Assembly: GCA_031362155.1 (NCBI GenBank)
Contig: JANLRZ010000185.1
Location: 6,282 to 70,281 of the forward strand
From: Acidimicrobiia bacterium
GTDB lineage: Bacteria > Actinomycetota > Acidimicrobiia > IMCC26256 > JAENVU01
Reading direction: 5' to 3'
Length of the DNA: 64,000 nt
Shown here: one piece after another, positions 1 through 64,000 of the stretch
Numbering within the stretch: position 1 is the first letter of the stretch
How the letters are laid out: the number at the start of each line of letters is the position of its first letter
Notes under the pieces: model-generated
Told to the model about the DNA's origin: nothing
Seen by the model: the letters and a program-made list of their open reading frames with translations, nothing else
The model's database searches: none
Translations under genes and position numbers: made by a program

Positions 1-875
1 CCGCGGGTGTCGATCGGGGTACCTGGCATCTCGTCGCGGGTCTGCCGCTGGTTGCCCGGGCGGCGGTCGGGGTCCGGCATCCCAAGCAGCGAGTGCCGGG
101 GCGCGACGTTGCGGGAACTGTGGTCGCCGTCGGAGCCGGGGTCACGAGATTCGTACCCGGTGACGAGGTGTTCGGCATCGGGATCGGTACGGTCGCCCAG
201 TACGCCGCCGCGCCCGAAGCGAAACTCGTTGCCCGACCCGAGAACCTCACGGCCGAACACGCTGCCGCGGTTGCGATTTCGGGGATCACCGCGCTCCAGG
301 CGGTGCGGCAGCGGGCACGAGTGGAACCGGGTGAGCACGTTCTCGTGGTCGGCGCGTCCGGTGGCGTCGGCACCTATGCAGTCCAGATCGCCAAGGCGAT
401 CGGTGCGCGCGTCACCGGTGTGGCGAGCGCGGCCAAGGCTGACGTGGTCGGCGCCGCCGGTGCCGACGCCGTGATCGACTATGCGACCGAAGACTTCGCT
501 GACGGACGCGCGCAGTACGACGCGATCATCGACATCGGTGGAGGTCGCCGCCTCGCCGACCTTCGCCGCGCCCTGACGCCCACGGGTCGGCTGGTCATCG
601 TGGGGGCGGAGACGGGAGGTCGGTGGTTCGGCGGGCTCGACCGTCAGCTGCGCGCGCTGATGGTGTCTCCGTTCGTGGGTCAGACGCTCGGAATGGTCTT
701 CCCGGCAGAGTCGGGTTCGAACATCGCGGCGGTCGCAGAGCTGATCGCTGCAGGCGCGGTGACCCCGATCATCGACCGGGTGGTTCCGTTGCGAGATGGC
801 GCCGCGGCGATCCAGGACGTCGGTGACGGACGGGCGCGTGGGAAGGTCGTGGTGAAACTCGATGCCACGTACTGA
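1..875 (+). CDS. NADPH:quinone oxidoreductase-like / zinc-type alcohol dehydrogenase-like protein (MDR superfamily); 5' end lies outside the window
   Basis: Reading frame is open to the window edge (..AGVDRGTWHLVAGLPLVARAAVGVRHPKQ..). GASGGVG nucleotide-binding motif. C-terminal ..GDGRARGKVVVK.. is typical of quinone-reductase-like MDRs. Confidence 0.85.
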   Translation, partial: AGVDRGTWHLVAGLPLVARAAVGVRHPKQRVPGRDVAGTVVAVGAGVTRFVPGDEVFGIGIGTVAQYAAAPEAKLVARPENLTAEHAAAVAISGITALQAVRQRARVEPGEHVLVVGASGGVGTYAVQIAKAIGARVTGVASAAKADVVGAAGADAVIDYATEDFADGRAQYDAIIDIGGGRRLADLRRALTPTGRLVIVGAETGGRWFGGLDRQLRALMVSPFVGQTLGMVFPAESGSNIAAVAELIAAGAVTPIIDRVVPLRDGAAAIQDVGDGRARGKVVVKLDATY

Positions 876-880
876 TCGGA

Positions 881-916
881 CTGGCGTGAGGCCGGGCACT
901 CCGGTCCTCACGCCAG
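881..916. terminator. Bidirectional hairpin between convergent genes
   Basis: Perfect 11-bp inverted repeat CTGGCGTGAGG / CCTCACGCCAG (881-891 and 906-916) with a 14-nt loop, between the stop at 875 (+) and the stop at 924 (-). Confidence 0.6.
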
Positions 917-923
917 CCGGGTC

Positions 924-1478
924 TCAGACCCTGCGGCCCAGGAAGGCGGCCAACTCGTCGGCGTGACTGGCGCCGACGGGAGCGGACTGCTCGGGCCCGA
1001 AGACGGTGCCCTCCTCGGACCGGAATGCCGGTTGGATCGACATCTTGGCGCCGGCCAGCAGCTGGCTGGCGAGTTCCGGCTCGAGGTCGGTGTTCTGGCC
1101 GGTCGCTTTGGCGAGGTCCCAGCCGTGGGTGAACGTGTCGGTGGCGGCCAAGCCGGCCCACGCGGCGCCCGGCATCTGACCGAAGGGGAGCGTGAGCATC
1201 TTCTCCATCACACCATCACCGGCGAAGGCCTGGACGCACCGCGCGGAGGCCGTGTCGAACTCGGCGACGAAGTCTCCGGCGGAGTAGTCGGTCTCGCCCG
1301 CAGGTGGCGTGCCGAGGACTCCGGCCTCGAAGAAGTATTGGCCGCCGACGATGTGGTTGATCAGGTCGCTGACCTTCCAGGTTGCGCACGGGGTCTGCTC
1401 GCCGAGTTGGTCGGCCGAGACGCCGGCCAACACGGAGCGGGTCGAGGCAATGGCTTGGTCGAGTGGTGAATCGGGCAT
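924..1478 (-). CDS. DinB / mycothiol-dependent maleylpyruvate isomerase N-terminal-domain family protein (TIGR03086-like)
   Basis: Internal ATG at 1478 is preceded by GAAGGAG. MPDSPLDQAIASTRSVLAGVSADQLGEQTPCATWKVSDLINHIVGG.. is the typical N-terminus of this actinobacterial family. The longer 295-aa ORF extension is Pro/Ser/Arg-rich junk. Confidence 0.75.
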   Translation of the reverse strand: MPDSPLDQAIASTRSVLAGVSADQLGEQTPCATWKVSDLINHIVGGQYFFEAGVLGTPPAGETDYSAGDFVAEFDTASARCVQAFAGDGVMEKMLTLPFGQMPGAAWAGLAATDTFTHGWDLAKATGQNTDLEPELASQLLAGAKMSIQPAFRSEEGTVFGPEQSAPVGASHADELAAFLGRRV

Positions 1479-1545
1479 GGTGACTCCTTCAGGTTTGGTT
1501 TCAGGCAGGTTGGGTGTTCGGGTCTTGGATTGGTGCGAGGGGGAA

Positions 1546-1839
1546 CTACATGGGCAGGGCTTCGTAGATCCGGACCCTATGGGCGGGGCAGCCGGCGAGC
1601 AGCGCCTCGGCATCGTCGAGGCTCTCGGCGGCGACGATGGTGTAACCGGCCGCGGGGTCGTGAGCAGCCGTGAGCTCGCGCGATCCCGCCGCCGTGAGTT
1701 CGCGCCCGGACCCGAACGGATTGCCGCTGTCGACCAGGTTGGGTCCCACGGCCGTGAACCAGGCCTCCCATTGGGCGTGGACATCGCCTGAGGGTTCGGC
1801 GACGTCGGCAAAGAGATAGACGAACTTCTTCACGATCAC
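1546..1839 (-). CDS. Small YciI-like (dimeric alpha/beta-barrel) protein
   Basis: 97 aa. The C-terminal ..GYTIVAAESLDDAEALLAGCP.. resembles YCII-related domain proteins. A 4-bp overlap with the upstream ArsR gene suggests an operon. Confidence 0.55.
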   Translation of the reverse strand: MIVKKFVYLFADVAEPSGDVHAQWEAWFTAVGPNLVDSGNPFGSGRELTAAGSRELTAAHDPAAGYTIVAAESLDDAEALLAGCPAHRVRIYEALPM

Positions 1840-2189
1840 TCCTGGGTCGATGTCTCGGCGGCGCGTCCGAGTTGGGTGGCGTAGTTCTCGAGCGACTCGT
1901 CCTCAGACCCCCAATAGGCGTGGTACTGGCCGAGCCAGTCTTGGAGTGCACGGAGCGAACTCCGGTCGAGGGTGAGCACGTTGGTGCGGCCGACCTTGCG
2001 CCGTCGGACCATACCGGCGGATTCCAGGATGCCGATGTGCTTGTTGATGGCCGGCAGCGACAAGCCCCGGACGGCGGCGAGCTGGCTGATCGAATAGGGC
2101 TGGAACCCCAGGAGGTAGACGAACGCCCGGCGATGGGGGTTGGCGAGCGCTGCGAACACGCGGTCCAAATCCTTGGGAATGTCAGGCAT
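1836..2189 (-). CDS. ArsR/SmtB-family transcriptional regulator
   Basis: ..FAALANPHRRAFVYLL..YSISQLAAVRGLSLPAINKHIGILESAGMVRRRKVGRTNV.. is a winged-HTH of ArsR type. Confidence 0.85.
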   Translation of the reverse strand: MPDIPKDLDRVFAALANPHRRAFVYLLGFQPYSISQLAAVRGLSLPAINKHIGILESAGMVRRRKVGRTNVLTLDRSSLRALQDWLGQYHAYWGSEDESLENYATQLGRAAETSTQE

Positions 2190-2216
2190 TGAGGCCGGCT
2201 GACGGTCGACGACGAA

Positions 2217-2236
2217 GCTTCACTTCTGGGTGAAGC
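2217..2236. promoter_or_regulatory. Inverted repeat upstream of the arsR-like gene (candidate operator, or terminator of the upstream gene)
   Basis: GCTTCAC-TTCTGG-GTGAAGC, with 7-bp arms, lies 28-47 nt upstream of the ArsR start codon. Confidence 0.3.
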
Positions 2237-2290
2237 ATAGGGGAACGGCCGGGCCGACGCACGATGGCATCCGAAGCGGGCGGGCGATGC

Positions 2291-3283
2291 TCAGGCGGAC
2301 CCCTCGGGGGTGAGTTGGGCATCCCGCTCGGACCACTGGCGATCGAGCCACGCCGGGAACTCATCGCCTCGGGGAATCTCGGGGGCCGCGACTCGAGTGA
2401 TCGACACTCGCACCGGGCCTTCGAGTGGAAGCCGCGTCGCGGCGTCGGCGAGGCGGGCGAGCGCCTCGAAGCCGGTGTGCATGACAAACACCATGTCGGC
2501 GTCCGGCGCGCCGAGACGCAGGGCCGCAGTACCGCCCGGTCGGACGGGAACGAGATGACGGAGCGAGCGAACTCGAGCCCACCGCTCGGGATCCCGTTCG
2601 CCGATCGTCGTCATGGCCCGCTCTCGTCGTGCCGCCGACGCCACTCCGCCTTCGGGGAAGATGACCACGGCGTCGTATTCGGTGAGATCGTCGGTCAGCT
2701 GGCGGATGGCGCGCAGTTCCGGATCGTTGTCGGTGGGGTCGCGATCGACGAAATGATTCGGGAGTCGAGATCCGACGATGTCGAGACAGGGATCGGCGAG
2801 GAGTTCCGACATCAGGACGTATCGCGGTCGCATCCCTACCTGCCCGAGCAACCATGCGGGAATGAGTGAGTCGGCGATGCTCACGTGCCGCGCGCACACG
2901 ACCACCGGGCCTGGAGACAGGTGCTCGAGTCCCGTGATCTGGATGTCGAGGTTCGCCGTGACCTCCAGGAGGTTGACGAGGCGGCGGGCCCACCACCGCT
3001 GGAGCGCATAGTGAAGATCGTGATCGTCGCCCCGTCCGGCGAGCCACAGGGCAGTCGACGCCCCGACGCCGATCGATTCGAGCGACGACCAGCCGAACGC
3101 AGTGGCCAGGGTGCGGAGGCGTCGGAGGTTGCGATCGCCGGCAAGGAGGTCGAGCGCGAAGGCGCCGGGCGCCACCACGCCCGAGGTCGCGCCAAGCACC
3201 GTTGCTGTGAGTCCGACGGCGGGAACGGTCAGTGCCCGGCGGAGGTTCGGTCGTTGGAACCAGCCAGACGTTGTCAGAGCCAC
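2291..3283 (-). CDS. PlsC-family lysophospholipid/glycerol-phosphate acyltransferase
   Basis: HxxxxD motif (ARHVSIADS) and FPEGG motif. GTG start. Confidence 0.75.
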   Translation of the reverse strand: MALTTSGWFQRPNLRRALTVPAVGLTATVLGATSGVVAPGAFALDLLAGDRNLRRLRTLATAFGWSSLESIGVGASTALWLAGRGDDHDLHYALQRWWARRLVNLLEVTANLDIQITGLEHLSPGPVVVCARHVSIADSLIPAWLLGQVGMRPRYVLMSELLADPCLDIVGSRLPNHFVDRDPTDNDPELRAIRQLTDDLTEYDAVVIFPEGGVASAARRERAMTTIGERDPERWARVRSLRHLVPVRPGGTAALRLGAPDADMVFVMHTGFEALARLADAATRLPLEGPVRVSITRVAAPEIPRGDEFPAWLDRQWSERDAQLTPEGSA

Positions 3284-3370
3284 ACCGGCACGTTACCGAC
3301 GCCGACGGTTGTGCGGCCTGCGCAGCGCCCAGGTTCGCCCTCGGTGCCGCCGGTCGACGATCCTGGGGGC

Positions 3371-4744
3371 ATGAGCCGAGCGATGGTGTGGTTCCGGCGG
3401 GACCTCTCCCTGGATGACAACCAGGCCTGGTCGATCGCGACCCAAGCCCATTCCGATGTTGTCCCCGTGGTCGTCCTGGACCCGCGCGTGCTCGTCGGTG
3501 CCGGACCGTTTCGGCGCGCCCAATACCTCGCGTCGGTCAGTGCGCTCAGCCGCGAGATCTCAGATGCGGGCGGCCGATTGACCGTCGCGTCGGGTGATCC
3601 GACGGTGGTCATCCCCGATCTGGCGCGTGAGGTCGGTGCAGATTCGGTCGCGTGGAATCGGGACGTGACCCGATTTGCTCGAGACCGCGACGCCGTGACC
3701 GCCGAGCGGCTGGGTGGTCGGGGAGTTGCCGTCGACGGCTCGTGGTCGACCTTGGTGCATCCGCCCGGCTCGGTGCTGACGACCGCCGGGACGGTGTCGC
3801 GCGTCTTCACTCCGTTTTATCGGCGGTGGTCCGAGCGTCCGCTGGTCGACCGCGCGATGCCGGGCCCGGCGACGATCGGCGCCGTGGAACGGGAGAAGAT
3901 CCCGGCCCATCCGAACCCACCGCATCCGGCCGGTGCGCGTGCTGCGCACGATCGGCTCGACGAGTTTCAGGATCGAGTCGACGAGTACGAAGACACGCGC
4001 GACCGGCCTGATCTCGATCTGACCTCGAGGCTGTCGGCGGATCTGCGCTTCGGCGTGATCTCGCCCCGCGCCGTGATGCGAGCGATCGGCGACGGCACGC
4101 CGGGACGACGCGCGTTCGTTCGGCAACTCGCATGGCGAGATTGGTATGCGCATCTGTGGGCGGCCAACCCGGATCTGGTCGATCGTTGTCAGCAGCCGGT
4201 GTACGAGCAGATCCCCTGGAATGACGACCCGGCCGACCTGGCTGCCTGGATCGACGGGAGCACGGGGTACCCGATCGTCGACGCGGCGATGCGGGAACTG
4301 GCAACGACCGGTTGGATGCACAACCGGTTACGGATGGTCGTCGCATCGTTCCTGGTCAAGGATTTACTGGTCGATTGGCGCCACGGGGAGCGCTATTTCC
4401 GACGCCTGCTCACCGATGGTGACGTGCCTCAGAACGCGGGGAACTGGCAGTGGTGCGCGGGGACGGGTCCCGACGCGGCGCCCTACTTCCGGGTGATGAA
4501 TCCAATCGCCCAGGCCCGTCGCTGGGACCCCGACGGCGACTACGTCCGCCGGTGGGTCCCCGAGCTGGCCGAGATACCGGGGCGGGCCGTCCATGAGCCG
4601 TGGGAACTCGGCCCGTTGGAACTGGCCGCGGCGGGGGTGGTGCTCGGCACGACGTACCCGGAGCCGATCGTCGAACACCGTGCGGCCCGCGCGCGGGCAC
4701 TCGCCGCCTACGGCGCCGCGCGCGCAGGGACCGAGCGGCCCTGA
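3371..4744 (+). CDS. phr: Deoxyribodipyrimidine photolyase (class I CPD photolyase / cryptochrome family)
   Basis: MVWFRRDLSLDDNQAW.. N-terminal photolyase domain. C-terminal FAD domain motifs TGYPIVDAAMREL..GWMHNRLRMVVASFL..DGDVPQNAGNWQW. ATG at 3371 is in frame within the longer 619-aa ORF. Confidence 0.9.
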   Translation: MSRAMVWFRRDLSLDDNQAWSIATQAHSDVVPVVVLDPRVLVGAGPFRRAQYLASVSALSREISDAGGRLTVASGDPTVVIPDLAREVGADSVAWNRDVTRFARDRDAVTAERLGGRGVAVDGSWSTLVHPPGSVLTTAGTVSRVFTPFYRRWSERPLVDRAMPGPATIGAVEREKIPAHPNPPHPAGARAAHDRLDEFQDRVDEYEDTRDRPDLDLTSRLSADLRFGVISPRAVMRAIGDGTPGRRAFVRQLAWRDWYAHLWAANPDLVDRCQQPVYEQIPWNDDPADLAAWIDGSTGYPIVDAAMRELATTGWMHNRLRMVVASFLVKDLLVDWRHGERYFRRLLTDGDVPQNAGNWQWCAGTGPDAAPYFRVMNPIAQARRWDPDGDYVRRWVPELAEIPGRAVHEPWELGPLELAAAGVVLGTTYPEPIVEHRAARARALAAYGAARAGTERP

Positions 4745-6315
4745 TCGCGTAGGTCGATCACAACCTTGGGTCGGGACGAGAGCACGACGTCGAGGCCGAG
4801 CGCATCGGCCGAGCGGGCCCTCGATCGGTTCCACCACGTCGAGTCGACGACGACATACCGCACCCGCTTGCGTCGGAGCTCTGCGACGGTCGCCCGGCTC
4901 GGGAACGATTTCATCCGATTGATGAGTGCTGCGTGGCCGACCGGGAAGAACCCGGTGTACCCGTTGACCAGCGGGTGGCCGTGGTCGAGGCTCTGCAACA
5001 TCGCGCGGGTCGTCGGTTCGAAGTCGAACACGGATGGCCCCGCAGCCATGGGCAGCATGAGCACTCCGTCTCCGGGGTGGCGCGCGAGATAGGTGATCCA
5101 ACGGCGATGCTGCGGTGGAGCCGGGACAATCGGTCCGCTCCCGAGGTCGGTGGTGACCAGGGTTCCCACCACCGCGGCGACTGCGATCACGGGCCCGAGT
5201 CGTGACCTTCGGTGCCAGACCCAATCGAGGGTGTGCGCCCCGAGCGCGACGAGCACCAGCTGGGCGACCGCGGTCGCGCGGTACGGAGAGCGCATCTGCG
5301 CGAAGACTTCGAAACGATCGACGAACCAGGAGTACGGCCGCACGCCGAACACGCTCAACCGCGTCCCGAGCGCGATGAGCGTGGCGATGACCCCGAGCCC
5401 GATGAGGAAGTGGGTGGAACGGCGCCGACGGGCGATGACGGCGCCCAGTACTCCGAGTGTCACGAGGATGGTTCCCGGCCAGTGCCGGCCGCCGGGGGCG
5501 AGTTCGTGCCAGGACGCCGACCCGTTGCGGATCGTGTCGTTGGTCCACTCGATACCGGAGATCCACCGGTGCTGTCCCAGGACGAAGGGCAGTGCCAGCC
5601 CAGCTGCGATCGCCGCGCCGAGCAGGAGCCCCGCGCTCCGTCGACGCCACTCGGACCACCACGAGCGCCGGACGAGCAGGGGCGCGGCGATCAACGTGGC
5701 GAGCGTGAACAGGACCGCGTGATATCCGCACGTGAGGATGGCCGCGGCGAGCGCGGCGCCGATGCCTGCCGCCCATCGCGGTGATGGATCCTCGGCCCAC
5801 GCCAGCAGGCACGTGAGCGCAACCAGGATCGGCCAGAGCATCAGCAGTTGGAGCACGCCGAGCTGCGCGAAGACGAACGGGATGGTCTGGGCGAGGACGC
5901 CGGCGAGGATCGCGGGAATCGCGGCCACCCCGAGCCGGCGGGCCAGGGCGTTCATCGCGATGCCATTGAGGGTGATCGCGCCGATGAGCAGGAGGCCGTA
6001 CGCCACGGTGTCGGGGGTCAGCGACCGCAGGATCCAGAATCCGAAGCCGGTCAGGGGTTGGAGTTCCGATCGGCCGTAGGCGCCGGGGGTCGGCCAGAAG
6101 ATAGGAGCGTCCCACCATCCGGCGAGCGCATGCGGGAGTCGTTCGGCGGTCCACCGCAGACTCCAGAGGTTGAACTCCGGGACGGTGGCGACGCCTTCCC
6201 GACCCAGCGGCAGACCGCGCAGCGTCCACGCGAGTGGTGCGGTCGCGCCGAGGGCGACCAGGAGGTGAATGAGCCAAGTGACCGCGCGTGAACGGAGGGG
6301 GCGGCGCGAATGCAC
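4708..6315 (-). CDS. Polytopic membrane protein, probably a GT-C-type (ArnT/PMT-like) glycosyltransferase
   Basis: 535 aa with about 10 hydrophobic helices followed by a soluble C-terminal domain. General architecture matches GT39/GT83-like enzymes. I could not identify a specific motif. Confidence 0.5.
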   Translation of the reverse strand: MHSRRPLRSRAVTWLIHLLVALGATAPLAWTLRGLPLGREGVATVPEFNLWSLRWTAERLPHALAGWWDAPIFWPTPGAYGRSELQPLTGFGFWILRSLTPDTVAYGLLLIGAITLNGIAMNALARRLGVAAIPAILAGVLAQTIPFVFAQLGVLQLLMLWPILVALTCLLAWAEDPSPRWAAGIGAALAAAILTCGYHAVLFTLATLIAAPLLVRRSWWSEWRRRSAGLLLGAAIAAGLALPFVLGQHRWISGIEWTNDTIRNGSASWHELAPGGRHWPGTILVTLGVLGAVIARRRRSTHFLIGLGVIATLIALGTRLSVFGVRPYSWFVDRFEVFAQMRSPYRATAVAQLVLVALGAHTLDWVWHRRSRLGPVIAVAAVVGTLVTTDLGSGPIVPAPPQHRRWITYLARHPGDGVLMLPMAAGPSVFDFEPTTRAMLQSLDHGHPLVNGYTGFFPVGHAALINRMKSFPSRATVAELRRKRVRYVVVDSTWWNRSRARSADALGLDVVLSSRPKVVIDLRDQGRSVPARAAP

Positions 6316-6416
6316 GTCGGCATGATCGCATCTCGCTCTCAGGGTCGCAGGTCAGACGGTTGCCCGGCCCGCAAGCGATCGCTACCCTCCGCCGGGTCTC
6401 GACCTCCGGAGGACTC

Positions 6417-7091
6417 GTGTGTAATCCAGCCTGCCTCGCCTACGGGCAGGCGCATCTCAACGCTGAAACCCTCCGTGGCCGGCGCGTCATCGAGGTCGGG
6501 TCGCGTAACGTCAACGGGTCACTCCGTTCCTACGTCGAGCAGTACGAGCCCGCCTCGTACCTCGGAGTCGATATCGAAGCCGGACCCGGAGTCGACGAGG
6601 TCTGTGACGCCGAAGATCTCGTCCGCCGTTACGGCACCGAGCAGTTCGACGTCGTGATCTGCACCGAAGTGCTCGAACACGTCCGCGATTGGCGACTGGT
6701 GATCTCGAACCTCAAGCGGTTGTTGGCTGCCGACGGCGTGCTGTTGATCACCACCCGGTCGTTCGGGTTCAAGTACCACGCGTTTCCGTACGACTTCTGG
6801 CGGTACGAGGTCGAGGACATGCGCGCGATCTTCGCCGACCTGACCATCGTCGATCTCGACACCGATCCTGGCGTTCCCGGCGTGTTTCTCACCGCCCGGC
6901 GGCCGACCTCGTTCGTCGAAACCGACACATCGGCAATCTCCCTGTATTCCATGGTCACCCGAGGGCGGATTCGCGAACTCACGTCGGCCCGGTTCGCACG
7001 CTTCGTGAGCCAACGCCGGGCGATGCAGATCGGCGGGCGGATCTTCCCTGACTCGGTGAAAGCGCGCATCAAGTCACTGCTGTCACGCTGA
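6417..7091 (+). CDS. Class I SAM-dependent methyltransferase
   Basis: VIEVGSRNVNG (motif I-like), ..FDVVICTEVLEHV.., ..LLAADGVLLITT... GTG at 6417 follows GGAGGA. The longer ORF from 6288 would overlap the divergent gene. Confidence 0.75.
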   Translation: MCNPACLAYGQAHLNAETLRGRRVIEVGSRNVNGSLRSYVEQYEPASYLGVDIEAGPGVDEVCDAEDLVRRYGTEQFDVVICTEVLEHVRDWRLVISNLKRLLAADGVLLITTRSFGFKYHAFPYDFWRYEVEDMRAIFADLTIVDLDTDPGVPGVFLTARRPTSFVETDTSAISLYSMVTRGRIRELTSARFARFVSQRRAMQIGGRIFPDSVKARIKSLLSR

Positions 7092-7096
7092 GATGA

Positions 7097-8014
7097 TCAT
7101 CGGCTGAGCGGCATCGCCTGAGGGTGATGGTGGTCGCCGTGATGGTGGTGCCCGGCGTCGGGGGTGGGGTGCCGGCTTCTCTGGGTCCGGGTTGCAACCA
7201 CCGTGACGATCCACGTCAGAAACGCCACGGTCACGATGCAGAAGCTCGGGGGGAGGTTGAACATCACGGCGAGGACGAGTCCGAGCCAGACGGCACCGAG
7301 GCTGAAGGTCGTCGCAAGGGTCAGTGTCGCCGCGGGCCGTGCAGTGATCGCAAGTGCTGCTGCCGCGGGCGTGACCACGAGGGCGAAGAGCAGCAATGTC
7401 CCGACCACCGGAACGGCCATCGTGACCGCGAGCGCGAGCAGCACGGTGAACGTCACGCCGAGTGCGCGTACGGCCACGCCTTTGGCCTCGGCCACCTGAG
7501 GATCAATCGATGCGAACAGGAGCGGTCGGCCGATCCCGACGAACGCGAGGAGCAGGAACGCGCTGAAGCCGGCGAAGACCTGAATCTGACTCGTCGAGAT
7601 TGCCAAGAGATTGCCGAACAAGACGTTGGTGACGGTCCGCGTGTTCTCAGTGGCGAGCGAGGCGAACAGCACGCCGAGCCCCGTGGCCAGTGCAAGCACG
7701 GAGCCGGTCGAGACGTCGCGGTTCGCGACCCGTTTCCCGAGGGTGCCGATCGCGAGTCCGCCGGTGATGCAGAACAGCGCGAGTCCCATCGTCACTGGCA
7801 TTCCCACCAAGACGGCGAAGGTCGCGCCCGGAAATCCGATGTGCGCGAGTGCGTGGGCCGCGAACGCGTCTCGACGGATGACGACGAAGTAGCCGACGAT
7901 GCCCGAGACCAGGGCGACGAGGGTCCCGCCCATCAAGGCGTTGCGCATGAAATCGGCCTGGAGAATGTCGAACCAGTTCGACTGGTAGCCGACCTCGGCG
8001 AGGAGGAGCGTCAT
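7097..8014 (-). CDS. znuB: Metal (Zn/Mn-type) ABC transporter permease with a His-rich C-terminal tail
   Basis: ABC-3 family permease pattern (..FMRNALMGG.., ..AHALAHIGFPGA..). The tail is ..HPTPDAGHHHHGDHHHPQ... A 4-bp overlap with the upstream ATPase gene. Confidence 0.85.
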   Translation of the reverse strand: MTLLLAEVGYQSNWFDILQADFMRNALMGGTLVALVSGIVGYFVVIRRDAFAAHALAHIGFPGATFAVLVGMPVTMGLALFCITGGLAIGTLGKRVANRDVSTGSVLALATGLGVLFASLATENTRTVTNVLFGNLLAISTSQIQVFAGFSAFLLLAFVGIGRPLLFASIDPQVAEAKGVAVRALGVTFTVLLALAVTMAVPVVGTLLLFALVVTPAAAALAITARPAATLTLATTFSLGAVWLGLVLAVMFNLPPSFCIVTVAFLTWIVTVVATRTQRSRHPTPDAGHHHHGDHHHPQAMPLSR

Positions 8015-8778
8015 TCGGGCTCACTTCTCGTGAATAGGTCACCTTGGGGCGTGCGGACGACCTTGATCGGCGTGTCGTAGAGATGGGTCAGGAGGTCACT
8101 GTCGACGACGTCGCCGATAGCGCCGTAGTGGGCATGACCGTCGAGCAGATAGATGGCGCCGTCGAGGATCGAGAGCAACGGGTTGAGGTCGTGGACGACG
8201 ATGAGCATCGTGATCGGTCGGGCCGTATGCAGCTCACGCAGCAGTTCCACGATCTGGTGTTGATGGTGGATGTCGAGATTCGCGAGCGGCTCGTCCAGCA
8301 GCAGCAGATCGGGGTCGCCGACCAACGCCTGGGCGATGGCGACCCGTTGCTGTTGACCGCCGGAGAGTTGCGAGAGCCGACGGTCGGCAAGATCGAGGGC
8401 CGAAACGGACGCGAGGGCTGCGTCGACCCGCGCATGATCGTCGGGGGTGCGCCGACCGAGGCCCCAGCGGGTCCCGGTGCGCCCGAGCGCGACCAGGTCA
8501 CGGCACCGGATGGCTTCGCCGATCTCGGCCGCGTAGCCCTGCGGGACGTACCCGATGCGCGGGTCGCCTCGGTGGGGAACCCCACCGAGAACGTTGAGGG
8601 TCCCACCGGCGGGCGGGAGGAGCCCCAGGATCATTTGGAGCAGCGTGGTCTTCCCCGATCCGTTCGGACCGATGGCGGCCACGATCGAACCGGTGGGAAT
8701 CGAGAAGGTTCCGTCGGACCAGATCTCGGTCCCGTTGCGGGCGGCGCGGGCGTCGACGAGTTCCAAGGCTGCCGTCAT
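8011..8778 (-). CDS. znuC: Metal ABC transporter ATP-binding protein
   Basis: Walker A GPNGSGKTT, signature LSGGQQQR, Walker B LLLLDEP. ATG at 8778 forms an ATGA overlap with the stop of the binding-protein gene. Confidence 0.9.
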   Translation of the reverse strand: MTAALELVDARAARNGTEIWSDGTFSIPTGSIVAAIGPNGSGKTTLLQMILGLLPPAGGTLNVLGGVPHRGDPRIGYVPQGYAAEIGEAIRCRDLVALGRTGTRWGLGRRTPDDHARVDAALASVSALDLADRRLSQLSGGQQQRVAIAQALVGDPDLLLLDEPLANLDIHHQHQIVELLRELHTARPITMLIVVHDLNPLLSILDGAIYLLDGHAHYGAIGDVVDSDLLTHLYDTPIKVVRTPQGDLFTRSEPE

Positions 8779-9680
8779 TTCACCAGTGCCTCGTCGAGTC
8801 GGGCGAGTTGGTCGAGTTGCCATGTGGCGAAGCGTGCGGAACGGGCCGGTTGGCTCTCGGTGACCTCGACGACGGGCACGCCGGCGCGGGTCGCGACCTG
8901 GCGCAGCCGTTTCGGGATCGCCCCTTGGGTTTGGGAATTGTCGATCAGGACGTCGATGCCGCCGTCGCGCAGGAGCGATTCGAACTCGGCAAGATCGGCG
9001 GGGCCGGGCTCGGACTCGTTGCTCGCCGCACGCTGGTAGCCGCCGGGCGTGCGGTTGAGGAGACCGAGCGATTCCGCCATCAAATCGAAGACACCTTCGG
9101 TCGCGGCGAATCGTCGTCCCGAATATTTCAGCTTCAGCTCGGCCACGGTCGCGTCGTACTGGCGCAGGGACGCGTTCCATCGGGTCAGCCGGTTCCGGAA
9201 GTAGGTGCGGGCCAACGGGTCGCGGCGAGAGAGTTCGTTGGTGATTGCCGTCGCGACCAGGTGCACATCGCTCGGCCGGTACCACCGGTGCGGGTTGGCC
9301 GCGCCGGGGCGAAGGCCGACGGTGCGACCGACATCGACGACCGTTGGCCGATGGTCAAGGACCGCGAGCGACTGGTCCGTCCAGGCGTCGTAGCCGAGTC
9401 CGTTCTTCACGAGGAGGTCGGCGTCGCTCAGCCGTGCGATGTCGGACGGCGTCGGCTCGAAGTCGTGCGGATCGGCGGTCGTGGTGAGGACGGTCGTGAC
9501 GCGGGCGCAGTCTCCGGCGAGCCGCGTGACCAGCTCACGCCACTGATCGACGCTGACGACGATACGACGGGCCGCCACCGGGCAGGCGCCGACCGGGCTG
9601 CTCGACGGCGCTGATGACGAACACGCACTGAGTGCGACGAGCACACCCACGGTGCTGATTCGTACCGACCAATGCCTCAC
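8775..9680 (-). CDS. znuA: Metal ABC transporter substrate-binding lipoprotein (ZnuA/TroA family)
   Basis: Signal peptide plus lipobox (..VGVLVALSAC). TroA-like body (..DPHDFEPTPSD.., ..NPHRWY..). I prefer GTG 9680 (AGGGGA 6 nt upstream) over ATG 9725, which lies inside the Zur-box palindrome. Confidence 0.85.
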   Translation of the reverse strand: MRHWSVRISTVGVLVALSACSSSAPSSSPVGACPVAARRIVVSVDQWRELVTRLAGDCARVTTVLTTTADPHDFEPTPSDIARLSDADLLVKNGLGYDAWTDQSLAVLDHRPTVVDVGRTVGLRPGAANPHRWYRPSDVHLVATAITNELSRRDPLARTYFRNRLTRWNASLRQYDATVAELKLKYSGRRFAATEGVFDLMAESLGLLNRTPGGYQRAASNESEPGPADLAEFESLLRDGGIDVLIDNSQTQGAIPKRLRQVATRAGVPVVEVTESQPARSARFATWQLDQLARLDEALVK

Positions 9681-9710
9681 GCTGATCCCCTGGTGACCAT
9701 CTGACGATGA

Positions 9711-9729
9711 AAGAATGATAGTCATTCTT
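9711..9729. promoter_or_regulatory. Zur/Fur-type operator in the znuA-zur divergent region
   Basis: Perfect AT-rich palindrome AAGAATGA-TAG-TCATTCTT in an otherwise GC-rich intergenic region, flanked by TGA/TTA. It resembles actinobacterial Zur boxes. Confidence 0.7.
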
Positions 9730-9772
9730 ATTATGCTCGCGCAATGGAACGGCGGGGGGAGGTTGAGGGCTC

Positions 9773-10285
9773 TTGTATCGTGACCGCTCTATGGCGACCC
9801 ACCGAGCTGTGACCGGTCAGTCCGGCGCGGGGTATCCGGGGGGCTTGGATCCGGCATTGCGCGAGAGCGTCGCGGCCCGTCTGGCCCGGGGTGAGCAGCG
9901 CCTGACTTCCAGTCGGGAAGCGTTGGTCGCCGTGCTCGCTCGGTCCGATCGTCCCCTCACGATCCCCGAGATTGCCGAGCGCGACTCCGGTCTCGCGGTG
10001 AGTTCGGTGTACCGGAACCTCACAATGCTCGAACAGGTTGGGGTCGTCCATCGGGTGGTGACGGCATCGGGCGACTTCGCGCACTACGAGTTGACCGAAG
10101 ACCTGACCGAACACCATCACCACCACCTGATCTGCTCATCCTGCGGTTCGGTCGAGGACTTCGAGGCGACCACCCAACTCGAAGACTCGGTGCACGACGC
10201 GGCGCGGCGCATCGCCCGGCGATCGGGATTCCGGATCGACCGGCATCTGATCGACCTCATCGGGCTGTGCCCGAACTGCTCGTAG
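9773..10285 (+). CDS. zur: Fur-family metalloregulator, most likely Zur
   Basis: ..SSREALVAVLARSDRPLTIPEIAE.. wHTH, HHHHHLICSSCG and CPNC metal-site motifs. Divergent from the metal uptake operon. Start could be TTG 9773 or ATG 9791. Confidence 0.85.
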   Translation: MYRDRSMATHRAVTGQSGAGYPGGLDPALRESVAARLARGEQRLTSSREALVAVLARSDRPLTIPEIAERDSGLAVSSVYRNLTMLEQVGVVHRVVTASGDFAHYELTEDLTEHHHHHLICSSCGSVEDFEATTQLEDSVHDAARRIARRSGFRIDRHLIDLIGLCPNCS

Positions 10286-10313
10286 TGCGGCCCGGGCAGG
10301 TGGGTCAGGTGGG

Positions 10314-10598
10314 TCAGAGAATCTGGCCGTAGGTGCTGCAGAGGCCCGCGGCCTCGATCAGCAGCAACGCGGCGATGAACGCGAAGACGGTGCCGCGGCG
10401 CCAGCCCCGAAGCCGGGGGCCACCCCGCATGACTGGGGGCATGTACCAGGCGGGCAGGGTCGAATCGCCGAAGTCGCCGATCAGTTCGGTGATCGGGCGC
10501 GCGTGATCCAGTGACGGGTTCGGGTCGGCGGCCAGGGCCTCTTGCTCGAGTTCGTGGTCGCTGATGGTGAGTTCGGTGTCGTTCACGATGTCGTTCAC
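10314..10598 (-). CDS. Small hypothetical protein with a C-terminal transmembrane anchor
   Basis: GTG 10598 is preceded by GGAGGG and forms a GTGA overlap with the upstream gene's stop. Acidic N-terminus, then ..WRRGTVFAFIAALLLIEAAGLC.. hydrophobic helix. High GC3. Confidence 0.5.
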   Translation of the reverse strand: MNDIVNDTELTISDHELEQEALAADPNPSLDHARPITELIGDFGDSTLPAWYMPPVMRGGPRLRGWRRGTVFAFIAALLLIEAAGLCSTYGQIL

Positions 10599-11014
10599 GT
10601 TCCCTCCACGACGATCCAACCGCGGCGCTGCAACTCCGCGGCGAGGACGTCGTCGGGGATGGCACTGAGTTGATCGGCGCCCAGTGAGTCTTGCGGAGTT
10701 CGACCGGGCGCGGGGGTTCGGGGCGGCGGGGCCGACCGCTTCGGCGAGCGCGTCGCCGGCGGAGGTGCCGCGGTGTCCTCTGCCGCGGATTCGAGCAGAT
10801 CGGCCACTTCATTGGCCTCGGCTTCGGCCTGGAGGCGCTCGATCAACTCGTCGGCTTCGTCGCGGGTGAACCGACCGCCCGCCTGCCGCTGGTTGAGCCC
10901 GAGTGGGCCGCGCGCGTCCCGGAAATCGGTGTGGCCCGCGGCATGGATCATCTCGGTCAGGTCTTGGATCTGCCGATGGGTCGCGGGTGGGCCTGCTGAT
11001 TGACCGAACGCCAT
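10595..11014 (-). CDS. Hypothetical protein (helical N-domain, Pro/Ala-rich linker)
   Basis: ATG 11014. MAFGQSAGPPATHRQIQDLTEMIHAAGH..DEADELIERLQ... Coding-like codon bias. I did not recognise a family. Confidence 0.45.
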   Translation of the reverse strand: MAFGQSAGPPATHRQIQDLTEMIHAAGHTDFRDARGPLGLNQRQAGGRFTRDEADELIERLQAEAEANEVADLLESAAEDTAAPPPATRSPKRSAPPPRTPAPGRTPQDSLGADQLSAIPDDVLAAELQRRGWIVVEGT

Positions 11015-11059
11015 GGTCACAGTCTCGCAGGCGAGTGCGACCACCCACGGAGTTTGGGC

Positions 11060-11419
11060 CTATTCGACGGGTACACAGTTCGGTGTGTCGTCTGTGCCCG
11101 CGCCGGCGACGCGATGGAGGACTGCCGCGGTGGGGGTGACGACGATCTGGTCCGACGCTCCCATCTCCGCGGTGCCGTCGACGATGAGCCGGTAATGCTC
11201 GTCGTGCCGGGTGGTCCAGATCAGGGTGACGTCGGAGCGGTCCGCGACGTTCCGGGTGGTCCGACGACCGGCGCCGACGACGATCGTGTCGGTCGACCAG
11301 ATGGGAAGTACCGACACGACGTGGGGCCGGGAGCCGTCCGAGACGCTGATCAGGAGCGCGTCACCGTCGATGGCCGCGATGAGATGTTCGAGGGCGGTGA
11401 GGTCGACCGGGATGCTCAC
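11060..11419 (-). CDS. Pyridoxamine 5'-phosphate oxidase-like (split-barrel flavin/F420-binding) family protein
   Basis: 119 aa. ..ALLISVSDGSRPHVVSV..VVGAGRRTTRNV..DVTLIW.. is the pattern of small PPOX-class proteins. GTG start. Confidence 0.5.
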   Translation of the reverse strand: MSIPVDLTALEHLIAAIDGDALLISVSDGSRPHVVSVLPIWSTDTIVVGAGRRTTRNVADRSDVTLIWTTRHDEHYRLIVDGTAEMGASDQIVVTPTAAVLHRVAGAGTDDTPNCVPVE

Positions 11420-11431
11420 CGAGCCGCGCGC

Positions 11432-11716
11432 CTAAATCGTGGCGGCGCGACGGTTGCGACGAACGAGGACTACCCCGACACCGACCGCGGCACCCGCGAC
11501 CAACGCCAGTTCGGCGGCGTCGGTCCCGGTGATCGGGAGCGTGGAACTCGACGTCGGCTGGGTTGCCCGTGGCGGAGTGCGGTTGGGAAGAACTTCAGGA
11601 GGCGTGCCTCCGCCGGGGTAGGGCGCGGCGCCCGACATCGTTGCGGGAACGATGAGCCCGACCGTCGCGATGGCCGCGACGGCGGCGCTGCGGATGAGGG
11701 TGGTTGTTGCCTTCAT
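11432..11716 (-). CDS. Small LPXTG-anchored cell-surface protein
   Basis: ATG 11716 follows GGGAGG. Signal peptide MKATTTLIRSAAVAAIATVGLIVPA... C-terminal LPITG plus hydrophobic stretch plus RRNRR is a sortase sorting signal. Confidence 0.7.
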   Translation of the reverse strand: MKATTTLIRSAAVAAIATVGLIVPATMSGAAPYPGGGTPPEVLPNRTPPRATQPTSSSTLPITGTDAAELALVAGAAVGVGVVLVRRNRRAATI

Positions 11717-11828
11717 GAAGCCTCCCGGGCTTGACGGCGGCCACCGCATCCGGCCACGACAAGCCGCCAGATACCGCCCACCGAGCAGCGTACGGAACTC
11801 AACGGCCGGAGTGGTGGATACCTCCCGT

Positions 11829-11854
11829 CCCGCTCGTGGCCCTGCGGGCCGGGC
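11829..11854. repeat. Copy 1 of a 26-nt direct repeat containing a GGCCC-TGC-GGGCC hairpin
   Basis: CCCGCTCGTGGCCCTGCGGGCCGGGC is identical to the copy at 11934-11959. Confidence 0.8.
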
Positions 11855-11933
11855 CGCTCGGGCCCCGGCCGCCGCCACGGAGCAGCGGTCTCGGGGTCGG
11901 GTTGGTGGTCGGCGGCGCCGGCCTCTTCCCTTC

Positions 11934-11959
11934 CCCGCTCGTGGCCCTGCGGGCCGGGC
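11934..11959. repeat. Copy 2 of the 26-nt direct repeat
   Basis: Identical 26-mer, 105 bp downstream of copy 1, ending 35 nt before the ATG at 11994. Confidence 0.8.
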
Positions 11960-11993
11960 TCTTCCCGCTCCTGCCCGCTCTATCCTCCGATTC

Positions 11994-13317
<1,324 letters not shown>

Positions 13318-13343
13318 CCCGGGACTCTGCGAGACTCTCCGAG

Positions 13344-14267
13344 GTGCGTGTCCTGGGATCAGCTCTCCAACCGGTGACGACTGCGGTCAACTCGGCGACG
13401 GACACCCTGCTCGTGCCGGTGCGCACGATCGTCGGTCACGTCGCTCGCTCTGCGCTGGGAGGCACGCCGCCATCGGGAACCGAGTTGGAGTTCGCGACCA
13501 CCGCCGACCCGGGACTGTTCGGTCCCGACTCGGTCACCTGGCGAGTCCACGCGGATCGGTCGATGCTGATCGGTGGGCTCCGGGCACTGCTGCTCCAAGT
13601 CCTGCATCCGTTGGCCATGGCGGGCGTCGCCCAACATTCGACCTACCGCCGGGACCCACTCGGCCGGTTGGCGCGCACGGGCCGCTTCGTCGCGGCGACC
13701 ACCTACGGGACCACTCCCGAGGCCGAACGGGCGATTGCGATGGTGGCCAACGTGCACCAACGCGTCCGCGGCGTTGCGGCCGACGGGCGCCCCTATTCCG
13801 CGAGTGATCCGGCGTTGCTCTCATGGGTGCACAACGTCGAGGTGGATTCCTTCTTGGCTGCCTACCGGCGATACGGGCCCGGGATCAGCGACGCGGATGC
13901 GGACGAGTACGTGCGGGAGATGGCCGTATTGGGGCGATCGCTGGGCGCGGATGACGTGCCCGAGACGGCAGCCGAACTCAGTGCGTGGATCGAGGCGGTC
14001 CCCGGCTTGGCGATGACCAAGGAGGCTCGCGAGACCGTGCGCTTCCTCACGTTCCCGTCACTGCCGGTCCGGATGTTGCCGGCCTACGCAGTGATCGTCG
14101 CGGCGGCCGCCGACTTGTTTCCGCTCTCGCGGCGGCTCACGCTGGGACTCTGGCCGGTGCCGCTCGCCGATCCGTTGGTGGTCAGACCGAGTGCGACGGC
14201 ACTGTTGGCGCTGCTCGGCTGGGCGTTGGGTCCACCGCCCTTGCCGACCGGCCGTCGCGTCGGCTGA
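13344..14267 (+). CDS. DUF2236 / MpaB-family oxygenase-like protein
   Basis: ..GLFGPDSVTWRVHADRSMLIGGLRALLLQVLHPLAMAGV.. is the characteristic DUF2236 N-terminal block. GTG start. Confidence 0.7.
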   Translation: MRVLGSALQPVTTAVNSATDTLLVPVRTIVGHVARSALGGTPPSGTELEFATTADPGLFGPDSVTWRVHADRSMLIGGLRALLLQVLHPLAMAGVAQHSTYRRDPLGRLARTGRFVAATTYGTTPEAERAIAMVANVHQRVRGVAADGRPYSASDPALLSWVHNVEVDSFLAAYRRYGPGISDADADEYVREMAVLGRSLGADDVPETAAELSAWIEAVPGLAMTKEARETVRFLTFPSLPVRMLPAYAVIVAAAADLFPLSRRLTLGLWPVPLADPLVVRPSATALLALLGWALGPPPLPTGRRVG

Positions 14268-14270
14268 CGG

Positions 14271-16073
14271 TTACGCCCGGGAAGCGGTGGGGTGGCCGTC
14301 GACCGCTGAGAGGTGGGCGGCCGCGTTGACCAGGCTCACGTGGGTAAAGGCTTGGGGGAAGTTGCCGAGCTGCTGCTTGGCCACCGGGTCGTACTCCTCG
14401 GCGAGTAGGCCGACGTCGTTCTGCAATCCGATCAGCCGTTCGAAGAGTTGGTGCGCATCGTCGAGCCGACCGATGAGCGCGTAGTTCTGGGCGAGCCAGA
14501 ACGAACACGGCAGGAAGACACCTTCGCCTTCGGGAAGCCCGTCGATTGCGCCGGTGGGGCTCGTCTCGTAGCGAGCCACGAACCCGTCGTGCATCAGTGA
14601 CGCTTCGATCGCGGTGACCGTTCCCGCGACGCGGGGGTCGTCGGCGGGGAGAAAACCAACGAGCGGGAGGATGAGGACGGCCGCATCGAGTTGTTTCGAT
14701 CCGTAGGCCTGGGTGAAGGCGTTGAGTTCGGGGTCGAAGCCCTCATTGCAGATCTCGGCGTGGATCTCGTCGCGGGCCGCAGCCCACACGTCGCGCGGGC
14801 CGTCGAGCCCGCACTCATCGATGTTCCGCACTGCCCGGTCGAAGGCCAGCCACGCCATTCCCTTGGAATGGGTGAAGTGCGCGCGAGGGCCCCGCACTTC
14901 CCAGATGCCTTCGTCGGGATGCCGCCAGCGATCTTGGAGTGAAGCGAGGAGCGCGACCTCGAGGTCCCAGGAGTCGTGGTGCACGCCGATCTCGGGCATC
15001 AATCGGCGGGTGTGGTAGAGCGTGCTGAGCACCTCGCCGTACACGTCGAGTTGGAACTGTCCGCTCGCGGCGTTCCCGACCCTGACGGGAACGCTGTTGC
15101 GATATCCGGCGAGCCAGTCCAGCGTGTACTCGCTCAGGCGGCGCTCCCCGGCCGGCCCGTACATGATCTGGAGGTCTTCGGGATCGCCGGCCACCGCGCG
15201 GACAAGCCAGTCCCGCCAGGCCAACGCCTCCTCGGTGTATCCGCCGGTGGTCAGCGCGACGAGCGTGAGTGTCGCGTCCCTGAGCCAGCAATAGCGGTAG
15301 TCCCAGTTGCGGACGCCTCCGATCCATTCCGGGAGCGAGGTGGTCGGAGCAGCCACGATTCCCCCCGTTGGAGCGTAGGTCAGAGCCTTGAGGGTGATGA
15401 GCGAACGTTTGACTTCGGGTTGCCACTCGCCGGTGTAGGTGCAGTTGTCGGACCACTGTCGCCACCAGCGCTCGGTGTCGCGCATCACCTGGTCCGGATC
15501 CATCGCCGCCGGAACCGGTTCGTGAGACGCGTAGTAGGCCAGCACGAACGGGACCGACTCGCCGGCGCAGAGCACGAAGTCGGCCACGCTCGCCGGGCCC
15601 GCGCCGTGGATGCGGACCGGCGAGCGCAACACCATCGCATCGGGGCCGGCGACGAAATGGAGGCCCTCGCGGTCGCGGTGCACCCAAGGGACGATGGAGC
15701 CGTAGTCGAACCGCACGACGAGTTCCATGTGGATCGGCACTCGGCCGCTCACACACTCGACGACGCGCACGATGTCAACGGTGTGGTCGCCGATCGGCAT
15801 GCAGTCGGTGACGCGGATCACGCCGTCGTCGGTATGGAACGTGGTCTCGAGCACGAGTGTGTCGTCGAGGTACCGCCGCTCGATCCGTTGGAGACCACCG
15901 GCCGGAGCGATCTGCCAGTGGCCGTTGTCCGGGGTCCCGACCAGCGCACTGAACACCGCGCCCGAATCGAAACGGGGCGCGCACCACCAGTCGATGGAAC
16001 CGTTCCGGCCGACCAGCGCCGCGGTATGGGTGTCGCCGATCAGCGCATAGTCCTCGATGCGGTTTGGCGCCAT
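14271..16073 (-). CDS. Glycoside hydrolase family 15 (glucoamylase/trehalase-like)
   Basis: N-terminus IEDYALIGDTHTAALVGRNGSIDWWCAPRFDS.. and ..NWDYRYCWLRDA.. are blocks typical of actinobacterial GH15 proteins. Confidence 0.85.
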   Translation of the reverse strand: MAPNRIEDYALIGDTHTAALVGRNGSIDWWCAPRFDSGAVFSALVGTPDNGHWQIAPAGGLQRIERRYLDDTLVLETTFHTDDGVIRVTDCMPIGDHTVDIVRVVECVSGRVPIHMELVVRFDYGSIVPWVHRDREGLHFVAGPDAMVLRSPVRIHGAGPASVADFVLCAGESVPFVLAYYASHEPVPAAMDPDQVMRDTERWWRQWSDNCTYTGEWQPEVKRSLITLKALTYAPTGGIVAAPTTSLPEWIGGVRNWDYRYCWLRDATLTLVALTTGGYTEEALAWRDWLVRAVAGDPEDLQIMYGPAGERRLSEYTLDWLAGYRNSVPVRVGNAASGQFQLDVYGEVLSTLYHTRRLMPEIGVHHDSWDLEVALLASLQDRWRHPDEGIWEVRGPRAHFTHSKGMAWLAFDRAVRNIDECGLDGPRDVWAAARDEIHAEICNEGFDPELNAFTQAYGSKQLDAAVLILPLVGFLPADDPRVAGTVTAIEASLMHDGFVARYETSPTGAIDGLPEGEGVFLPCSFWLAQNYALIGRLDDAHQLFERLIGLQNDVGLLAEEYDPVAKQQLGNFPQAFTHVSLVNAAAHLSAVDGHPTASRA

Positions 16074-16110
16074 CAGCCCACGCTACCGGCGCGGTCGGAC
16101 CCGCGGATCG

Positions 16111-17010
16111 CTACCGCGCGGATGCGACCGTGATGTGCAGGCTGCGATGTTGGGACCCGAACGACGGCCCCGTGCCCCGACTTCGTACGGCGAGGCTCGG
16201 CCCGAGCAACGCGTGGTCGATAGGAATACGCAACAGGACGTTGGACTCGGGCCACGACGGTTGGATGCCGAACCCGTCGAGGGAGTTCGTCAGTCGGCCA
16301 TGTTCCAAGACCCGACCGAACGCCGGCGACCACGGGGTCGTGTTGAAGTCGCCCATCACGATCCGCCGATCCGGACGGGCGCGGCTCCACCGGGCCGCGG
16401 CGTCGAGCGCTTGATCTCGGTGCCGGGTTCGCTGTGGCGTCGTCGGCGAATCGGTGCCGAACACCACCATCGCAATCGGAGCGGGCCCGGTGATGGTCAG
16501 TTCCACCGCCGATCGACCGAACTTCAGATCTCGGGGGTGGCGGATGCCGGTGATGGGCACGCGACTCAACACAACGGTCCGGACGAACTCGGGGCGGGCC
16601 ACCACGTGGGCGCCCGTCTGGTCGACGCGGTACCCGGGCAGGGCGTGGGTCAGCGCAGGAACATCGGACTGCACCGGATCGAGGACGACGAAGACGTCGG
16701 GCCGGAGTCGGGCGAGATAGCGGCCGAGTGCAGCGACATCGATCCGCCGAGTCTGGGCGTTCAGGTGTCCGACCGTCACGCTCGCGGAGCGCGGGTTCGA
16801 CGGTCGGGCCGAGCGCGCCAGGGTGCGACCCACGACCGTGCCGTTCACCAGGATCGCGACCGCAATCAGGACCAGGCTGACCCGCGCGTTGGTGAGCGCT
16901 GCAGCCAACGCGATGGCGAGGCTCGCAATCAGGAGTTGCACCGGGAAGTTGGTCAGCAGATCGAACGGCCAGGTCTTCCATTCCAGCTGCGCAACGAGCG
17001 TGACGACCAA
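16111..17010 (-). CDS. Endonuclease/exonuclease/phosphatase (EEP) family protein with N-terminal membrane helices
   Basis: ..VVMGDFNTTPWSP.. and ..IDHALL.. are EEP motifs. TTG at 17010 is the only canonical start, and the hydrophobic helix continues upstream (see findings). Confidence 0.7.
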   Translation of the reverse strand: MVVTLVAQLEWKTWPFDLLTNFPVQLLIASLAIALAAALTNARVSLVLIAVAILVNGTVVGRTLARSARPSNPRSASVTVGHLNAQTRRIDVAALGRYLARLRPDVFVVLDPVQSDVPALTHALPGYRVDQTGAHVVARPEFVRTVVLSRVPITGIRHPRDLKFGRSAVELTITGPAPIAMVVFGTDSPTTPQRTRHRDQALDAAARWSRARPDRRIVMGDFNTTPWSPAFGRVLEHGRLTNSLDGFGIQPSWPESNVLLRIPIDHALLGPSLAVRSRGTGPSFGSQHRSLHITVASAR

Positions 17011-17115
17011 CGCGACGACTGCCGCGATGAAGACAGGAATACGGAGAAAGGTGCGCGGGCCGATGGCTCAAGGTACCCGCCGACGCGCCGCGCTTCTGCG
17101 TCCTACGATTGGCCG

Positions 17116-17931
17116 ATGTCGATCACCATCGATCCCATGACGGCCACCATCGGTGCGGAAATCGGCGGTGTCGATCTTGCCGGCGACCTCTCCGCCGAGA
17201 CGATCGCCGAGATTCGCGCCGCCCTGCTCGACTGGAAAGTGATCTTCTTTCGAGACCAGCGGAGGCTCGATCGCGAACGCCATGTGGCCTTTGGGCGAGC
17301 ATTCGGCGACCTCGAAGTCCATCCGCTCACACCGTCGGACCAGAAAGAACCCGAGATCTTTGTGCTCCCGGCCGGTGGAACGCACAAGGCGCCAGGCGTG
17401 TGGCACAGCGATGTGACCTGGCGGCCGGAGCCGTCGCTGGGATCCATCCTGCGAGCCGTGGAACTCCCGCCCATCGGGGGCGACACGCTGTGGGCCGATA
17501 TGGCCGCGGCCTACGACTTGCTCGACGACGCCACGAAGGAGCAGATCGACGAGTTGGTCGCACTGCACGATTACGTCCGCGCCTTCGGCTACAACCAGCC
17601 GCCCGAGGTGCAGGACCGGATGCGGGCCAAGCACCCCACCGTCGAACACCCGGTGATCCGTACCCATCCCGAGACCGAGCGCAAGACGATCTACGTCAAC
17701 GCCGGGTTCACCTGCGGCATCAAAGGGATGGACGCAGCTGAGGCCTACCCACTGCTCGATCGACTCCAGCGTCAGGCCAGTATCCCCGACGTTCAGGTCC
17801 GGTTCCGGTGGGAGCCCGGCAGCGTCGCCTTCTGGGACAACCGCGCGACCCAGCACATCGTGAGCAACGACTTTCTCCCTGCCCGCCGGGTCATGGAACG
17901 CGTGACCGTCGTCGGCGACCGACCGTATTGA
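17116..17931 (+). CDS. TauD/TfdA-family Fe(II)/2-oxoglutarate dioxygenase
   Basis: ..WHSDVTW.. (HxD), ..GGDTLWADM.., ..VAFWDNRATQH.. are typical of TauD. Confidence 0.85.
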   Translation: MSITIDPMTATIGAEIGGVDLAGDLSAETIAEIRAALLDWKVIFFRDQRRLDRERHVAFGRAFGDLEVHPLTPSDQKEPEIFVLPAGGTHKAPGVWHSDVTWRPEPSLGSILRAVELPPIGGDTLWADMAAAYDLLDDATKEQIDELVALHDYVRAFGYNQPPEVQDRMRAKHPTVEHPVIRTHPETERKTIYVNAGFTCGIKGMDAAEAYPLLDRLQRQASIPDVQVRFRWEPGSVAFWDNRATQHIVSNDFLPARRVMERVTVVGDRPY

Positions 17932-17943
17932 GCCCGCCTCGCC

Positions 17944-17996
17944 CGAACCAACGCGCGCTCCGCACCCCAGAGGGTGCGCAACCGGCGCGGGTTGGG
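17944..17996 (+). repeat. Structured intergenic repeat, copy A (REP-like / terminator-like)
   Basis: CGAACCAACGCGCGCTCCGCACCCCAGAGGGTGCGCAACCGGCGCGGGTTGGG starts 13 nt after the tauD-like stop. It shares about 46 of 53 nt with 42756-42808. Confidence 0.75.
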
Positions 17997-18002
17997 TGGG
18001 GG

Positions 18003-19436
18003 TTGCGCGTGGCGGTCATCGGTGCCGGGATGTCAGGGATCCTGGCGGCGATCAAACTGGCCGAGGCCGGCTACGACGACGTCGTGGTCTTCGAGAAGGC
18101 TGATCGCGTCGGCGGTACCTGGCGAGAAAATACCTATCCGGGGATCGCCTGCGACGTGCCGTCGCACTTGTACTCGTATTCGTTCGCACCGAACCCGGAG
18201 TGGAGTCACACCTTCTCACCGGGGCATGAAATCTTCGCCTACTTCGAAGGAGTTGCGCGCGACTACGGCGTCATGGATCGAGTGCGCTTCGGGACCGAGG
18301 TGGGCCGCGCCGAGTTCGTCGATGGTCGGTGGCGGCTCGACACCGATCACGGGGCGCCGGAACTCTTCGATGCCGTGATTGGTGCCACGGGTGTGCTTCA
18401 TCATCCGAAGCTGCCCGACCTTGCCGGCATCGACTCGTTCACCGGCGCCGCGTTTCACAGCGCCCGTTGGGACCACTCGGTCTCTCTCGACGACGCGCGC
18501 GTCGGTGTGATCGGCACCGGATCGACGGCGGTACAGATCACCACCGCGCTGGCCCGACGCGCCGCGCACTTCACCCTGTTCCAGCGGACCGCGCAGTGGG
18601 TGCTGCCCCAAGCCAATCAGCCGTACTCTGAGGAAGAACGAGATGAGTTCCGCGCCCACCCGGAACGGCTTATCGACATTCACGACAATCTGGCGGTGGC
18701 GTTCGGCGGGTTCGCAAGTGCGGTGATCGACGCCGACTCGGCGGGCATGGAGCTGATCGAGCGGATGTGCCTCTCGAACCTCGAGACGGTGCGTGATCCA
18801 GAGCTGCGCGAGCACCTCCGTCCTACCTATCGAGCGGCGTGCAAGCGGTTGGTGGTCGCGCCCGACTTCTACGAGGCCATGCAGGAGCCGACTGTCGAAC
18901 TGGTGACTTCGGGCATCGAGGGGGTGGAGCCGAGCGGGGTCCGCACCGCCGACGGCGTGCTGTACGAGCTCGACGTGTTGGTGTTCGCTACCGGATTCCG
19001 TGCCGACGCGTTCGTTCGTCCGATGGAAGTCGTCGGCGTCGATGGGCAGACTCTGGAGTCCGCGTGGTCGCCCCGCCCCAACGCCTACCTCTCGATGACG
19101 GTTCCCGGGTTCCCGAACTTCTTCCTCATCAACGGGCCCAACGGTCCGGTGGGGAACTTCTCGCTCATCGAGGTGGCCGAGCTGCAGTTCGGCTACATCA
19201 AGTCACTCATCGACGGCCTCGCCCGGGGCGAGTACCGAACCGTCAGCCCCACAGTCGCGGCCATGGACGCGCACGAGGCCGCGCGGGTCGAGGCCGCGCA
19301 GCAGTCGATCTGGGTGACCGGCTGTCAGAGCTGGTATCTGGACGACCGCGGTATTCCCGCGACGTGGCCGTGGACCTTCGACCATTTCCGTTCGGTCATG
19401 GCCGCGCCGGATCCGTCGGCGTTCGAGTATCACTGA
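18003..19436 (+). CDS. Class B flavoprotein monooxygenase (Baeyer-Villiger monooxygenase-like)
   Basis: GAGMSG FAD motif. BVMO fingerprint FxGxxxHxxxW[PD] is present as FTGAAFHSARWD. Second Rossmann motif GTGSTA. Start is TTG 18003 or GTG 18009. Confidence 0.8.
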   Translation: MRVAVIGAGMSGILAAIKLAEAGYDDVVVFEKADRVGGTWRENTYPGIACDVPSHLYSYSFAPNPEWSHTFSPGHEIFAYFEGVARDYGVMDRVRFGTEVGRAEFVDGRWRLDTDHGAPELFDAVIGATGVLHHPKLPDLAGIDSFTGAAFHSARWDHSVSLDDARVGVIGTGSTAVQITTALARRAAHFTLFQRTAQWVLPQANQPYSEEERDEFRAHPERLIDIHDNLAVAFGGFASAVIDADSAGMELIERMCLSNLETVRDPELREHLRPTYRAACKRLVVAPDFYEAMQEPTVELVTSGIEGVEPSGVRTADGVLYELDVLVFATGFRADAFVRPMEVVGVDGQTLESAWSPRPNAYLSMTVPGFPNFFLINGPNGPVGNFSLIEVAELQFGYIKSLIDGLARGEYRTVSPTVAAMDAHEAARVEAAQQSIWVTGCQSWYLDDRGIPATWPWTFDHFRSVMAAPDPSAFEYH

Positions 19437-20553
19437 ACTCTCCGGTGAGGTCGATGACGTCGTCGATCGCGGTGGCGGCGACCGTCCGTTCCGCCCGTCG
19501 GGCGTAGGACCAGCCGGGCCCGCGCAGCACGTGACTCGCGCGGTCCTTCCAGTTCGTGGCCCGACCGACATCGCGGAGCATCTCGAAGTGTTCGTGCGCG
19601 GCGATTCGCGCCGGATTGAACGTGTTGAGGTTGGTGGTCAGGCCGTAGACGACCGTGTCGGCCTCGGGTTCGAACGTGCCGAAGAGTCGATCCCACACGA
19701 TGAGAATGCTGCCGTGGTTGCGGTCGAGGTATTGCGGATTGCTGCCGTGATGCACGCGGTGATGTGACGCGGTGTTGAAGACCTGCTCGAACGGCCCCAG
19801 CTGAGGAATCGTCTCGGTGTGAATCCAGTACTGGTAGAGCAGGTTGATGGCACGTGCCTGCAGGATGAGCCGCGGTCGGATGCCGAGGCCGGCGAGGAGC
19901 CCGTAGGGGACGAAGGTGCCGAAGACGTCGGCGACGGGCTGACGCAGCGCCGTCGAGAGGTTGTACCGCTCGCTCGAGTGATGCACGACGTGGATCGCCC
20001 ACATGTAGCGACTCGTGTGCATGAATCGGTGATTCCAGTAGTAGATGAAGTCCCAACCGAAGATCGCCGCGGCCAACGCGCCGGGACCCTCGCCGAGGTT
20101 GGGGCCGATACGCCGTTCCCACATCGCCTTCGAGTTGCCGTGCGCGGTCCAGCCCGACGTGATGGCGAAGCCACCGGTCGCGACGGCCGTCATGCTTCCG
20201 ACGCGTGCGACGCGTGCGGCGGCGCGCCGCACTGACCGGCGTCGGGGTGATGCGTCGGGGCCCGGGTCGCGGGCGAGACGGTCCGCGATCAGGGTCGTGA
20301 CCACCGCGCCGGCCGCGGTGGCGACGAGCGCTTTGCGGTATCGGGCGGTGCGAGGTCCGAACGCGGCGATGATCGACGGTCCGACGGTGCCGGCGACCAC
20401 GCTCAGCACCCCCATGGCGAGACTGGCGCGGGTATCGCGGGCTTCGTAGTCGCCGGCCGAAGGTCCCCGGCTCGCGGCGCGACGCTTGAGTACTTGGTGT
20501 TCGATCGCCATGGTGGCGAAGTAGCCGGGCGTCGCCGAGACGGTCAGGTCCAT
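19396..20553 (-). CDS. Fatty-acid hydroxylase / sterol desaturase-family membrane di-iron enzyme
   Basis: Histidine boxes HRFMH, HVVHH and HHRVHH. N-terminal extra hydrophobic region. Confidence 0.8.
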   Translation of the reverse strand: MDLTVSATPGYFATMAIEHQVLKRRAASRGPSAGDYEARDTRASLAMGVLSVVAGTVGPSIIAAFGPRTARYRKALVATAAGAVVTTLIADRLARDPGPDASPRRRSVRRAAARVARVGSMTAVATGGFAITSGWTAHGNSKAMWERRIGPNLGEGPGALAAAIFGWDFIYYWNHRFMHTSRYMWAIHVVHHSSERYNLSTALRQPVADVFGTFVPYGLLAGLGIRPRLILQARAINLLYQYWIHTETIPQLGPFEQVFNTASHHRVHHGSNPQYLDRNHGSILIVWDRLFGTFEPEADTVVYGLTTNLNTFNPARIAAHEHFEMLRDVGRATNWKDRASHVLRGPGWSYARRAERTVAATAIDDVIDLTGEFSDTRTPTDPARP

Positions 20554-20721
20554 CAGGGGCCCCTTCTGAAGATGCGCGCCGAGCCTCGAATGCCGATTGC
20601 CGATGATCGCGTTCCCGGGCCGTGGTGCGCAATGCGAGTGGTTGCGACGAGGCTGGTGGCCGGGTGGCCGCTGCCGGGGTCGCCGGTGGCGGCGACGTCG
20701 CCGATGCGAGAGGCTGTGCGA

Positions 20722-21423
20722 ATGGGGATGGACATCCGGCGGGTGGTCGTACTGGCTCCGATGCCCAGCGAACTGGCGCCGGTCGTCGCATCACTCCAAC
20801 TCCAACGAGACGACGCGGGGGTTCGGCGCGGCCGGGTCGGCCGGGTCGAGGTGGTCGCGGAGTCCACGGGCATGGGCCTGGAACGCGCGACCACGGCGAC
20901 GATCCGGGCGATCGAGACGCACGATCCGAACCACATCGTGGTGGTCGGGATCGCCGGTGGCCTCGGCACGAGTGTCGTGGGGGAGTTGGTGTGCCCGGTG
21001 GCGGTCATCGACGGTGCGACGGGCCGGCGCTACGCCGCACAGCCCCTCGGTGATGCCGACGGCGTGATCTCCTCCTCGGACGACTTCGTGGTCGATCCGA
21101 CCGCGATCGGAGCGCTGATCGCGGCCGGCGTCTGCGCCGTCGATATGGAGACGGCCGCCGTTGCCGCGGCATGTGCGGGGCGCAATGTCGCATGGTCGGC
21201 GATCCGTGTGATCAGCGATCGCGCGACGGATCATCCCGACGACGCGGTGTTGGGCCTCGCCCACGCCGATGGATCCCCCAACCCGCGCGCCGCGTTCGCG
21301 TTCATGGCCAGGAATCCGAGACGGATCCCGCAGCTGATGCGACTTGGACGCGATTCCCAACGGGCCGCTCGCGCCGCGGCCGCGGAACTCCGCCGTCAGC
21401 TCGGACTGGTCGCAGCCGGCTGA
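20722..21423 (+). CDS. Nucleoside phosphorylase-family protein (MTA/SAH-nucleosidase-like, PNP_UDP_1)
   Basis: ..VVVGIAGGLG.., ..AVDMETAAVAAAC.., ..IRVISD.. blocks. Confidence 0.65.
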   Translation: MGMDIRRVVVLAPMPSELAPVVASLQLQRDDAGVRRGRVGRVEVVAESTGMGLERATTATIRAIETHDPNHIVVVGIAGGLGTSVVGELVCPVAVIDGATGRRYAAQPLGDADGVISSSDDFVVDPTAIGALIAAGVCAVDMETAAVAAACAGRNVAWSAIRVISDRATDHPDDAVLGLAHADGSPNPRAAFAFMARNPRRIPQLMRLGRDSQRAARAAAAELRRQLGLVAAG

Positions 21424-21463
21424 ACCGGTCGGCGGGTGAACCGGTCGACGGTGATCGGCTCGG

Positions 21464-22288
21464 TCAGGCGCCGGCGAGGAACCGCTGGGCGAATGCTTCG
21501 ACCTGGTCGCGCCCACCTGCGGGCCAGCCACACACGAGGTAGCTGAACCCGGCGTCGGCCCACGCGTCGACGTGGTGGGAGATCGTGTCGAGGTCGTCTT
21601 CGAGCGAGAGCGACGCGGCGCGGCGGATGCTCGCGGGGTCGCGGCCGGCCGCCTCCGCGTGCGCACTGATGCGCGCCGACTTCTCCGCGAGGTCCTTCGG
21701 GGGCCCGAAGCAATGCCAGACGTCGGCATGACGAGCGGCGATCGGCATCATGCGCTGTTCGCCCGATGCGCCGATCCAGATTGGCGGATGCGGCGCCTGA
21801 ACCGGCCGCGGATGCATCGTCGCGGATTCGACGGAGAAATGTTGCCCCTCGAAGGTGAAGTCGTCGGTGGTCATGAGGCCGCGGACGATCTGTACCGCTT
21901 CCTCGAACGCGTCGACGCGCGCCTTCAGGGCGGGGAAGGGGATACCGAGCGCGCGGTGTTCGGGCTCGAACCAGGCGGCACCGTAGGACAGTTCCAGGCG
22001 ACCGCCCGACGCGTGATCGATGGTCAGGGCCTCGGCCGCGAACACCGACGGATGCCGATAGGTCAGGCCGGTGACGAGCACACCCAGGCGGACCCGCTCG
22101 GTGATGCCGCTCCACGCGGCGAGGGTGGTCATGGCCTCGAAACACTCGCCCGGCCCCTCGCCGTACATCGGCTGGAAATGGTCGAAGCCCCAGATGCCGT
22201 CGAACCCCATCGCTTCGGCGAAGCGGGCGCGATCCGCGTTCTCGGCCCAGGTCATGCGTTGCTGCGCGATATCGAGTCCGAACTTCAT
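21464..22288 (-). CDS. Luciferase-like monooxygenase (LLM) class oxidoreductase, probably F420-dependent
   Basis: MKFGLDIAQ..GFDGIWGFDHF..RLGVLVTGLTYRHP..PHPPIWIGASG.. pattern. Confidence 0.8.
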   Translation of the reverse strand: MKFGLDIAQQRMTWAENADRARFAEAMGFDGIWGFDHFQPMYGEGPGECFEAMTTLAAWSGITERVRLGVLVTGLTYRHPSVFAAEALTIDHASGGRLELSYGAAWFEPEHRALGIPFPALKARVDAFEEAVQIVRGLMTTDDFTFEGQHFSVESATMHPRPVQAPHPPIWIGASGEQRMMPIAARHADVWHCFGPPKDLAEKSARISAHAEAAGRDPASIRRAASLSLEDDLDTISHHVDAWADAGFSYLVCGWPAGGRDQVEAFAQRFLAGA

Positions 22289-22382
22289 GTCCGAGGTGTA
22301 CCACGGATGGGTAGGGCCTGATGGCCGAAAGGGCGGGCGACCTGTCCTTGCGTTAGGTGCGGCGAGTGGTCACGATCGCGGC

Positions 22383-23027
22383 ATGAAGATCTCTCTCTGC
22401 CTCTATCCCGGTTTCACTGCCCTCGACATCATCGGGCCGTTCCAGACGTTCGCGGATGTGCCCGGGCTCGAGGTCTCGTTCGTGGCCGACGTGGCCGGGC
22501 CGGTGCTCGATCACACGGGCCGCCTCTCGATGGTCGCCACGGAGTCCTTTGCCGACGCGACCGACCCGGACGTGATCGTGGTGCCCGGCGGGATGGTGGC
22601 GCCTCAGGGTGTGGACGACCCGGTGGTGCGGTGGATCCGGGCGGTGCATCCTCAGACCACCTGGACGACGAGCGTGTGCACCGGCTCGTTGTTCCTCGCG
22701 ACCGCCGGGGTGCTCGACGGGGTCGACGCGACCGGACACTGGGCCGCGATGGATGCACTCGGAGAACTCGGCGCGTGTCCGACGGGTCAGCGGGTGGTCG
22801 AGCGCGGGAAGGTGATCACCGCGGCAGGAGTGTCGGCCGGTATCGATATGGGGCTCACGCTCGTCGCGCGGATGTTCGGTGACGACATGGCCAGGATCAT
22901 CCAACTCGCGATCGAGTACGACCCCCAGCCGCCGTTCGACGCCGGCTCGCCGGAGAAGTCGACCCCCGAGATCGTCGAGATGCTGCGAGCGACGATGACG
23001 ACCAGTGTGGCTCCGTCAGTCAGCTAG
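22383..23027 (+). CDS. DJ-1/PfpI-family protein
   Basis: ..VIVVPGG.., nucleophile elbow SVCTGSLFLATAGVLDG, ..ITAAGVSAGIDM... Confidence 0.8.
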   Translation: MKISLCLYPGFTALDIIGPFQTFADVPGLEVSFVADVAGPVLDHTGRLSMVATESFADATDPDVIVVPGGMVAPQGVDDPVVRWIRAVHPQTTWTTSVCTGSLFLATAGVLDGVDATGHWAAMDALGELGACPTGQRVVERGKVITAAGVSAGIDMGLTLVARMFGDDMARIIQLAIEYDPQPPFDAGSPEKSTPEIVEMLRATMTTSVAPSVS

Positions 23028-24161
23028 AAACCCGTCGCAGGGGCCACTGGTCAACAGACTGACCGCACCGGCCGCGCCACTGAGCAGCGGGCCGATGTCG
23101 GTGTCGTCGAACTGGGCCGGTCCGGCGGCGACGACCGCGTTGACGTCGTCATGGAACTGCTGCAGTTGGGTCTGCTGGGCCGGGGTGAAGCGGCCGATGT
23201 CGACGATGGCGCGATCCACGACCTGACCGAGCGCCACCGCGTCGGCGTAGGTGGCCAACGGCGTATTGGGCACGAACGCCGGTGCCGGTCCGGCCACGAG
23301 GTCCTTGGTGAGCGCGGTCGCGATCTGGGTCTGCTTCTCGAGCTTGGCCCAGTCGACGATCTCGGTCTCGTCGTTGACCGTGTGGTAGCAGGGCCCGGTC
23401 GAATCGCTGAAGAAGACGTTCGGGATCGACACGCTGGTGAAGTTCACGTAGTCGCTGCGGCCTTGCCCGAAGATCGAACTCACGAGCCGGGTGTCGAGGG
23501 TCGACCCGATGGCCGACTGCACGGCACCGGATAGGCGGGCGCCGCCGGTCTCTGACCCGACCGCGAAGCTGGAACTGCGCAAGCTCGGTAGGAGGTTGGC
23601 ACCCTGGATGTCGAAGTTGACGTAGGCGATGGTCTTGTCGTTGGGCACCAGTGGATGGGCGACGTAGTAGGCGGAACCCAGCAGGCCGTCCTCTTCGCGG
23701 TCCCACAGCGCGATCACCACGGATCGGCGCGGACCGCCGGGAATCGCGGCGATGGCGCGCCCGACTTCGAGGGTCGCGGCGGAGCCGGTGGCATTGTCGG
23801 TGGCGCCGTTACAGATGGCGTCGTCCGGACCGGAACCGCGACAGTTCGAACCCAGGTGGTCGTAGTGGCCGCCGACGATCACGTATTCATTCGGCAGTTC
23901 GGTGCCGCGGATGATGCCGACGATGTTGGTGCCGGAGGTGAAGGCCTGCCGGTAGGCGTCATCGCCGCTCGCGGCGGTGTTGGCGCCCGCCGCACCGAAG
24001 CTCTTGAGCTGTTCGATGATGTAGTGCTGCGAATCGATCGAACCCTGCGTCGCGTTGTTCCGGCCCGCGAACGAGTCGCTCGCCAAGACGGTGACGTGGA
24101 CCCGTAAGGGTGTGCATGCACTTGCGATGGCCACGATCGCGAGAATCGCTAATCTACGCAT
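23016..24161 (-). CDS. M28-family aminopeptidase lipoprotein
   Basis: Lipobox IASAC. ..VIVGGHYDHLG.., ..GATDNATG.., ..WDREEDGLLGS.. are zinc-ligand blocks. Confidence 0.8.
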   Translation of the reverse strand: MRRLAILAIVAIASACTPLRVHVTVLASDSFAGRNNATQGSIDSQHYIIEQLKSFGAAGANTAASGDDAYRQAFTSGTNIVGIIRGTELPNEYVIVGGHYDHLGSNCRGSGPDDAICNGATDNATGSAATLEVGRAIAAIPGGPRRSVVIALWDREEDGLLGSAYYVAHPLVPNDKTIAYVNFDIQGANLLPSLRSSSFAVGSETGGARLSGAVQSAIGSTLDTRLVSSIFGQGRSDYVNFTSVSIPNVFFSDSTGPCYHTVNDETEIVDWAKLEKQTQIATALTKDLVAGPAPAFVPNTPLATYADAVALGQVVDRAIVDIGRFTPAQQTQLQQFHDDVNAVVAAGPAQFDDTDIGPLLSGAAGAVSLLTSGPCDGFLAD

Positions 24162-24223
24162 TTCGCCTCCCCGGTGAGAGCGGATGATATCCCGGTTGGC
24201 GAGCGACCTAGCCTGCCCCGTCC

Positions 24224-25003
24224 ATGGGATCCATCACAACCGATGACGGTGCGACGATCTCGTGGGCCGAGGGTGGTACGGGCCGTGACCTCGTGCTCGT
24301 GCACGGGATCACCGAATCCCGACACGCCTGGGATCCCGTGGTCCGCGGGCTCGAATCCAAGTGGCGAGTCGTGAACGTCGACATGCGGGGTCATGGCGAG
24401 TCGGACCGGCGCCCGCCCTACGACGCGATCACGATGGCGACCGACCTCGCGACAGTGGTGGCCGGTCTCGGTCTCGAAGAGCCCTTGATGGTGGGCCATT
24501 CGATGGGCGGGGTCATTGTCAGCGCTTACGCGGGCCTCGGGCACCCGGCTCGGGGCGTGGTCAACGTGGATCAGCCGATGGCGCTCGGTGGTTTCAAGGC
24601 GGCCCTCGAACCGCTCGTCCCGATGCTCCACGATCCCGCCACCTTCGCCGACGCGGTCGCGACGGTCTTCGCCGTGCTCGATGGCCCGCTGCCCGCGAGC
24701 GAACGCGAACGCCTCAACGCCCTCGCCAGCCCGGAGCAGGACGTGGTGCTCGGGGTCTGGAGCACGGTGTTCGAGTCGTCGGCCGAAGCACTCGATGCGC
24801 TCGCCGCCGAGTTGCTTTCCGGAATCCGCGTCCCGTACCTCGCAGTGCACGGCTCGGACCCCGGGGTCGATTACGTCGAGTGGCTGCTCGAGTTCGTCGC
24901 CAATGCGCGGGTCGAGGTCTGGCCGGACACCGGTCACTACCCCCATCTGGTCGATCCCGCTCGATGGTACGAGCGGCTCGATCAGTTCGACGGCGGGCTC
25001 TGA
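24224..25003 (+). CDS. Alpha/beta hydrolase
   Basis: ..LVLVHG.., nucleophile elbow GHSMGG, C-terminal ..GHYPHL... Confidence 0.8.
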   Translation: MGSITTDDGATISWAEGGTGRDLVLVHGITESRHAWDPVVRGLESKWRVVNVDMRGHGESDRRPPYDAITMATDLATVVAGLGLEEPLMVGHSMGGVIVSAYAGLGHPARGVVNVDQPMALGGFKAALEPLVPMLHDPATFADAVATVFAVLDGPLPASERERLNALASPEQDVVLGVWSTVFESSAEALDALAAELLSGIRVPYLAVHGSDPGVDYVEWLLEFVANARVEVWPDTGHYPHLVDPARWYERLDQFDGGL

Positions 25004-25022
25004 ACCGAGGAGGAGGAACGCC

Positions 25023-26237
25023 ATGGTCGATCGACCGGTGCGACGGCTCCCGGACCCGGGCGCGGTCCATGACGAACGCGAGATCGAGGCCGTGGTCGAA
25101 GTGCTGCGGTCATCGAACCTCACCATTGGGCCGAAGGTGGCCGAATGCGAGTCGGCGATCGCGGTGCTCCTCGCGAAGCGGCGCGGGGTCATGGTCAACT
25201 CGGGTTCGTCGGCGCTGAAGTTGGCCGTCGAACTCCTGGACCTGGACCCGGGCGACGAGATCATCACCGCCGCGGTCACCTTCGGGACCGACATCGCGCC
25301 GATCGTGCAGGCCGGCCTCGTCCCGGTATTCGTCGACGTCAACCCGATCACCTACCAGGTGGATGCGACGCGCATCGAGGAGATGGTCGGGCCGCGAACC
25401 CGGGCGATCCTGATGCCGAACCTGGTGGGGAACTGTCCTGACTGGGATGCAGTTCGCACCATTGCCGATGCGCATGACTTGGTGGTCATCGAGGACTCGT
25501 GCGACGTGCTCGACAGTTGGCAGCGGGGTCGTCGCACCGGTGAGCGGGCCGACATCAGTGTCACCAGCTTTGCGCGCGGGCACGCGATCACCGCGGCCGG
25601 CAACGGCGGGATGGTCGGTCTCAACACCGACGACGCGTTGGACCGGTGTCTCATGTTGCGCCGTTGGGGTCGGCGCTCCGAGACCTACCTCTTCGGCTCA
25701 CGCCAAGGGGAGCGTGATCGTCACGGGCCGTTGGCCGACGGCACCCCCTACGACCTCACGTTCCAGTTCGAGATGATCGGTTACAACTTCGAGCCGTCCG
25801 AGATCGGCGCCGCGTACGCGCTGGTGCAGCTCGAGAAGCTCACCGAATACAACGGTCGTCGCCAACACAACTGGAACCGGCTCCACGAACTCATGGCCGA
25901 GCACGAAGAGCTCCTGGAACGACCCGGGACCGAGCCCGACACCCACACGACCTGGATGCGCTACCCGTTCCTGCTGCGCGAAGGTGTCGACCGTGCCGCG
26001 CTCCAACGATCGTTGGTCGAGCGGGGCATTTCCAGCTTCATGGTGTGGAGCGGCAACATCCTGCGCCACCCGGCCTACGCCGGCATCGAACGCCGCGAAC
26101 CCGGAGACGGTCTGCCGAATGCCGACGCGATCACCGAGCGAGCGTTGAGCCTGCCCGCGCACCACGCCTTGAGTTCCGACGATCTCGGTTACATGGTCGA
26201 GGTCGTGGGCGAAGAACTGAATCGCCTGTCACCGTAG
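25023..26237 (+). CDS. DegT/DnrJ/EryC1/StrS-family enzyme of the RfbH/ColD-like (sugar 3-dehydratase) type
   Basis: AGGAGGAGGA lies upstream of ATG 25023. ..VNSGSSALKLA.., ..VIEDSCD... The segment SFARGHAITAAGNGG carries His where aminotransferases have the PLP Lys. Confidence 0.75.
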   Translation: MVDRPVRRLPDPGAVHDEREIEAVVEVLRSSNLTIGPKVAECESAIAVLLAKRRGVMVNSGSSALKLAVELLDLDPGDEIITAAVTFGTDIAPIVQAGLVPVFVDVNPITYQVDATRIEEMVGPRTRAILMPNLVGNCPDWDAVRTIADAHDLVVIEDSCDVLDSWQRGRRTGERADISVTSFARGHAITAAGNGGMVGLNTDDALDRCLMLRRWGRRSETYLFGSRQGERDRHGPLADGTPYDLTFQFEMIGYNFEPSEIGAAYALVQLEKLTEYNGRRQHNWNRLHELMAEHEELLERPGTEPDTHTTWMRYPFLLREGVDRAALQRSLVERGISSFMVWSGNILRHPAYAGIERREPGDGLPNADAITERALSLPAHHALSSDDLGYMVEVVGEELNRLSP

Positions 26238-27152
26238 AACGGCCTCGGCGGTGCTGATACCGGGAACGGTGGCGGTGGACAGAATCTCGCCGCGTGCGGC
26301 ATCGTCGCCGAGGAGGTACGCCCGCCAGAACAACGTGCTCGTCTCCGTCACCATCGCATCGGCGGCGATCGGCGTGTTCTCGTAGGGCTCCGCGTGGAAT
26401 GCGCCGAAGATCGTCACGAAGTACTTGGGCGGCTTGGCGGCCACGTAGGCCGACTGGGCCGCGGCGAAGGGCAGTGAATAGTCGCGATCGGCGTGGTACA
26501 TCAGCAGTGGAATCGGATTGCCGATCCGCGTCCCCTCGGGGTGGTCGAGCCGGATGCCGTCCATCACGATCGCCGCCTTGATGCGACGGTCGCGACAGCA
26601 GGTGTTGGCGATGAAGGACCAGATGGTGGCTCCGCCGAGCGAGAGCCCGGCCGCGCCGATCCGGTCGCGGTCGATACGCCTCTTCCACTTGCTGCGCAGG
26701 AGCGCGTCGAGCGCGAAGCTCAGGTCGGCCGGTTGTTCGATGACGTCACCGGCGCGGGACAACGGACCCTGCGCGGCACCCGTGTAGGTGATCGGGAACC
26801 GGGGGGCGAGCACCGCGAATCCGGCGTCGACCCAGTGTTGGAACAGCTCGGTGAACTTGGTCGGGTCACCGTCGTAGCCGTGGGCGAACACGATCAGGGG
26901 AACCGGTTTCGCCGATGAGGGAATCCGGAGGATCGTCGGGAGCGAACGGGTCGGCGCGCTGCGCGCTTCGACGGGGTCGACGGCGGGGCGAGATGGATCC
27001 ACCAGATCGAGTTGCACGTCGACGGCCGGCGCCGGTCGACGCGACGGCTGAACCCGGCTGGAAGACGCGGCCGGGGCCGAGGATGCGCACGCAGTGGCCG
27101 CGACGACGAGCGTGACCGCGAGCGCGTGGCGGAGTGGTCGGGAGCGACGCAT
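26229..27152 (-). CDS. Secreted/lipoprotein alpha/beta hydrolase (dienelactone hydrolase / PAF-acetylhydrolase-like)
   Basis: Signal peptide plus lipobox (..VVAATAC). ..LIVFAHGY.., nucleophile elbow GLSLGG. Confidence 0.65.
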   Translation of the reverse strand: MRRSRPLRHALAVTLVVAATACASSAPAASSSRVQPSRRPAPAVDVQLDLVDPSRPAVDPVEARSAPTRSLPTILRIPSSAKPVPLIVFAHGYDGDPTKFTELFQHWVDAGFAVLAPRFPITYTGAAQGPLSRAGDVIEQPADLSFALDALLRSKWKRRIDRDRIGAAGLSLGGATIWSFIANTCCRDRRIKAAIVMDGIRLDHPEGTRIGNPIPLLMYHADRDYSLPFAAAQSAYVAAKPPKYFVTIFGAFHAEPYENTPIAADAMVTETSTLFWRAYLLGDDAARGEILSTATVPGISTAEAVLR

Positions 27153-27192
27153 CGTGGCCTTCGGTCTGCGGAGATGCTCGAGTGCGTTGAGA

Positions 27193-27612
27193 TTACTGGT
27201 GGAGCGGGGTCCCGGTGGCGGAGCGCCGCTCGAGCTCGCACGCGATGCAGCCGAGGAACTGGCGCACGGACTGTTCGGCGCGGCGCCGAGCCGCGAGCGC
27301 ATGTGTCCGACGACCGAGTGGGTCGATCGGTACCCGACACGACGCGCTCAGGCTCAAGTGCGTGGCCCTCTCATTGAGCGGGGATGTCTGGAGGTCGCCC
27401 TGCAGTTCCTGCAACGGACTGGGTGACTCGGGGGACCAGAGGATCGGGATGACGAGGCAGTCGGATCGAGTTCGGACCGGGCCGACGACCACGGTCACCG
27501 TGGGCGTGGTGGCCTGCGCCGCGGCGCGAGTAATTTCTTCGCCGCGGGCGATGAGCCATGCGTTGGTCGAGCTGACCCCGACGGCAACCGAAACGAAATC
27601 GTCGATGAACAT
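27193..27612 (-). CDS. Conserved-hypothetical-like protein, function unknown
   Basis: 139 aa, co-directional between the sensor kinase and the hydrolase genes. ..PILWSPESPSPLQELQGDLQTSPL.. resembles a block I associate with uncharacterised actinobacterial proteins. Not assignable by eye. Confidence 0.45.
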   Translation of the reverse strand: MFIDDFVSVAVGVSSTNAWLIARGEEITRAAAQATTPTVTVVVGPVRTRSDCLVIPILWSPESPSPLQELQGDLQTSPLNERATHLSLSASCRVPIDPLGRRTHALAARRRAEQSVRQFLGCIACELERRSATGTPLHQ

Positions 27613-27650
27613 CCGGCCCTGATCGTGGGCGCTTTCCGCGCCGCCGAGTC

Positions 27651-27665
27651 AGGGTCGAAAGTCCT
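27651..27665. promoter_or_regulatory. Candidate DosR-type box upstream of the hypothetical gene
   Basis: The reverse complement reads AGGAC-TTTC-GACCC, compared with the remembered mycobacterial DosR core GGGAC-TTTA-GTCCC. It lies 39-53 nt upstream of the start at 27612. Confidence 0.3.
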
Positions 27666-28858
27666 CAAAATCGTGGGACGCCAGAGTGCGTCACCGGATC
27701 GAGGGGGACGCTCCACTCCAGGGTCATCCCGCCGGTCGGGTTGCCGGCGACCGTGCAGGTGCCCCCGAGTTGCTGGGCGCGATCGCGCAGGTTGGCGAGG
27801 CCCTGCCCGCCCTGATCGACCAGGGAGTCGAAGCCGGCCTTGATGCCGGTTCCGTCATCGGAGATGCGCAGGGTGCAGTCGGCATCGACGCGAATCAGGA
27901 GATCGATGTGGGCGGCGTCTCCGTGGCGCTGGGCGTTGGTGATCGCCTCTCGCACCACCGCGGTGAGGTGGTACGCGACGGAGACGGGAACGGCCTGGTC
28001 GATTGGACCTTCGGTGTGGAGCGTTGCGCACGCGCCGAGCCGTTCGTTGATCTCCGCCACGACCGCAGTGAGTTCGGCGTGCAGGCCGATCGTGGGCGCG
28101 TGCAGCGCGAAGATCGTGTTGCGGATTTCTCTGATCGTGGTGTCGAGGTCGTCGACGGCCTGGTCGATCCGACGGATCACGGCGTCGTCGTTGGTGAGCC
28201 GTTCGGCGGACTGCAGCGACATTCCGGTCGCGAAGAGCTGTTGGATCACTTTGTCGTGCAGATCCCGTGCGATGCGCTCGCGATCTTCGAGGAGTACGAC
28301 GGACTGCAGGCGTTCGTGGAGACGGGCGTTCTCGATCGCGACCCCGGCGGCCGAGGCGAGGGTGACGGCGAGCGTTTCGTCTTCCACGGTGAACTCGGCA
28401 CCTGACTGCTTCTCGCAGAGGTAGAGATTGCCGAAGACCGCGTCGCGGACGCGGATCGGTACGCCGAGGAACGATGTCATCGGCGGATGGCCGGGTGGGA
28501 AGCCGAACGAATCGGGGTGGAGGGTCAGATCGAGGAGTCGGAGGGGCGCGGGGTGGGTGATCAGGCGACCGAGGATGCCTCGTCCTTGGGGGAGCGAGCC
28601 GATGCGTGCAACTTCCTCGGGCTCGATGCCGGTATTGACGAACTCGGTGAGGTCTCCGTCGGGTCCGATCACGCCGAGCGCGCCGTATTTCGCGTCGACC
28701 AGGGCGGTCGCAGACTCGGTGATGCGCCGAAGGACCACGGGTAGGCTCAGGTCCGACGCCACGGCGAGCATGGCGTCGAGAAGTCGGCGGAGTGGCGGGT
28801 CCGAGTTCCATGCCACTGTCACGATGACAGTTTGACGGTTCGGCCCCAGGAGGTCCAA
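27665..28858 (-). CDS. GAF-domain sensor histidine kinase (DevS/DosT-like, HisKA_3 type)
   Basis: GAF block (..LRRITESATALVDAKYGALGV..FLGVPI..), H-box ERERIARDLHDKVIQQLF, ATPase blocks ..REAITNAQRHG.., ..DDGTGI.., ..GQGLANLRDR... Start is uncertain (TTG 28858, GTG 28822 or GTG 28816). Confidence 0.85.
   Translation of the reverse strand: MDLLGPNRQTVIVTVAWNSDPPLRRLLDAMLAVASDLSLPVVLRRITESATALVDAKYGALGVIGPDGDLTEFVNTGIEPEEVARIGSLPQGRGILGRLITHPAPLRLLDLTLHPDSFGFPPGHPPMTSFLGVPIRVRDAVFGNLYLCEKQSGAEFTVEDETLAVTLASAAGVAIENARLHERLQSVVLLEDRERIARDLHDKVIQQLFATGMSLQSAERLTNDDAVIRRIDQAVDDLDTTIREIRNTIFALHAPTIGLHAELTAVVAEINERLGACATLHTEGPIDQAVPVSVAYHLTAVVREAITNAQRHGDAAHIDLLIRVDADCTLRISDDGTGIKAGFDSLVDQGGQGLANLRDRAQQLGGTCTVAGNPTGGMTLEWSVPLDPVTHSGVPRF
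28815..28831. promoter_or_regulatory. Palindrome in the kinase/regulator divergent junction (candidate operator)
   Basis: ACTGTCA-CGA-TGACAGT, with 7-bp perfect arms, lies 30-46 nt upstream of the regulator's GTG start. Confidence 0.3.
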
Positions 28859-28860
28859 AC

Positions 28861-29538
28861 GTGTCGGGAGAGAACGGCGACGACCAGCGCATCCGGGTGT
28901 TCCTGCTCGACGATCACGAGATCGTCCGGCGTGGGGTGCGCGACGTCCTCGAGGGCTCGGGCCTGATCGAGGTGGTGGGTGAAGCCGGGACCGCCGCCGA
29001 GGCCATCTCTCGTATTCCGCCGACCCGACCCGATGTTGCGGTCCTGGACGTCCGTCTCCCCGACGGAGACGGTGTCACCGTGTGTCGAGACGTGCGATCA
29101 CGTCATCCCGAGATCCAGTGTCTGATGCTGACGTCGTTCTCCGACGACGAAGCGATCTTCCAGGCCATCATGGCCGGCGCGGCGGGGTACCTGCTGAAGC
29201 AGATCAAGGGTCCTGACATCGTGGACGCGATCGTGCGGGTCTCGAAGGGTCAGTCGTTGCTCGACCCTTTGGTCACCGCTCGAGTCTTGGAGCGACTCCG
29301 CCAGCCCCCCGAAGAAGACGAGCGATTGGCGGCGCTCACGGGACAGGAGCGCAAGGTGCTCGACCTCATCGCCGAAGGGTTGACCAACCGCCAGATCGGT
29401 GAGCGGATTCACCTGGCCGAGAAGACGGTGAAGAACTACGTGTCGAACCTGTTGACCAAGCTCGGCATGGAACGGCGAACCCAGGCCGCGGTGTATGCCG
29501 CGGGGCTCAAGAACCCCGCTACCGATACCGGCCGATAG
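28861..29538 (+). CDS. NarL/LuxR-family response regulator (DevR/DosR-like)
   Basis: Receiver domain (..VFLLDDHEIV.., ..DVAVLDVRLPDGDG..) and LuxR HTH (..LTGQERKVLDLIAEGLTNRQIGERIHLAEKTVKNYVSNLLTKLG..). AGGAGG lies 9 nt upstream of the GTG. Confidence 0.9.
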   Translation: MSGENGDDQRIRVFLLDDHEIVRRGVRDVLEGSGLIEVVGEAGTAAEAISRIPPTRPDVAVLDVRLPDGDGVTVCRDVRSRHPEIQCLMLTSFSDDEAIFQAIMAGAAGYLLKQIKGPDIVDAIVRVSKGQSLLDPLVTARVLERLRQPPEEDERLAALTGQERKVLDLIAEGLTNRQIGERIHLAEKTVKNYVSNLLTKLGMERRTQAAVYAAGLKNPATDTGR

Positions 29539-29554
29539 CCCCCGGCGGCGGTCG

Positions 29555-30358
29555 TCACAGCTTGACCACGAGCACCGGACACGGGCTGTGGTGGACGACC
29601 CGCATGGCGGTGCTGCCGAGGGCGAGCCGGGCAAATCCCTCTCGAGCGTGACTGCCGACGACCACAAACGATGCCGGGAGTTCGGTCGCGAAGTCGACAA
29701 TGGCATCGGCGGGGTCGACGGCGGTCAGCAGCTTGGTTTCGGTCGCGATGTGCATCGGCATGAGGGTCGCGACGGCGGCATCGAGGCCGGGGCCCGCAGC
29801 CAGATCCGACGTGGCGTCGGCATCGGCGACGAACGGGTATGGCGCCGGCGGGACGGACTCGATGGTCCACAGCCGGAGCCCGTGCCGCTCGGCGAAGCGG
29901 GCGGCCGCGGGCACGATCGCCGCGGCGGTTGCGGCGCCGTCCACGGCCACGACCAGGTTGCCGGCGTCGGAACGGATCGGGTCCGTGACGACCTGCGGAC
30001 CGACGAGGAGTACCGGATCGGTCATCGCCCGGGTGACCGCTTCGGTCGTGCTTCCCAAGACCAGTTCGCCGAGCGTGGAACGCCCATGTGACGCCATACA
30101 GACCAGAGTCGGATGCTCCTCGGCCGCGATCTGGGCGATGGCCGCGGCCGGCGGTTGGTCCAGCAGCACCCGGGTTTCGACGGGAGGACCGACCACCTGA
30201 GTTGCTCGCTCGTCCAGGTACCGGCGGGGGGCAATCGGTTCGCCGCGCCACGTGCTCGTCATGAGGATGAGCGGGTCGTTCCCGGCGAGGACGCGCGCGT
30301 ACGGAAGCGCGCGTTCCGCCTCGACGGAGCCGTCCAACGGGGCGATGATCTTGGTCAT
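29555..30358 (-). CDS. Tandem-domain universal stress protein
   Basis: Two Usp domains, each ending in the G..G(9)GS motif region (..SHGRSTLGELVLGSTTEAV.. and ..GSHAREGFARLALGSTAMRVVHHSPCPVLVV). Confidence 0.85.
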   Translation of the reverse strand: MTKIIAPLDGSVEAERALPYARVLAGNDPLILMTSTWRGEPIAPRRYLDERATQVVGPPVETRVLLDQPPAAAIAQIAAEEHPTLVCMASHGRSTLGELVLGSTTEAVTRAMTDPVLLVGPQVVTDPIRSDAGNLVVAVDGAATAAAIVPAAARFAERHGLRLWTIESVPPAPYPFVADADATSDLAAGPGLDAAVATLMPMHIATETKLLTAVDPADAIVDFATELPASFVVVGSHAREGFARLALGSTAMRVVHHSPCPVLVVKL

Positions 30359-30407
30359 GGACCCAGTGTGTCGCGGGCGGTCCGTCGATCCCAGAGTCCT
30401 TCGGCCT

Positions 30408-30425
30408 CACGGGTCGGGACCCGTG
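30408..30425. promoter_or_regulatory. 18-bp palindrome upstream of the USP gene (candidate response-regulator site)
   Basis: CACGGGTC-GG-GACCCGTG, a perfect palindrome 50-67 nt upstream of the USP start codon. Confidence 0.35.
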
Positions 30426-30549
30426 GAGCGGGGGTCACCGGTCGCAGCGACCTCCGGCCCTAGTCTCGACGCATCCCGAAGGGGAGCATCGACACCGTGG
30501 GTCGCGTCAACCTGACGTCCGGTCACGAGATGGCACCAGAGGGAGAGAG

Positions 30550-31926
30550 ATGAAACCGAGTCGGATCGTCGCGTTGGTCTTCGGATGCATCCTCGTGTTG
30601 CCGTCGCTGGCACTGCTCGCCGGGAGCGCGGGTCTTGCCGCGGCCTACGGTCTCGGCCGCGATTCCGACGGCTATTTCTCGGCCGACCTGCGGCGGGTTC
30701 GCACCTCGACCCCGGCTGTGACCACCCAGGACATCGATTTCGGCACGGAGCGGGGCGACGCCGATGAACTCCTGAAGCGCCTCGACGCGGACATTCGCCT
30801 TCGCGTCACGTCCGCGTCGGCGGGTGGCCGCGTCTTCGTCGGCATCGGCCCGGCGGGTCGGGTCGCTCGCTATCTCGACGGTGTGGCCCATGCTGAGGTC
30901 GTCAACGTTCGGGGCTCTCGGGTCGTGTTGCGGAGTCGAGCCGGATCCGACACGGTCGCGCCGCCCACCGCGCAGAAGTTCTGGGCCGGGTCCGCGTCGG
31001 GACTCGGGACCCAACAGTTGGTCTGGAAGGCCACCGCGGGACGGTGGACCGTCGTCGTGATGAACGCCGACGGGAGTCCGAACGTGGCCGCCGACGTGAA
31101 CGTTGGTGCGAAAATCGGAGCGCTGCTTCCCGCCGCGCTCATCCTGCTCGGCATCGGCGCGGTGCTGATGGCCCTGGCCGTGGTGTTGATCGTGGTCGGC
31201 GCCAGTGGCCGGAGGCCAACCGCCGTCGACGGCGAGGCCGCCGTCGCGCTCGCATCCCCATCTGGACCGGGTACACCGGTCCGGCTGAGTGCCCAACTCG
31301 ACCCGGCGTTGTCGCGCTGGAAGTGGTTGGTGAAATGGATTCTGGCGATCCCCCACTTCGTGGTGTTGTTCTTTCTATGGATCGCCTTCGTCACCGTGAC
31401 CGTGGTCGCCGGCTTCGCCATTCTGTTCACCCGGCGTTATCCGCGGTCGCTGTTCGATTTCAACCTGGGTGTGTTGCGGTGGACGTGGCGAGTGCAGGCC
31501 TACGCGACCTCGGGCGGTCTCGGCACGGATCGGTACCCTCCGTTCAGCCTTGGTGCCGAGCCCGACTATCCCGCGACGCTCGACATTGCCTATCCCGGCG
31601 AACTCTCACGCGGCCTGGTGCTCGTGAAGTCGTGGCTGCTCGCGATCCCTCACTACTTGGTGTTGGCCTTCATGACGGGAGGCGCGTCCGCCAACGGAGG
31701 GCTCCGCGCCGTGCTGGTGTTGATCGCCGTGGTCATCCTGCTCTTCACCACGCGGTACCCGCAGTCGCTGTTCGATCTCATCGTCGGGGTGAACCGGTGG
31801 TCCTACCGGGTCGTGGCCTACGCAGCGCTCATGACCGACGAGTACCCGCCGTTCCGACTCGACCAAGGTGGAGACGAACCGGAGTTTCCCGAGCCCGTCG
31901 CGATCTCCACCGGTGAGGCCAGTTAG
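30550..31926 (+). CDS. Membrane protein with an N-terminal extracytoplasmic domain and two DUF4389-like repeats
   Basis: Two copies of the W(L/I)LAIPH(F/Y)(V/L)VL..FTxRYPxSLFD..RWxxRVxAY...D(R/E)YPPF block. Confidence 0.7.
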   Translation: MKPSRIVALVFGCILVLPSLALLAGSAGLAAAYGLGRDSDGYFSADLRRVRTSTPAVTTQDIDFGTERGDADELLKRLDADIRLRVTSASAGGRVFVGIGPAGRVARYLDGVAHAEVVNVRGSRVVLRSRAGSDTVAPPTAQKFWAGSASGLGTQQLVWKATAGRWTVVVMNADGSPNVAADVNVGAKIGALLPAALILLGIGAVLMALAVVLIVVGASGRRPTAVDGEAAVALASPSGPGTPVRLSAQLDPALSRWKWLVKWILAIPHFVVLFFLWIAFVTVTVVAGFAILFTRRYPRSLFDFNLGVLRWTWRVQAYATSGGLGTDRYPPFSLGAEPDYPATLDIAYPGELSRGLVLVKSWLLAIPHYLVLAFMTGGASANGGLRAVLVLIAVVILLFTTRYPQSLFDLIVGVNRWSYRVVAYAALMTDEYPPFRLDQGGDEPEFPEPVAISTGEAS

Positions 31927-31937
31927 CGTCTGGCCGT

Positions 31938-32966
31938 GTGAGCGGTGACCGCGAAAAGCTGGTGCTGGAGATCGACGGCCGCGAGGTCGCGATCTCGCAC
32001 CCCGACAAGTTGTTGTTCGCCGACCGGGGTGAGACCAAGCTCGATCTGATCCGCTACTACGAATCAGTGCGAGACCCGTTGCTCGCGACCATGGGCGGGC
32101 GTCCGGTGATGCTCCAGCGATTCCCGAGCGGCGCGGGTGGCTCGTCGTTCTTCCAGAAACGCGTCCCGAAGAACGCACCGAAGTGGTTGGAGACCGCCGT
32201 GGTGTCGACGCCGAACGGAACCGAGTCCAACGCGATGGTCGTGGCGGACGTCGCGCACGTTGCGTGGGCCGTCAACCTTGGGTGTCTCGGGTTCCACGTG
32301 TGGCCCTCGTTGGCCCGCGCGCCGGAGTTCGCCGACGAGTTGCGGATCGACCTCGACCCGGGTCCGGGGGTGACCTTTGCGATGGTGCAGGAGGCCGCAT
32401 CCGAGGTGCGTCGCCTGCTCGACGATCACGGGATCGCCGGATACCCGAAGACGACCGGCAGCCGCGGCATTCACATCTATGCACGACTTCGACCGGAGTG
32501 GGATTCCTACGAAGTGCGGTTCGCGGCGGTTGCGGCCGCCCGCGAACTCGAGCGGCGACGGCCCGACCTGATGACCGCGGCGTGGTGGAAGGAAGAACGT
32601 GGCGAACGGGTGTTCATCGACTTCAACCAAAATGCTCCCCACAAGACCGTGTTCGGGGCGTGGTCGGCGCGGGCCTATCCCGAAGCCCCGGTCTCGATGC
32701 CGTTCCACTGGGACGAACTCGCCGATGTGTCGCCGCGCCGCTGGACGATCGCCGATGCTTCCGAGCGACTCCAGGCCGACGGCGACCCGTGGGCGGCGAT
32801 GTATGACGCGCCCCAGTCGATCGCCCCGTTACTGGAACTGCACGAACGGGACATGGCCGCGGGAATGATGGACGCCCCGTGGCCGCCGGTGTATCCGAAG
32901 CAACCCAATGAACCGCCCCGGGTCGCTCCGAGTCGGGCCAAGAAGCCTGACCCGCCCGGCGCCTGA
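31938..32966 (+). CDS. LigD-type polymerase/primase domain protein (stand-alone PolDom, NHEJ-associated AEP primase)
   Basis: ..ISHPDKLLF..TKLDLIRYY..., ..LRIDLDP.., ..PKTTGSRGIHIY.., ..VFIDFNQN.. are motifs of LigD polymerase domains. GTG start. Confidence 0.85.
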   Translation: MSGDREKLVLEIDGREVAISHPDKLLFADRGETKLDLIRYYESVRDPLLATMGGRPVMLQRFPSGAGGSSFFQKRVPKNAPKWLETAVVSTPNGTESNAMVVADVAHVAWAVNLGCLGFHVWPSLARAPEFADELRIDLDPGPGVTFAMVQEAASEVRRLLDDHGIAGYPKTTGSRGIHIYARLRPEWDSYEVRFAAVAAARELERRRPDLMTAAWWKEERGERVFIDFNQNAPHKTVFGAWSARAYPEAPVSMPFHWDELADVSPRRWTIADASERLQADGDPWAAMYDAPQSIAPLLELHERDMAAGMMDAPWPPVYPKQPNEPPRVAPSRAKKPDPPGA

Positions 32967-33038
32967 CCCGACCGGCGTCGACCACCTTCCGATCCCCGGG
33001 GTCGCATTCCGGGTCCCGCCTCTGCTATCCCATGCGCC

Positions 33039-33944
33039 ATGACAAAGATGTGTGAAGGCAGAGTTGTGATCATCACCGGTTCCGGCCGGGGCATCGGGCG
33101 TGAATACGCGTTGATGATGGCGGGCGAAGGCGCCAAGGTCGTGGTGAACGACGTTGGTGGTTCGCGTGACGGTGCCGGCCACTCGGATGGCCCGGCGCAC
33201 GACGTCGTTGCCGAGATCGAGGGCATGGGCGGCGAGGCGGTCGCGAACGGTGACGACATCTCCACCTGGGAGGGCGCGGGCAACGTCGTCAAGCAGGCGA
33301 TCGATCACTTCGGTGGTCTCGACGTTGTCGTGAACAACGCCGGAATCCTGCGGGACCGGATGCTCGTGAACATGGCCGAGGAAGAGTGGGACGCCGTCAT
33401 CAAGGTGCACCTGAAGGGCACGTTCGGTGTATCCCGGTTCGCGGCGGCGTACTGGCGTGAGCGTTCGAAGAACGGGGAGACCAACGACGCCCGGATCATC
33501 AACACGACGTCGCCGTCGGGGATCTACGGCAACGCCGGTCAGACCAACTACGGCGCGGCCAAAGCGGGCATCGCGAGTTTCTCGATCATCGCCGCCATGG
33601 AACTCGAGCGGTACGGCGTGACCGTGAACGCGATCGCCCCGACTGCGCTCACGCGAATGACCGAAGACCTCGGTCTCGGCGGCGCGTCGGAAGAGACCAA
33701 GGCGATGATGGATCCCCGGTGGATCGCACCGCTCTGCACGTGGCTCGCATCGCCCCAGTCCGCGGGCGTGACCGGTCGGGTATTCGAGGCGTCGGGTGCG
33801 CAACTTTCGGTGGCCGAGAGCTGGCACCGGGGTCCGAGCGCACCGCCGGTGGACGATCCGTCCGAGGTCGACGCGGTGATCCGCCCGCTCATCGCCGCAG
33901 CTCGTCCGAACTCGGACATGTTCGGCAACGACAAGGCGTCGTAA
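33039..33944 (+). CDS. Short-chain dehydrogenase/reductase (Rv0148 / 17-beta-HSD4-like)
   Basis: TGSGRGIG cofactor motif, NNAG, catalytic YGAAK. About 50-aa C-terminal extension. Confidence 0.85.
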   Translation: MTKMCEGRVVIITGSGRGIGREYALMMAGEGAKVVVNDVGGSRDGAGHSDGPAHDVVAEIEGMGGEAVANGDDISTWEGAGNVVKQAIDHFGGLDVVVNNAGILRDRMLVNMAEEEWDAVIKVHLKGTFGVSRFAAAYWRERSKNGETNDARIINTTSPSGIYGNAGQTNYGAAKAGIASFSIIAAMELERYGVTVNAIAPTALTRMTEDLGLGGASEETKAMMDPRWIAPLCTWLASPQSAGVTGRVFEASGAQLSVAESWHRGPSAPPVDDPSEVDAVIRPLIAAARPNSDMFGNDKAS

Positions 33945-33950
33945 CTCCCC

Positions 33951-34023
33951 CCACCTCCGCGACTTTTTGTCTGCCCGTGGTCGGAAACCCAACCCTCCAG
34001 ACAAAAAGTCGCGGCAGGGGTGG
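33951..34023. terminator. Long AT-cored hairpin between convergent genes (bidirectional terminator candidate)
   Basis: Perfect 16-bp arms CGCGACTTTTTGTCTG (33958-33973) and CAGACAAAAAGTCGCG (33998-34013), extendable with bulges to 33951/34023, with a 24-nt loop. Confidence 0.6.
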
Positions 34024-34539
34024 TTAGGTCGACGTGACGGCCAGGGTCAGCGTGTCCTCGTCGACGAGTATCACGTCGAGCCCGGCCTTGCCTGAGTCCT
34101 TCGAGGTCACCGTCAGCGTGCATGGTGACGTCGCGGTGAAGAAGGTGCAGCGACCGGCATCGTCGGCGGGCATACCCCACACGGTGAGGAACTGGTCGAG
34201 CGTGTACTTGGCGTTCTGCTTCGGGCTCTCGACATGGATCTCACCGGTTGCATCGTGGGTGTGCAAGGCCGCAATCCGGTTGGAGTCCTCGTCGATGCCG
34301 ATCCCACTGGGGACCTCGAAGGGTTTCCCGGCCACGGTCACCTTGAGTCGGGTGTGGATATGAGTGTCGAATGCCTCCTGGTCGAGGAGGGGAACGTTCG
34401 CGGCGGTCGTGCGCGCCTCCAACGCTGACGAGGTTGCAGTGTCGCCGCTGGTGGATCCGGAACTCGTCGCACTCGACGAGCAGGCGACGAGCGCGACACC
34501 GCACGCTGCGATCGCGATGAACCCCCGTGGTGAACGCAT
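34024..34539 (-). CDS. Hypothetical lipoprotein
   Basis: ATG 34539. Signal peptide plus lipobox (..GVALVAC), Ser/Thr-rich linker, then a beta-rich domain. I did not recognise a family. Confidence 0.55.
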   Translation of the reverse strand: MRSPRGFIAIAACGVALVACSSSATSSGSTSGDTATSSALEARTTAANVPLLDQEAFDTHIHTRLKVTVAGKPFEVPSGIGIDEDSNRIAALHTHDATGEIHVESPKQNAKYTLDQFLTVWGMPADDAGRCTFFTATSPCTLTVTSKDSGKAGLDVILVDEDTLTLAVTST

Positions 34540-34640
34540 GAGCCAGTGATCTCCTGTTTGGCCGATTGAACGATCCATTTTGGTCGCTGGGTGCCGGGAT
34601 TCCTGGACACGGACGCGTGACCGGCGGCTACCTTCGCCCA

Positions 34641-36098
34641 ATGGCGAGCAGAAACCCGGCGCTCAAGGCGCTGCGACGACACGAAGTGCCGACCTGGTGG
34701 CGCGATGCCAAGCTCGGGATCTTCGTCCACTGGACACCGGCGTCGGTGCCGGGTTTCGCACCGATCGACGGTGACATCGTCTCGATGATGCAATCCGGCG
34801 ATCCGAAGGCGATGGGGTGGTCGCCGTACACCGAGTGGTACGAGAACTCGCTCCGCTTCCCGGACAGTCCCGTCGCGAAGTTCCATCGCGAGCGATACGG
34901 CGATCGTGCCTATCGCAGGTTCATCGCCGATTGGGAAGCCGGCCTCGCGCACTGGGACCCCGAGGAGTGGGCTCGAACGTTCGCGGCGACCGGGGCCCGG
35001 TACGTCGTGCTGGTCAGCAAGCACCACGACGGGTACTGCCTGTGGCCATCCTCCATCGCGAACCCTCGTTTGCCCGGACATCAATGCGCGCGTGATGTGG
35101 TGGGGGAACTCGGTGAGGCCGTGCGCGGACAAGGCATGCGCTTCGGCGTCTACTACTCGGGTGGGCTCGACTGGACCTTCGACGACCGCCCGATGGGTCA
35201 GATGTCCGACATGATTTCGGCGATTCCGCGCGGCGAGTATCCGGCCTATGCGGCGGCCCAGGTGCGCGAACTCATCACTCGGTACCGACCCAGTGTCCTG
35301 TGGAACGACATCGCCTGGCCCCAGGAAGGCAAGGAGCTCTGGCCGCTCTTTCGCGAGTACTACGACGCCGTACCCGACGGGGTGGTGAACGACCGGTGGA
35401 TGCCGTGGAGTCCGGTGATGAAGGCGTTGCAGTTCGGGCCCGCCCGCAAGTTGCTCGATGGCGCAGTGACGAAGCAGGCGAGAAAGGACGCGGGCGTGAT
35501 TCCGCCCGAACCCCCGTTCTACGACGTGCGTACCCCCGAGTACACCTCGTTCCCCGACATCCAGCGGCGGCCGTGGGAGTGCGTGCGGGGTATGGACCAC
35601 AGCTTTGGGTACAACGCGGCGTCGCGCCCGGAGGACTTCCTGACTCACGACGATCTGCTGTGGTCCTTCGTCGACATGGTGAGCAAGAACGGCAACCTCT
35701 TGTTGAACGTCGGCCCCCGTGGGATCGATGCGTCGATTCCCGACGAGCAGCGCCAGCGGTTGCAATGGCTCGGGGATTGGTTGGGCGCGAATGAGGCCGC
35801 CGTGCGTGCGACGCGACCGTGGGTGCGACCCGGGACCCAGACCGGTGAAGGTGCCGGTGTGCGCTACACCGCGGGTGATCGAGAGGTGTTCGCCATCGTG
35901 GAGCGCGCGAGTGCGATCGTCACGCTGCCGGATCTGGACGCGACTCGCACGACGACCGTGGCGACGGCTGATGGCGGGGCGGTCACGTGGAGCGCGACGG
36001 ATGCTGGGCTGCGACTCGATGTGGGTGCCGACGCGTCGTCGACGCCCGGGCCGATCACTCTTCGCTGCCGTGACGTCGCCGCCACGCGCCGTACCTGA
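34641..36098 (+). CDS. Alpha-L-fucosidase (GH29)
   Basis: ..WWRDAKLGIFVHW.., ..YVVLVSKHHDGYCLWPS.., ..FGVYYSGGLDW.. are GH29 blocks. Confidence 0.8.
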   Translation: MASRNPALKALRRHEVPTWWRDAKLGIFVHWTPASVPGFAPIDGDIVSMMQSGDPKAMGWSPYTEWYENSLRFPDSPVAKFHRERYGDRAYRRFIADWEAGLAHWDPEEWARTFAATGARYVVLVSKHHDGYCLWPSSIANPRLPGHQCARDVVGELGEAVRGQGMRFGVYYSGGLDWTFDDRPMGQMSDMISAIPRGEYPAYAAAQVRELITRYRPSVLWNDIAWPQEGKELWPLFREYYDAVPDGVVNDRWMPWSPVMKALQFGPARKLLDGAVTKQARKDAGVIPPEPPFYDVRTPEYTSFPDIQRRPWECVRGMDHSFGYNAASRPEDFLTHDDLLWSFVDMVSKNGNLLLNVGPRGIDASIPDEQRQRLQWLGDWLGANEAAVRATRPWVRPGTQTGEGAGVRYTAGDREVFAIVERASAIVTLPDLDATRTTTVATADGGAVTWSATDAGLRLDVGADASSTPGPITLRCRDVAATRRT

Positions 36099-36125
36099 CG
36101 CAGGCGTCAGGTACAGTCGCCGCGC

Positions 36126-37367
36126 ATGACCGCGACCTTCGACCGCGTCCTTCCCAAGATCATCAGCGTCGATGATCACGTGGTGGAACCGCCTCACGTC
36201 TGGCAGACCTGGCTGCCCGAGCGGTTCCGAGCACGCGGTCCGCGAGTGGAGCGCAGGCAGTGGGGGCCGTTTCGGCATCTTCCCGGGGCTCGGTACGAGA
36301 TGAGCGAAGACCCTGGGGGCCGCTGGGGAGATGCCTGGTACTTCGACGACCAGCTCATCTATGTCCACAAACGCTTCGTCGCGATCCCACTCGACGCGAC
36401 ACCCAATGGTGACCTCTCCAAGTTCGACCGTACGAAGATGGTGATGGAGGCGGTCACCTACGACGAGATGCGGCCGGGCTGCTACGACGGCCAAGCGCGG
36501 ATCGCAGATTTCGAACTCAACTGGGTCGACGGTTCGTTGCCGTTCCCGACCTTTCCGCGGTTTTGCGGACAGACCTTCTACGAGCATGCCGACCGCGAAC
36601 TCGGGCTGGCGTGTGTGCAGGCGTACAACGACTGGATGGTGGAGGAGTGGTGCGCGCCGTCGGGCGGCATGAACATCCCGCTCTGCATCATGCCGTTGTG
36701 GGACGCAGAACTTGCGGCCGCCGAGATTCGCCGCAACGCCGAACGGGGCGTGCGCGCGTTCTGCTTCAGCGAGTTGCCGCACCACCTGAAGCTGCCCACG
36801 ATCCACAGCGGCGGTTGGGACCCGGTCTTCGACGTGTGCAACGAAACCGGCGTGACGTTGTGCATGCACATCGGGTCGTCGTCGACGAACCCAGCGGCGT
36901 CGCCCGACGCGCCGAAGGGTGTCGGCGGCACACTGGCGTTCAACAACTCGATGGCCTCGCTGGCCGACTGGTTGTTCTCGGGCAAGTTGATCCAGTTCCC
37001 GAAGTTGAAGCTGGCGTACTCCGAAGGCCAGATCGGGTGGATCCCGTACGCCCTCGAACGGGCCGACACCGTGTGGGACCAACACGACAGCTGGCAGCAT
37101 TCGAAGGAACTGATCCCCGAGCCGCCGTCGACCTATTACTACGGACGGATCTTCGGGTGTTTCACCGCGGATCGTCATGGGCTCGCATCGCTCGACGAAG
37201 TCGGCGTCGACAACATCTGCTTCGAGACCGATTATCCCCACACCGATACGACCTGGCCCGACAGTCACGCGTACATCCAAGCGATGCTTGCGGGGTACGA
37301 CGACGATGTCGCCTACAAGGTCCTGCGCGGCAACGCCATCCGCATGCTGGAGTTGGACCGAGTCTGA
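36126..37367 (+). CDS. Amidohydrolase-2 family metal-dependent hydrolase/decarboxylase (ACMSD-like)
   Basis: ..ISVDDHVVEP.., ..MHIGSSS.., ..FETDYPHTD.. motifs. Confidence 0.8.
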   Translation: MTATFDRVLPKIISVDDHVVEPPHVWQTWLPERFRARGPRVERRQWGPFRHLPGARYEMSEDPGGRWGDAWYFDDQLIYVHKRFVAIPLDATPNGDLSKFDRTKMVMEAVTYDEMRPGCYDGQARIADFELNWVDGSLPFPTFPRFCGQTFYEHADRELGLACVQAYNDWMVEEWCAPSGGMNIPLCIMPLWDAELAAAEIRRNAERGVRAFCFSELPHHLKLPTIHSGGWDPVFDVCNETGVTLCMHIGSSSTNPAASPDAPKGVGGTLAFNNSMASLADWLFSGKLIQFPKLKLAYSEGQIGWIPYALERADTVWDQHDSWQHSKELIPEPPSTYYYGRIFGCFTADRHGLASLDEVGVDNICFETDYPHTDTTWPDSHAYIQAMLAGYDDDVAYKVLRGNAIRMLELDRV

Positions 37368-37391
37368 GGCGCATCAAACCTGATTTCCCTC

Positions 37392-37697
37392 ATGTTGGGG
37401 ATGCAGGGGCCGCTCGATCGGATGAAGCTCCTCGTGCGGGCCTGGGAGGCCTCAACGATGGAGCACACCATGGGGACACTGACGAAGCCACGCTCCGCAG
37501 GCGGGCGATCTCATCTCAAGCTGGTCCACTCGACCGACGATGCTCGGGGCATGACTGTGGCACCGACCGGAAAACTCTGCGATCTCGACGACCCGAACCC
37601 CGGCCCGCGCGATGCGGCGGCCCTCGTTGCTCGGTTCAGCCGCGTGCTGCCCTCCGACATCGACTGCGACGGGGTCTTCTCACTCGGCGAGAGTTAA
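37392..37697 (+). CDS. Hypothetical small protein (weak call)
   Basis: It is the only coding-like ORF in a 363-bp gap. GC3 is high and the stop is TAA. I did not recognise a family, and the start is ambiguous (several in-frame ATGs). Confidence 0.35.
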   Translation: MLGMQGPLDRMKLLVRAWEASTMEHTMGTLTKPRSAGGRSHLKLVHSTDDARGMTVAPTGKLCDLDDPNPGPRDAAALVARFSRVLPSDIDCDGVFSLGES

Positions 37698-37730
37698 GGG
37701 ACCAGGTCCTCGCCTTCGGCCGCGGTGCCT

Positions 37731-38483
37731 CTAGACCCAGCCGCCGGAGTAGCCGAGGAACTGTCCGGTGGTGAAGCCACTCGTGCCATCGAGGAACGCC
37801 GCGCACATCGCCGCGCATTCCTCGACCGTGCCGAGGCGTCGCATCGGTACTCGTGACTCGATCTTCTTCCGCACCTCGGGGTCGTCGGCGCCGTTCGCGC
37901 GCCGGAACTCGGGAAAGTCCATGAAGTTGGTCCCGAGCGCGTTGACCTGGACCCCGGTGCGGGCCACCTCTCCGGCCACGTTCCTCACGAGCATGTTGGC
38001 CGCGGCTCGAGCCGAGGAGTAGAGCGGTGCGCCCGGGGTCGGGCGGGCGCCGGCCGCGCTGGTGAGGAGCAACACCTGACCCGACCCGGCCTCGACCATG
38101 GCCGGGACGACCGCGCGGAGGAACTGATACGGCGCCTCGATGCAACCGCGCATGACGCGGTGAAGATCGTCGACGGTCGAGTCGGTGAACCGTCCGATCA
38201 CGATCTGGCCCGAGAACGCAGTCGCCGCATCGATCCGCCCGAACCGGGCGACGGTGGCGGCGACCAAGGCGGGCGCCACCTCCGGATCGGCGAGATCTCG
38301 CGACGTCTCGATGACCTCGACGGTGGCGCCGGCGGTTTCGAGCTCGGCGACCAAACCCGGTTCGGGATGGGCGAGTGCGAGATCGTGGCCTCGATGGGCG
38401 AGGAGACGGGCGAGCGCCGGGCCGACGAAGAAGCCGGCATCGGCGATGAGCGCGACGCGTCGAGGAGGTGAGGAGGTCGTCAT
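37731..38483 (-). CDS. Short-chain dehydrogenase/reductase
   Basis: ATG 38483. ..VALIADAGFFVGPAL.. atypical glycine motif. ..YSSARAA.. is the catalytic Y-x3-(K/R)-like region. ..RLGTVEECA... Confidence 0.75.
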   Translation of the reverse strand: MTTSSPPRRVALIADAGFFVGPALARLLAHRGHDLALAHPEPGLVAELETAGATVEVIETSRDLADPEVAPALVAATVARFGRIDAATAFSGQIVIGRFTDSTVDDLHRVMRGCIEAPYQFLRAVVPAMVEAGSGQVLLLTSAAGARPTPGAPLYSSARAAANMLVRNVAGEVARTGVQVNALGTNFMDFPEFRRANGADDPEVRKKIESRVPMRRLGTVEECAAMCAAFLDGTSGFTTGQFLGYSGGWV

Positions 38484-38558
38484 ACGGGGACCGTAGACCG
38501 AGTGGTGGGCTCCGAGCACGTACGCTCCGGATCAGGCGAACCAACCGGGAGGAAGACC

Positions 38559-39665
38559 GTGCGCGCTGCTGTTCTCGAGGCTCCGAACACTGCTGTCGTG
38601 ATCGACGACATCGACATTCGCCCGCCGAAGCGAGGCGAGGTGCTCGTCCGGGTCGCCGCGTGTGGCGTCTGCCATTCAGACCTGTCGATCGTCGACGGGT
38701 CGTTCCCTGCGCCGGTGCCGGTCGTGCTGGGTCATGAGGCGGCGGGAACCGTGGAAGCCGTCGGCGAGGATGTGACCTCGGTGGCACCGGGCGACAAGGT
38801 GGTGTTGACGCCGTTGCCCCCGTGTGGTCAGTGCTACTTCTGTTCTCGGAACCAGCCGACACTGTGTGCGGTCTACGGCGCGTCGTTGTTCTCGAACCTC
38901 ATGCCCGACGGGACGAGCCCGCTGTCGCGCAACGGCGACATCGTCTATCGCGGTCTGGCGACGGCCGCGTGGGCCGAGTTCGCGATGATGCCCGAGGTCG
39001 GCGTCGTGAAGGTCGGCCCCGACGTACCCCTCGACGTGGCGTGCGTGCTCGGGTGCGCGGTCCAGACCGGTGTCGGCGCGGTGCTCAACACTGCCCGGGT
39101 CGAAGAGGGGGCGACGGTGCTGGTGCTCGGTGCCGGCGGTATCGGGATCGCGGTCGCTCAGGGTGCGAGGCTCGCGGCGGCGTCGCGGATCGTCGTGGTG
39201 GATCCGGTCGCGGAACGCCGGGACGCCGCCCTCCGCTTCGGGGCCACCGACGTGTGCGACCCGGGGGAGGACGACCCGGTGGCGATGGCGTTTGCGCTCA
39301 CCGGTGGTATCGGCGTGGATTACGCGTTCGAGGCGGCGGGCCAGGCCGCGTTGATCGAACAGGGGATCATGGCGGCGCGGTCGGGCGGCACGATCGTGTG
39401 CGTCGGCGCCCCGCCGTTGGAACAAGGGATCACCATCCCGATGGTCGTGGGCTTCACCGCGACCGAGAAGAAGTTGATCGGGTGTCTGCTCGGATCGGTC
39501 CACTCCCATCGCGACATCCCGCGCCTGCTGGCGTTGTGGCGGGCCGGCCGATTGGATCTCGAGGGCATGATCACGCACCGGCTGCCACTGAGTGAGACCG
39601 AGACCGCATTGGACCTCATGCGTCGGCGAGAGGGTCTGCGCACCGTCTTGACGATCGGCGAGTGA
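38559..39665 (+). CDS. Zinc-dependent alcohol dehydrogenase (class III / mycothiol-dependent formaldehyde dehydrogenase-like)
   Basis: GTG 38559 follows GGGAGGAAG. ..CGVCHSD.., ..GHEAAGTV.., structural zinc site CGQCYFC..C, Rossmann LGAGGIG. Confidence 0.85.
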   Translation: MRAAVLEAPNTAVVIDDIDIRPPKRGEVLVRVAACGVCHSDLSIVDGSFPAPVPVVLGHEAAGTVEAVGEDVTSVAPGDKVVLTPLPPCGQCYFCSRNQPTLCAVYGASLFSNLMPDGTSPLSRNGDIVYRGLATAAWAEFAMMPEVGVVKVGPDVPLDVACVLGCAVQTGVGAVLNTARVEEGATVLVLGAGGIGIAVAQGARLAAASRIVVVDPVAERRDAALRFGATDVCDPGEDDPVAMAFALTGGIGVDYAFEAAGQAALIEQGIMAARSGGTIVCVGAPPLEQGITIPMVVGFTATEKKLIGCLLGSVHSHRDIPRLLALWRAGRLDLEGMITHRLPLSETETALDLMRRREGLRTVLTIGE

Positions 39666-40324
39666 CGGGCATGGAGGACGACGGCGAACTCCTCGAGGAT
39701 GCTCGCGTTGCGGCCAGCAACTCGTTGCGGGACTTGGTGCACGCGTTCGTGCGCGCGCATCCGGGCGACGACGAGATCTACGGCGAAATCCAGGAACGAG
39801 CCCGGGCGTTGGCGGAGGTGCTCGACGCCGCGCCCCGGCGGAACCGGCTGGAGATGATGCAGGCGGCGCGTGAACGGCATGGGGGTACCTTCCCGGTGGG
39901 CGTCGCCGCGGGTGGGTTCAACGACCGGGCGGTGGCCGGGCTCGCGAATCCGAGCGCGGTCGACATCGAGGTGGAGCCGGGTGGTGACGAGGTCGTGGCC
40001 CGCATCTTCTTCCGCAAAGGTTTCGAGGGCCCGCCGGGGCGCACGCACGGTGGGATCGTGGCGGCAACCTTCGACGACGTGACCGGGTTCATCATCGGCC
40101 GGATCGGTCAACCCGCGTTCACCGGTGAGCTGACGGTCCGGTTCGTCGGACCGGTGCCGATCGAGACGCCCATCGAGATGCGGGCCCGGCTCGACGGGCA
40201 GGAGCGCCGCAAGCTGTTCATCAGTGCCGAGGCCACCGCCAACGGCGAGGTCGTGGCCACGTGCAAGGCGATCTACATCACGATCGATCCCAGCATCTTC
40301 GCCGCCGCCCCCGACCCGCGCTGA
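39662..40324 (+). CDS. PaaI-family (hotdog-fold) thioesterase
   Basis: ..GRTHGGIVAATFDDVTG.. block. GTGA overlap with the ADH gene. Confidence 0.65.
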   Translation: MTGMEDDGELLEDARVAASNSLRDLVHAFVRAHPGDDEIYGEIQERARALAEVLDAAPRRNRLEMMQAARERHGGTFPVGVAAGGFNDRAVAGLANPSAVDIEVEPGGDEVVARIFFRKGFEGPPGRTHGGIVAATFDDVTGFIIGRIGQPAFTGELTVRFVGPVPIETPIEMRARLDGQERRKLFISAEATANGEVVATCKAIYITIDPSIFAAAPDPR

Positions 40325-40341
40325 CTCGCCCGTCCTCCAGT

Positions 40342-40384
40342 GTTTGGTGTCTGGTGGTCCGCAGACGACCACCATGTGCCAAAC
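40342..40384. terminator. Two-tier hairpin between convergent genes
   Basis: GTTTGG-TGTCT-GGTGGTC-CGCAGAC-GACCACC-ATGTG-CCAAAC. Confidence 0.55.
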
Positions 40385-40404
40385 GGTGCTGATCGGCGCA
40401 GCGT

Positions 40405-41574
40405 CTAGTCCAGCGGTTCGTTGGGGACTTCGAAGTACTCCTGGTAGCGGCGGGCGCGTTCGCGCATCTCGCCCTGGTCGAGTTCGGTCGCCTCCCAGGT
40501 GTAGGTGTGCACTCCGTGCGCGCCCTTCGGGTTGGCGGCGAGGTACTCGCGCATGCGTTGCTCGGTGGTCTTGGTGAGTTCGAGGCCGAGGGCGTCGTAG
40601 ATCGCGCCGATCGTGCCGAACGGGTCGGTCATGAACTCGGCGAACTGGAGATCGACGGCCCGATCGGACTTGACGATTCCCTGCTCGCGCGCGTCGACCG
40701 ACCGGTCGAGCCCGTCGAGGATGTACTCCGCGAACTCGATCGCGGCCTCGGGAATGGTCGTGTGATCCGTCGCGAGTTCCCGCAGCTTCGCGACGAGCGA
40801 GCTGATCGACGCCAGGATGCGGAGCGGATCGCGATGGGTTTGGACCAGGAGCGCGTTCGGATATTCCTCGAGCAACGCCGGCAGCGACCAGATGTGGCCC
40901 GGCGACTTCAGGACCCACCGATCGGTGGGGTAGTGGGACTGGAGGTGCTGGAGGAAGATCCGGTGCCAGTCGTAGAGGGGGGCCATGTCGGCCTCGTGGA
41001 GCAGCCAGTGACCGTAGGACGGGACCCGGTAGGTGGTGGGGAAGATCATCGAGCGGAACTCGGAGCCGGTGATGCGCACGCATTCCTGGGGAAGCTGGGC
41101 GCCCATCGGATGCATCGCCCGGAACTCCGGGAGGACCAGGTCGACCATGTCGAGGGTGGCGTCGACCTCGGCGATGCGCGGATCGGTGGCGTAGGTCTGC
41201 GGCTCGGGCGGGGGACACGGGCGGTCGACTTCCCAGGTGAGCGGCACCCGGGTGGCGGGGTCGAGGGCCAGAAGGTCATGCAGGATCGTCGTGCCGGTTC
41301 GGCCCTGGCCCACGATCACGATCGGCGGCACGACATCGACGTCGCCGATCTCGGGGTGCCGGGTGCGTTCCGCCGTGATCATGAGTCGGTCACGGAGGTA
41401 GCCGGTGATCTCACCAGGGACCATCGCGGCACCGATGTCGTTCAGATCGGCTTCGCGTTCGAACGAGTCGACCAGGATGTCGAGTGCCTCGCGCCAACTC
41501 GGGGGACCGAAATCGTCGAGGCCGGTTTCGAGGCTCGCGGCTTCGATGAGGGCTTCGGTGTCGATCGTGGTCAC
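40405..41574 (-). CDS. Sulfotransferase-family protein (paralog 1)
   Basis: PAPS 5'-phosphosulfate loop GQGRTGTTILHDLL, ..LKSPGHIWSLPALL..THRDPL... GTG 41574 chosen. The longer ORF extension overlaps the divergent gene. Confidence 0.75.
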   Translation of the reverse strand: MTTIDTEALIEAASLETGLDDFGPPSWREALDILVDSFEREADLNDIGAAMVPGEITGYLRDRLMITAERTRHPEIGDVDVVPPIVIVGQGRTGTTILHDLLALDPATRVPLTWEVDRPCPPPEPQTYATDPRIAEVDATLDMVDLVLPEFRAMHPMGAQLPQECVRITGSEFRSMIFPTTYRVPSYGHWLLHEADMAPLYDWHRIFLQHLQSHYPTDRWVLKSPGHIWSLPALLEEYPNALLVQTHRDPLRILASISSLVAKLRELATDHTTIPEAAIEFAEYILDGLDRSVDAREQGIVKSDRAVDLQFAEFMTDPFGTIGAIYDALGLELTKTTEQRMREYLAANPKGAHGVHTYTWEATELDQGEMRERARRYQEYFEVPNEPLD

Positions 41575-41623
41575 GGCCGACACAGTAGTGATAGACGATG
41601 CGGTGACGGATCTGGAGGGACCC

Positions 41624-42739
41624 ATGACATCGGACGCAATCGAGAGTCGTGCCGCGTACGACGATCTGCTCGCGGCGTTGGCTGAGGTGGCCGACCAGTT
41701 CGCTGGTGAGCTGTGGGGTATCGCCGGACCGGAGGACACTGCCGGTTCCCTGCGGGCGATCGCCCACTTGCTGGAATCCGGCCTCGTCGGACACTTCGAG
41801 GATGACCCGGCGACGCCGGTGTTTCGCGAAATCGGCTCGTCGACGCGCAAGGTGATGGGTGACAACGCCGACGCGATCTACTACGACACGGCGATCAGTC
41901 ACGCGAACGCGTATCGGGTCACCGGGAACGTGGCCGGTGCGATCTACACCTCGTTCACCATCGAGGAGGGCGGAGGCGACGGTGCCTTCCCCGAGCGTAC
42001 GGCCGACGTGCTGAACGACAGCCAGTTCGACGTCGCCGCCGACGGGACCTACGAGATCTACCTCGGCGGCCCCCGACGTGACCGCAACTGGATGGAACTC
42101 ACCCCGGCCGCCACACGCATCACGACCCGGCACTATTGGGAACAGATTTGGTCGCCGGGTGTCGCGCCGGTCCCCGACGTTGCGTTGGCCATCGAGGTCG
42201 TGGGCGAATCGAGTGCGCCACCGCGACCGAGTGACGCGTCGGTCGCCGCGGGGTTCCGTCGAGTCGCCAACTATGTGCGGTCCCGGTCGATCGGCATGGG
42301 ACCACCGGCGGATCGGATCCAGCCCTCGTTCGTGTCACAGGAACTCAACTCGTTCCCGGCGCCGGTGCCGCCGCAGGATCACCCGCTCGCGGCGATGGAT
42401 GCGGCCTACAGCATGGCGCCCTACGTACTCGGTCCCGATGAGGCGCTCGTGATGACCATGCGGTGGCCGGAGTGTCGGTGCGCCAATGTCAATCTGTGGA
42501 ACCGCACGCTCCAGACCTACGACTACCTGCATCGGTCGGTCTCGCTGAATCGGGCCCAGACCCACTTCGAGGCGGATGGCAGCTTCCGGGCCGTCATCGC
42601 CCATCGCGATCCCGGCGTCCCCAACTGGATCGACACCGAAGGCCGTCCGTTCGGTCTGGTGTTTTGGCGGTTCATGCTCCCCGAGGGGCCGATCGAAACT
42701 CCGCGGGCCGAAGTCGTCCCCGTCGACTCGCTCGCCTGA
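41624..42739 (+). CDS. DUF1214-domain protein
   Basis: ATG 41624 follows GGAGGGA. ..GDNADAIYYDTAISHANAYRVTGNVAGAIYTSFTI.. resembles DUF1214 family blocks. Confidence 0.6.
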   Translation: MTSDAIESRAAYDDLLAALAEVADQFAGELWGIAGPEDTAGSLRAIAHLLESGLVGHFEDDPATPVFREIGSSTRKVMGDNADAIYYDTAISHANAYRVTGNVAGAIYTSFTIEEGGGDGAFPERTADVLNDSQFDVAADGTYEIYLGGPRRDRNWMELTPAATRITTRHYWEQIWSPGVAPVPDVALAIEVVGESSAPPRPSDASVAAGFRRVANYVRSRSIGMGPPADRIQPSFVSQELNSFPAPVPPQDHPLAAMDAAYSMAPYVLGPDEALVMTMRWPECRCANVNLWNRTLQTYDYLHRSVSLNRAQTHFEADGSFRAVIAHRDPGVPNWIDTEGRPFGLVFWRFMLPEGPIETPRAEVVPVDSLA

Positions 42740-42755
42740 TCGGACCCACGCCCAA

Positions 42756-42808
42756 CGAACCAACGCGCGGAGCGCACCCCAGGGGGTGCGATACCGGCGC
42801 GGGTTGGG
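42756..42808 (+). repeat. Structured intergenic repeat, copy B
   Basis: CGAACCAACGCGCGGAGCGCACCCCAGGGGGTGCGATACCGGCGCGGGTTGGG starts 17 nt after the DUF1214 stop and ends 2 nt before the convergent sulfotransferase stop. Confidence 0.75.
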
Positions 42809-42810
42809 GT

Positions 42811-44100
42811 CTATTCCTCGGTGATGCCGTAGTGGGCGACGTAGCGGGCGAAGGTCGAGCGCACGTGGTCCTCGTCGAGGCCCACGGATTCGAACGTGTA
42901 GGCGTGTTTGCCGTGCTTGCCTTGGGGCTTGGCCTCGAGATAAGCCCGAATCCGGTCGTCGTGACCGGCGGGCCATGAGAAACCGAGCCGGTCGTACACG
43001 CCGTGGAGTTGGGCCACCGGGTCGGCCATGAGGTCGAGGAAGTGTGAGTCGACGATGCGTTCGTTCGGGATCGCGCCGCTTTCACGTTGGTCGATCGCGC
43101 CGTTGAGGAACATCTCGTAGGCCAGCTCCATCATGGGTCCGGTCGCCACCGGATCGGCCGCGTCGCTGCGCATGAACCGCACGACGCTCAACAAGCTGGT
43201 GAGCGACGCGATGAACTTTCGCGGGTCGCGGTGGGTGTGAATCACGAGCGCGTCGGGATACTCACCAAAGAGTTGTGGCAGCGACGAGATGTGCGCCGGC
43301 GACTTGAGGAGCCAGCGGCGGTCGGTGCCATCCGGGGTGGCCCCTCGTGGGTCGCCGGCGTATTGGAAGGTCTGCAGCATCCGACGATGGAGTCGGTACA
43401 CACGCTCCACCGCTTCCGGGTGCTCCATCTGCCAGCCCATGAAGCTCGGGGTGTCGTAGTGCATGGACCAGTACGGACCGGCGAAGTCGAAGGCAAGGAA
43501 GTGCACGCACTCACACGGCAGGTCAGCGGCCAGTTCGTGCATCGTCATGAAGTCCGGGTGAATGTCGGCCCAGAGTTCATGCTCACATTCTGCGAGCCGG
43601 CGGCGCTCGGCTCGATCCGTGGCCGGGTTGGATGTGGCGTCGGCCCGGCGGGGCAGCGGCTGGGCCGCCTCCCAGCCGAGCGGGGCGCGCAGGGCCGGGT
43701 CGAGCGCCAGCAACTCCAACAGGATCGTGGTGCCGGTCCGGGGTGGACCGACGACGAAGAGCGGGGCGTCGATCGCTTCCTCGGCGACTGCGGGCGTGGC
43801 GTCCCAGTGCGCCTGGAGGCGGAGCCACGTTTCGACCATCGCGGTGACCTCGGCCCGAGTGAGGACGCGCCCGAGGAGGTGCAACCCGCTCTCGGTGTCG
43901 ACCGACCCGACGAACGCCCGGAATGCCGTTTCCCAACCGTCCCACTCGTCGGTCGCGACGGTGTGGCGTCCCGTACTGGTCAGGGCCGCGTCGATGATCT
44001 CCTGGGCGTCCAGCGGTATCAGGGCGCGAGGGTCGCCCACGGTCTCGCCGAACAGATTCAGTCGTCGGACCCAGTCCGGATGACGGAGTGATTCGCTCAT
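42811..44100 (-). CDS. Sulfotransferase-family protein (paralog 2)
   Basis: GPPRTGTTILLELL loop, ..LLKSPAHISSLPQLF..THRDPR... Overall collinear with paralog 1. Confidence 0.75.
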   Translation of the reverse strand: MSESLRHPDWVRRLNLFGETVGDPRALIPLDAQEIIDAALTSTGRHTVATDEWDGWETAFRAFVGSVDTESGLHLLGRVLTRAEVTAMVETWLRLQAHWDATPAVAEEAIDAPLFVVGPPRTGTTILLELLALDPALRAPLGWEAAQPLPRRADATSNPATDRAERRRLAECEHELWADIHPDFMTMHELAADLPCECVHFLAFDFAGPYWSMHYDTPSFMGWQMEHPEAVERVYRLHRRMLQTFQYAGDPRGATPDGTDRRWLLKSPAHISSLPQLFGEYPDALVIHTHRDPRKFIASLTSLLSVVRFMRSDAADPVATGPMMELAYEMFLNGAIDQRESGAIPNERIVDSHFLDLMADPVAQLHGVYDRLGFSWPAGHDDRIRAYLEAKPQGKHGKHAYTFESVGLDEDHVRSTFARYVAHYGITEE

Positions 44101-44202
44101 GAACGGTCTTCTTTCGTGAAAACGTCGAAACAGTCAAGTTTCGGGTGTTGAATCGCCGAAAGGACAAGAGCGCCCGAATCGCCGTCTGAAGGGGGTTGCG
44201 CC

Positions 44203-46914
44203 TTGACCACACCGACCCGGACCCCAGGTGTCCCGAAGCAGACGGTCGATGAGATCGCCGCGAGTCGCACGGCCCAGAAGCTACCGGCGCCACCGGTCTT
44301 TCGGCGGGAGGTCGTCGCCGTCCCGGTCGGCGGGCGCGGCAAGAAGGTCGTCGCGGATCTCGAGGCTATTGCCTTGGCCAATGCGGAGGCCGCGGAGGAG
44401 GCGCGTCGGGTGGCGCTCGCCCAGCGCAGCGCGCTGGAAGAGATCGCCGCCGGACGGATGGAAGCCGAGCGCCTCGTCGCGCACATGAAGCACGAGATGC
44501 TCGAGGCGCAGGCCGAACACGAGCGACTGGTTGCTCAGGCCCGGTTCCGGGCCACCCAGGAAGAACGGCGTCGTCTCGGGGTGGACGTACTCGGTGGCGA
44601 CGCACCGTCGAGTCCACCGTCCAGTTCGGCCCGGCGCGGCCACCCACCGACCGCGGCGGGCAATCCCGTGGCGTCACCAACCTCGACACCGGAATTCCGC
44701 ACGCTGCAAACCCAGCTCGCCGAACGCGACCAAGCCGGCGAGTCGCATCGCCAACGCCTGCTCGAGGCGCTGCGCGAGCGAGATGCGGCCCGCCTCGAAC
44801 TCCAACGTGTCAGCGACGCGCGCATGCATGCCGAGCGGCGCCTGGAACGGGTCACCGAGGTGCTGCATCGGGCTACCAGCGCGGGTGGGCCGCGTCCGGT
44901 CGGCGGGGACGGGGTCGAAGAGCAGCACGTTCGCGCGCTCAGGGACGAACTTGCAGTAGCGATCGCGCGTGCGAAGTCGGCCGAGGCGCGCACGAACGAA
45001 CTCCGGGATGAGATCGAGTCGGTCAAGAACCAGCGGACGAGCACGTCGGAGACGCTCGAAGCGACGCGGGGCGATCTCGATCTGGCTCGCGAAGAACTGT
45101 CGGGCCTCCACGCGCGCCTGATCGGGCTCGAAGCGGCCCAGGGTGCAAGCGGTTCCGCGGGTGAGGAACTCGAAGCGGTGAATGCCCACGCCCGCGAGAT
45201 CGAACGCGAAGTCGTCGAGGCCCGCGGTCGAGCGGTGGCGGCGGAGCAACGGGTCGCGGAACTCACGGCCGCACTGGCGACGACGAGCGGCCACGCAGAT
45301 GAATCCGAGGCGACGATCGGGACCTTGAAGGTCGAGTTGGCCGAGGCCCGAACCGAGTCGGCGCGATCCGAAGCGAGGATGTCCGAACTTGCCGAGCAGA
45401 TGGCGCGCATCGAGGCGGATCTGGCCCTCGCCACCGCGGCCCACAACGAAGCGGAATCGCGGTTGCGGGCGACCGAAGGAGAACTCAGTTCGGTCGACGG
45501 TGCGCGGACCGAACTTGACGAGTACGTCGCCGAACTGCGTTCCACCGTTGAACGCCACGAGGCGCGAGTCGCCGAGCTGGAACACCAACTCGACGCCGCA
45601 ATCAGCGATCACGGCGCGCATGCGATCGACCTCGAAGCGACCCACGCCGCCACCGCGGCTGAGCTGACCTCGGCGTCGGCGCGCGCGGAGCACCTCGCGG
45701 CTGAGATCACCACACGGGACGAACGCATCCACCAGCTCGATGCCACGCTGGCGTCGACGACCGCCGAACTCGGCGAGCTGGTCGGGAGGAATGCCGAACT
45801 CGGTGGCGATTTGGCCAACCGCGATGCCCGCATCGCGGACCTGCAGGCGCAACTCCAAGCGAGCGCTGATGCCCGGGCGTTGGTAGAGGGCGAACGCGCC
45901 GATCTGATGGCCGCGGCGACCGCTTCAGAGGAGATGAGCACCGAACTGGAATCGCAACTCGCGGCCCTGGCCGCCGAGTTGGATGCGCGTGACGGTCGGC
46001 TGGAGGAACTCGATGCGGCGCTGACGGCAGCCGTCGCGGAGTCCTCGGCCGCCGCCGCGCAGCTCGACGAGTTGTCGGGGTTGACCGATCAGCTCGAAGC
46101 CGCATTGGCCGCGCACGCGCAGACGGAAGAGGCCCTGGCCACCGCACGGGCGGAGCGAGATGTGGCCGTGGCGCAGGCGGACTCACTCACCCTCGAGCTG
46201 GGCCAGCGGGCCACCGACATTGCCGACGCCGAGGCCCGTCGGGAACAGCTCGAACGGGAGCTGAGCATGGTCGGCGCAGATCATGGCGATGTCGTGCAAC
46301 GGCTCGACGACCTGACCGCGGAGTTGACGGGCCTGCGGGCCGAGCGGGATGCACTGAACGCGGCCCGCTCGGAGTTGACCGATCAGTGTGAAGCCATCGA
46401 GAGCGAACTTGGGGCCACTCGGGTGCGGGCCGAGGAAATGGAGATGACTCGATCAGCCGACCGGCAAGTCGCCGAGAAGGCCATCGCCGGGTTGCGAGCG
46501 AAAGCCGAGGTCGCAGCGGCCGCCCAGGCCCTGGCCGAGGAAGCGGTCGGGGAACAGCGCGCGCGACACGCCTCGGAGATGGAGCGTATGACCGCCGAGT
46601 TGGAGTCGGCGCGCCAACAGGTCGACGTGGTCGACATCGAACTCAGCCGACGGCGCGAACGCGAGGAGGACCTTCGCCACGCGCTGGCCGCGGCCGAGCG
46701 GGACCGGGCCGCCCTCGCCGAAGCACTGGCGGCCGCGACCGCGACCGGCGTCGCGCGATCGATACCGACGGCGGAGCCGCCTCCGGTCGAGGTTCGTCCC
46801 GATCCTGAGCCGGTGGTCTCGGCGTCGTCGTCGGCCCCGAACACGTCGACCCGACCCCCGTCGGATCTGCGCCGAGCGGTGTTCGCGAGCCTGACCGAAC
46901 TCGCGGGCGACTAG
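44203..46914 (+). CDS. Very long coiled-coil protein (903 aa), no recognisable enzymatic domain
   Basis: TTG start. Ala/Glu/Arg/Leu-dominated heptad-like sequence runs almost throughout. Two short Pro/Ser-rich linkers. No Walker motifs and no TM segment. Confidence 0.7.
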   Translation: MTTPTRTPGVPKQTVDEIAASRTAQKLPAPPVFRREVVAVPVGGRGKKVVADLEAIALANAEAAEEARRVALAQRSALEEIAAGRMEAERLVAHMKHEMLEAQAEHERLVAQARFRATQEERRRLGVDVLGGDAPSSPPSSSARRGHPPTAAGNPVASPTSTPEFRTLQTQLAERDQAGESHRQRLLEALRERDAARLELQRVSDARMHAERRLERVTEVLHRATSAGGPRPVGGDGVEEQHVRALRDELAVAIARAKSAEARTNELRDEIESVKNQRTSTSETLEATRGDLDLAREELSGLHARLIGLEAAQGASGSAGEELEAVNAHAREIEREVVEARGRAVAAEQRVAELTAALATTSGHADESEATIGTLKVELAEARTESARSEARMSELAEQMARIEADLALATAAHNEAESRLRATEGELSSVDGARTELDEYVAELRSTVERHEARVAELEHQLDAAISDHGAHAIDLEATHAATAAELTSASARAEHLAAEITTRDERIHQLDATLASTTAELGELVGRNAELGGDLANRDARIADLQAQLQASADARALVEGERADLMAAATASEEMSTELESQLAALAAELDARDGRLEELDAALTAAVAESSAAAAQLDELSGLTDQLEAALAAHAQTEEALATARAERDVAVAQADSLTLELGQRATDIADAEARREQLERELSMVGADHGDVVQRLDDLTAELTGLRAERDALNAARSELTDQCEAIESELGATRVRAEEMEMTRSADRQVAEKAIAGLRAKAEVAAAAQALAEEAVGEQRARHASEMERMTAELESARQQVDVVDIELSRRREREEDLRHALAAAERDRAALAEALAAATATGVARSIPTAEPPPVEVRPDPEPVVSASSSAPNTSTRPPSDLRRAVFASLTELAGD

Positions 46915-47915
46915 GGGTCTTCGGATGCTGAGGGCAACACCGCCGCGCTGAGTTCGGGGAAGACCTTCGCGACCTTGGTCATGAGGTACTGGCCGTAGGT
47001 TCCGTCGAACGCGTGAACGCTGGTGCCGTCCCATCGGCGGCCGGCATCGTCGGGCGGCGGATCGCCGGATAGCGGGAGCGCGCCGACGCGTGCGTCCCAG
47101 TCGGGATCGAAGAAGAACGGGATCGAGATGCGGTCTCGATCGGTCGGCGAAACGACCCGGTGGGCTGTAGATCGATAGCGGCCGCCGGTCAGGCGATCGA
47201 GCATGTCGCCGATGTTGCACACCAGTGCCGATGAATCGGGCGGGAGGTCGATCCAACCCCGGTCGCTGCGGACTTGGAGTCCGCCGGACGCGTCCTGCCA
47301 CAGCAGCGTGAGGAATCCATAGTCGGTGTGCTCGCCAACGCCGCGGGTAGCTCCGGGCGTGGCCGGATACTGAAAGAGCCTCAGCAACACCACCGGGTCC
47401 CGAAACCACCGGTCGTTGAGCGTGTCGGCCCCGAGTCCGAGTGCGTAGGAGATCGCTCGGGTCAGATGATGGCCGAGCGCTTCGAGCGACTGCAGGTAGG
47501 CGGACACGGCCGGACGAAGTGCCGCGGGATGGTCGGGCCAGAGGTTCGGGCCGTGCAACGGGAGTCCGTGCGCCACCCTCGGATCAGTCGGCGGCAGCTC
47601 ACGGCCGAAGTAGTAGCCCTCCTTGTGGTCGGCCACGCCGGAGGTGAGCTCACCGTCGAGCGGGAACCAGCCTCGCCACGCCACCCCGCCCCGACTCATC
47701 GCGACCTGCTGCTTGTCGGCCGTCGGCGACGCGAAGAACTCGCGTGCGAGCGCGGCGACGGCTTCGCTCCGGGTCGGGTCGATCCCGTGGTTGATGACCG
47801 AGAAGAAGCCGAACTCTCGACACGCCCGATCGATGGCCGCGGCGACCGATTCGATGTCGCAGCCGTCGAGGAGTGGCGCAACGTCGATGGTCGGGACGAC
47901 AACCAGATCGTTCAC
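46911..47915 (-). CDS. 2OG-Fe(II) oxygenase (isopenicillin-N-synthase-like family)
   Basis: ..FGFFSVINHGI.., ..HTDYGFLTLL.., ..YRSTAHRV.. (HxD...H, RxS). Confidence 0.85.
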   Translation of the reverse strand: MNDLVVVPTIDVAPLLDGCDIESVAAAIDRACREFGFFSVINHGIDPTRSEAVAALAREFFASPTADKQQVAMSRGGVAWRGWFPLDGELTSGVADHKEGYYFGRELPPTDPRVAHGLPLHGPNLWPDHPAALRPAVSAYLQSLEALGHHLTRAISYALGLGADTLNDRWFRDPVVLLRLFQYPATPGATRGVGEHTDYGFLTLLWQDASGGLQVRSDRGWIDLPPDSSALVCNIGDMLDRLTGGRYRSTAHRVVSPTDRDRISIPFFFDPDWDARVGALPLSGDPPPDDAGRRWDGTSVHAFDGTYGQYLMTKVAKVFPELSAAVLPSASEDP

Positions 47916-47918
47916 CGG

Positions 47919-49004
47919 TCAGGAGATCATGCCGTCGAGCAGGGTACGGAACATGATGAGGTCGTCCGGGTCGTCGGGCTTGTCCATCTGGCCGTAGGCC
48001 ATCCCCCGGGTACTCGTGCGGACCGACACGATCGCGAATCGCAGCGCGCCGAACACCTCGTACCAGTGCAGCGGCTGGGGCGAGTAGCCGGTCAGCCGTT
48101 CGTACTCCGCGGCCACCACTTCCGGCGTCATGAATTCGGGCAGGCCGGGGAACTCGAACCGGGTGGCGAGGTCCTGGAAGAACCGGTGGAGGAACACCAT
48201 CCAGGCGATGTCGACCTCGCGGGGCCCGACCGTGGCCATCTCCCAATCCAAGACGGCGACCGGTGTGAAGTCGCGGTAGAGCATGTTGCCGATCCGGCTG
48301 TCGCCCCAGTTCAGCACCGCCTCGGGCTCGGCGGGTCGGTTGGCGGTCAGCCAGTCGAAGGTCCGCTCGATCAGCGGATACGTCACGCCCTCCCGGGCCC
48401 ACTCGTAGTAGCTGCGCTGACCTTCGAGCTGTGCGGTCATCGCGGACCCCGACGCGTCCGGGCCGGTGATGAAACTCAGGTCGGCATTGGCGGGAGTGAT
48501 CGAGTGGACTTGGCCCAGCACCGCGACCGACGTCCGCAGGAGGGTGTCACGCTCCTCCGGCGTTGCGTCCATCACCCATCCGCCGAAGACGTAGGGCGGA
48601 ACGTCTGGCGCGGCCTCGCCGTCGACCCGTTCCATCACGAGAAACGGGGTTCCCAACCAGGCGGGATCGGTCTCGAGATGACGACATATCGGTGCCGGTG
48701 CGCTCGTGCGCTCGCGGACGAGATCCATGCATCGTTTCTGGAGGTCGAGGTCGTAGGTTTCGAACACCGGATACACGTCGGGCAGCGGTGCGAGCCGGGC
48801 GACCAGACGTTCCGCGGTGCCAACGGGCTGGACCACGGTGAAGAGCACCGTCTCGCTCGACATCCCGTTGCCGGGCTCGCCGATGTCCTCGACCCGCGTC
48901 CCGGCGCCGAAGACGTGCTCGGCCCAACGGCCCAGCGCCGGTTCGGTATCCGCGGGGTCTCGCCGCCACGGGGTGGTCATCGCCTCGGGATCAAGATCGG
49001 CCAT
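47919..49004 (-). CDS. Phosphotransferase (APH/choline-kinase-like) family protein
   Basis: ..VLNWGDSRIGNMLY.. catalytic loop and ..VLDWEMA.. motif. Only 3 nt separate it from the downstream oxygenase gene. Confidence 0.8.
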   Translation of the reverse strand: MADLDPEAMTTPWRRDPADTEPALGRWAEHVFGAGTRVEDIGEPGNGMSSETVLFTVVQPVGTAERLVARLAPLPDVYPVFETYDLDLQKRCMDLVRERTSAPAPICRHLETDPAWLGTPFLVMERVDGEAAPDVPPYVFGGWVMDATPEERDTLLRTSVAVLGQVHSITPANADLSFITGPDASGSAMTAQLEGQRSYYEWAREGVTYPLIERTFDWLTANRPAEPEAVLNWGDSRIGNMLYRDFTPVAVLDWEMATVGPREVDIAWMVFLHRFFQDLATRFEFPGLPEFMTPEVVAAEYERLTGYSPQPLHWYEVFGALRFAIVSVRTSTRGMAYGQMDKPDDPDDLIMFRTLLDGMIS

Positions 49005-49110
49005 TGGGTTTCCTTGTCACGTCGGGCGGATACGGTGCGGCGAGGTCGGGCGGTGGGAGCGTGGGGATCGACGTTGCCCGTCCGTCGCCGGAACGGAAGG
49101 ATCGAACCCC

Positions 49111-49944
49111 ATGCTCGCTGCAACCGTGCTGGCCCTGGCGGCCGCCTTGTTGCATGCAGCCTGGAACTTACTCATCAAAACTGCCGACGATCGCGATCTG
49201 GCCGCATGGGGTCAGTACGTCTTCGGGGCGGTGGCGCTGGCACCGGTCTTGGCGTTCACCGGCCTCCCGGATCTGGCGGCCTTGCCGTTTCTGGGCGTCT
49301 CGGCGGTCGTGCACATCTTCTACGTCCGGGCGCTCGTGGCGGCGTATGTCCACGGCGATTTCTCATTGGCCTATCCGCTCGCCCGAGGAGGAGGCGCGCT
49401 CGTCGCCTCGCTCGTGGGCGTGGTCGCGCTCGGCGACGGATTGAGTGTCGGCGGCTGGCTGGCATTGCTGGTCGTGTTCGCCGGGCTGGCGTCGTTGGTA
49501 CGGCCCGGGACGCCCCGGGTGGAGGTGGTGTACGCGTTGCTCACGGCGGTGCTGATCGGCACCTACACCGTGATCGATGCCGCGGGCGCCCGACACACGA
49601 GCAACGGGTTTGCCTACGGCGTGGCCCTGACCGGGATGAGTGGGCTGGCATTGTCGGTCGTCTACCTGGGCCAGGGCCGGGGGCCGGCATTCGCGGTATC
49701 GATACGCCGGGGCTGGCCTCGCCACCTCGTGTCGGGCATATTTCTGGCGACGGCCTACTCGTTGGTGCTTGTCGCGGTGCGATTCGCATCGGTCGCCTAC
49801 GTCGCGACCCTGCGAGAGTCCTCGGTCGTGCTCGGAGCCGGGCTCGGTTGGTTGGTCCTGCACGAACGACTCGGCGGGCGCAGGTTGGTGTCGGCCGTGG
49901 TCGTGACCGCGGGCCTGGTGGGGCTGATCGTGGCGCAGGTCTAA
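49111..49944 (+). CDS. EamA/DMT-family transporter
   Basis: About 10 hydrophobic helices in two repeats. ATG 49111 follows GGAAGGA. Confidence 0.7.
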   Translation: MLAATVLALAAALLHAAWNLLIKTADDRDLAAWGQYVFGAVALAPVLAFTGLPDLAALPFLGVSAVVHIFYVRALVAAYVHGDFSLAYPLARGGGALVASLVGVVALGDGLSVGGWLALLVVFAGLASLVRPGTPRVEVVYALLTAVLIGTYTVIDAAGARHTSNGFAYGVALTGMSGLALSVVYLGQGRGPAFAVSIRRGWPRHLVSGIFLATAYSLVLVAVRFASVAYVATLRESSVVLGAGLGWLVLHERLGGRRLVSAVVVTAGLVGLIVAQV

Positions 49945-51152
49945 CGCTCGCTCGAGAGTCGGACGGGAAGCTCTTTCAACGCGTTGTTCAGATTCGAACG
50001 CTGCCGACGGGCCGGACCGATCTGCGTGATGGTCGGGAAATAGTCGAGCAGTTCCTCGAAGAACACGCGACCTTCGAGCCGGGCGAGATGGATCCCGAGG
50101 CAGAAGTGCTCGCCGGTGCCGAAGGACAGGTGGGGATTCGGGTCGCGATGGATGTCGAACTCGTTCGGCCGCACGAACACCGTCTCGTCGCGGTTGGCCG
50201 AGGTGTACATCATCGCGACCTTGTCTCCCGCCTTGATCTCCGCGGGGCCGAGGGTGGTGTCGGCGGTCGCGGTCCGCCGGAAATAGTGGAGGGGATTGGC
50301 GTAGCGCAGGATCTCCTCGACTGCTGACGGGATGAGCGACCGGTCGGCCCGTAACTCCGAGAGTTGTTCCGGGTGGTCGAGCAGGGCCAAGAGGCCCGAC
50401 GACAACATCGTGCGGGTGGTGTCGTTCCCCGCGGTGACGAGCTGGACGAAGAAGCTTCCGAACTGGATGTCGGTCATCGCTTCACCGTCGACCTCGACGG
50501 CGAGCATCACGGTCGTGAGGTCATCAGCGGGCTCCGCCCGCCGTTGGCCGGCGAGACCGATCGCATACATCGCCATCTCGACCGTCGCGCTCATCGCCGC
50601 TTCGGCGGCGTCGGGGTCGGCCGCCATGATGTCGGGGTCCTGGCTGCCGGAGTTCATCTCCGACCAGTGATGGATCTTGGGCCAATCGGCTTCCGGGATG
50701 CCCATGAGTTCACCGACGACCTGGGACGGAAGCCGGGCGCAGACGTCGTGGACGAAGTCGAGGTCGCGGTCGGCGGAGTCGCGCATGATGGTCTGGCAAA
50801 TCTGGCGGATGCGGCCCTCGAGCTGGCCCATGACCTTCGGCGCAAAATGAGGAGACGCACTCCGTCGGTACCCGAGGTGGCGCGGCGGGTCCATCGCCAA
50901 GAGCATGTCTTGCATCATCGCCAGATTCTCGGGCGAGAGATCCTCGAGCACGACCCCTCCCGTCGCCGCCGAGTAGAGGAGTGGCTCGCGAGCCACCGTG
51001 ACAAGGTCGGCGTGGCGCAGCACGGCCCAATAGCCGGTGCCGTCGGGCATGTCCTGCCACACGACGGGCTGTTCACGGCGGAGCCGGGCAAAGAGTTCGT
51101 GGGGAGGACCCGCGACGTAGGAGTCCGGACTGTAGAAGTCGATCGCCGTCAT
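49941..51152 (-). CDS. Cytochrome P450
   Basis: Heme-ligand loop FGTGEHFCLG, I-helix ..AGNDTT.., EEILR (ExxR). Confidence 0.9.
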   Translation of the reverse strand: MTAIDFYSPDSYVAGPPHELFARLRREQPVVWQDMPDGTGYWAVLRHADLVTVAREPLLYSAATGGVVLEDLSPENLAMMQDMLLAMDPPRHLGYRRSASPHFAPKVMGQLEGRIRQICQTIMRDSADRDLDFVHDVCARLPSQVVGELMGIPEADWPKIHHWSEMNSGSQDPDIMAADPDAAEAAMSATVEMAMYAIGLAGQRRAEPADDLTTVMLAVEVDGEAMTDIQFGSFFVQLVTAGNDTTRTMLSSGLLALLDHPEQLSELRADRSLIPSAVEEILRYANPLHYFRRTATADTTLGPAEIKAGDKVAMMYTSANRDETVFVRPNEFDIHRDPNPHLSFGTGEHFCLGIHLARLEGRVFFEELLDYFPTITQIGPARRQRSNLNNALKELPVRLSSER

Positions 51153-51182
51153 CGCAGGTCCTCCCGAAGTTCAGTTCACGGC

Positions 51183-52217
51183 TCAGCAGCTCCGTGGTGC
51201 GAGCCACGCTACCGGGAGCCATCCCCGAGCGAGCGCCTGCACCGACTGGGTCGTCGCGAACGTGTTCACCGGCGGGAACGCGTCATTCGCGCTCGCGATG
51301 TGTCCGTCGGCGGCCTGTTGACTGCGCAGCCAGTTCACCGGGCTGCCGTAGGCCGTCCCCGTCTTCGCCGGACGCGCCGTGTCGCGCCAGCAGGACGTGG
51401 TGACGTCGAAGCCCGTTGCGGTAATGGCGACCACTGCGGTCGCAGTGGAGTTGGGGTCGTCCGCGCCGAACGCTTGCCACGAACCGTTCGCCTTCTGGTT
51501 GTCGGCGAGGAACTGGAGGGCCTTCACGAGGTTCGCGTCGGTCGAGGTCGCTTTGCCGGCCACCAACGCTTGGACCGCCAGGGCGGTCGAATCGACGTCG
51601 AGGTCGGTTCCCGTGTTGTCGCCCGCGAAGTTCCAGCCGCCGTTGGCCTGCTGGGCGGCACGGATCATTGCGAGCGTGGGTGCGGGCACGTCACCCGTGG
51701 TCTGCTGCTTGGCCAATGCGGCGTACAGCGTGGCGTTGAACGCTCCGTAGGAACCGTCGGGTGCCGCCCCGGAGTCGACCACCGCGACGAGGTTGCGGGC
51801 ACCATCAGACTGCGGATCGAACGCGGTCGGGCTCAGACCGAGAGGCTTGGCCACGAGCACGATCAGCTTCGCCGCCTGACCCGCGTTCAGCGTGCCGTCG
51901 GCGAAATCGTCGAGCGCGTCGAGTGCGGACTTGTTGTTCTTCTTCATCGCCAGCACCGCGTTGCGGGCCACCGTGGTGTCCCAGCCGAACTTGGTTTGGG
52001 CGGGTTCGGCGATGGCGACGACCGCATCGGGCGTTTCGAAGCCCGCGAATCCGGAGACCTCGAAGGAACCGTCGGTCTGTTGTTGAGATGCCAACCAGGT
52101 GGTGGCCTTGGTGAGCACTGGTGAGTTCTCCGCCACGCCGAACCCGGTGAATTTGCACCCGGAAATGGCGACGGCGGTGAACAGCGTGCCCACGAGCACG
52201 CGACGTAGGGATTGCAT
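51183..52217 (-). CDS. Lipoprotein with prenyltransferase / squalene-cyclase-type (alpha/alpha toroid) repeats
   Basis: ATG 52217 follows GGAGG. Lipobox AISGC. Repeated Q-x-x-x-G-(S/G)-(F/W) units: QQQTDGSF, QQANGGW, NQKANGSW, QQAADGH. Confidence 0.75.
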   Translation of the reverse strand: MQSLRRVLVGTLFTAVAISGCKFTGFGVAENSPVLTKATTWLASQQQTDGSFEVSGFAGFETPDAVVAIAEPAQTKFGWDTTVARNAVLAMKKNNKSALDALDDFADGTLNAGQAAKLIVLVAKPLGLSPTAFDPQSDGARNLVAVVDSGAAPDGSYGAFNATLYAALAKQQTTGDVPAPTLAMIRAAQQANGGWNFAGDNTGTDLDVDSTALAVQALVAGKATSTDANLVKALQFLADNQKANGSWQAFGADDPNSTATAVVAITATGFDVTTSCWRDTARPAKTGTAYGSPVNWLRSQQAADGHIASANDAFPPVNTFATTQSVQALARGWLPVAWLAPRSC

Positions 52218-52261
52218 GGAAGAACCTCCGGAGGCCCCTTTCCACGAGGGCCTCATGTCGT

Positions 52262-52432
52262 GCCGCAGGGTGCGGCGACGGATACGAGCGTCGGACCGGT
52301 CGGACCGACGGAGGGCGGCGGGGATCTGGCTCAGGAGCAGGTCGCTCCATCACAGTTGCGGGTCAGCGCCGGAATCACACCGGCTTCTCCCGTACCGAAC
52401 TCGGGCGGGACTCTAGACCTCAAGGGTGCGTT
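52262..52432 (-). promoter_or_regulatory. Cobalamin (B12) riboswitch in the 5' leader of the lipoprotein gene
   Basis: The minus-strand RNA reads ..GGUACGGGAGAAGCCGGUGUGAUUCCGGCGCUGACCCGCAACUGUGA.., which is the conserved cobalamin aptamer core. This is followed by a GGAGC/GCUCC hairpin and the B12-box-like GAGCCAGAUCCCCGCC. The RBS is embedded in the CCUCCGGAGG palindrome. Confidence 0.75.
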
Positions 52433-52476
52433 CGGCACAAACGCGACGCCCGCCCTGCTCGCGCCGACCGACTCGG

Positions 52477-52833
52477 TCAGGCGGCGTGGGCCCGGAGATC
52501 GTCGATGGTCGCCCATTCGAGGACGAGCGCGTGGGTTGCCTCCAGCACGACCTTCGGCGCGCGACCGGCCTCGAAGGCCTCGACCCACCGGGCTGCACAG
52601 AGACACCACTGGTCGCCGGGGGCGAGGCCGGGGAACCCGTACTCGGGCATCGGGGTCGAGAGGTCGTTGCCGACGCCGCGGCTGAAGTCGAGGAACTCGC
52701 CCGTCATCACCACGCAGACCGCGTGCAGCCCGACGTCTTCTCCGCCGGAGTTACAGCAGCCGTCGCGAAAGAACCCGGTGAGGGGATCGAAACTGCAGGG
52801 GACAAGTTCGGTGCCGAGCACGTTCTGGGCCAT
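52477..52833 (-). CDS. DUF2237-family protein
   Basis: ..LVPCSFDPLTGFFRDGCCNSGGEDVGLHAVC..GNDLSTP..PGDQWCLCAARW.. is the characteristic DUF2237 sequence. Confidence 0.75.
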   Translation of the reverse strand: MAQNVLGTELVPCSFDPLTGFFRDGCCNSGGEDVGLHAVCVVMTGEFLDFSRGVGNDLSTPMPEYGFPGLAPGDQWCLCAARWVEAFEAGRAPKVVLEATHALVLEWATIDDLRAHAA

Positions 52834-52845
52834 CCCGCTATTCCA

Positions 52846-52889
52846 TCACGGATCGGGCCGTCACGGATCGGGCCGTCACGGATCGGGGA
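52846..52889. repeat. 15-bp tandem repeat, about 3 units
   Basis: TCACGGATCGGGCCG occurs twice, plus TCACGGATCGGGGA. It spans the alkB stop codon and the alkB-DUF2237 spacer. Confidence 0.85.
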
Positions 52890-53517
52890 GATCGGTGGAG
52901 TGGGGCACGCCGAGCGTCCACCGCCAGGAGATCGAGATTCGCGGTCCCGATCGGGCGGTCTTGGGCACCGCGTGTTCCCAGCCACGCTGCGCGCTGCCGC
53001 CCATGACGATGAGATCGCCGGAACCGGGCCGCAGGTCGATGCTCGGGCCGCCGCCGATCGGGCGGATGAGGAAGGGCCGGCGGGTCCCGAGCGTCACGAT
53101 CGCGACGATCGTGTCGTCGAGGGTCCGGAGTTCGCGATCGGAATGCCATGCGACGCTGTCGCGACCGTCCCGGTAGTAGTTGAACCCGGGCCGACGGAAC
53201 CGGCGGCGGTACGTGGCCTCGAGTGCGTGGTGAAGCCGCGGGATCATGTGATCGACGGGTGGGTCGCTCATGCGCGCCCAGTACGACAGCCGCGGATCGT
53301 CGAGGACTTGGTCCCACATCCGGCGGCGGCCCTGCCGCCACGGCACTGCCCTGATCAGCCGATCGAGCAGCACGTCGCCGCCGAGCACCCAGTCGCGGCT
53401 GACGTCGACCCAGGCGCTCGTGTCGAGCTGGATTCGCTCGAACGGGGGCGACTCCCGCAACGACGGGTCGACCACCCCGAACAACGTTGTTTGGAGCCCT
53501 GACATCGGGTTCGCCAT
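52876..53517 (-). CDS. alkB: Alpha-ketoglutarate-dependent dioxygenase AlkB
   Basis: ..NYYRDGRDSVAWHSDRE.. (HxD), ..GDLIVMGG..RGWEHAVPK.., ..RISISWR... Confidence 0.8.
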   Translation of the reverse strand: MANPMSGLQTTLFGVVDPSLRESPPFERIQLDTSAWVDVSRDWVLGGDVLLDRLIRAVPWRQGRRRMWDQVLDDPRLSYWARMSDPPVDHMIPRLHHALEATYRRRFRRPGFNYYRDGRDSVAWHSDRELRTLDDTIVAIVTLGTRRPFLIRPIGGGPSIDLRPGSGDLIVMGGSAQRGWEHAVPKTARSGPRISISWRWTLGVPHSTDLPDP

Positions 53518-53546
53518 GCCCGTCAGTGTATCGAACAGATGTTTGG

Positions 53547-54230
53547 TCAGGCGTCGGATGGGGGTTGGTACATCCCGACCGGGAGGGTCGTGCGCAGGGA
53601 GAAGCCGAGCCGCCTGTACATGGCGATCGCCGACGCGTTCCCATCGCGGACGTGCAGGAAGGGCAATGCGCCATCGGCGAGGATCGTGTCGAGCACCGCC
53701 AGGGTCGCCACCGCGGCCAGACCGCGGCCGCGGTGCGCCTCGTCGGTGCACACCGCGCTGATCTCGACGGCGTCGGGGAGTCGCATGCGTTGACCGGCCG
53801 CGGCAACGAGCACCCCGTCGATGCGCACGCCGAAGAACCGACCGAGTTCGTGCGTTCGTTCGGCCCACGGTCCGGGCGCGGTGGTGGTGACCAATGCCGT
53901 GAGCTCCGCGAGGTCGTCCGGGCCGAGTTCGACGGCGCGCGCGCCATGATCGGCTGCGGCGGGCGGGACCGCTCGATCGAACACCATCTGGTGGACCGCG
54001 AACGACCCCAGCGCGCTCCAGCCAGGACCGGGCTCGAGCGGCGGGAGGAGAATTGCGGGGCCTTCGCTCAAGGCCGCCAGTGCCGCCCACGATGCTTCGT
54101 CGGGGTCGTCGGGCAGACCTGCGAACACCGAGAAGTCCGGCGGGTAGCGCACGGCCCTCGCGTCACCCTCGGCTACCGTGACCTGCGGTCCGGTCAATGC
54201 ATGCCACACGGGGTTGTCGAGTGGATTCAC
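53547..54230 (-). CDS. GNAT-family N-acetyltransferase
   Basis: ..VCTDEAHRGRGLAAVATLAV.. acetyl-CoA-binding motif, ..AIAMYRRLGF... Confidence 0.75.
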   Translation of the reverse strand: MNPLDNPVWHALTGPQVTVAEGDARAVRYPPDFSVFAGLPDDPDEASWAALAALSEGPAILLPPLEPGPGWSALGSFAVHQMVFDRAVPPAAADHGARAVELGPDDLAELTALVTTTAPGPWAERTHELGRFFGVRIDGVLVAAAGQRMRLPDAVEISAVCTDEAHRGRGLAAVATLAVLDTILADGALPFLHVRDGNASAIAMYRRLGFSLRTTLPVGMYQPPSDA

Positions 54231-54274
54231 GGGCTGATCCTCGCAGCTCTAGCTGGGTGGGAGGTGCCCATTTC

Positions 54275-55129
54275 ATGACGTCGACCGAAGTGAATGCGGT
54301 GGCGAATGCGGTCGCGGTCATCGAACGCGACGGCTACATCGTGCTCGAAGACGCCATCGAACCCGAGTTGCGTACTCAGCTCCGGGATACCCTCCGCCGG
54401 CTCGAAGGCGAACTCGGGGTCACGCCCCGTGCCACCGCGGCCGAAGGCCACGCGACGAAGCGGATGTACAACCTCCTGGCTCGCGATCCGATCTTCGTCG
54501 AGATGCCGATCCATCCAGCCGTGTTGCCGATCGTCGAATCGCTCCTCGACCGTGGGTGCCTCCTCTCGGGGATGACGTCGATCGACATCGGGCCGGGTGA
54601 GGAGCCGCAACCGATGCACGGTGACGACGTCGTGATGTCCCGCCACCTTCAGCGGCCGCACGCGCCGATGATGGTGACGAGCATGTGGGCGTTGACCGAC
54701 TTCACCGCCGAGAATGGTGGTACTTGGTTCGTACCGGGCTCGCACCGCTGGGCCGATGTTCCCGGCACCAACGGTGAGATCCCCGACGGGATCGAGGTCC
54801 GCAAGCTCGAGATGGCAGCCGGCAGCGTCATGGTCTTCCACGGCAGCCTCTGGCACGGCGGGGGCGCGAATACGACGGCCGACGAGTGGCGCCTCGGCGT
54901 CAACGTCCAGTACTGCCCGGGCTTCGTGCGCCAGCAACAGAACCCCTACTTCTCGGTTCCGGCGGAGACGGCCGCGACCTTTCCCGACCGACTGTTGGGT
55001 CTGTTGGGATATCGCCTGTACAAGGGGATCATGGGGCACGTCGACGGCAAGAGCCCGGGCGAAGTGGTCTTCGGTCAACGGATGGCCGAGGTTGCCTACC
55101 GCGACGCGGAGACTCGTCGACAATCGTGA
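54275..55129 (+). CDS. Phytanoyl-CoA dioxygenase (PhyH)-family Fe(II)/2OG oxygenase, copy 1
   Basis: ..RDGYIVLEDAI.., ..PMHGDD.. (HxD), ..NGGTWFVPGSH.., ..FHGSLWHGGGAN... Confidence 0.8.
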   Translation: MTSTEVNAVANAVAVIERDGYIVLEDAIEPELRTQLRDTLRRLEGELGVTPRATAAEGHATKRMYNLLARDPIFVEMPIHPAVLPIVESLLDRGCLLSGMTSIDIGPGEEPQPMHGDDVVMSRHLQRPHAPMMVTSMWALTDFTAENGGTWFVPGSHRWADVPGTNGEIPDGIEVRKLEMAAGSVMVFHGSLWHGGGANTTADEWRLGVNVQYCPGFVRQQQNPYFSVPAETAATFPDRLLGLLGYRLYKGIMGHVDGKSPGEVVFGQRMAEVAYRDAETRRQS

Positions 55130-56040
55130 CGAGCGACGTGGAATTAGCGATTCAGCCGCACGCGCCCGAGCGCGCGCGTGCGGTGCGCCGGCTGACGATT
55201 GCCGCGGCGTTGTGCGCACTTGCCCTAGTGGTGCTCACCGTCGTCTTCGTCGGGACTCGCGCCGGTCAACGCGTCGACGACGCCGCGCTCCGCGGGCAAG
55301 TCGTCGAACACCCGCGGACTGCCGCGCGTTCGGATCGATTGTTGCGCACGATCTCGGTGGGATCGTTGACGTTCTTCGGGGTGTCCCTCGTGGCGATCGC
55401 CGCCGCTCGCGGGCGCCGATATCTCGCGCTTGGTGTCGGCACGATCATCGCCGGCTCGAACATCACCACGCAGGTCTACAAAGCCTTGATCGATCGACCC
55501 CAGCTCCTCCCGCTCGGGGAACGGCTCATCAACTTCAACACCCTCCCGAGCGGTCACAGCACCGTCGCGGCGTCGCTCGCGGCCGGCCTCGTACTGGTCG
55601 CACCCGTCCGGCTGCGACCGGTGGCGGCCACCATCGGCGCGCTGTACGCGTGCGGAATGGCCGCGATGACGCTCGCCGCCGGCTGGCACCGGCCCAGCGA
55701 TGCGGTGAGCGCGTTTGTGGTGGTGGGAATGTGGACCTTCGGCGTGTGCGCGGTGCTGATCGCGACCCGGGGCACCGGATCGCCGCGGGTGCACGAGGGG
55801 CTCCCGGGTCTCGTGATCGGCATGGTCGCAGTGATGACGCTCGCGTTCTCGGTGATTCTCATCTCGACCACGATCGACACGGCCGACGGTTTTCGCGCGG
55901 TCCGGTTGGGGGTCGCCTACGTGGTCGCGCTCGGGTCGATCGTCGTGACCGGCGTCGCCTTCATCATCACCGAGGTGTTGTTGCTGCGCGGTATCAGTCT
56001 CGACGTTCCCCGGCGCGACCGAACCAGCCGCTGGACCTAG
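55126..56040 (+). CDS. PAP2-family membrane (lipid) phosphatase
   Basis: GTG 55126 forms a GTGA overlap with the PhyH stop. Motifs K..IDRP, PSGHS, ..WHRPSD... Multiple TM helices. Confidence 0.75.
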   Translation: MTSDVELAIQPHAPERARAVRRLTIAAALCALALVVLTVVFVGTRAGQRVDDAALRGQVVEHPRTAARSDRLLRTISVGSLTFFGVSLVAIAAARGRRYLALGVGTIIAGSNITTQVYKALIDRPQLLPLGERLINFNTLPSGHSTVAASLAAGLVLVAPVRLRPVAATIGALYACGMAAMTLAAGWHRPSDAVSAFVVVGMWTFGVCAVLIATRGTGSPRVHEGLPGLVIGMVAVMTLAFSVILISTTIDTADGFRAVRLGVAYVVALGSIVVTGVAFIITEVLLLRGISLDVPRRDRTSRWT

Positions 56041-56789
56041 CTGGGTTTGGTGGCCTGGAGTTTGTGGACGATGCGACGCATCACCGGGCGGGGCGTGAAC
56101 CGCACGCTGCCGGCCATGATCTTGTTCAGGGCTCCGGGCACCGCCACCGCGTCCCCCTTGTTCATTGCCTTGACGCCGAAGGCCGCGACCTCGGCCGAGG
56201 TCGGGAGCTTCTTGTTGGCAACGAGCGGTGACAACTCCATTTCGGCTGCGGCTTGAAAGCCCGACGTCGTCGGCCCGGGACACAGTGCGGTCACCGTCAC
56301 GCCGGTCCCACGCGTCTCTTCGCTCAACGCCTCGCTGAACGACAACACGTACGCCTTGGTGGCGTAGTACACGGCCATCAGCGGGCCGGGTTGGAACGAT
56401 GCCGTCGAGGCGACGTTCATGATCTTCCCGGTGCCCCGTTCGAGCATCCCGGGGAGGTACGCGCGCGTGAGTGCGGTGAGCGACGTGACGTTGAGTTGGA
56501 TCATGCCGAGGGTCTTGTCCGGGTCGGCCGCGGCGAACGGTCCGAAGTCACCAACACCGGCGTTGTTCACCAGAACGTCGACGCTCGGCACCTCAGCGGC
56601 AATCTTCGCGATTGCCGACGGGTCAGACAGGTCGGCCGCGATCACCCGGGCGCCACCGAGTTCTTCGGCGAGGGTCTCGAGCTTGGCCGCGGATCGGGCA
56701 ACGAGGACGAGGTCGTGGGTCGGCGCGAGGACGCGGGCGATTTCGAGACCGATGCCGTTCGATGCGCCGGTGACGAGTGCAGTGGTCAT
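56037..56789 (-). CDS. Short-chain dehydrogenase/reductase
   Basis: TGASNGIG, NNAG, YYATKAY. ATG 56789 lies inside a spurious 1047-aa ORF. Confidence 0.85.
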   Translation of the reverse strand: MTTALVTGASNGIGLEIARVLAPTHDLVLVARSAAKLETLAEELGGARVIAADLSDPSAIAKIAAEVPSVDVLVNNAGVGDFGPFAAADPDKTLGMIQLNVTSLTALTRAYLPGMLERGTGKIMNVASTASFQPGPLMAVYYATKAYVLSFSEALSEETRGTGVTVTALCPGPTTSGFQAAAEMELSPLVANKKLPTSAEVAAFGVKAMNKGDAVAVPGALNKIMAGSVRFTPRPVMRRIVHKLQATKPS

Positions 56790-56809
56790 GGGATCTCCCT
56801 GGTTCAAGG

Positions 56810-57718
56810 TCAGCGCGCGGGTGCGTCGCCGGCGACGGTCGTGCGGTGCATGGCGCGGCGGTGGCCGCGCACGTCGCCCATCACCATGTGCTGGGCGCAG
56901 CGGTTGTCCCAGAACGCAACGTCGCCGACGGCCCATTGCCACCGACACGTGAAGGAATCCTGAGTGCTGTGCGCGAAGAGGAAGTCGAGGAGTGGTTTCT
57001 GTTCGGTCGGCCACCATTCGGCGAGACCGACCGTGTACTGCTGATTCAGATACAGCGCATCGCGTCCCGTCTCGGGATGGACGCGCACCGCGGGATGCGG
57101 TTGCACCCGGTTGGCGTCCTCGCTCGTCGTCACGCTCATCCCCGCGAACATGTCGTGCACCGCTTGCATCTTCGGGGAGTAGGCGTCGCGCGCGCTGTGG
57201 AGGCCGTCGATGGTGCGCAGGGTCGCCTGGAGGCCGCGCGACAGTGTCTCGAAGGCAAGGTATTGATTCGCCCATAGCGTGTCGCCGCCGTAGGGAGGGA
57301 TCTCGAGTGCGTGCAGCATCGAGAACGCCGGCGGCGCGGGCAGAAACGAAAAGTCGGAGTGCCAGACGCCACCGAAGGAGAACGACTGGGTTTCGGTGGC
57401 CTCGCGCACGACCGCGATGACCTCGGGATGGTCGGCGATCGGTTCGACAAAGGGCACCTGGCTGTACGGCCCGAATCGATGGCTGAGGGCGACCTGCTCG
57501 TCGGAGTTCAAGGTCTGGTTGCGGAAGAACACGACCGTGTGGTCGAGCAGGGCGCGGCGGATCTCGGCGACGGTCTGATCGTCGATCGGTGCGGCCAGGT
57601 TCACGCCCGAGATCACGGCACCGCCCACGCCGGTGTGCGGATCGACGGTGACGCGCTCGTAGGAGTGTCCCGCGGGCGCGGCCGGGACGGGGATGAGAGG
57701 GATCTCGGCGACGGTCAT
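56810..57718 (-). CDS. TauD/TfdA-family Fe(II)/2OG dioxygenase, second copy
   Basis: ..VWHSDFSF.. (HxD), ..GGDTLWANQ.., ..VAFWDNRCAQH... Confidence 0.85.
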   Translation of the reverse strand: MTVAEIPLIPVPAAPAGHSYERVTVDPHTGVGGAVISGVNLAAPIDDQTVAEIRRALLDHTVVFFRNQTLNSDEQVALSHRFGPYSQVPFVEPIADHPEVIAVVREATETQSFSFGGVWHSDFSFLPAPPAFSMLHALEIPPYGGDTLWANQYLAFETLSRGLQATLRTIDGLHSARDAYSPKMQAVHDMFAGMSVTTSEDANRVQPHPAVRVHPETGRDALYLNQQYTVGLAEWWPTEQKPLLDFLFAHSTQDSFTCRWQWAVGDVAFWDNRCAQHMVMGDVRGHRRAMHRTTVAGDAPAR

Positions 57719-57758
57719 GGGCCGAGCCTAGGTGCGGGGCGTCGCGTAGGGTCAGGCC

Positions 57759-59090
57759 ATGACAACTTCTCCTCCGTCCCCCACGGTTGCCCCCGCCGAT
57801 GGCAAGCTCGGCGTGCTCTGTGTCGGCCTCGGCGCGGTGACGACCACCCTGATCGCCGGCGTCGAACTGGCCAAGCGGGGTGACGAGGTCCCGGTCGGTT
57901 CCCTCACCCAACTGGGCACGATCCGGCTGGGGAAACGCACCGACGACAACGTGCCGCGGATCCAGGATTTCGTCCCGCTTGCGAGCCTCGATCAGATCGT
58001 CTGGGGTGCGTGGGACCCGTACCCGGACGACGCCTACACCGCCGCGAGTCGTGCCGGGGTCCTGGACCAGGGTCGCCACCTCGAAGGAATCGGCGATGTA
58101 CTGCGAGCGATTCGGCCCATGCCGGCCGCGTTCGATGCCTCCTACGTGAAGCGCCTCGACGGCACCAACGTCATGTCGTCCACGTCGAAGCGAGCGATGC
58201 TCGACCAGATCCGGGCCGACATCAACCGGTTCAAGGACGAGAACCTGTGTGACCGGGTCGTCATGATCTGGTGCGGATCGACCGAGATCTACATCGAGGC
58301 CGGCCCCGCCCACCAGGACATCGAGTCCTTCGAGGCGGCGATCGACGCGGAAGACCCGTCGATCGCGCCGTCGATGCTCTACGCCTATGCCGCATTGCAG
58401 GAAGGCGTGCCGTTCGCGAACGGCGCGCCGAACCTCGCCGTCGACACACCGGTGCTGCGCCGTTATGCGGAGCAGCACGCCGTGCCGATCTCGGGCAAGG
58501 ACTTCAAGACGGGTCAGACGCTCCTGAAGACGGTGCTCGCGCCGATGCTCAAGGCGCGCATGCTCGGCCTTGCGGGGTGGTACTCCACCAACATTCTGGG
58601 CAACCGCGACGGTGAAGTGCTCGACGACCCGGAGAACTTCAAGACGAAGGAAGTCTCGAAACTCGGCGTGCTCGAAGATGTCCTCGAACCCGAGCGGTAT
58701 CCGGAGCTCTACGGCGACGTGTACCACAAGGTTCGCATCAACTACTACCCGCCGCGTGGTGACAACAAGGAAGGGTGGGACAACATTGATCTCTTCGGGT
58801 GGCTGGGCTACCCGATGCAGATGAAGGTCGACTTCCTGTGTCGCGACTCGATCCTTGCCGCGCCGCTCGCGCTCGATCTCGTGCTCTTCATGGACCTTGC
58901 GCAACGGGCCGGGATGGGCGGGATCCAGGAGTGGCTGAGCTTCTATTACAAGTCGCCCCAGGTGCCACCGGGCCTCTACCCCGAGCACGATCTGTTCATC
59001 CAGCTCACCAAGTTGAAGAACACGCTGCGCTGGATGATGGGCGAGACACCGATCACCCACCTCGGCCAGGACTACGACCTCGAGGATTGA
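57759..59090 (+). CDS. myo-Inositol-3-phosphate synthase-family enzyme (long, about 440-aa form)
   Basis: ..FANGAPN.., ..SGKDFKTGQT.., ..YSTNILGNRDG.., ..KVRINYYPPRGDNKEG.. are MIPS blocks. Confidence 0.85.
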   Translation: MTTSPPSPTVAPADGKLGVLCVGLGAVTTTLIAGVELAKRGDEVPVGSLTQLGTIRLGKRTDDNVPRIQDFVPLASLDQIVWGAWDPYPDDAYTAASRAGVLDQGRHLEGIGDVLRAIRPMPAAFDASYVKRLDGTNVMSSTSKRAMLDQIRADINRFKDENLCDRVVMIWCGSTEIYIEAGPAHQDIESFEAAIDAEDPSIAPSMLYAYAALQEGVPFANGAPNLAVDTPVLRRYAEQHAVPISGKDFKTGQTLLKTVLAPMLKARMLGLAGWYSTNILGNRDGEVLDDPENFKTKEVSKLGVLEDVLEPERYPELYGDVYHKVRINYYPPRGDNKEGWDNIDLFGWLGYPMQMKVDFLCRDSILAAPLALDLVLFMDLAQRAGMGGIQEWLSFYYKSPQVPPGLYPEHDLFIQLTKLKNTLRWMMGETPITHLGQDYDLED

Positions 59091-59094
59091 GACC

Positions 59095-59913
59095 ATGATT
59101 CGGCGCGTCGGGAAGAACCTCGCGGTGTTCGCCGAGGAGCCGCCGGTCGCCAGTGTCGATCTCGAACGCGACGGGTGCACCGTGCTGCGCGGTGTGCTCT
59201 CCGCATCCGAGATTGCGCAGCTGCGGGAGGAGATCGACGCGGTCTTCGCATCGACGCAACCGGAGCGCAGCCGAACCGACTCCGCCGAGTTCCGGTACGA
59301 GATGTTGAACCGCAGCGCCGCGTGCCAGGCCGCGGTCGGTCATCCGCGGGTCCTGGAAGTCGTCGAACCGTTGCTCGGTGATGACTGCCATGTGATTGCC
59401 AACACCGCGTGGAAGAACCCGCCTGAGTTCGGCGGGGGTCCGTGGCACTGCGACGCCGGCCCGCATGTGCCGCGCCCCGAAGGGGTCGAGTGGGACGACC
59501 GGATCCCGTATCCGGTGTTCGCGATCGGCGCGCATTTGTATCTCGAGGACTGTCGCCGCGAAGACGGGCCGACTGCGGTGGTCCCGGGAAGTCACCGCTC
59601 GGGCCGCTTGGCGCCCTTCGATCGGCTGAACGATCCTGATCTGACCTACGACGGTCGGCCGCCCGTCGTCCTCACCGCTCGCGCGGGTGATGTAGCGCTC
59701 TTCGTGTCGGACTGCTGGCACCGCGGGCTGCCGAGCGATGGTGGGTCAGGCCGATACTTCCTCCAAGTGCACTACGGCCGGCGTGATATCGCGCCCCGGA
59801 TCCGCACCACGGATGTCGTGAACCACTTGAGCCCGGAGGCGATCGCTCGCGCCCAGACCGACCGCGAGCGGACCGTGGTCGGGCTGCACGCCCCGTATTT
59901 CTACGACGGCTGA
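59095..59913 (+). CDS. PhyH-family Fe(II)/2OG oxygenase, copy 2
   Basis: ..RDGCTVLRGVL.., ..WHCDAG.. (HxD), ..DGPTAVVPGSH.., ..CWHRG... Starts 4 nt after the MIPS stop. Confidence 0.8.
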   Translation: MIRRVGKNLAVFAEEPPVASVDLERDGCTVLRGVLSASEIAQLREEIDAVFASTQPERSRTDSAEFRYEMLNRSAACQAAVGHPRVLEVVEPLLGDDCHVIANTAWKNPPEFGGGPWHCDAGPHVPRPEGVEWDDRIPYPVFAIGAHLYLEDCRREDGPTAVVPGSHRSGRLAPFDRLNDPDLTYDGRPPVVLTARAGDVALFVSDCWHRGLPSDGGSGRYFLQVHYGRRDIAPRIRTTDVVNHLSPEAIARAQTDRERTVVGLHAPYFYDG

Positions 59914-59938
59914 TCGCAGCCGCGGATCACGGCGACGG

Positions 59939-60490
59939 TCAGTCGTCGTCGCCACCGTGGCCGCTGCCGTGGCCGCCGCCATTTCCACCGCCGTGGTCGT
60001 CGTCACCGTCGTCATTCGATGGCTGGGTCACGGCCGGCGCGGAGTGCTCGGACTCGTCGTCGTCCTCGTCCGCCTCGGCTTCGTCCTCGGCTTCGGCCTC
60101 GTCGTGGTGCTCGCACTCGCCGTCGTGGTTATGGGCCGCCTCGGACACTGCCGCGCCGTGGCCTGGGCCGGATTCGGTCTCGTGCGCGACCCGTGAGACG
60201 TTGGCACCGTGATTGGTGCACGTGGCCTCCGGCGCCGGAGCATCATCAGGCGTTGTGGTGTCGGTGACCGGGGGGTCGGTGGGAACGGTGGTCGGCTCGG
60301 TCACGGGGGGATCGGTCGGTGTGGTGGTTGCCGACGTGTCGGTTGTGCTCGTGACCTCGGACGCGCCCACGGTGGGCTCGGGCTCCTTGGCCACGCTGGC
60401 CGCGGCCACTGCGAATCCCCCCAAGGAGATCGCGGCAACGACCGCCCCCGCCACTTTGACCCTTGCTGCACCGGTCGTCCAGAAACTCAT
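59939..60490 (-). CDS. Secreted/membrane-anchored low-complexity protein with an Asp/Glu/His/Gly-rich C-terminus
   Basis: N-terminal hydrophobic segment, Thr/Pro-rich linker, duplicated (N/P)(H/G)HGA-VS-xAH unit, then ..HDGECEHHDEAEAEDEAEADEDDDE..DDHGGGNGGGHGSGHGGDDD. Confidence 0.6.
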   Translation of the reverse strand: MSFWTTGAARVKVAGAVVAAISLGGFAVAAASVAKEPEPTVGASEVTSTTDTSATTTPTDPPVTEPTTVPTDPPVTDTTTPDDAPAPEATCTNHGANVSRVAHETESGPGHGAAVSEAAHNHDGECEHHDEAEAEDEAEADEDDDESEHSAPAVTQPSNDDGDDDHGGGNGGGHGSGHGGDDD

Positions 60491-60554
60491 GTGGTTATCC
60501 CCTCGAATGGCGTTTGGATGGTTATCGGCAGTTTCCGGGTCAGATCTTGAAAGT

Positions 60555-60612
60555 CGGCGAACTTTGGTGAAAAAAACCCCGTATAGCGAGGGTTATTGAC
60601 GCAAGTTCGCCG
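60555..60612. other. 58-nt nested hairpin with an A7/T7 tract in a divergent intergenic region
   Basis: Outer 10-bp arms CGGCGAACTT / AAGTTCGCCG enclose AACCC..GGGTT. On the minus strand the inner hairpin is followed by UUUUUUU. Confidence 0.45.
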
Positions 60613-60673
60613 GGACGGCTTGGATGCGGCGGTCGATCGCGTTGGTGCAGTCGGCTTGGGTTGAAGGGGGATC

Positions 60674-61705
60674 ATGAAGGTTCACGTCATGACCGGTGGC
60701 ACGAAGCTGCGCGACTTCGGGGCCATGGCGGCCGACGCCGCCGACGCCGGGTTCGCCGGACTGGTCATCACCGAATCGGGCCGGACTGCCTACCTGTCGG
60801 TCGCGGCGGCTGCACTGGCCGAGCTCGACCTCGACCTCGCCACAGGTGTCGCCGTCGCGTTCCCACGGAGTCCCATGGTGACGGCCTCGACCGCGTGGGA
60901 GTTGGCCCAGGCCTCGGGCGGTCGGTTCCGGCTCGGGCTGGGCACCCAGGTGCGGGCCCACATCGAACGGCGCTACTCGTCGATGTTCGATCATCCCGGG
61001 CCGAGACTGCGGGAGTACGTCGAGGCGGTCAAGGCGTGCTTCGCCGGTTTCCGCGGCGAGAAGCTCGACTACCACGGTGAGTTCTACGACCTGTCGTTGC
61101 TCCCGGCGATGTGGTCACCCGGTCCGATCGACGTGCCGGATCCGCCGGTGGATCTCGCCGCGGTCAACCCGTGGATGCTGCGCATGACCGCGGCCGTCGC
61201 CGACGGCGTGCACGTCCACCCGTTGAACTCGCCGACCTACCACGAGGAGACGCTGCTGCCGAACCTGCGGGCGGGCCGCGGGACCGATGCCCTCGACGAC
61301 TTCACCGTGTTCGTCCCGGTCTTCACCGCGGCCGGGGACACCGCGGCGGAGCGGGCGCAGTGGCGGGAAACCACCCGGACGATGGTCGGCTTCTACGGCT
61401 CGACGCCCAACTACGCGTTCGTGTTCGAACAGATCAGCAAGCCAGGCACGACCGAGGCGCTGCGCGCCGCGCAGAAGGCCGGCGATATGGCGGGGATGAA
61501 CTCGGTGATCGACGACGAGATCCTCGACCACTTCATCGTCGAAGGTACCTGGGCCGAGATGCCCGACCGCATCGAGGACCGGATGGGTGCGCTGCGCGGC
61601 ACCGACGTGCAGCCGGTCCTCTACCACGCGGGCCTCACGTACCGATCGGATCGCGACACGTTCACCCGCTTCGGCGAACTCGCCGCCGCCTTGCGCGATC
61701 GCTGA
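60674..61705 (+). CDS. LLM-class oxidoreductase, probably F420-dependent (TIGR03617-like)
   Basis: ..FAGLVITESGR.., ..RFRLGLGTQVRAHIERRY.., ..GFYGSTPNYAFVFE.. pattern. Confidence 0.75.
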   Translation: MKVHVMTGGTKLRDFGAMAADAADAGFAGLVITESGRTAYLSVAAAALAELDLDLATGVAVAFPRSPMVTASTAWELAQASGGRFRLGLGTQVRAHIERRYSSMFDHPGPRLREYVEAVKACFAGFRGEKLDYHGEFYDLSLLPAMWSPGPIDVPDPPVDLAAVNPWMLRMTAAVADGVHVHPLNSPTYHEETLLPNLRAGRGTDALDDFTVFVPVFTAAGDTAAERAQWRETTRTMVGFYGSTPNYAFVFEQISKPGTTEALRAAQKAGDMAGMNSVIDDEILDHFIVEGTWAEMPDRIEDRMGALRGTDVQPVLYHAGLTYRSDRDTFTRFGELAAALRDR

Positions 61706-61852
61706 GGGCCGACGTTCCCACCCGGCCTCGGGTCCGAGCGCTCGGCCGCGCCTGGGGCGTGGGCGTCGGTATCCGACGCTTGAACCCCACACCCAAAGCG
61801 TTGGGGGGACCACCCAGGGGTTCGTCAAGCACACCCGAGAGGTAGGCGGCAT

Positions 61853-62253
61853 CTAGTCAGGTAGTGCGTCCGTCTCCTCGGTGTCGCCGAACTTGAACCT
61901 GAGCACCTTCGACCGCCCGGAGAACTTCAGCTCGTTGCGGTACCGGAAGTCGAGCACGCGAAGCAACGCGAGTAGCCCGTCCGTCGAGAACCCCAGGTCC
62001 AGCACCCAACAAACGAAGTGCTCACCAGCTGCATTGGTCCCCCGGGCGAGTTCGATCTTTTCGCCGGGGCGAATCGGCTTGCCGTATGCGCCCATCTGAC
62101 CCGCGTTGAGCCAGTGTTCGAGTGCCTCGCGCAGTACCCGCAGTCTCGATCACTGAAGTCTTCCGTCACGATGAGCACGAAACCCATGGCCTCGTAGGAG
62201 TCGTCGACGTCCAGAGGCTCCAACGGCAGCGCGGTCAGCTCGGCCCACTCCAT
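61853..62253 (-). pseudogene. Possible frameshifted gene (or two short overlapping ORFs) of unknown function in a locally lower-GC patch
   Basis: ORF 62253..61927 begins MEWAELTALPLEPLDVDDSYEAMGFVLIVTEDFSD. From about 62140 a second frame carries plausible sequence (..RLRVLREALEHWLNAGQMGAYGKPIRPGEKIEL..) through to the stop at 61853. Confidence 0.35.
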
Positions 62254-62433
62254 CCGCCAAGTCTCCTCGATGGCCGACCCCGGCGGGGTCCGTCATGACC
62301 TGCCGACCACCCACCCAGGTGTCATGTCACTTGAACCCAGAAGCGTTCCGCGGAACGTCCCAGGATCTTGCAGGCGTCGGCTCACTCACACGGCCATGGC
62401 GTCGGACCGAGACGCTCGTCCGAGCCAGATTCG

Positions 62434-64000
62434 CTATTGCTCGCTCATGATGATGTCGAACTCGGTCGCCGGATCCCGAGTGCGGGCCGGGTCGTGCACG
62501 GAGACGGTGACGCGATGCAACGTGCCGGTGAATCGGAACGGCGCGGCGTAGCCGGGGCCGACGGGGGGACCCTGCTCCCAGCCGCACGTCATTCCCGCGC
62601 CGCTGATCGAGTGTCGCACCGGGGTCGTGCGCGGGATCTCGCCCGTGCCGATTTCCACGTCGTCGACGAGCAGGTGCACGGTCCCGGAGAAGTCGGGTCG
62701 TGCGTCGAAGCGCATGACCAACTCGTGAGCTCCGGGCCCGATCAGCGTGTCGGCCTCGACGGTGTATCGATCGCGGCCGACATAGTTGGAGACGTAGCGC
62801 AGGCACCCGTCGAGGACTTGGAACGACCACCCGCCCAGCACCGTCCCCATGGCCAACAGCACGCCCTGTGGCGCGTCGCCGACGGGAATGTCGACAGTCG
62901 CGCGCAGTTCGTGGGATCGACCGCGCACGTTGATCGCGTTCTCCTCCGGCACCGGTTGGTCGGTCGGCCAGAACACCGCGTGGTCCCGTTCGTGGAACGG
63001 TCGCCGGGGCGCGAGCAGCGCGGCGACGGGTCGGTTGTCGAGTGGGAGCACCTGATATTTCCGGGCTTCCTCCCACCAGAGGTCGATCATTGCCGCGAGC
63101 CGTTCGGGCTCGTCGGCAGCCAGATCGCGTGTCTCGCTCGGGTCGGTGCGGACGTCGAAGAGTTCCCACACGTCCTCGTCGAACGGCGCATCGGGATCGA
63201 GGCCGTCGTCGTACATGTGCCCGAGTGGCTTGAACGTCGCCGCTTTCCACCCGTCGTGGTAGATCGCGCGCGATCCGAGCATCTCGAAGTACTGGGTTGT
63301 GTGCCGCTCGGGCGCACCTGCGTCCTCGAGGAGGTAGGCGAAGCTGGTGCCCTCGATCGGAGTCTGGGAAATCCCGGCGATCTCCGTGGGCGCGTCGATC
63401 CCGATCAACTCCAACAGCGTGGGCAAGACATCGATCGCGTGCGCGAACTGGGGCCGGATCTCGTCGTGGGCTTGCAGCCCGGCGGGCCAGTGCACGATGC
63501 AGGGATCGGCGATCCCGCCTTCGTGGACCTCCCGCTTCCACCGCCGAAACGGCGTGTTGCCGGCCATGGTCCAACCCCACGGGTAGTTGTTGTGGGTCCC
63601 TGCGGTGCCGATCTCGTCGACGCGGGCGCGCAACTCTTTGCGCCCCGCGGGCACGCCGTTCCAGATGCGCGCGTCGTTGATCGAACCGAGTGAACCGCCT
63701 TCGGACGACGCGCCGTTGTCGGACACGACGACGACGATCGTGTTGTCGCGCTCACCCAACTCGTCGATGAAGCCGAGAACCCGGCCGATCTGCGCGTCGG
63801 CATGCGAGAGGAACGCGGCGAAGCACTCCATGAACCGCGCCGCGACGGCTTGATCTTCGGGGTCGAGGTCGTCCCATGCCGGCACCCAGTGGGGTCGGTC
63901 CGAGAGGGTGGTGCCATCGGGAAGGAGCCCCATCGCCTGTTGGCGGGCGAAGGTTTCGGTTCGCCAGTGATCCCAACCGCGGTCGAACTTCCCCCGGTAC
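62434..64000 (-). CDS. Arylsulfatase (type I sulfatase, large AtsA-like form); N-terminus lies outside the window
   Basis: Frame is open to the window edge (..YRGKFDRGWDHWRTETFARQQ..). ..VVVSDNGAS.., ..NYPWGWTMAGNTPFRRWKREVHEGG.. are sulfatase blocks. Large C-terminal beta domain. Confidence 0.85.
   Translation of the reverse strand, partial: YRGKFDRGWDHWRTETFARQQAMGLLPDGTTLSDRPHWVPAWDDLDPEDQAVAARFMECFAAFLSHADAQIGRVLGFIDELGERDNTIVVVVSDNGASSEGGSLGSINDARIWNGVPAGRKELRARVDEIGTAGTHNNYPWGWTMAGNTPFRRWKREVHEGGIADPCIVHWPAGLQAHDEIRPQFAHAIDVLPTLLELIGIDAPTEIAGISQTPIEGTSFAYLLEDAGAPERHTTQYFEMLGSRAIYHDGWKAATFKPLGHMYDDGLDPDAPFDEDVWELFDVRTDPSETRDLAADEPERLAAMIDLWWEEARKYQVLPLDNRPVAALLAPRRPFHERDHAVFWPTDQPVPEENAINVRGRSHELRATVDIPVGDAPQGVLLAMGTVLGGWSFQVLDGCLRYVSNYVGRDRYTVEADTLIGPGAHELVMRFDARPDFSGTVHLLVDDVEIGTGEIPRTTPVRHSISGAGMTCGWEQGPPVGPGYAAPFRFTGTLHRVTVSVHDPARTRDPATEFDIIMSEQ

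Follow-up and report, generated by a model that had tools for sequence, protein, structure and literature searches.

A riboswitch-lipoprotein-P450 locus in Acidimicrobiia

What does a cobalamin riboswitch control when the gene behind it encodes neither a transporter nor a biosynthetic enzyme that can be recognized as such, but an exported protein with the fold of a terpene cyclase? This question is raised by a locus in the 64-kb stretch of Acidimicrobiia DNA analyzed here (64,000 nucleotides; referred to as the window), where a 259-nt leader (52218-52476, minus strand) separates a DUF2237 gene, from its stop codon on (52477-52833; Pfam match of 174 bits), from the ATG of a lipoprotein gene at 52217, with a cytochrome P450 gene further downstream (Table 1).

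Table 1. Features of the riboswitch-lipoprotein-P450 locus, with window coordinates.
Feature	Coordinates	Strand	Basis or detail
Cobalamin riboswitch aptamer, RF00174, no peripheral P6 extension	52300..52414	minus	Rfam covariance-model search
Expression-platform hairpin, P13-like, GAGGCCC/GGGCCUC	52231..52254	minus	Core stem GGCCC/GGGCC, conserved loop UCGUGGAAAG
Shine-Dalgarno GGAGG of lipoprotein gene	52225..52229	minus	Read from sequence
Lipoprotein, 344 aa, single-domain alpha/alpha toroid	51183..52217	minus	Lipobox AISG-C, Pfam, AF2
Spacer, 30 nt, with P450 Shine-Dalgarno GGGAGGA	51153..51182	minus	Read from sequence
Cytochrome P450, 403 aa	49941..51152	minus	Pfam p450, 86 bits vs cutoff 22.8

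The leader contains a P6-less cobalamin riboswitch with a covarying hairpin

The cobalamin riboswitch that the initial annotation had recognized in this leader was confirmed by cmscan, in which RF00174 scored 40.7 bits (gathering score, 31.5; E = 7.7e-7 for both strands of the 64-kb window), with an alignment spanning the full model (positions 1-189); no other match to Rfam was found in the window. The features from which the riboswitch had been recognized, namely, the core GGGAGAAGCCGGUGUGAUUCCGGCGCUGACCCGCAACUGUGA, a short hairpin with the arms GGAGC/GCUCC, and the B12 box GAGCCAGAUCCCCGCC, are all located where they had been described, and the model alignment contains the conserved RF00174 core (B12 box and GGGA/GCCGGUG...CCGGC/ACUG elements). 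This core shows no variation in 10 related leaders. The aptamer, whose 3' end is separated from the lipoprotein ATG by 82 nt, had been considered a compact variant; instead, it has the already known cobalamin riboswitch architecture without a P6 extension.

Translational sequestration had originally been attributed in part to a self-complementary CCUCCGGAGG at the Shine-Dalgarno sequence. This element is not conserved, as relatives carry CCUGCGGAGG or CCCACGGAGG. Judging from the leader alignment, the conserved element at this site is the adjacent covarying hairpin, which is the real expression platform. The hairpin is kept in 35 distinct leaders with compensatory changes at four of its five core pairs, a covariation reached by none of 500 shuffles, and its loop UCG(U/A)GGA is conserved, with other leaders showing the variant UCGAGGA. 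The GGAGG, constant throughout the alignment, follows the 3' side of the hairpin after 1 nt and precedes the ATG by 7 nt, and no intrinsic terminator was found in the lipoprotein leader. From this arrangement we infer that the riboswitch probably represses translation of the lipoprotein when B12 is abundant and that repression would act via the conserved hairpin abutting the Shine-Dalgarno sequence.

Class II cobalamin riboswitches (e.g., env8), which lack the P6 extension, reportedly act through an L5-L13 kissing loop, as described by Johnson et al. in 2012. The window riboswitch resembles this class in its compact aptamer, with a P6 region of 9 nt compared to 61 RF00174 model positions, and in its terminator-free leader with a conserved-loop hairpin beside the ribosome-binding site. 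It differs in that the Shine-Dalgarno sequence is located just 3' of the hairpin and not within it, and in that the loop-loop pairing is a candidate only: L5 is invariant, and the possible L5-L13 pairing GUGG:CCGC comprises four pairs, shows no covariation, and has its U replaced by A in many leaders.

The lipoprotein combines an export signal with an alpha/alpha toroid

The protein starts with a signal peptide and a lipobox, MQSLRRVLVGTLFTAVAISG followed by C, which fits the pattern [LVI][ASTVI][GAS]C and whose cysteine is present in at least 90% of 22 aligned homologs. Its Q-x-x-x-G-(S/G)-(F/W/H) repeats, a Pfam match to SQHop_cyclase_C (PF13243; 34.1 bits versus a cutoff of 26.1), and a confident AF2 model (pLDDT 91.4) all indicate an alpha/alpha toroid, in agreement with Foldseek and with the initial description of a lipoprotein of this fold. 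Together with the lipobox, two cysteines that are invariant in the homolog alignment (C276 and C344) argue for an extracytoplasmic site, and we therefore picture a protein that would be exported and lipid-anchored on the external side of the membrane. The family comprises at least 593 homologs, labeled in databases as "terpene cyclase/mutase family protein" or "hypothetical."

The fold likeness to transcobalamin and intrinsic factor proposed earlier is weakened. In a Foldseek search of the lipoprotein model against the PDB, haptocorrin (4kki) and intrinsic factor (3kq4) were matched significantly (TM 0.47-0.50, E about 3e-3), but the likeness is generic, since they rank 28 and 29, behind class II terpene cyclases of the MstE and SHC-like type (TM 0.53-0.60, E about 1e-5; 8pak and 6sbb best). 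A profile search of PDB sequences with the lipoprotein returned only cyclases and no transcobalamin, the transcobalamin-type Pfam family Cobalamin_bind gave no match to it at E up to 0.1, and its 344 residues form the toroid only, with no beta domain (DUF4430 fold) in the chain. The catalytic DxDD motif is absent as well. D207 and D209 are conserved, and the segment D-V-D-S-T (D-[VI]-D-T-T in the family) aligns with the catalytic DVDDT of squalene-hopene cyclase, but the third Asp (aligned position 210) is replaced by Ser here and by Thr in about 90% of relatives.

Riboswitch, ECF transporter, and a beta-like protein recur at homologous loci

For comparison, we used homologous loci from 80 species-level Acidimicrobiia genomes, whose proteins are 44-98% identical to the window lipoprotein and are called alpha-like below. 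A search for RF00174 upstream of orthologs, a check suggested by the initial annotation, detected the cobalamin riboswitch on the strand of the gene at 74 of the 80 loci, in many different gene contexts and with a median gap of 81.5 nt between aptamer and start codon. Three of the six loci without it are truncated contigs.

ECF T or S genes are present at 41 of these loci, in at least three different arrangements; the genes adjoining the alpha-like gene encode a T component (CbiQ, PF02361), a double ABC ATPase (AA'), and an S component (PF12822). A secreted beta-like partner of roughly 300 aa, found at 38 loci, is assigned to Pfam PF28005 (SCO2322) and matches DUF4430 weakly (best E 1.7e-6). 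Its AF2 model contains a folded domain at about residues 25-140 (block-mean pLDDT 88-97; whole chain, 75.3). The best 14 PDB matches of the model are all transcobalamin beta domains (5no0, TM 0.72), the next match having an E of 0.29. In the commonest layout, the riboswitch governs the alpha-like and beta-like genes, and the ECF operon is divergent, with no riboswitch of its own detected. At one locus (L081), separate RF00174 aptamers, with the same hairpin platform, serve the alpha-like and the beta-like gene, and at two others (L069 and L080), a single uninterrupted ORF encodes both proteins. At 31 of the 80 loci, including the window, the alpha-like gene has no ECF or beta-like gene nearby. 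In the window, the beta-like gene is absent, tblastn found no ECF T/S genes, and the sole ABC importer found is of the ZnuA/ABC-3 type (7097-9725), consistent with the earlier remark that the window contains no B12 transporter gene of the BtuFCD or ECF type.

The P450 (Cys-ligand motif FxxGxHxCxG, present as FGTGEHFCLG) had also been proposed as a B12-controlled gene. No hairpin or terminator was found in the 30-nt spacer, which is kept together with the P450 Shine-Dalgarno sequence in seven syntenic loci, and the arrangement suggests that the P450 is probably cotranscribed with the lipoprotein gene. A convergent EamA gene overlaps the P450 stop codon. The P450 follows the lipoprotein gene at only 7 of 80 loci, those of the seven closest genomes (one clade), and thus does not belong to the conserved part of the B12 regulon. 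Furthermore, if control is exerted at the lipoprotein Shine-Dalgarno sequence, regulation need not extend to the P450, whose gene carries a Shine-Dalgarno sequence of its own. This part of the finding is of minor consequence.

A split corrinoid-capture system is the favored reading

Given the frequencies with which the riboswitch, the ECF genes, and the beta-like gene recur, our preferred reading makes the lipoprotein one half, the alpha-like one, of a split corrinoid catcher. Because its relatives nearly always come with the switch and usually lie beside an importer and a transcobalamin-like partner, it is probably an uncharacterized bacterial B12-capture protein, and the initial, putative idea of extracytoplasmic corrinoid capture thereby gains strong comparative support. 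We think it probable that the riboswitch-repressed lipoprotein is the alpha-like part of a transcobalamin-like capture system that is split and works with an ECF importer. Such a system would be spread across Acidimicrobiia. In most related genomes, the alpha-like component, which may bind the corrinoid and hand it over to the ECF transporter, would work with the beta-domain-fold protein, secreted or membrane-anchored, and with a dedicated transporter (T, fused AA' ATPase, and S) that would import the corrinoid. In the genome studied here, the alpha-like gene would have become unlinked, now lying upstream of the P450 gene instead, while genes for the partners, each with a riboswitch, are presumably present at other sites. 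It is tempting to speculate further that in Acidimicrobiia, and probably in other Gram-positive lineages, an alpha/alpha-toroid protein with a lipid or wall anchor and a beta-domain protein made as a second chain together clamp the corrinoid outside the cell, as a split transcobalamin, and deliver it to a dedicated ECF transporter via its S component; we regard this wider picture as plausible but somewhat less likely than not.

Some observations speak against capture. Class II terpene cyclases resemble the alpha-like model more closely than haptocorrin or intrinsic factor do, and alpha-like sequence profiles match squalene-cyclase repeats only. The divergent ECF operon of the commonest layout has no detected riboswitch, and the window itself lacks the beta-like partner and ECF T/S.

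Alternatively, the alpha-like, beta-like, and ECF proteins might import a large ligand other than a corrinoid, for example heme, a different tetrapyrrole, or a cobalt complex, with B12 regulating them only indirectly. B12 riboswitches also control cobalt transporters, and the T component matches the CbiQ family. Also counting against corrinoid capture, a homologous system of the same architecture, lsa1836-1840 of Lactobacillus sakei, was reported to contribute to heme uptake, for which its authors argued (bioRxiv 10.1101/864751). However, the cobalamin aptamer at nearly all loci points to a substrate related to B12, the S component belongs to PF12822 and is not of the CbiM/CbiN type, the partner model matches specifically the corrinoid-binding beta domain of transcobalamin, and a 35-kDa toroid plus a beta domain is too large for a metal ion. 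We consider another ligand unlikely.

The lipoprotein might also bind corrinoid for a purpose other than ECF import, as a stand-alone surface store or competitor or as a donor to another transporter, which would account for the unlinked gene in this and many other genomes. The 31 loci that have an alpha-like gene without nearby ECF or beta-like genes fit this role, as does the divergent ECF operon that has no riboswitch of its own. Still, the adjacency to ECF genes survives several rearrangements, and unlinked genes can share a regulon via separate riboswitches, as the alpha-like and beta-like genes of L081 do, which makes a stand-alone binder quite improbable.

Least probable of all, and in our view very much so, is that the lipoprotein is an enzyme of the terpene-cyclase/prenyltransferase superfamily acting with the P450 in a small B12-tuned terpenoid or lipid-modifying pathway: the top fold matches (single-domain class II terpene cyclases), the Pfam match, the two conserved aspartates, and the terminator-free junction with the P450 would fit, but the third Asp of the DxDD motif is missing, the predicted lipoprotein export leads away from isoprenoid diphosphates, the export signal and invariant Cys pair are unlike the cytoplasmic or inner-leaflet location of cyclases, the P450 adjoins in one clade only, and what is conserved nearby is not terpene synthesis genes but an ECF importer together with a protein like the transcobalamin beta domain.

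To our knowledge, ECF transporters are defined as operating without extracytoplasmic substrate-binding proteins, and a conserved, B12-regulated exported pair next to an ECF module would break this rule. If split capture is true, this would be the first ECF transporter dependent on extracytoplasmic binding proteins. Soils, fresh water, and the sea all harbor abundant Acidimicrobiia, and communities in these habitats are shaped by the exchange of cobamides; a new widespread capture system would alter genome-based prediction of B12 scavenging.

Comparison with known systems

The sole precedent that we found for alpha-like and beta-like proteins with an ECF transporter is the in silico description of L. 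sakei lsa1836-1840, comprising ECF S, AA', and T together with the transcobalamin beta-like Lsa1839 and the alpha-like Lsa1840 (bioRxiv 10.1101/864751). The initial annotation's term "undescribed" was thus nearly right, except that such proteins beside an ECF transporter had already been proposed there. By that description, Acidimicrobiia relatives share the five-part architecture, in which genes for a dedicated ECF module adjoin those for a prenyltransferase-like alpha/alpha toroid and a protein like the transcobalamin beta domain, both exported. They differ in phylum (Actinomycetota, class Acidimicrobiia) and in their nearly universal cobalamin-riboswitch control, of which the L. sakei text makes no mention, and the alpha-like gene is alone in the window.

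Extracytoplasmic capture under a B12 riboswitch, as proposed here, is also known from BtuF and from the Bacteroides lipoproteins BtuG, BtuH, and BtuJ, surface or periplasmic proteins that feed a membrane transporter (PMC13616437, PMC12751083). Their folds are unrelated to that of the lipoprotein, however, and they serve BtuB/BtuCD-type systems and not ECF transporters.

A further comparison is with the Streptomyces proteins SCO2321 and SCO2322, whose genes are suggested by the consecutive locus numbers to be adjacent. Alpha-like proteins match the NCBIfam SCO2321 family of membrane proteins (NF053823) weakly, at 33-54 bits versus a cutoff of 300 (window lipoprotein, 32.9 bits), and beta-like proteins match the SCO2322 family (NF040672, PF28005) at 19-33 bits versus a cutoff of 85; no published function was found for either family.

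Finally, for transcobalamin, intrinsic factor, and haptocorrin, which carry B12 in animals, we know of no counterpart that has been characterized in bacteria. As in these carriers, an alpha/alpha barrel and a small beta domain would together enclose the corrinoid, judging from the models: the beta-like model matches the transcobalamin beta domain specifically, and the alpha-like model matches 4kki and 3kq4. In contrast to the animal proteins, the Acidimicrobiia parts are separate polypeptides with predicted lipid, membrane, or wall anchors, and the alpha-like protein has no detectable sequence similarity to them and a fold nearer to terpene cyclases. If the split-capture reading is true, the family formed by transcobalamin, intrinsic factor, and haptocorrin would plausibly have a prokaryotic relative in this system. 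The lipoprotein family, taken with the beta-domain proteins, provides a candidate counterpart that can be tested directly and a possible evolutionary link to the animal carriers.

Cobalamin riboswitch of the lipoprotein gene

Searching the entire 64-kb window for Rfam families returned a single match above the gathering threshold, a cobalamin riboswitch (RF00174) in front of the lipoprotein gene, as the initial annotation had proposed; the features it listed were all present when 49800-52700 was read on the minus strand. The alignment spans the model from end to end, with the core and the B12 box intact, and the periphery is shortened at two places (from 18 to 2 nt and, in the P6 region, from 61 to 9 nt). 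The suggestion of a compact variant aptamer does not stand as a new variant, since the shortened P6 region marks an already known type, the compact architecture without P6 extension. The riboswitch is real and of ordinary type. The minimum-free-energy fold of the whole leader was uninformative (z = -0.56) and did not recover the aptamer, and a consensus scan of the leader for promoters and terminators found nothing useful. A TAnnGT hexamer directly 5' of the aptamer, kept in 10/10 aligned related leaders, may be a -10 element, an assignment made doubtful by the nearness of the predicted P1 stem, whose first pair is only ~4 nt away.

Coordinates of features in the window and in related loci (locus coordinates for entries beginning with L)
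Location	Positions	Feature	Remarks
Window	52477-52833	DUF2237 gene	Pfam 174 bits; stops 259 nt upstream of the lipoprotein ATG (52217)
Window	52218-52476 (-)	Leader of the lipoprotein gene	259 nt
Window	52410-52415 (-)	TAGAGT	TAnnGT hexamer
Window	52300-52414 (-)	RF00174 aptamer	40.7 bits (gathering score 31.5); E = 7.7e-7
Window	52254-52231	Conserved hairpin with flanks	GGCCC-UCGUGGAAAG-GGGCC
Window	51183-52217 (-)	Lipoprotein ORF	344 aa; starts MQSLRRVLVGTLFTAVAISG, then C (signal peptide with lipobox); Q-x-x-x-G-(S/G)-(F/W) repeats
Window	49941-51152	Cytochrome P450 ORF	Pfam 86 bits; begins 30 nt after the lipoprotein stop; own GGGAGGA
Window	44203-46914 (+)	Longest ORF of its region	903 aa; TTG start; weak codon bias; no Pfam match
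Window	40405-44100, 62434-63999, many sites 13-62 kb	Oxygenase-rich stretches	
Window	7097-9725	ZnuA/ABC-3/ATPase metal importer	
L016	4424-4562, 4803-4913	Tandem cobalamin aptamers	5' of alpha-like gene
L020	4513-4646, 4793-4905	Tandem cobalamin aptamers	5' of alpha-like gene
L020	4683-4713	Hairpin and Shine-Dalgarno of first aptamer	
L020	ATG 4721 to TAG ~4795	Mini-ORF	24 codons
L029	4545-4647, 4785-4896	Tandem cobalamin aptamers	5' of alpha-like gene
L047	4839-6674	Long-form alpha-like gene	
L069	4563-7229	Continuous alpha-like/beta-like ORF	
L073	3083-3222	RF00174 aptamer	Directly 3' of alpha-like gene; next gene 3131-4117
L080	4638-7193	Continuous alpha-like/beta-like ORF	

The riboswitch accompanies the gene family

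Taking one genome per species, we assembled 80 loci encoding relatives of the lipoprotein (alpha-like proteins, 44-98% identical) and scanned them all against Rfam at gathering thresholds. The question raised initially, whether orthologues are preceded by RF00174, was answered positively: an RF00174 match lies upstream on the same strand in 74/80 loci. No match was found in three loci whose contigs hold <300 nt upstream (L056, L063, and L074) or in two others (L032 and L059), and L073 carries an aptamer just downstream of the gene, ahead of the gene that follows, with none upstream. Among the upstream matches, 67 fall within 300 nt of the gene, one lies at 364 nt, and six are ~1.1 kb away with another gene between; the aptamer ends a median of 81.5 nt before the start codon. 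The genes flanking the alpha-like gene vary widely across riboswitch-bearing loci, which argues that the riboswitch goes with the alpha-like gene and not with its neighborhood. Three loci carry tandem cobalamin aptamers; in L020, the first has its own hairpin and Shine-Dalgarno and is separated from the second by a mini-ORF, perhaps encoding a leader peptide or else left over from a former gene.

A conserved hairpin next to the Shine-Dalgarno

When 10 close leaders were aligned, the conserved element 3' of the aptamer was a hairpin, with GGAGG and then the start codon following 1 to 6 nt beyond it. The self-complementary CCUCCGGAGG that the initial annotation had placed at the Shine-Dalgarno is not kept among the aligned leaders. 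The hairpin was found in 35 distinct leaders, from genes for alpha-like proteins and for their beta-like partners (see below) alike, with compensatory changes in 4/5 core pairs (e.g., GGUCC/GGACC, AGCCC/GGGCU, GACCC/GGGUC, and GACUC/GAGUC). This covariation was matched by 0/500 column shuffles, and slid controls scored far lower. Leaders without the exact motif hold an equivalent hairpin with the loop UCGAGGA, and no terminator-like element was found in the leader. On the model of compact cobalamin riboswitches, we infer that B12 binding would bring the hairpin into loop-loop contact with the aptamer, and that this docking would block the adjacent Shine-Dalgarno. The docking step is unproven, because the sole candidate pairing seen, between loop GUGG and CCGC of L5, spans few bases, joins two invariant partners, and has its U replaced by A in many leaders.

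The lipoprotein is a predicted toroid most like terpene cyclases

The description of the product as a lipoprotein of squalene-cyclase-type repeats was borne out by its lipobox, by a Pfam match to SQHop_cyclase_C (34.1 bits, cut-off 26.1; prenyltransferase and TED-domain matches were weaker), and by a confident AlphaFold2 model (79-sequence alignment; mean pLDDT 91.4, pTM 0.89), an all-helical toroid after a disordered signal and tether region. The proposed kinship with transcobalamin and intrinsic factor is correct as to fold class, but the likeness is generic: in a Foldseek search of the PDB, single-domain class II terpene cyclases came top (SHC-like 8pak/8paj and MstE 6sbb; E ~1e-5 to 1e-4, TM 0.53-0.60), complement TED domains, alpha2-macroglobulin, and protein prenyltransferases appeared from rank 24 (E ~1e-3 to 9e-3, TM 0.28-0.51), and haptocorrin (4kki; E 3.3e-3, TM 0.50) and intrinsic factor (3kq4; E 3.6e-3, TM 0.47) ranked 28 and 29. 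A link to transcobalamin at the sequence level was rejected, since phmmer and profile searches of PDB sequences matched cyclase repeats only and Pfam gave no Cobalamin_bind match on the lipoprotein. The counterpart of the catalytic DVDDT of cyclases reads DVDST in the lipoprotein, and family members show D-[VI]-D-T-T; position 210, aligned to the third Asp of DxDD, is not Asp. Cysteines C276 and C344 are invariant, as expected of an exported protein.

The family is widespread and uncharacterized. It counts at least 593 homologues, nearly all of ~345 aa and from Acidimicrobiia MAGs, with annotations that include "terpene cyclase/mutase family protein" and "hypothetical"; two short Logan contigs carry the identical protein with unchanged neighbors. 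Long forms of 450 to 660 aa with a C-terminal extension occur in L047, L048, L050, L057, L058, L060, and L066, the extension in L047 consisting of ~six repeats of the type GYWLFASDGGVFTFGDAAFFGS without a Pfam match. Alpha-like genes of Acidimicrobiia type, with identity up to 83% and with synteny preserved in L002, are also present in MAGs labeled Bifidobacteriaceae, Bifidobacterium breve, Acidobacteria, or Burkholderiales (L002, L012, L042, L045, and L059), which suggests mis-binning or mislabeled records.

ECF transporters and a transcobalamin beta-like protein are recurrent partners

Clustering all ORFs of the loci, with counts redone by tblastn, revealed two recurrent neighbors. The first is an ECF transporter made up of a T component (Pfam CbiQ), a fused double ABC ATPase (AA'), and an S component (PF12822); T or S is found in 41/80 loci, in at least three arrangements. 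Most commonly, S<-AA'<-T diverges from riboswitch->alpha-like; elsewhere the order is T-AA'-S-riboswitch-alpha-like on one strand (L004, L005, L007, and L081) or riboswitch-alpha-like-T-AA'-S (L022 and L024). A search of the S component against PDB sequences for relatedness to CbrT gave no match.

The second neighbor, present in 38/80 loci and mostly directly 3' of the alpha-like gene, is a beta-like protein of ~300 aa with a signal peptide, a 120-aa Cys-rich domain, a Pro/Thr/Ser-rich linker, and a C-terminal membrane anchor. The initial annotation had raised DUF4430 genes as possible neighbors of the orthologues; 2/16 beta-like members match DUF4430, the transcobalamin-like C-terminal domain of Pfam (best E = 1.7e-6), and many members fall in PF28005 "SCO2322" by precomputed annotation. 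We modeled one member, P0172, encoded in a genome with an alpha-like protein at 72% identity to that of the window (AlphaFold2; block-mean pLDDT 88-97 over the folded domain, 75.3 over the whole chain). Its best 14 matches in the PDB were all transcobalamin beta domains (5no0, TM 0.72 normalized to the 105-residue target), the first match beyond them having E = 0.29. A profile of the domain matched no PDB sequence; the kinship is apparent only through the weak DUF4430 matches and the fold search.

L081 has divergent genes for the alpha-like and beta-like proteins, each with an RF00174 aptamer of its own and an identical type of downstream hairpin. In L069 and L080, the two lie in one continuous in-frame ORF with no stop between. 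A true domain fusion was rejected, as the alpha part ends with an LPRTG sortase signal, a transmembrane/hydrophobic segment, and an Arg-rich tail, after which a separate signal peptide opens the beta part; the ORF is linkage evidence only, weaker than a true domain fusion, and counts as one event because the two genomes are close relatives.

Near-universal control by B12 riboswitches, together with the recurrent ECF importer and transcobalamin beta-like partners, makes a role in corrinoid capture the best-supported reading of the lipoprotein, and a reasonably probable one from sequence and models.

The P450 gene and the rest of the window

The initial annotation had also named the P450 as a probable member of the riboswitch unit. 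The spacing and the ribosome-binding sequence it described are present, and a convergent EamA-type gene overlapping the P450 stop codon limits the unit to at most two genes. A P450 orthologue (81-98% identical by tblastn) follows the lipoprotein gene in only 7/80 loci, the closest ones (L001-L003, L006, and L008-L010). There the spacer measures 25 to 45 nt with a conserved Shine-Dalgarno, and co-transcription is likely within this clade. ECF genes take the place of the P450 in the sister genomes L004, L005, L007, and L081 (alpha-like proteins 72-74% identical). L081 does have a P450, three genes away from its beta-like gene, but this one is just 35% identical. The P450 was therefore rejected as a conserved member of a B12 regulon. 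Its control by B12 is unproven and would have to act through polarity or mRNA stability, and no functional link between P450 and B12 was seen.

Pfam annotation of ~50 ORFs of the window found no B12 biosynthesis gene, B12-dependent enzyme, BtuFCD, or ECF gene, in line with the earlier remark on missing B12 transporters. The sole ABC-type importer detected is a metal importer, whose ATPase explains why the ECF ATPase weakly matched 8137-8715 in tblastn. The alpha-like gene is consequently an "orphan" here, as it is in 31/80 loci, this one included; unlinked genes with a riboswitch each, on the pattern of L081, would nonetheless form one regulon. Oxygenases abound in the window (TauD, two PhyH, two 2OG-Fe(II), an FMO-like enzyme, a luciferase-like monooxygenase, a fatty-acid hydroxylase, and MpaB/Lcp), alongside two Sulfotransfer_3 genes and one sulfatase; none of these is B12-related. 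Several minus-strand ORFs overlap the 903-aa ORF, leaving the coding content of ~44.1-46.9 kb ambiguous.

Comparison with known systems

We found no functional literature on SCO2321/SCO2322, bacterial DUF4430 proteins, CbrS, or toroid-fold B12 binders, and a recent review and a research article on bacterial cobamide-binding proteins mention neither transcobalamin nor haptocorrin. SCO2321 and SCO2322 (NCBIfam, Pfam) are families without an assigned function; the Acidimicrobiia proteins are related to them only distantly and score far below the cut-offs. As the ECF-CbrT paper emphasizes, the membrane S component serves as the binding protein in ECF transporters (PMC5997447). The same paper describes the B12 cluster nrdJ-cbrS-cbrT-pduO of L. 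delbrueckii and leaves the nature of CbrS unexplained (PMC5997447). CbrS may merit comparison with the alpha-like and beta-like families. Confirmation of a split-transcobalamin, binding-protein-assisted ECF mechanism would add to the interest of the system. The closest precedent is the L. sakei operon lsa1836-1840, described in silico and tied by its authors to heme uptake (bioRxiv 10.1101/864751). We rate the alpha-like system as kin to the known B12-regulated extracytoplasmic capture proteins that feed an importer.
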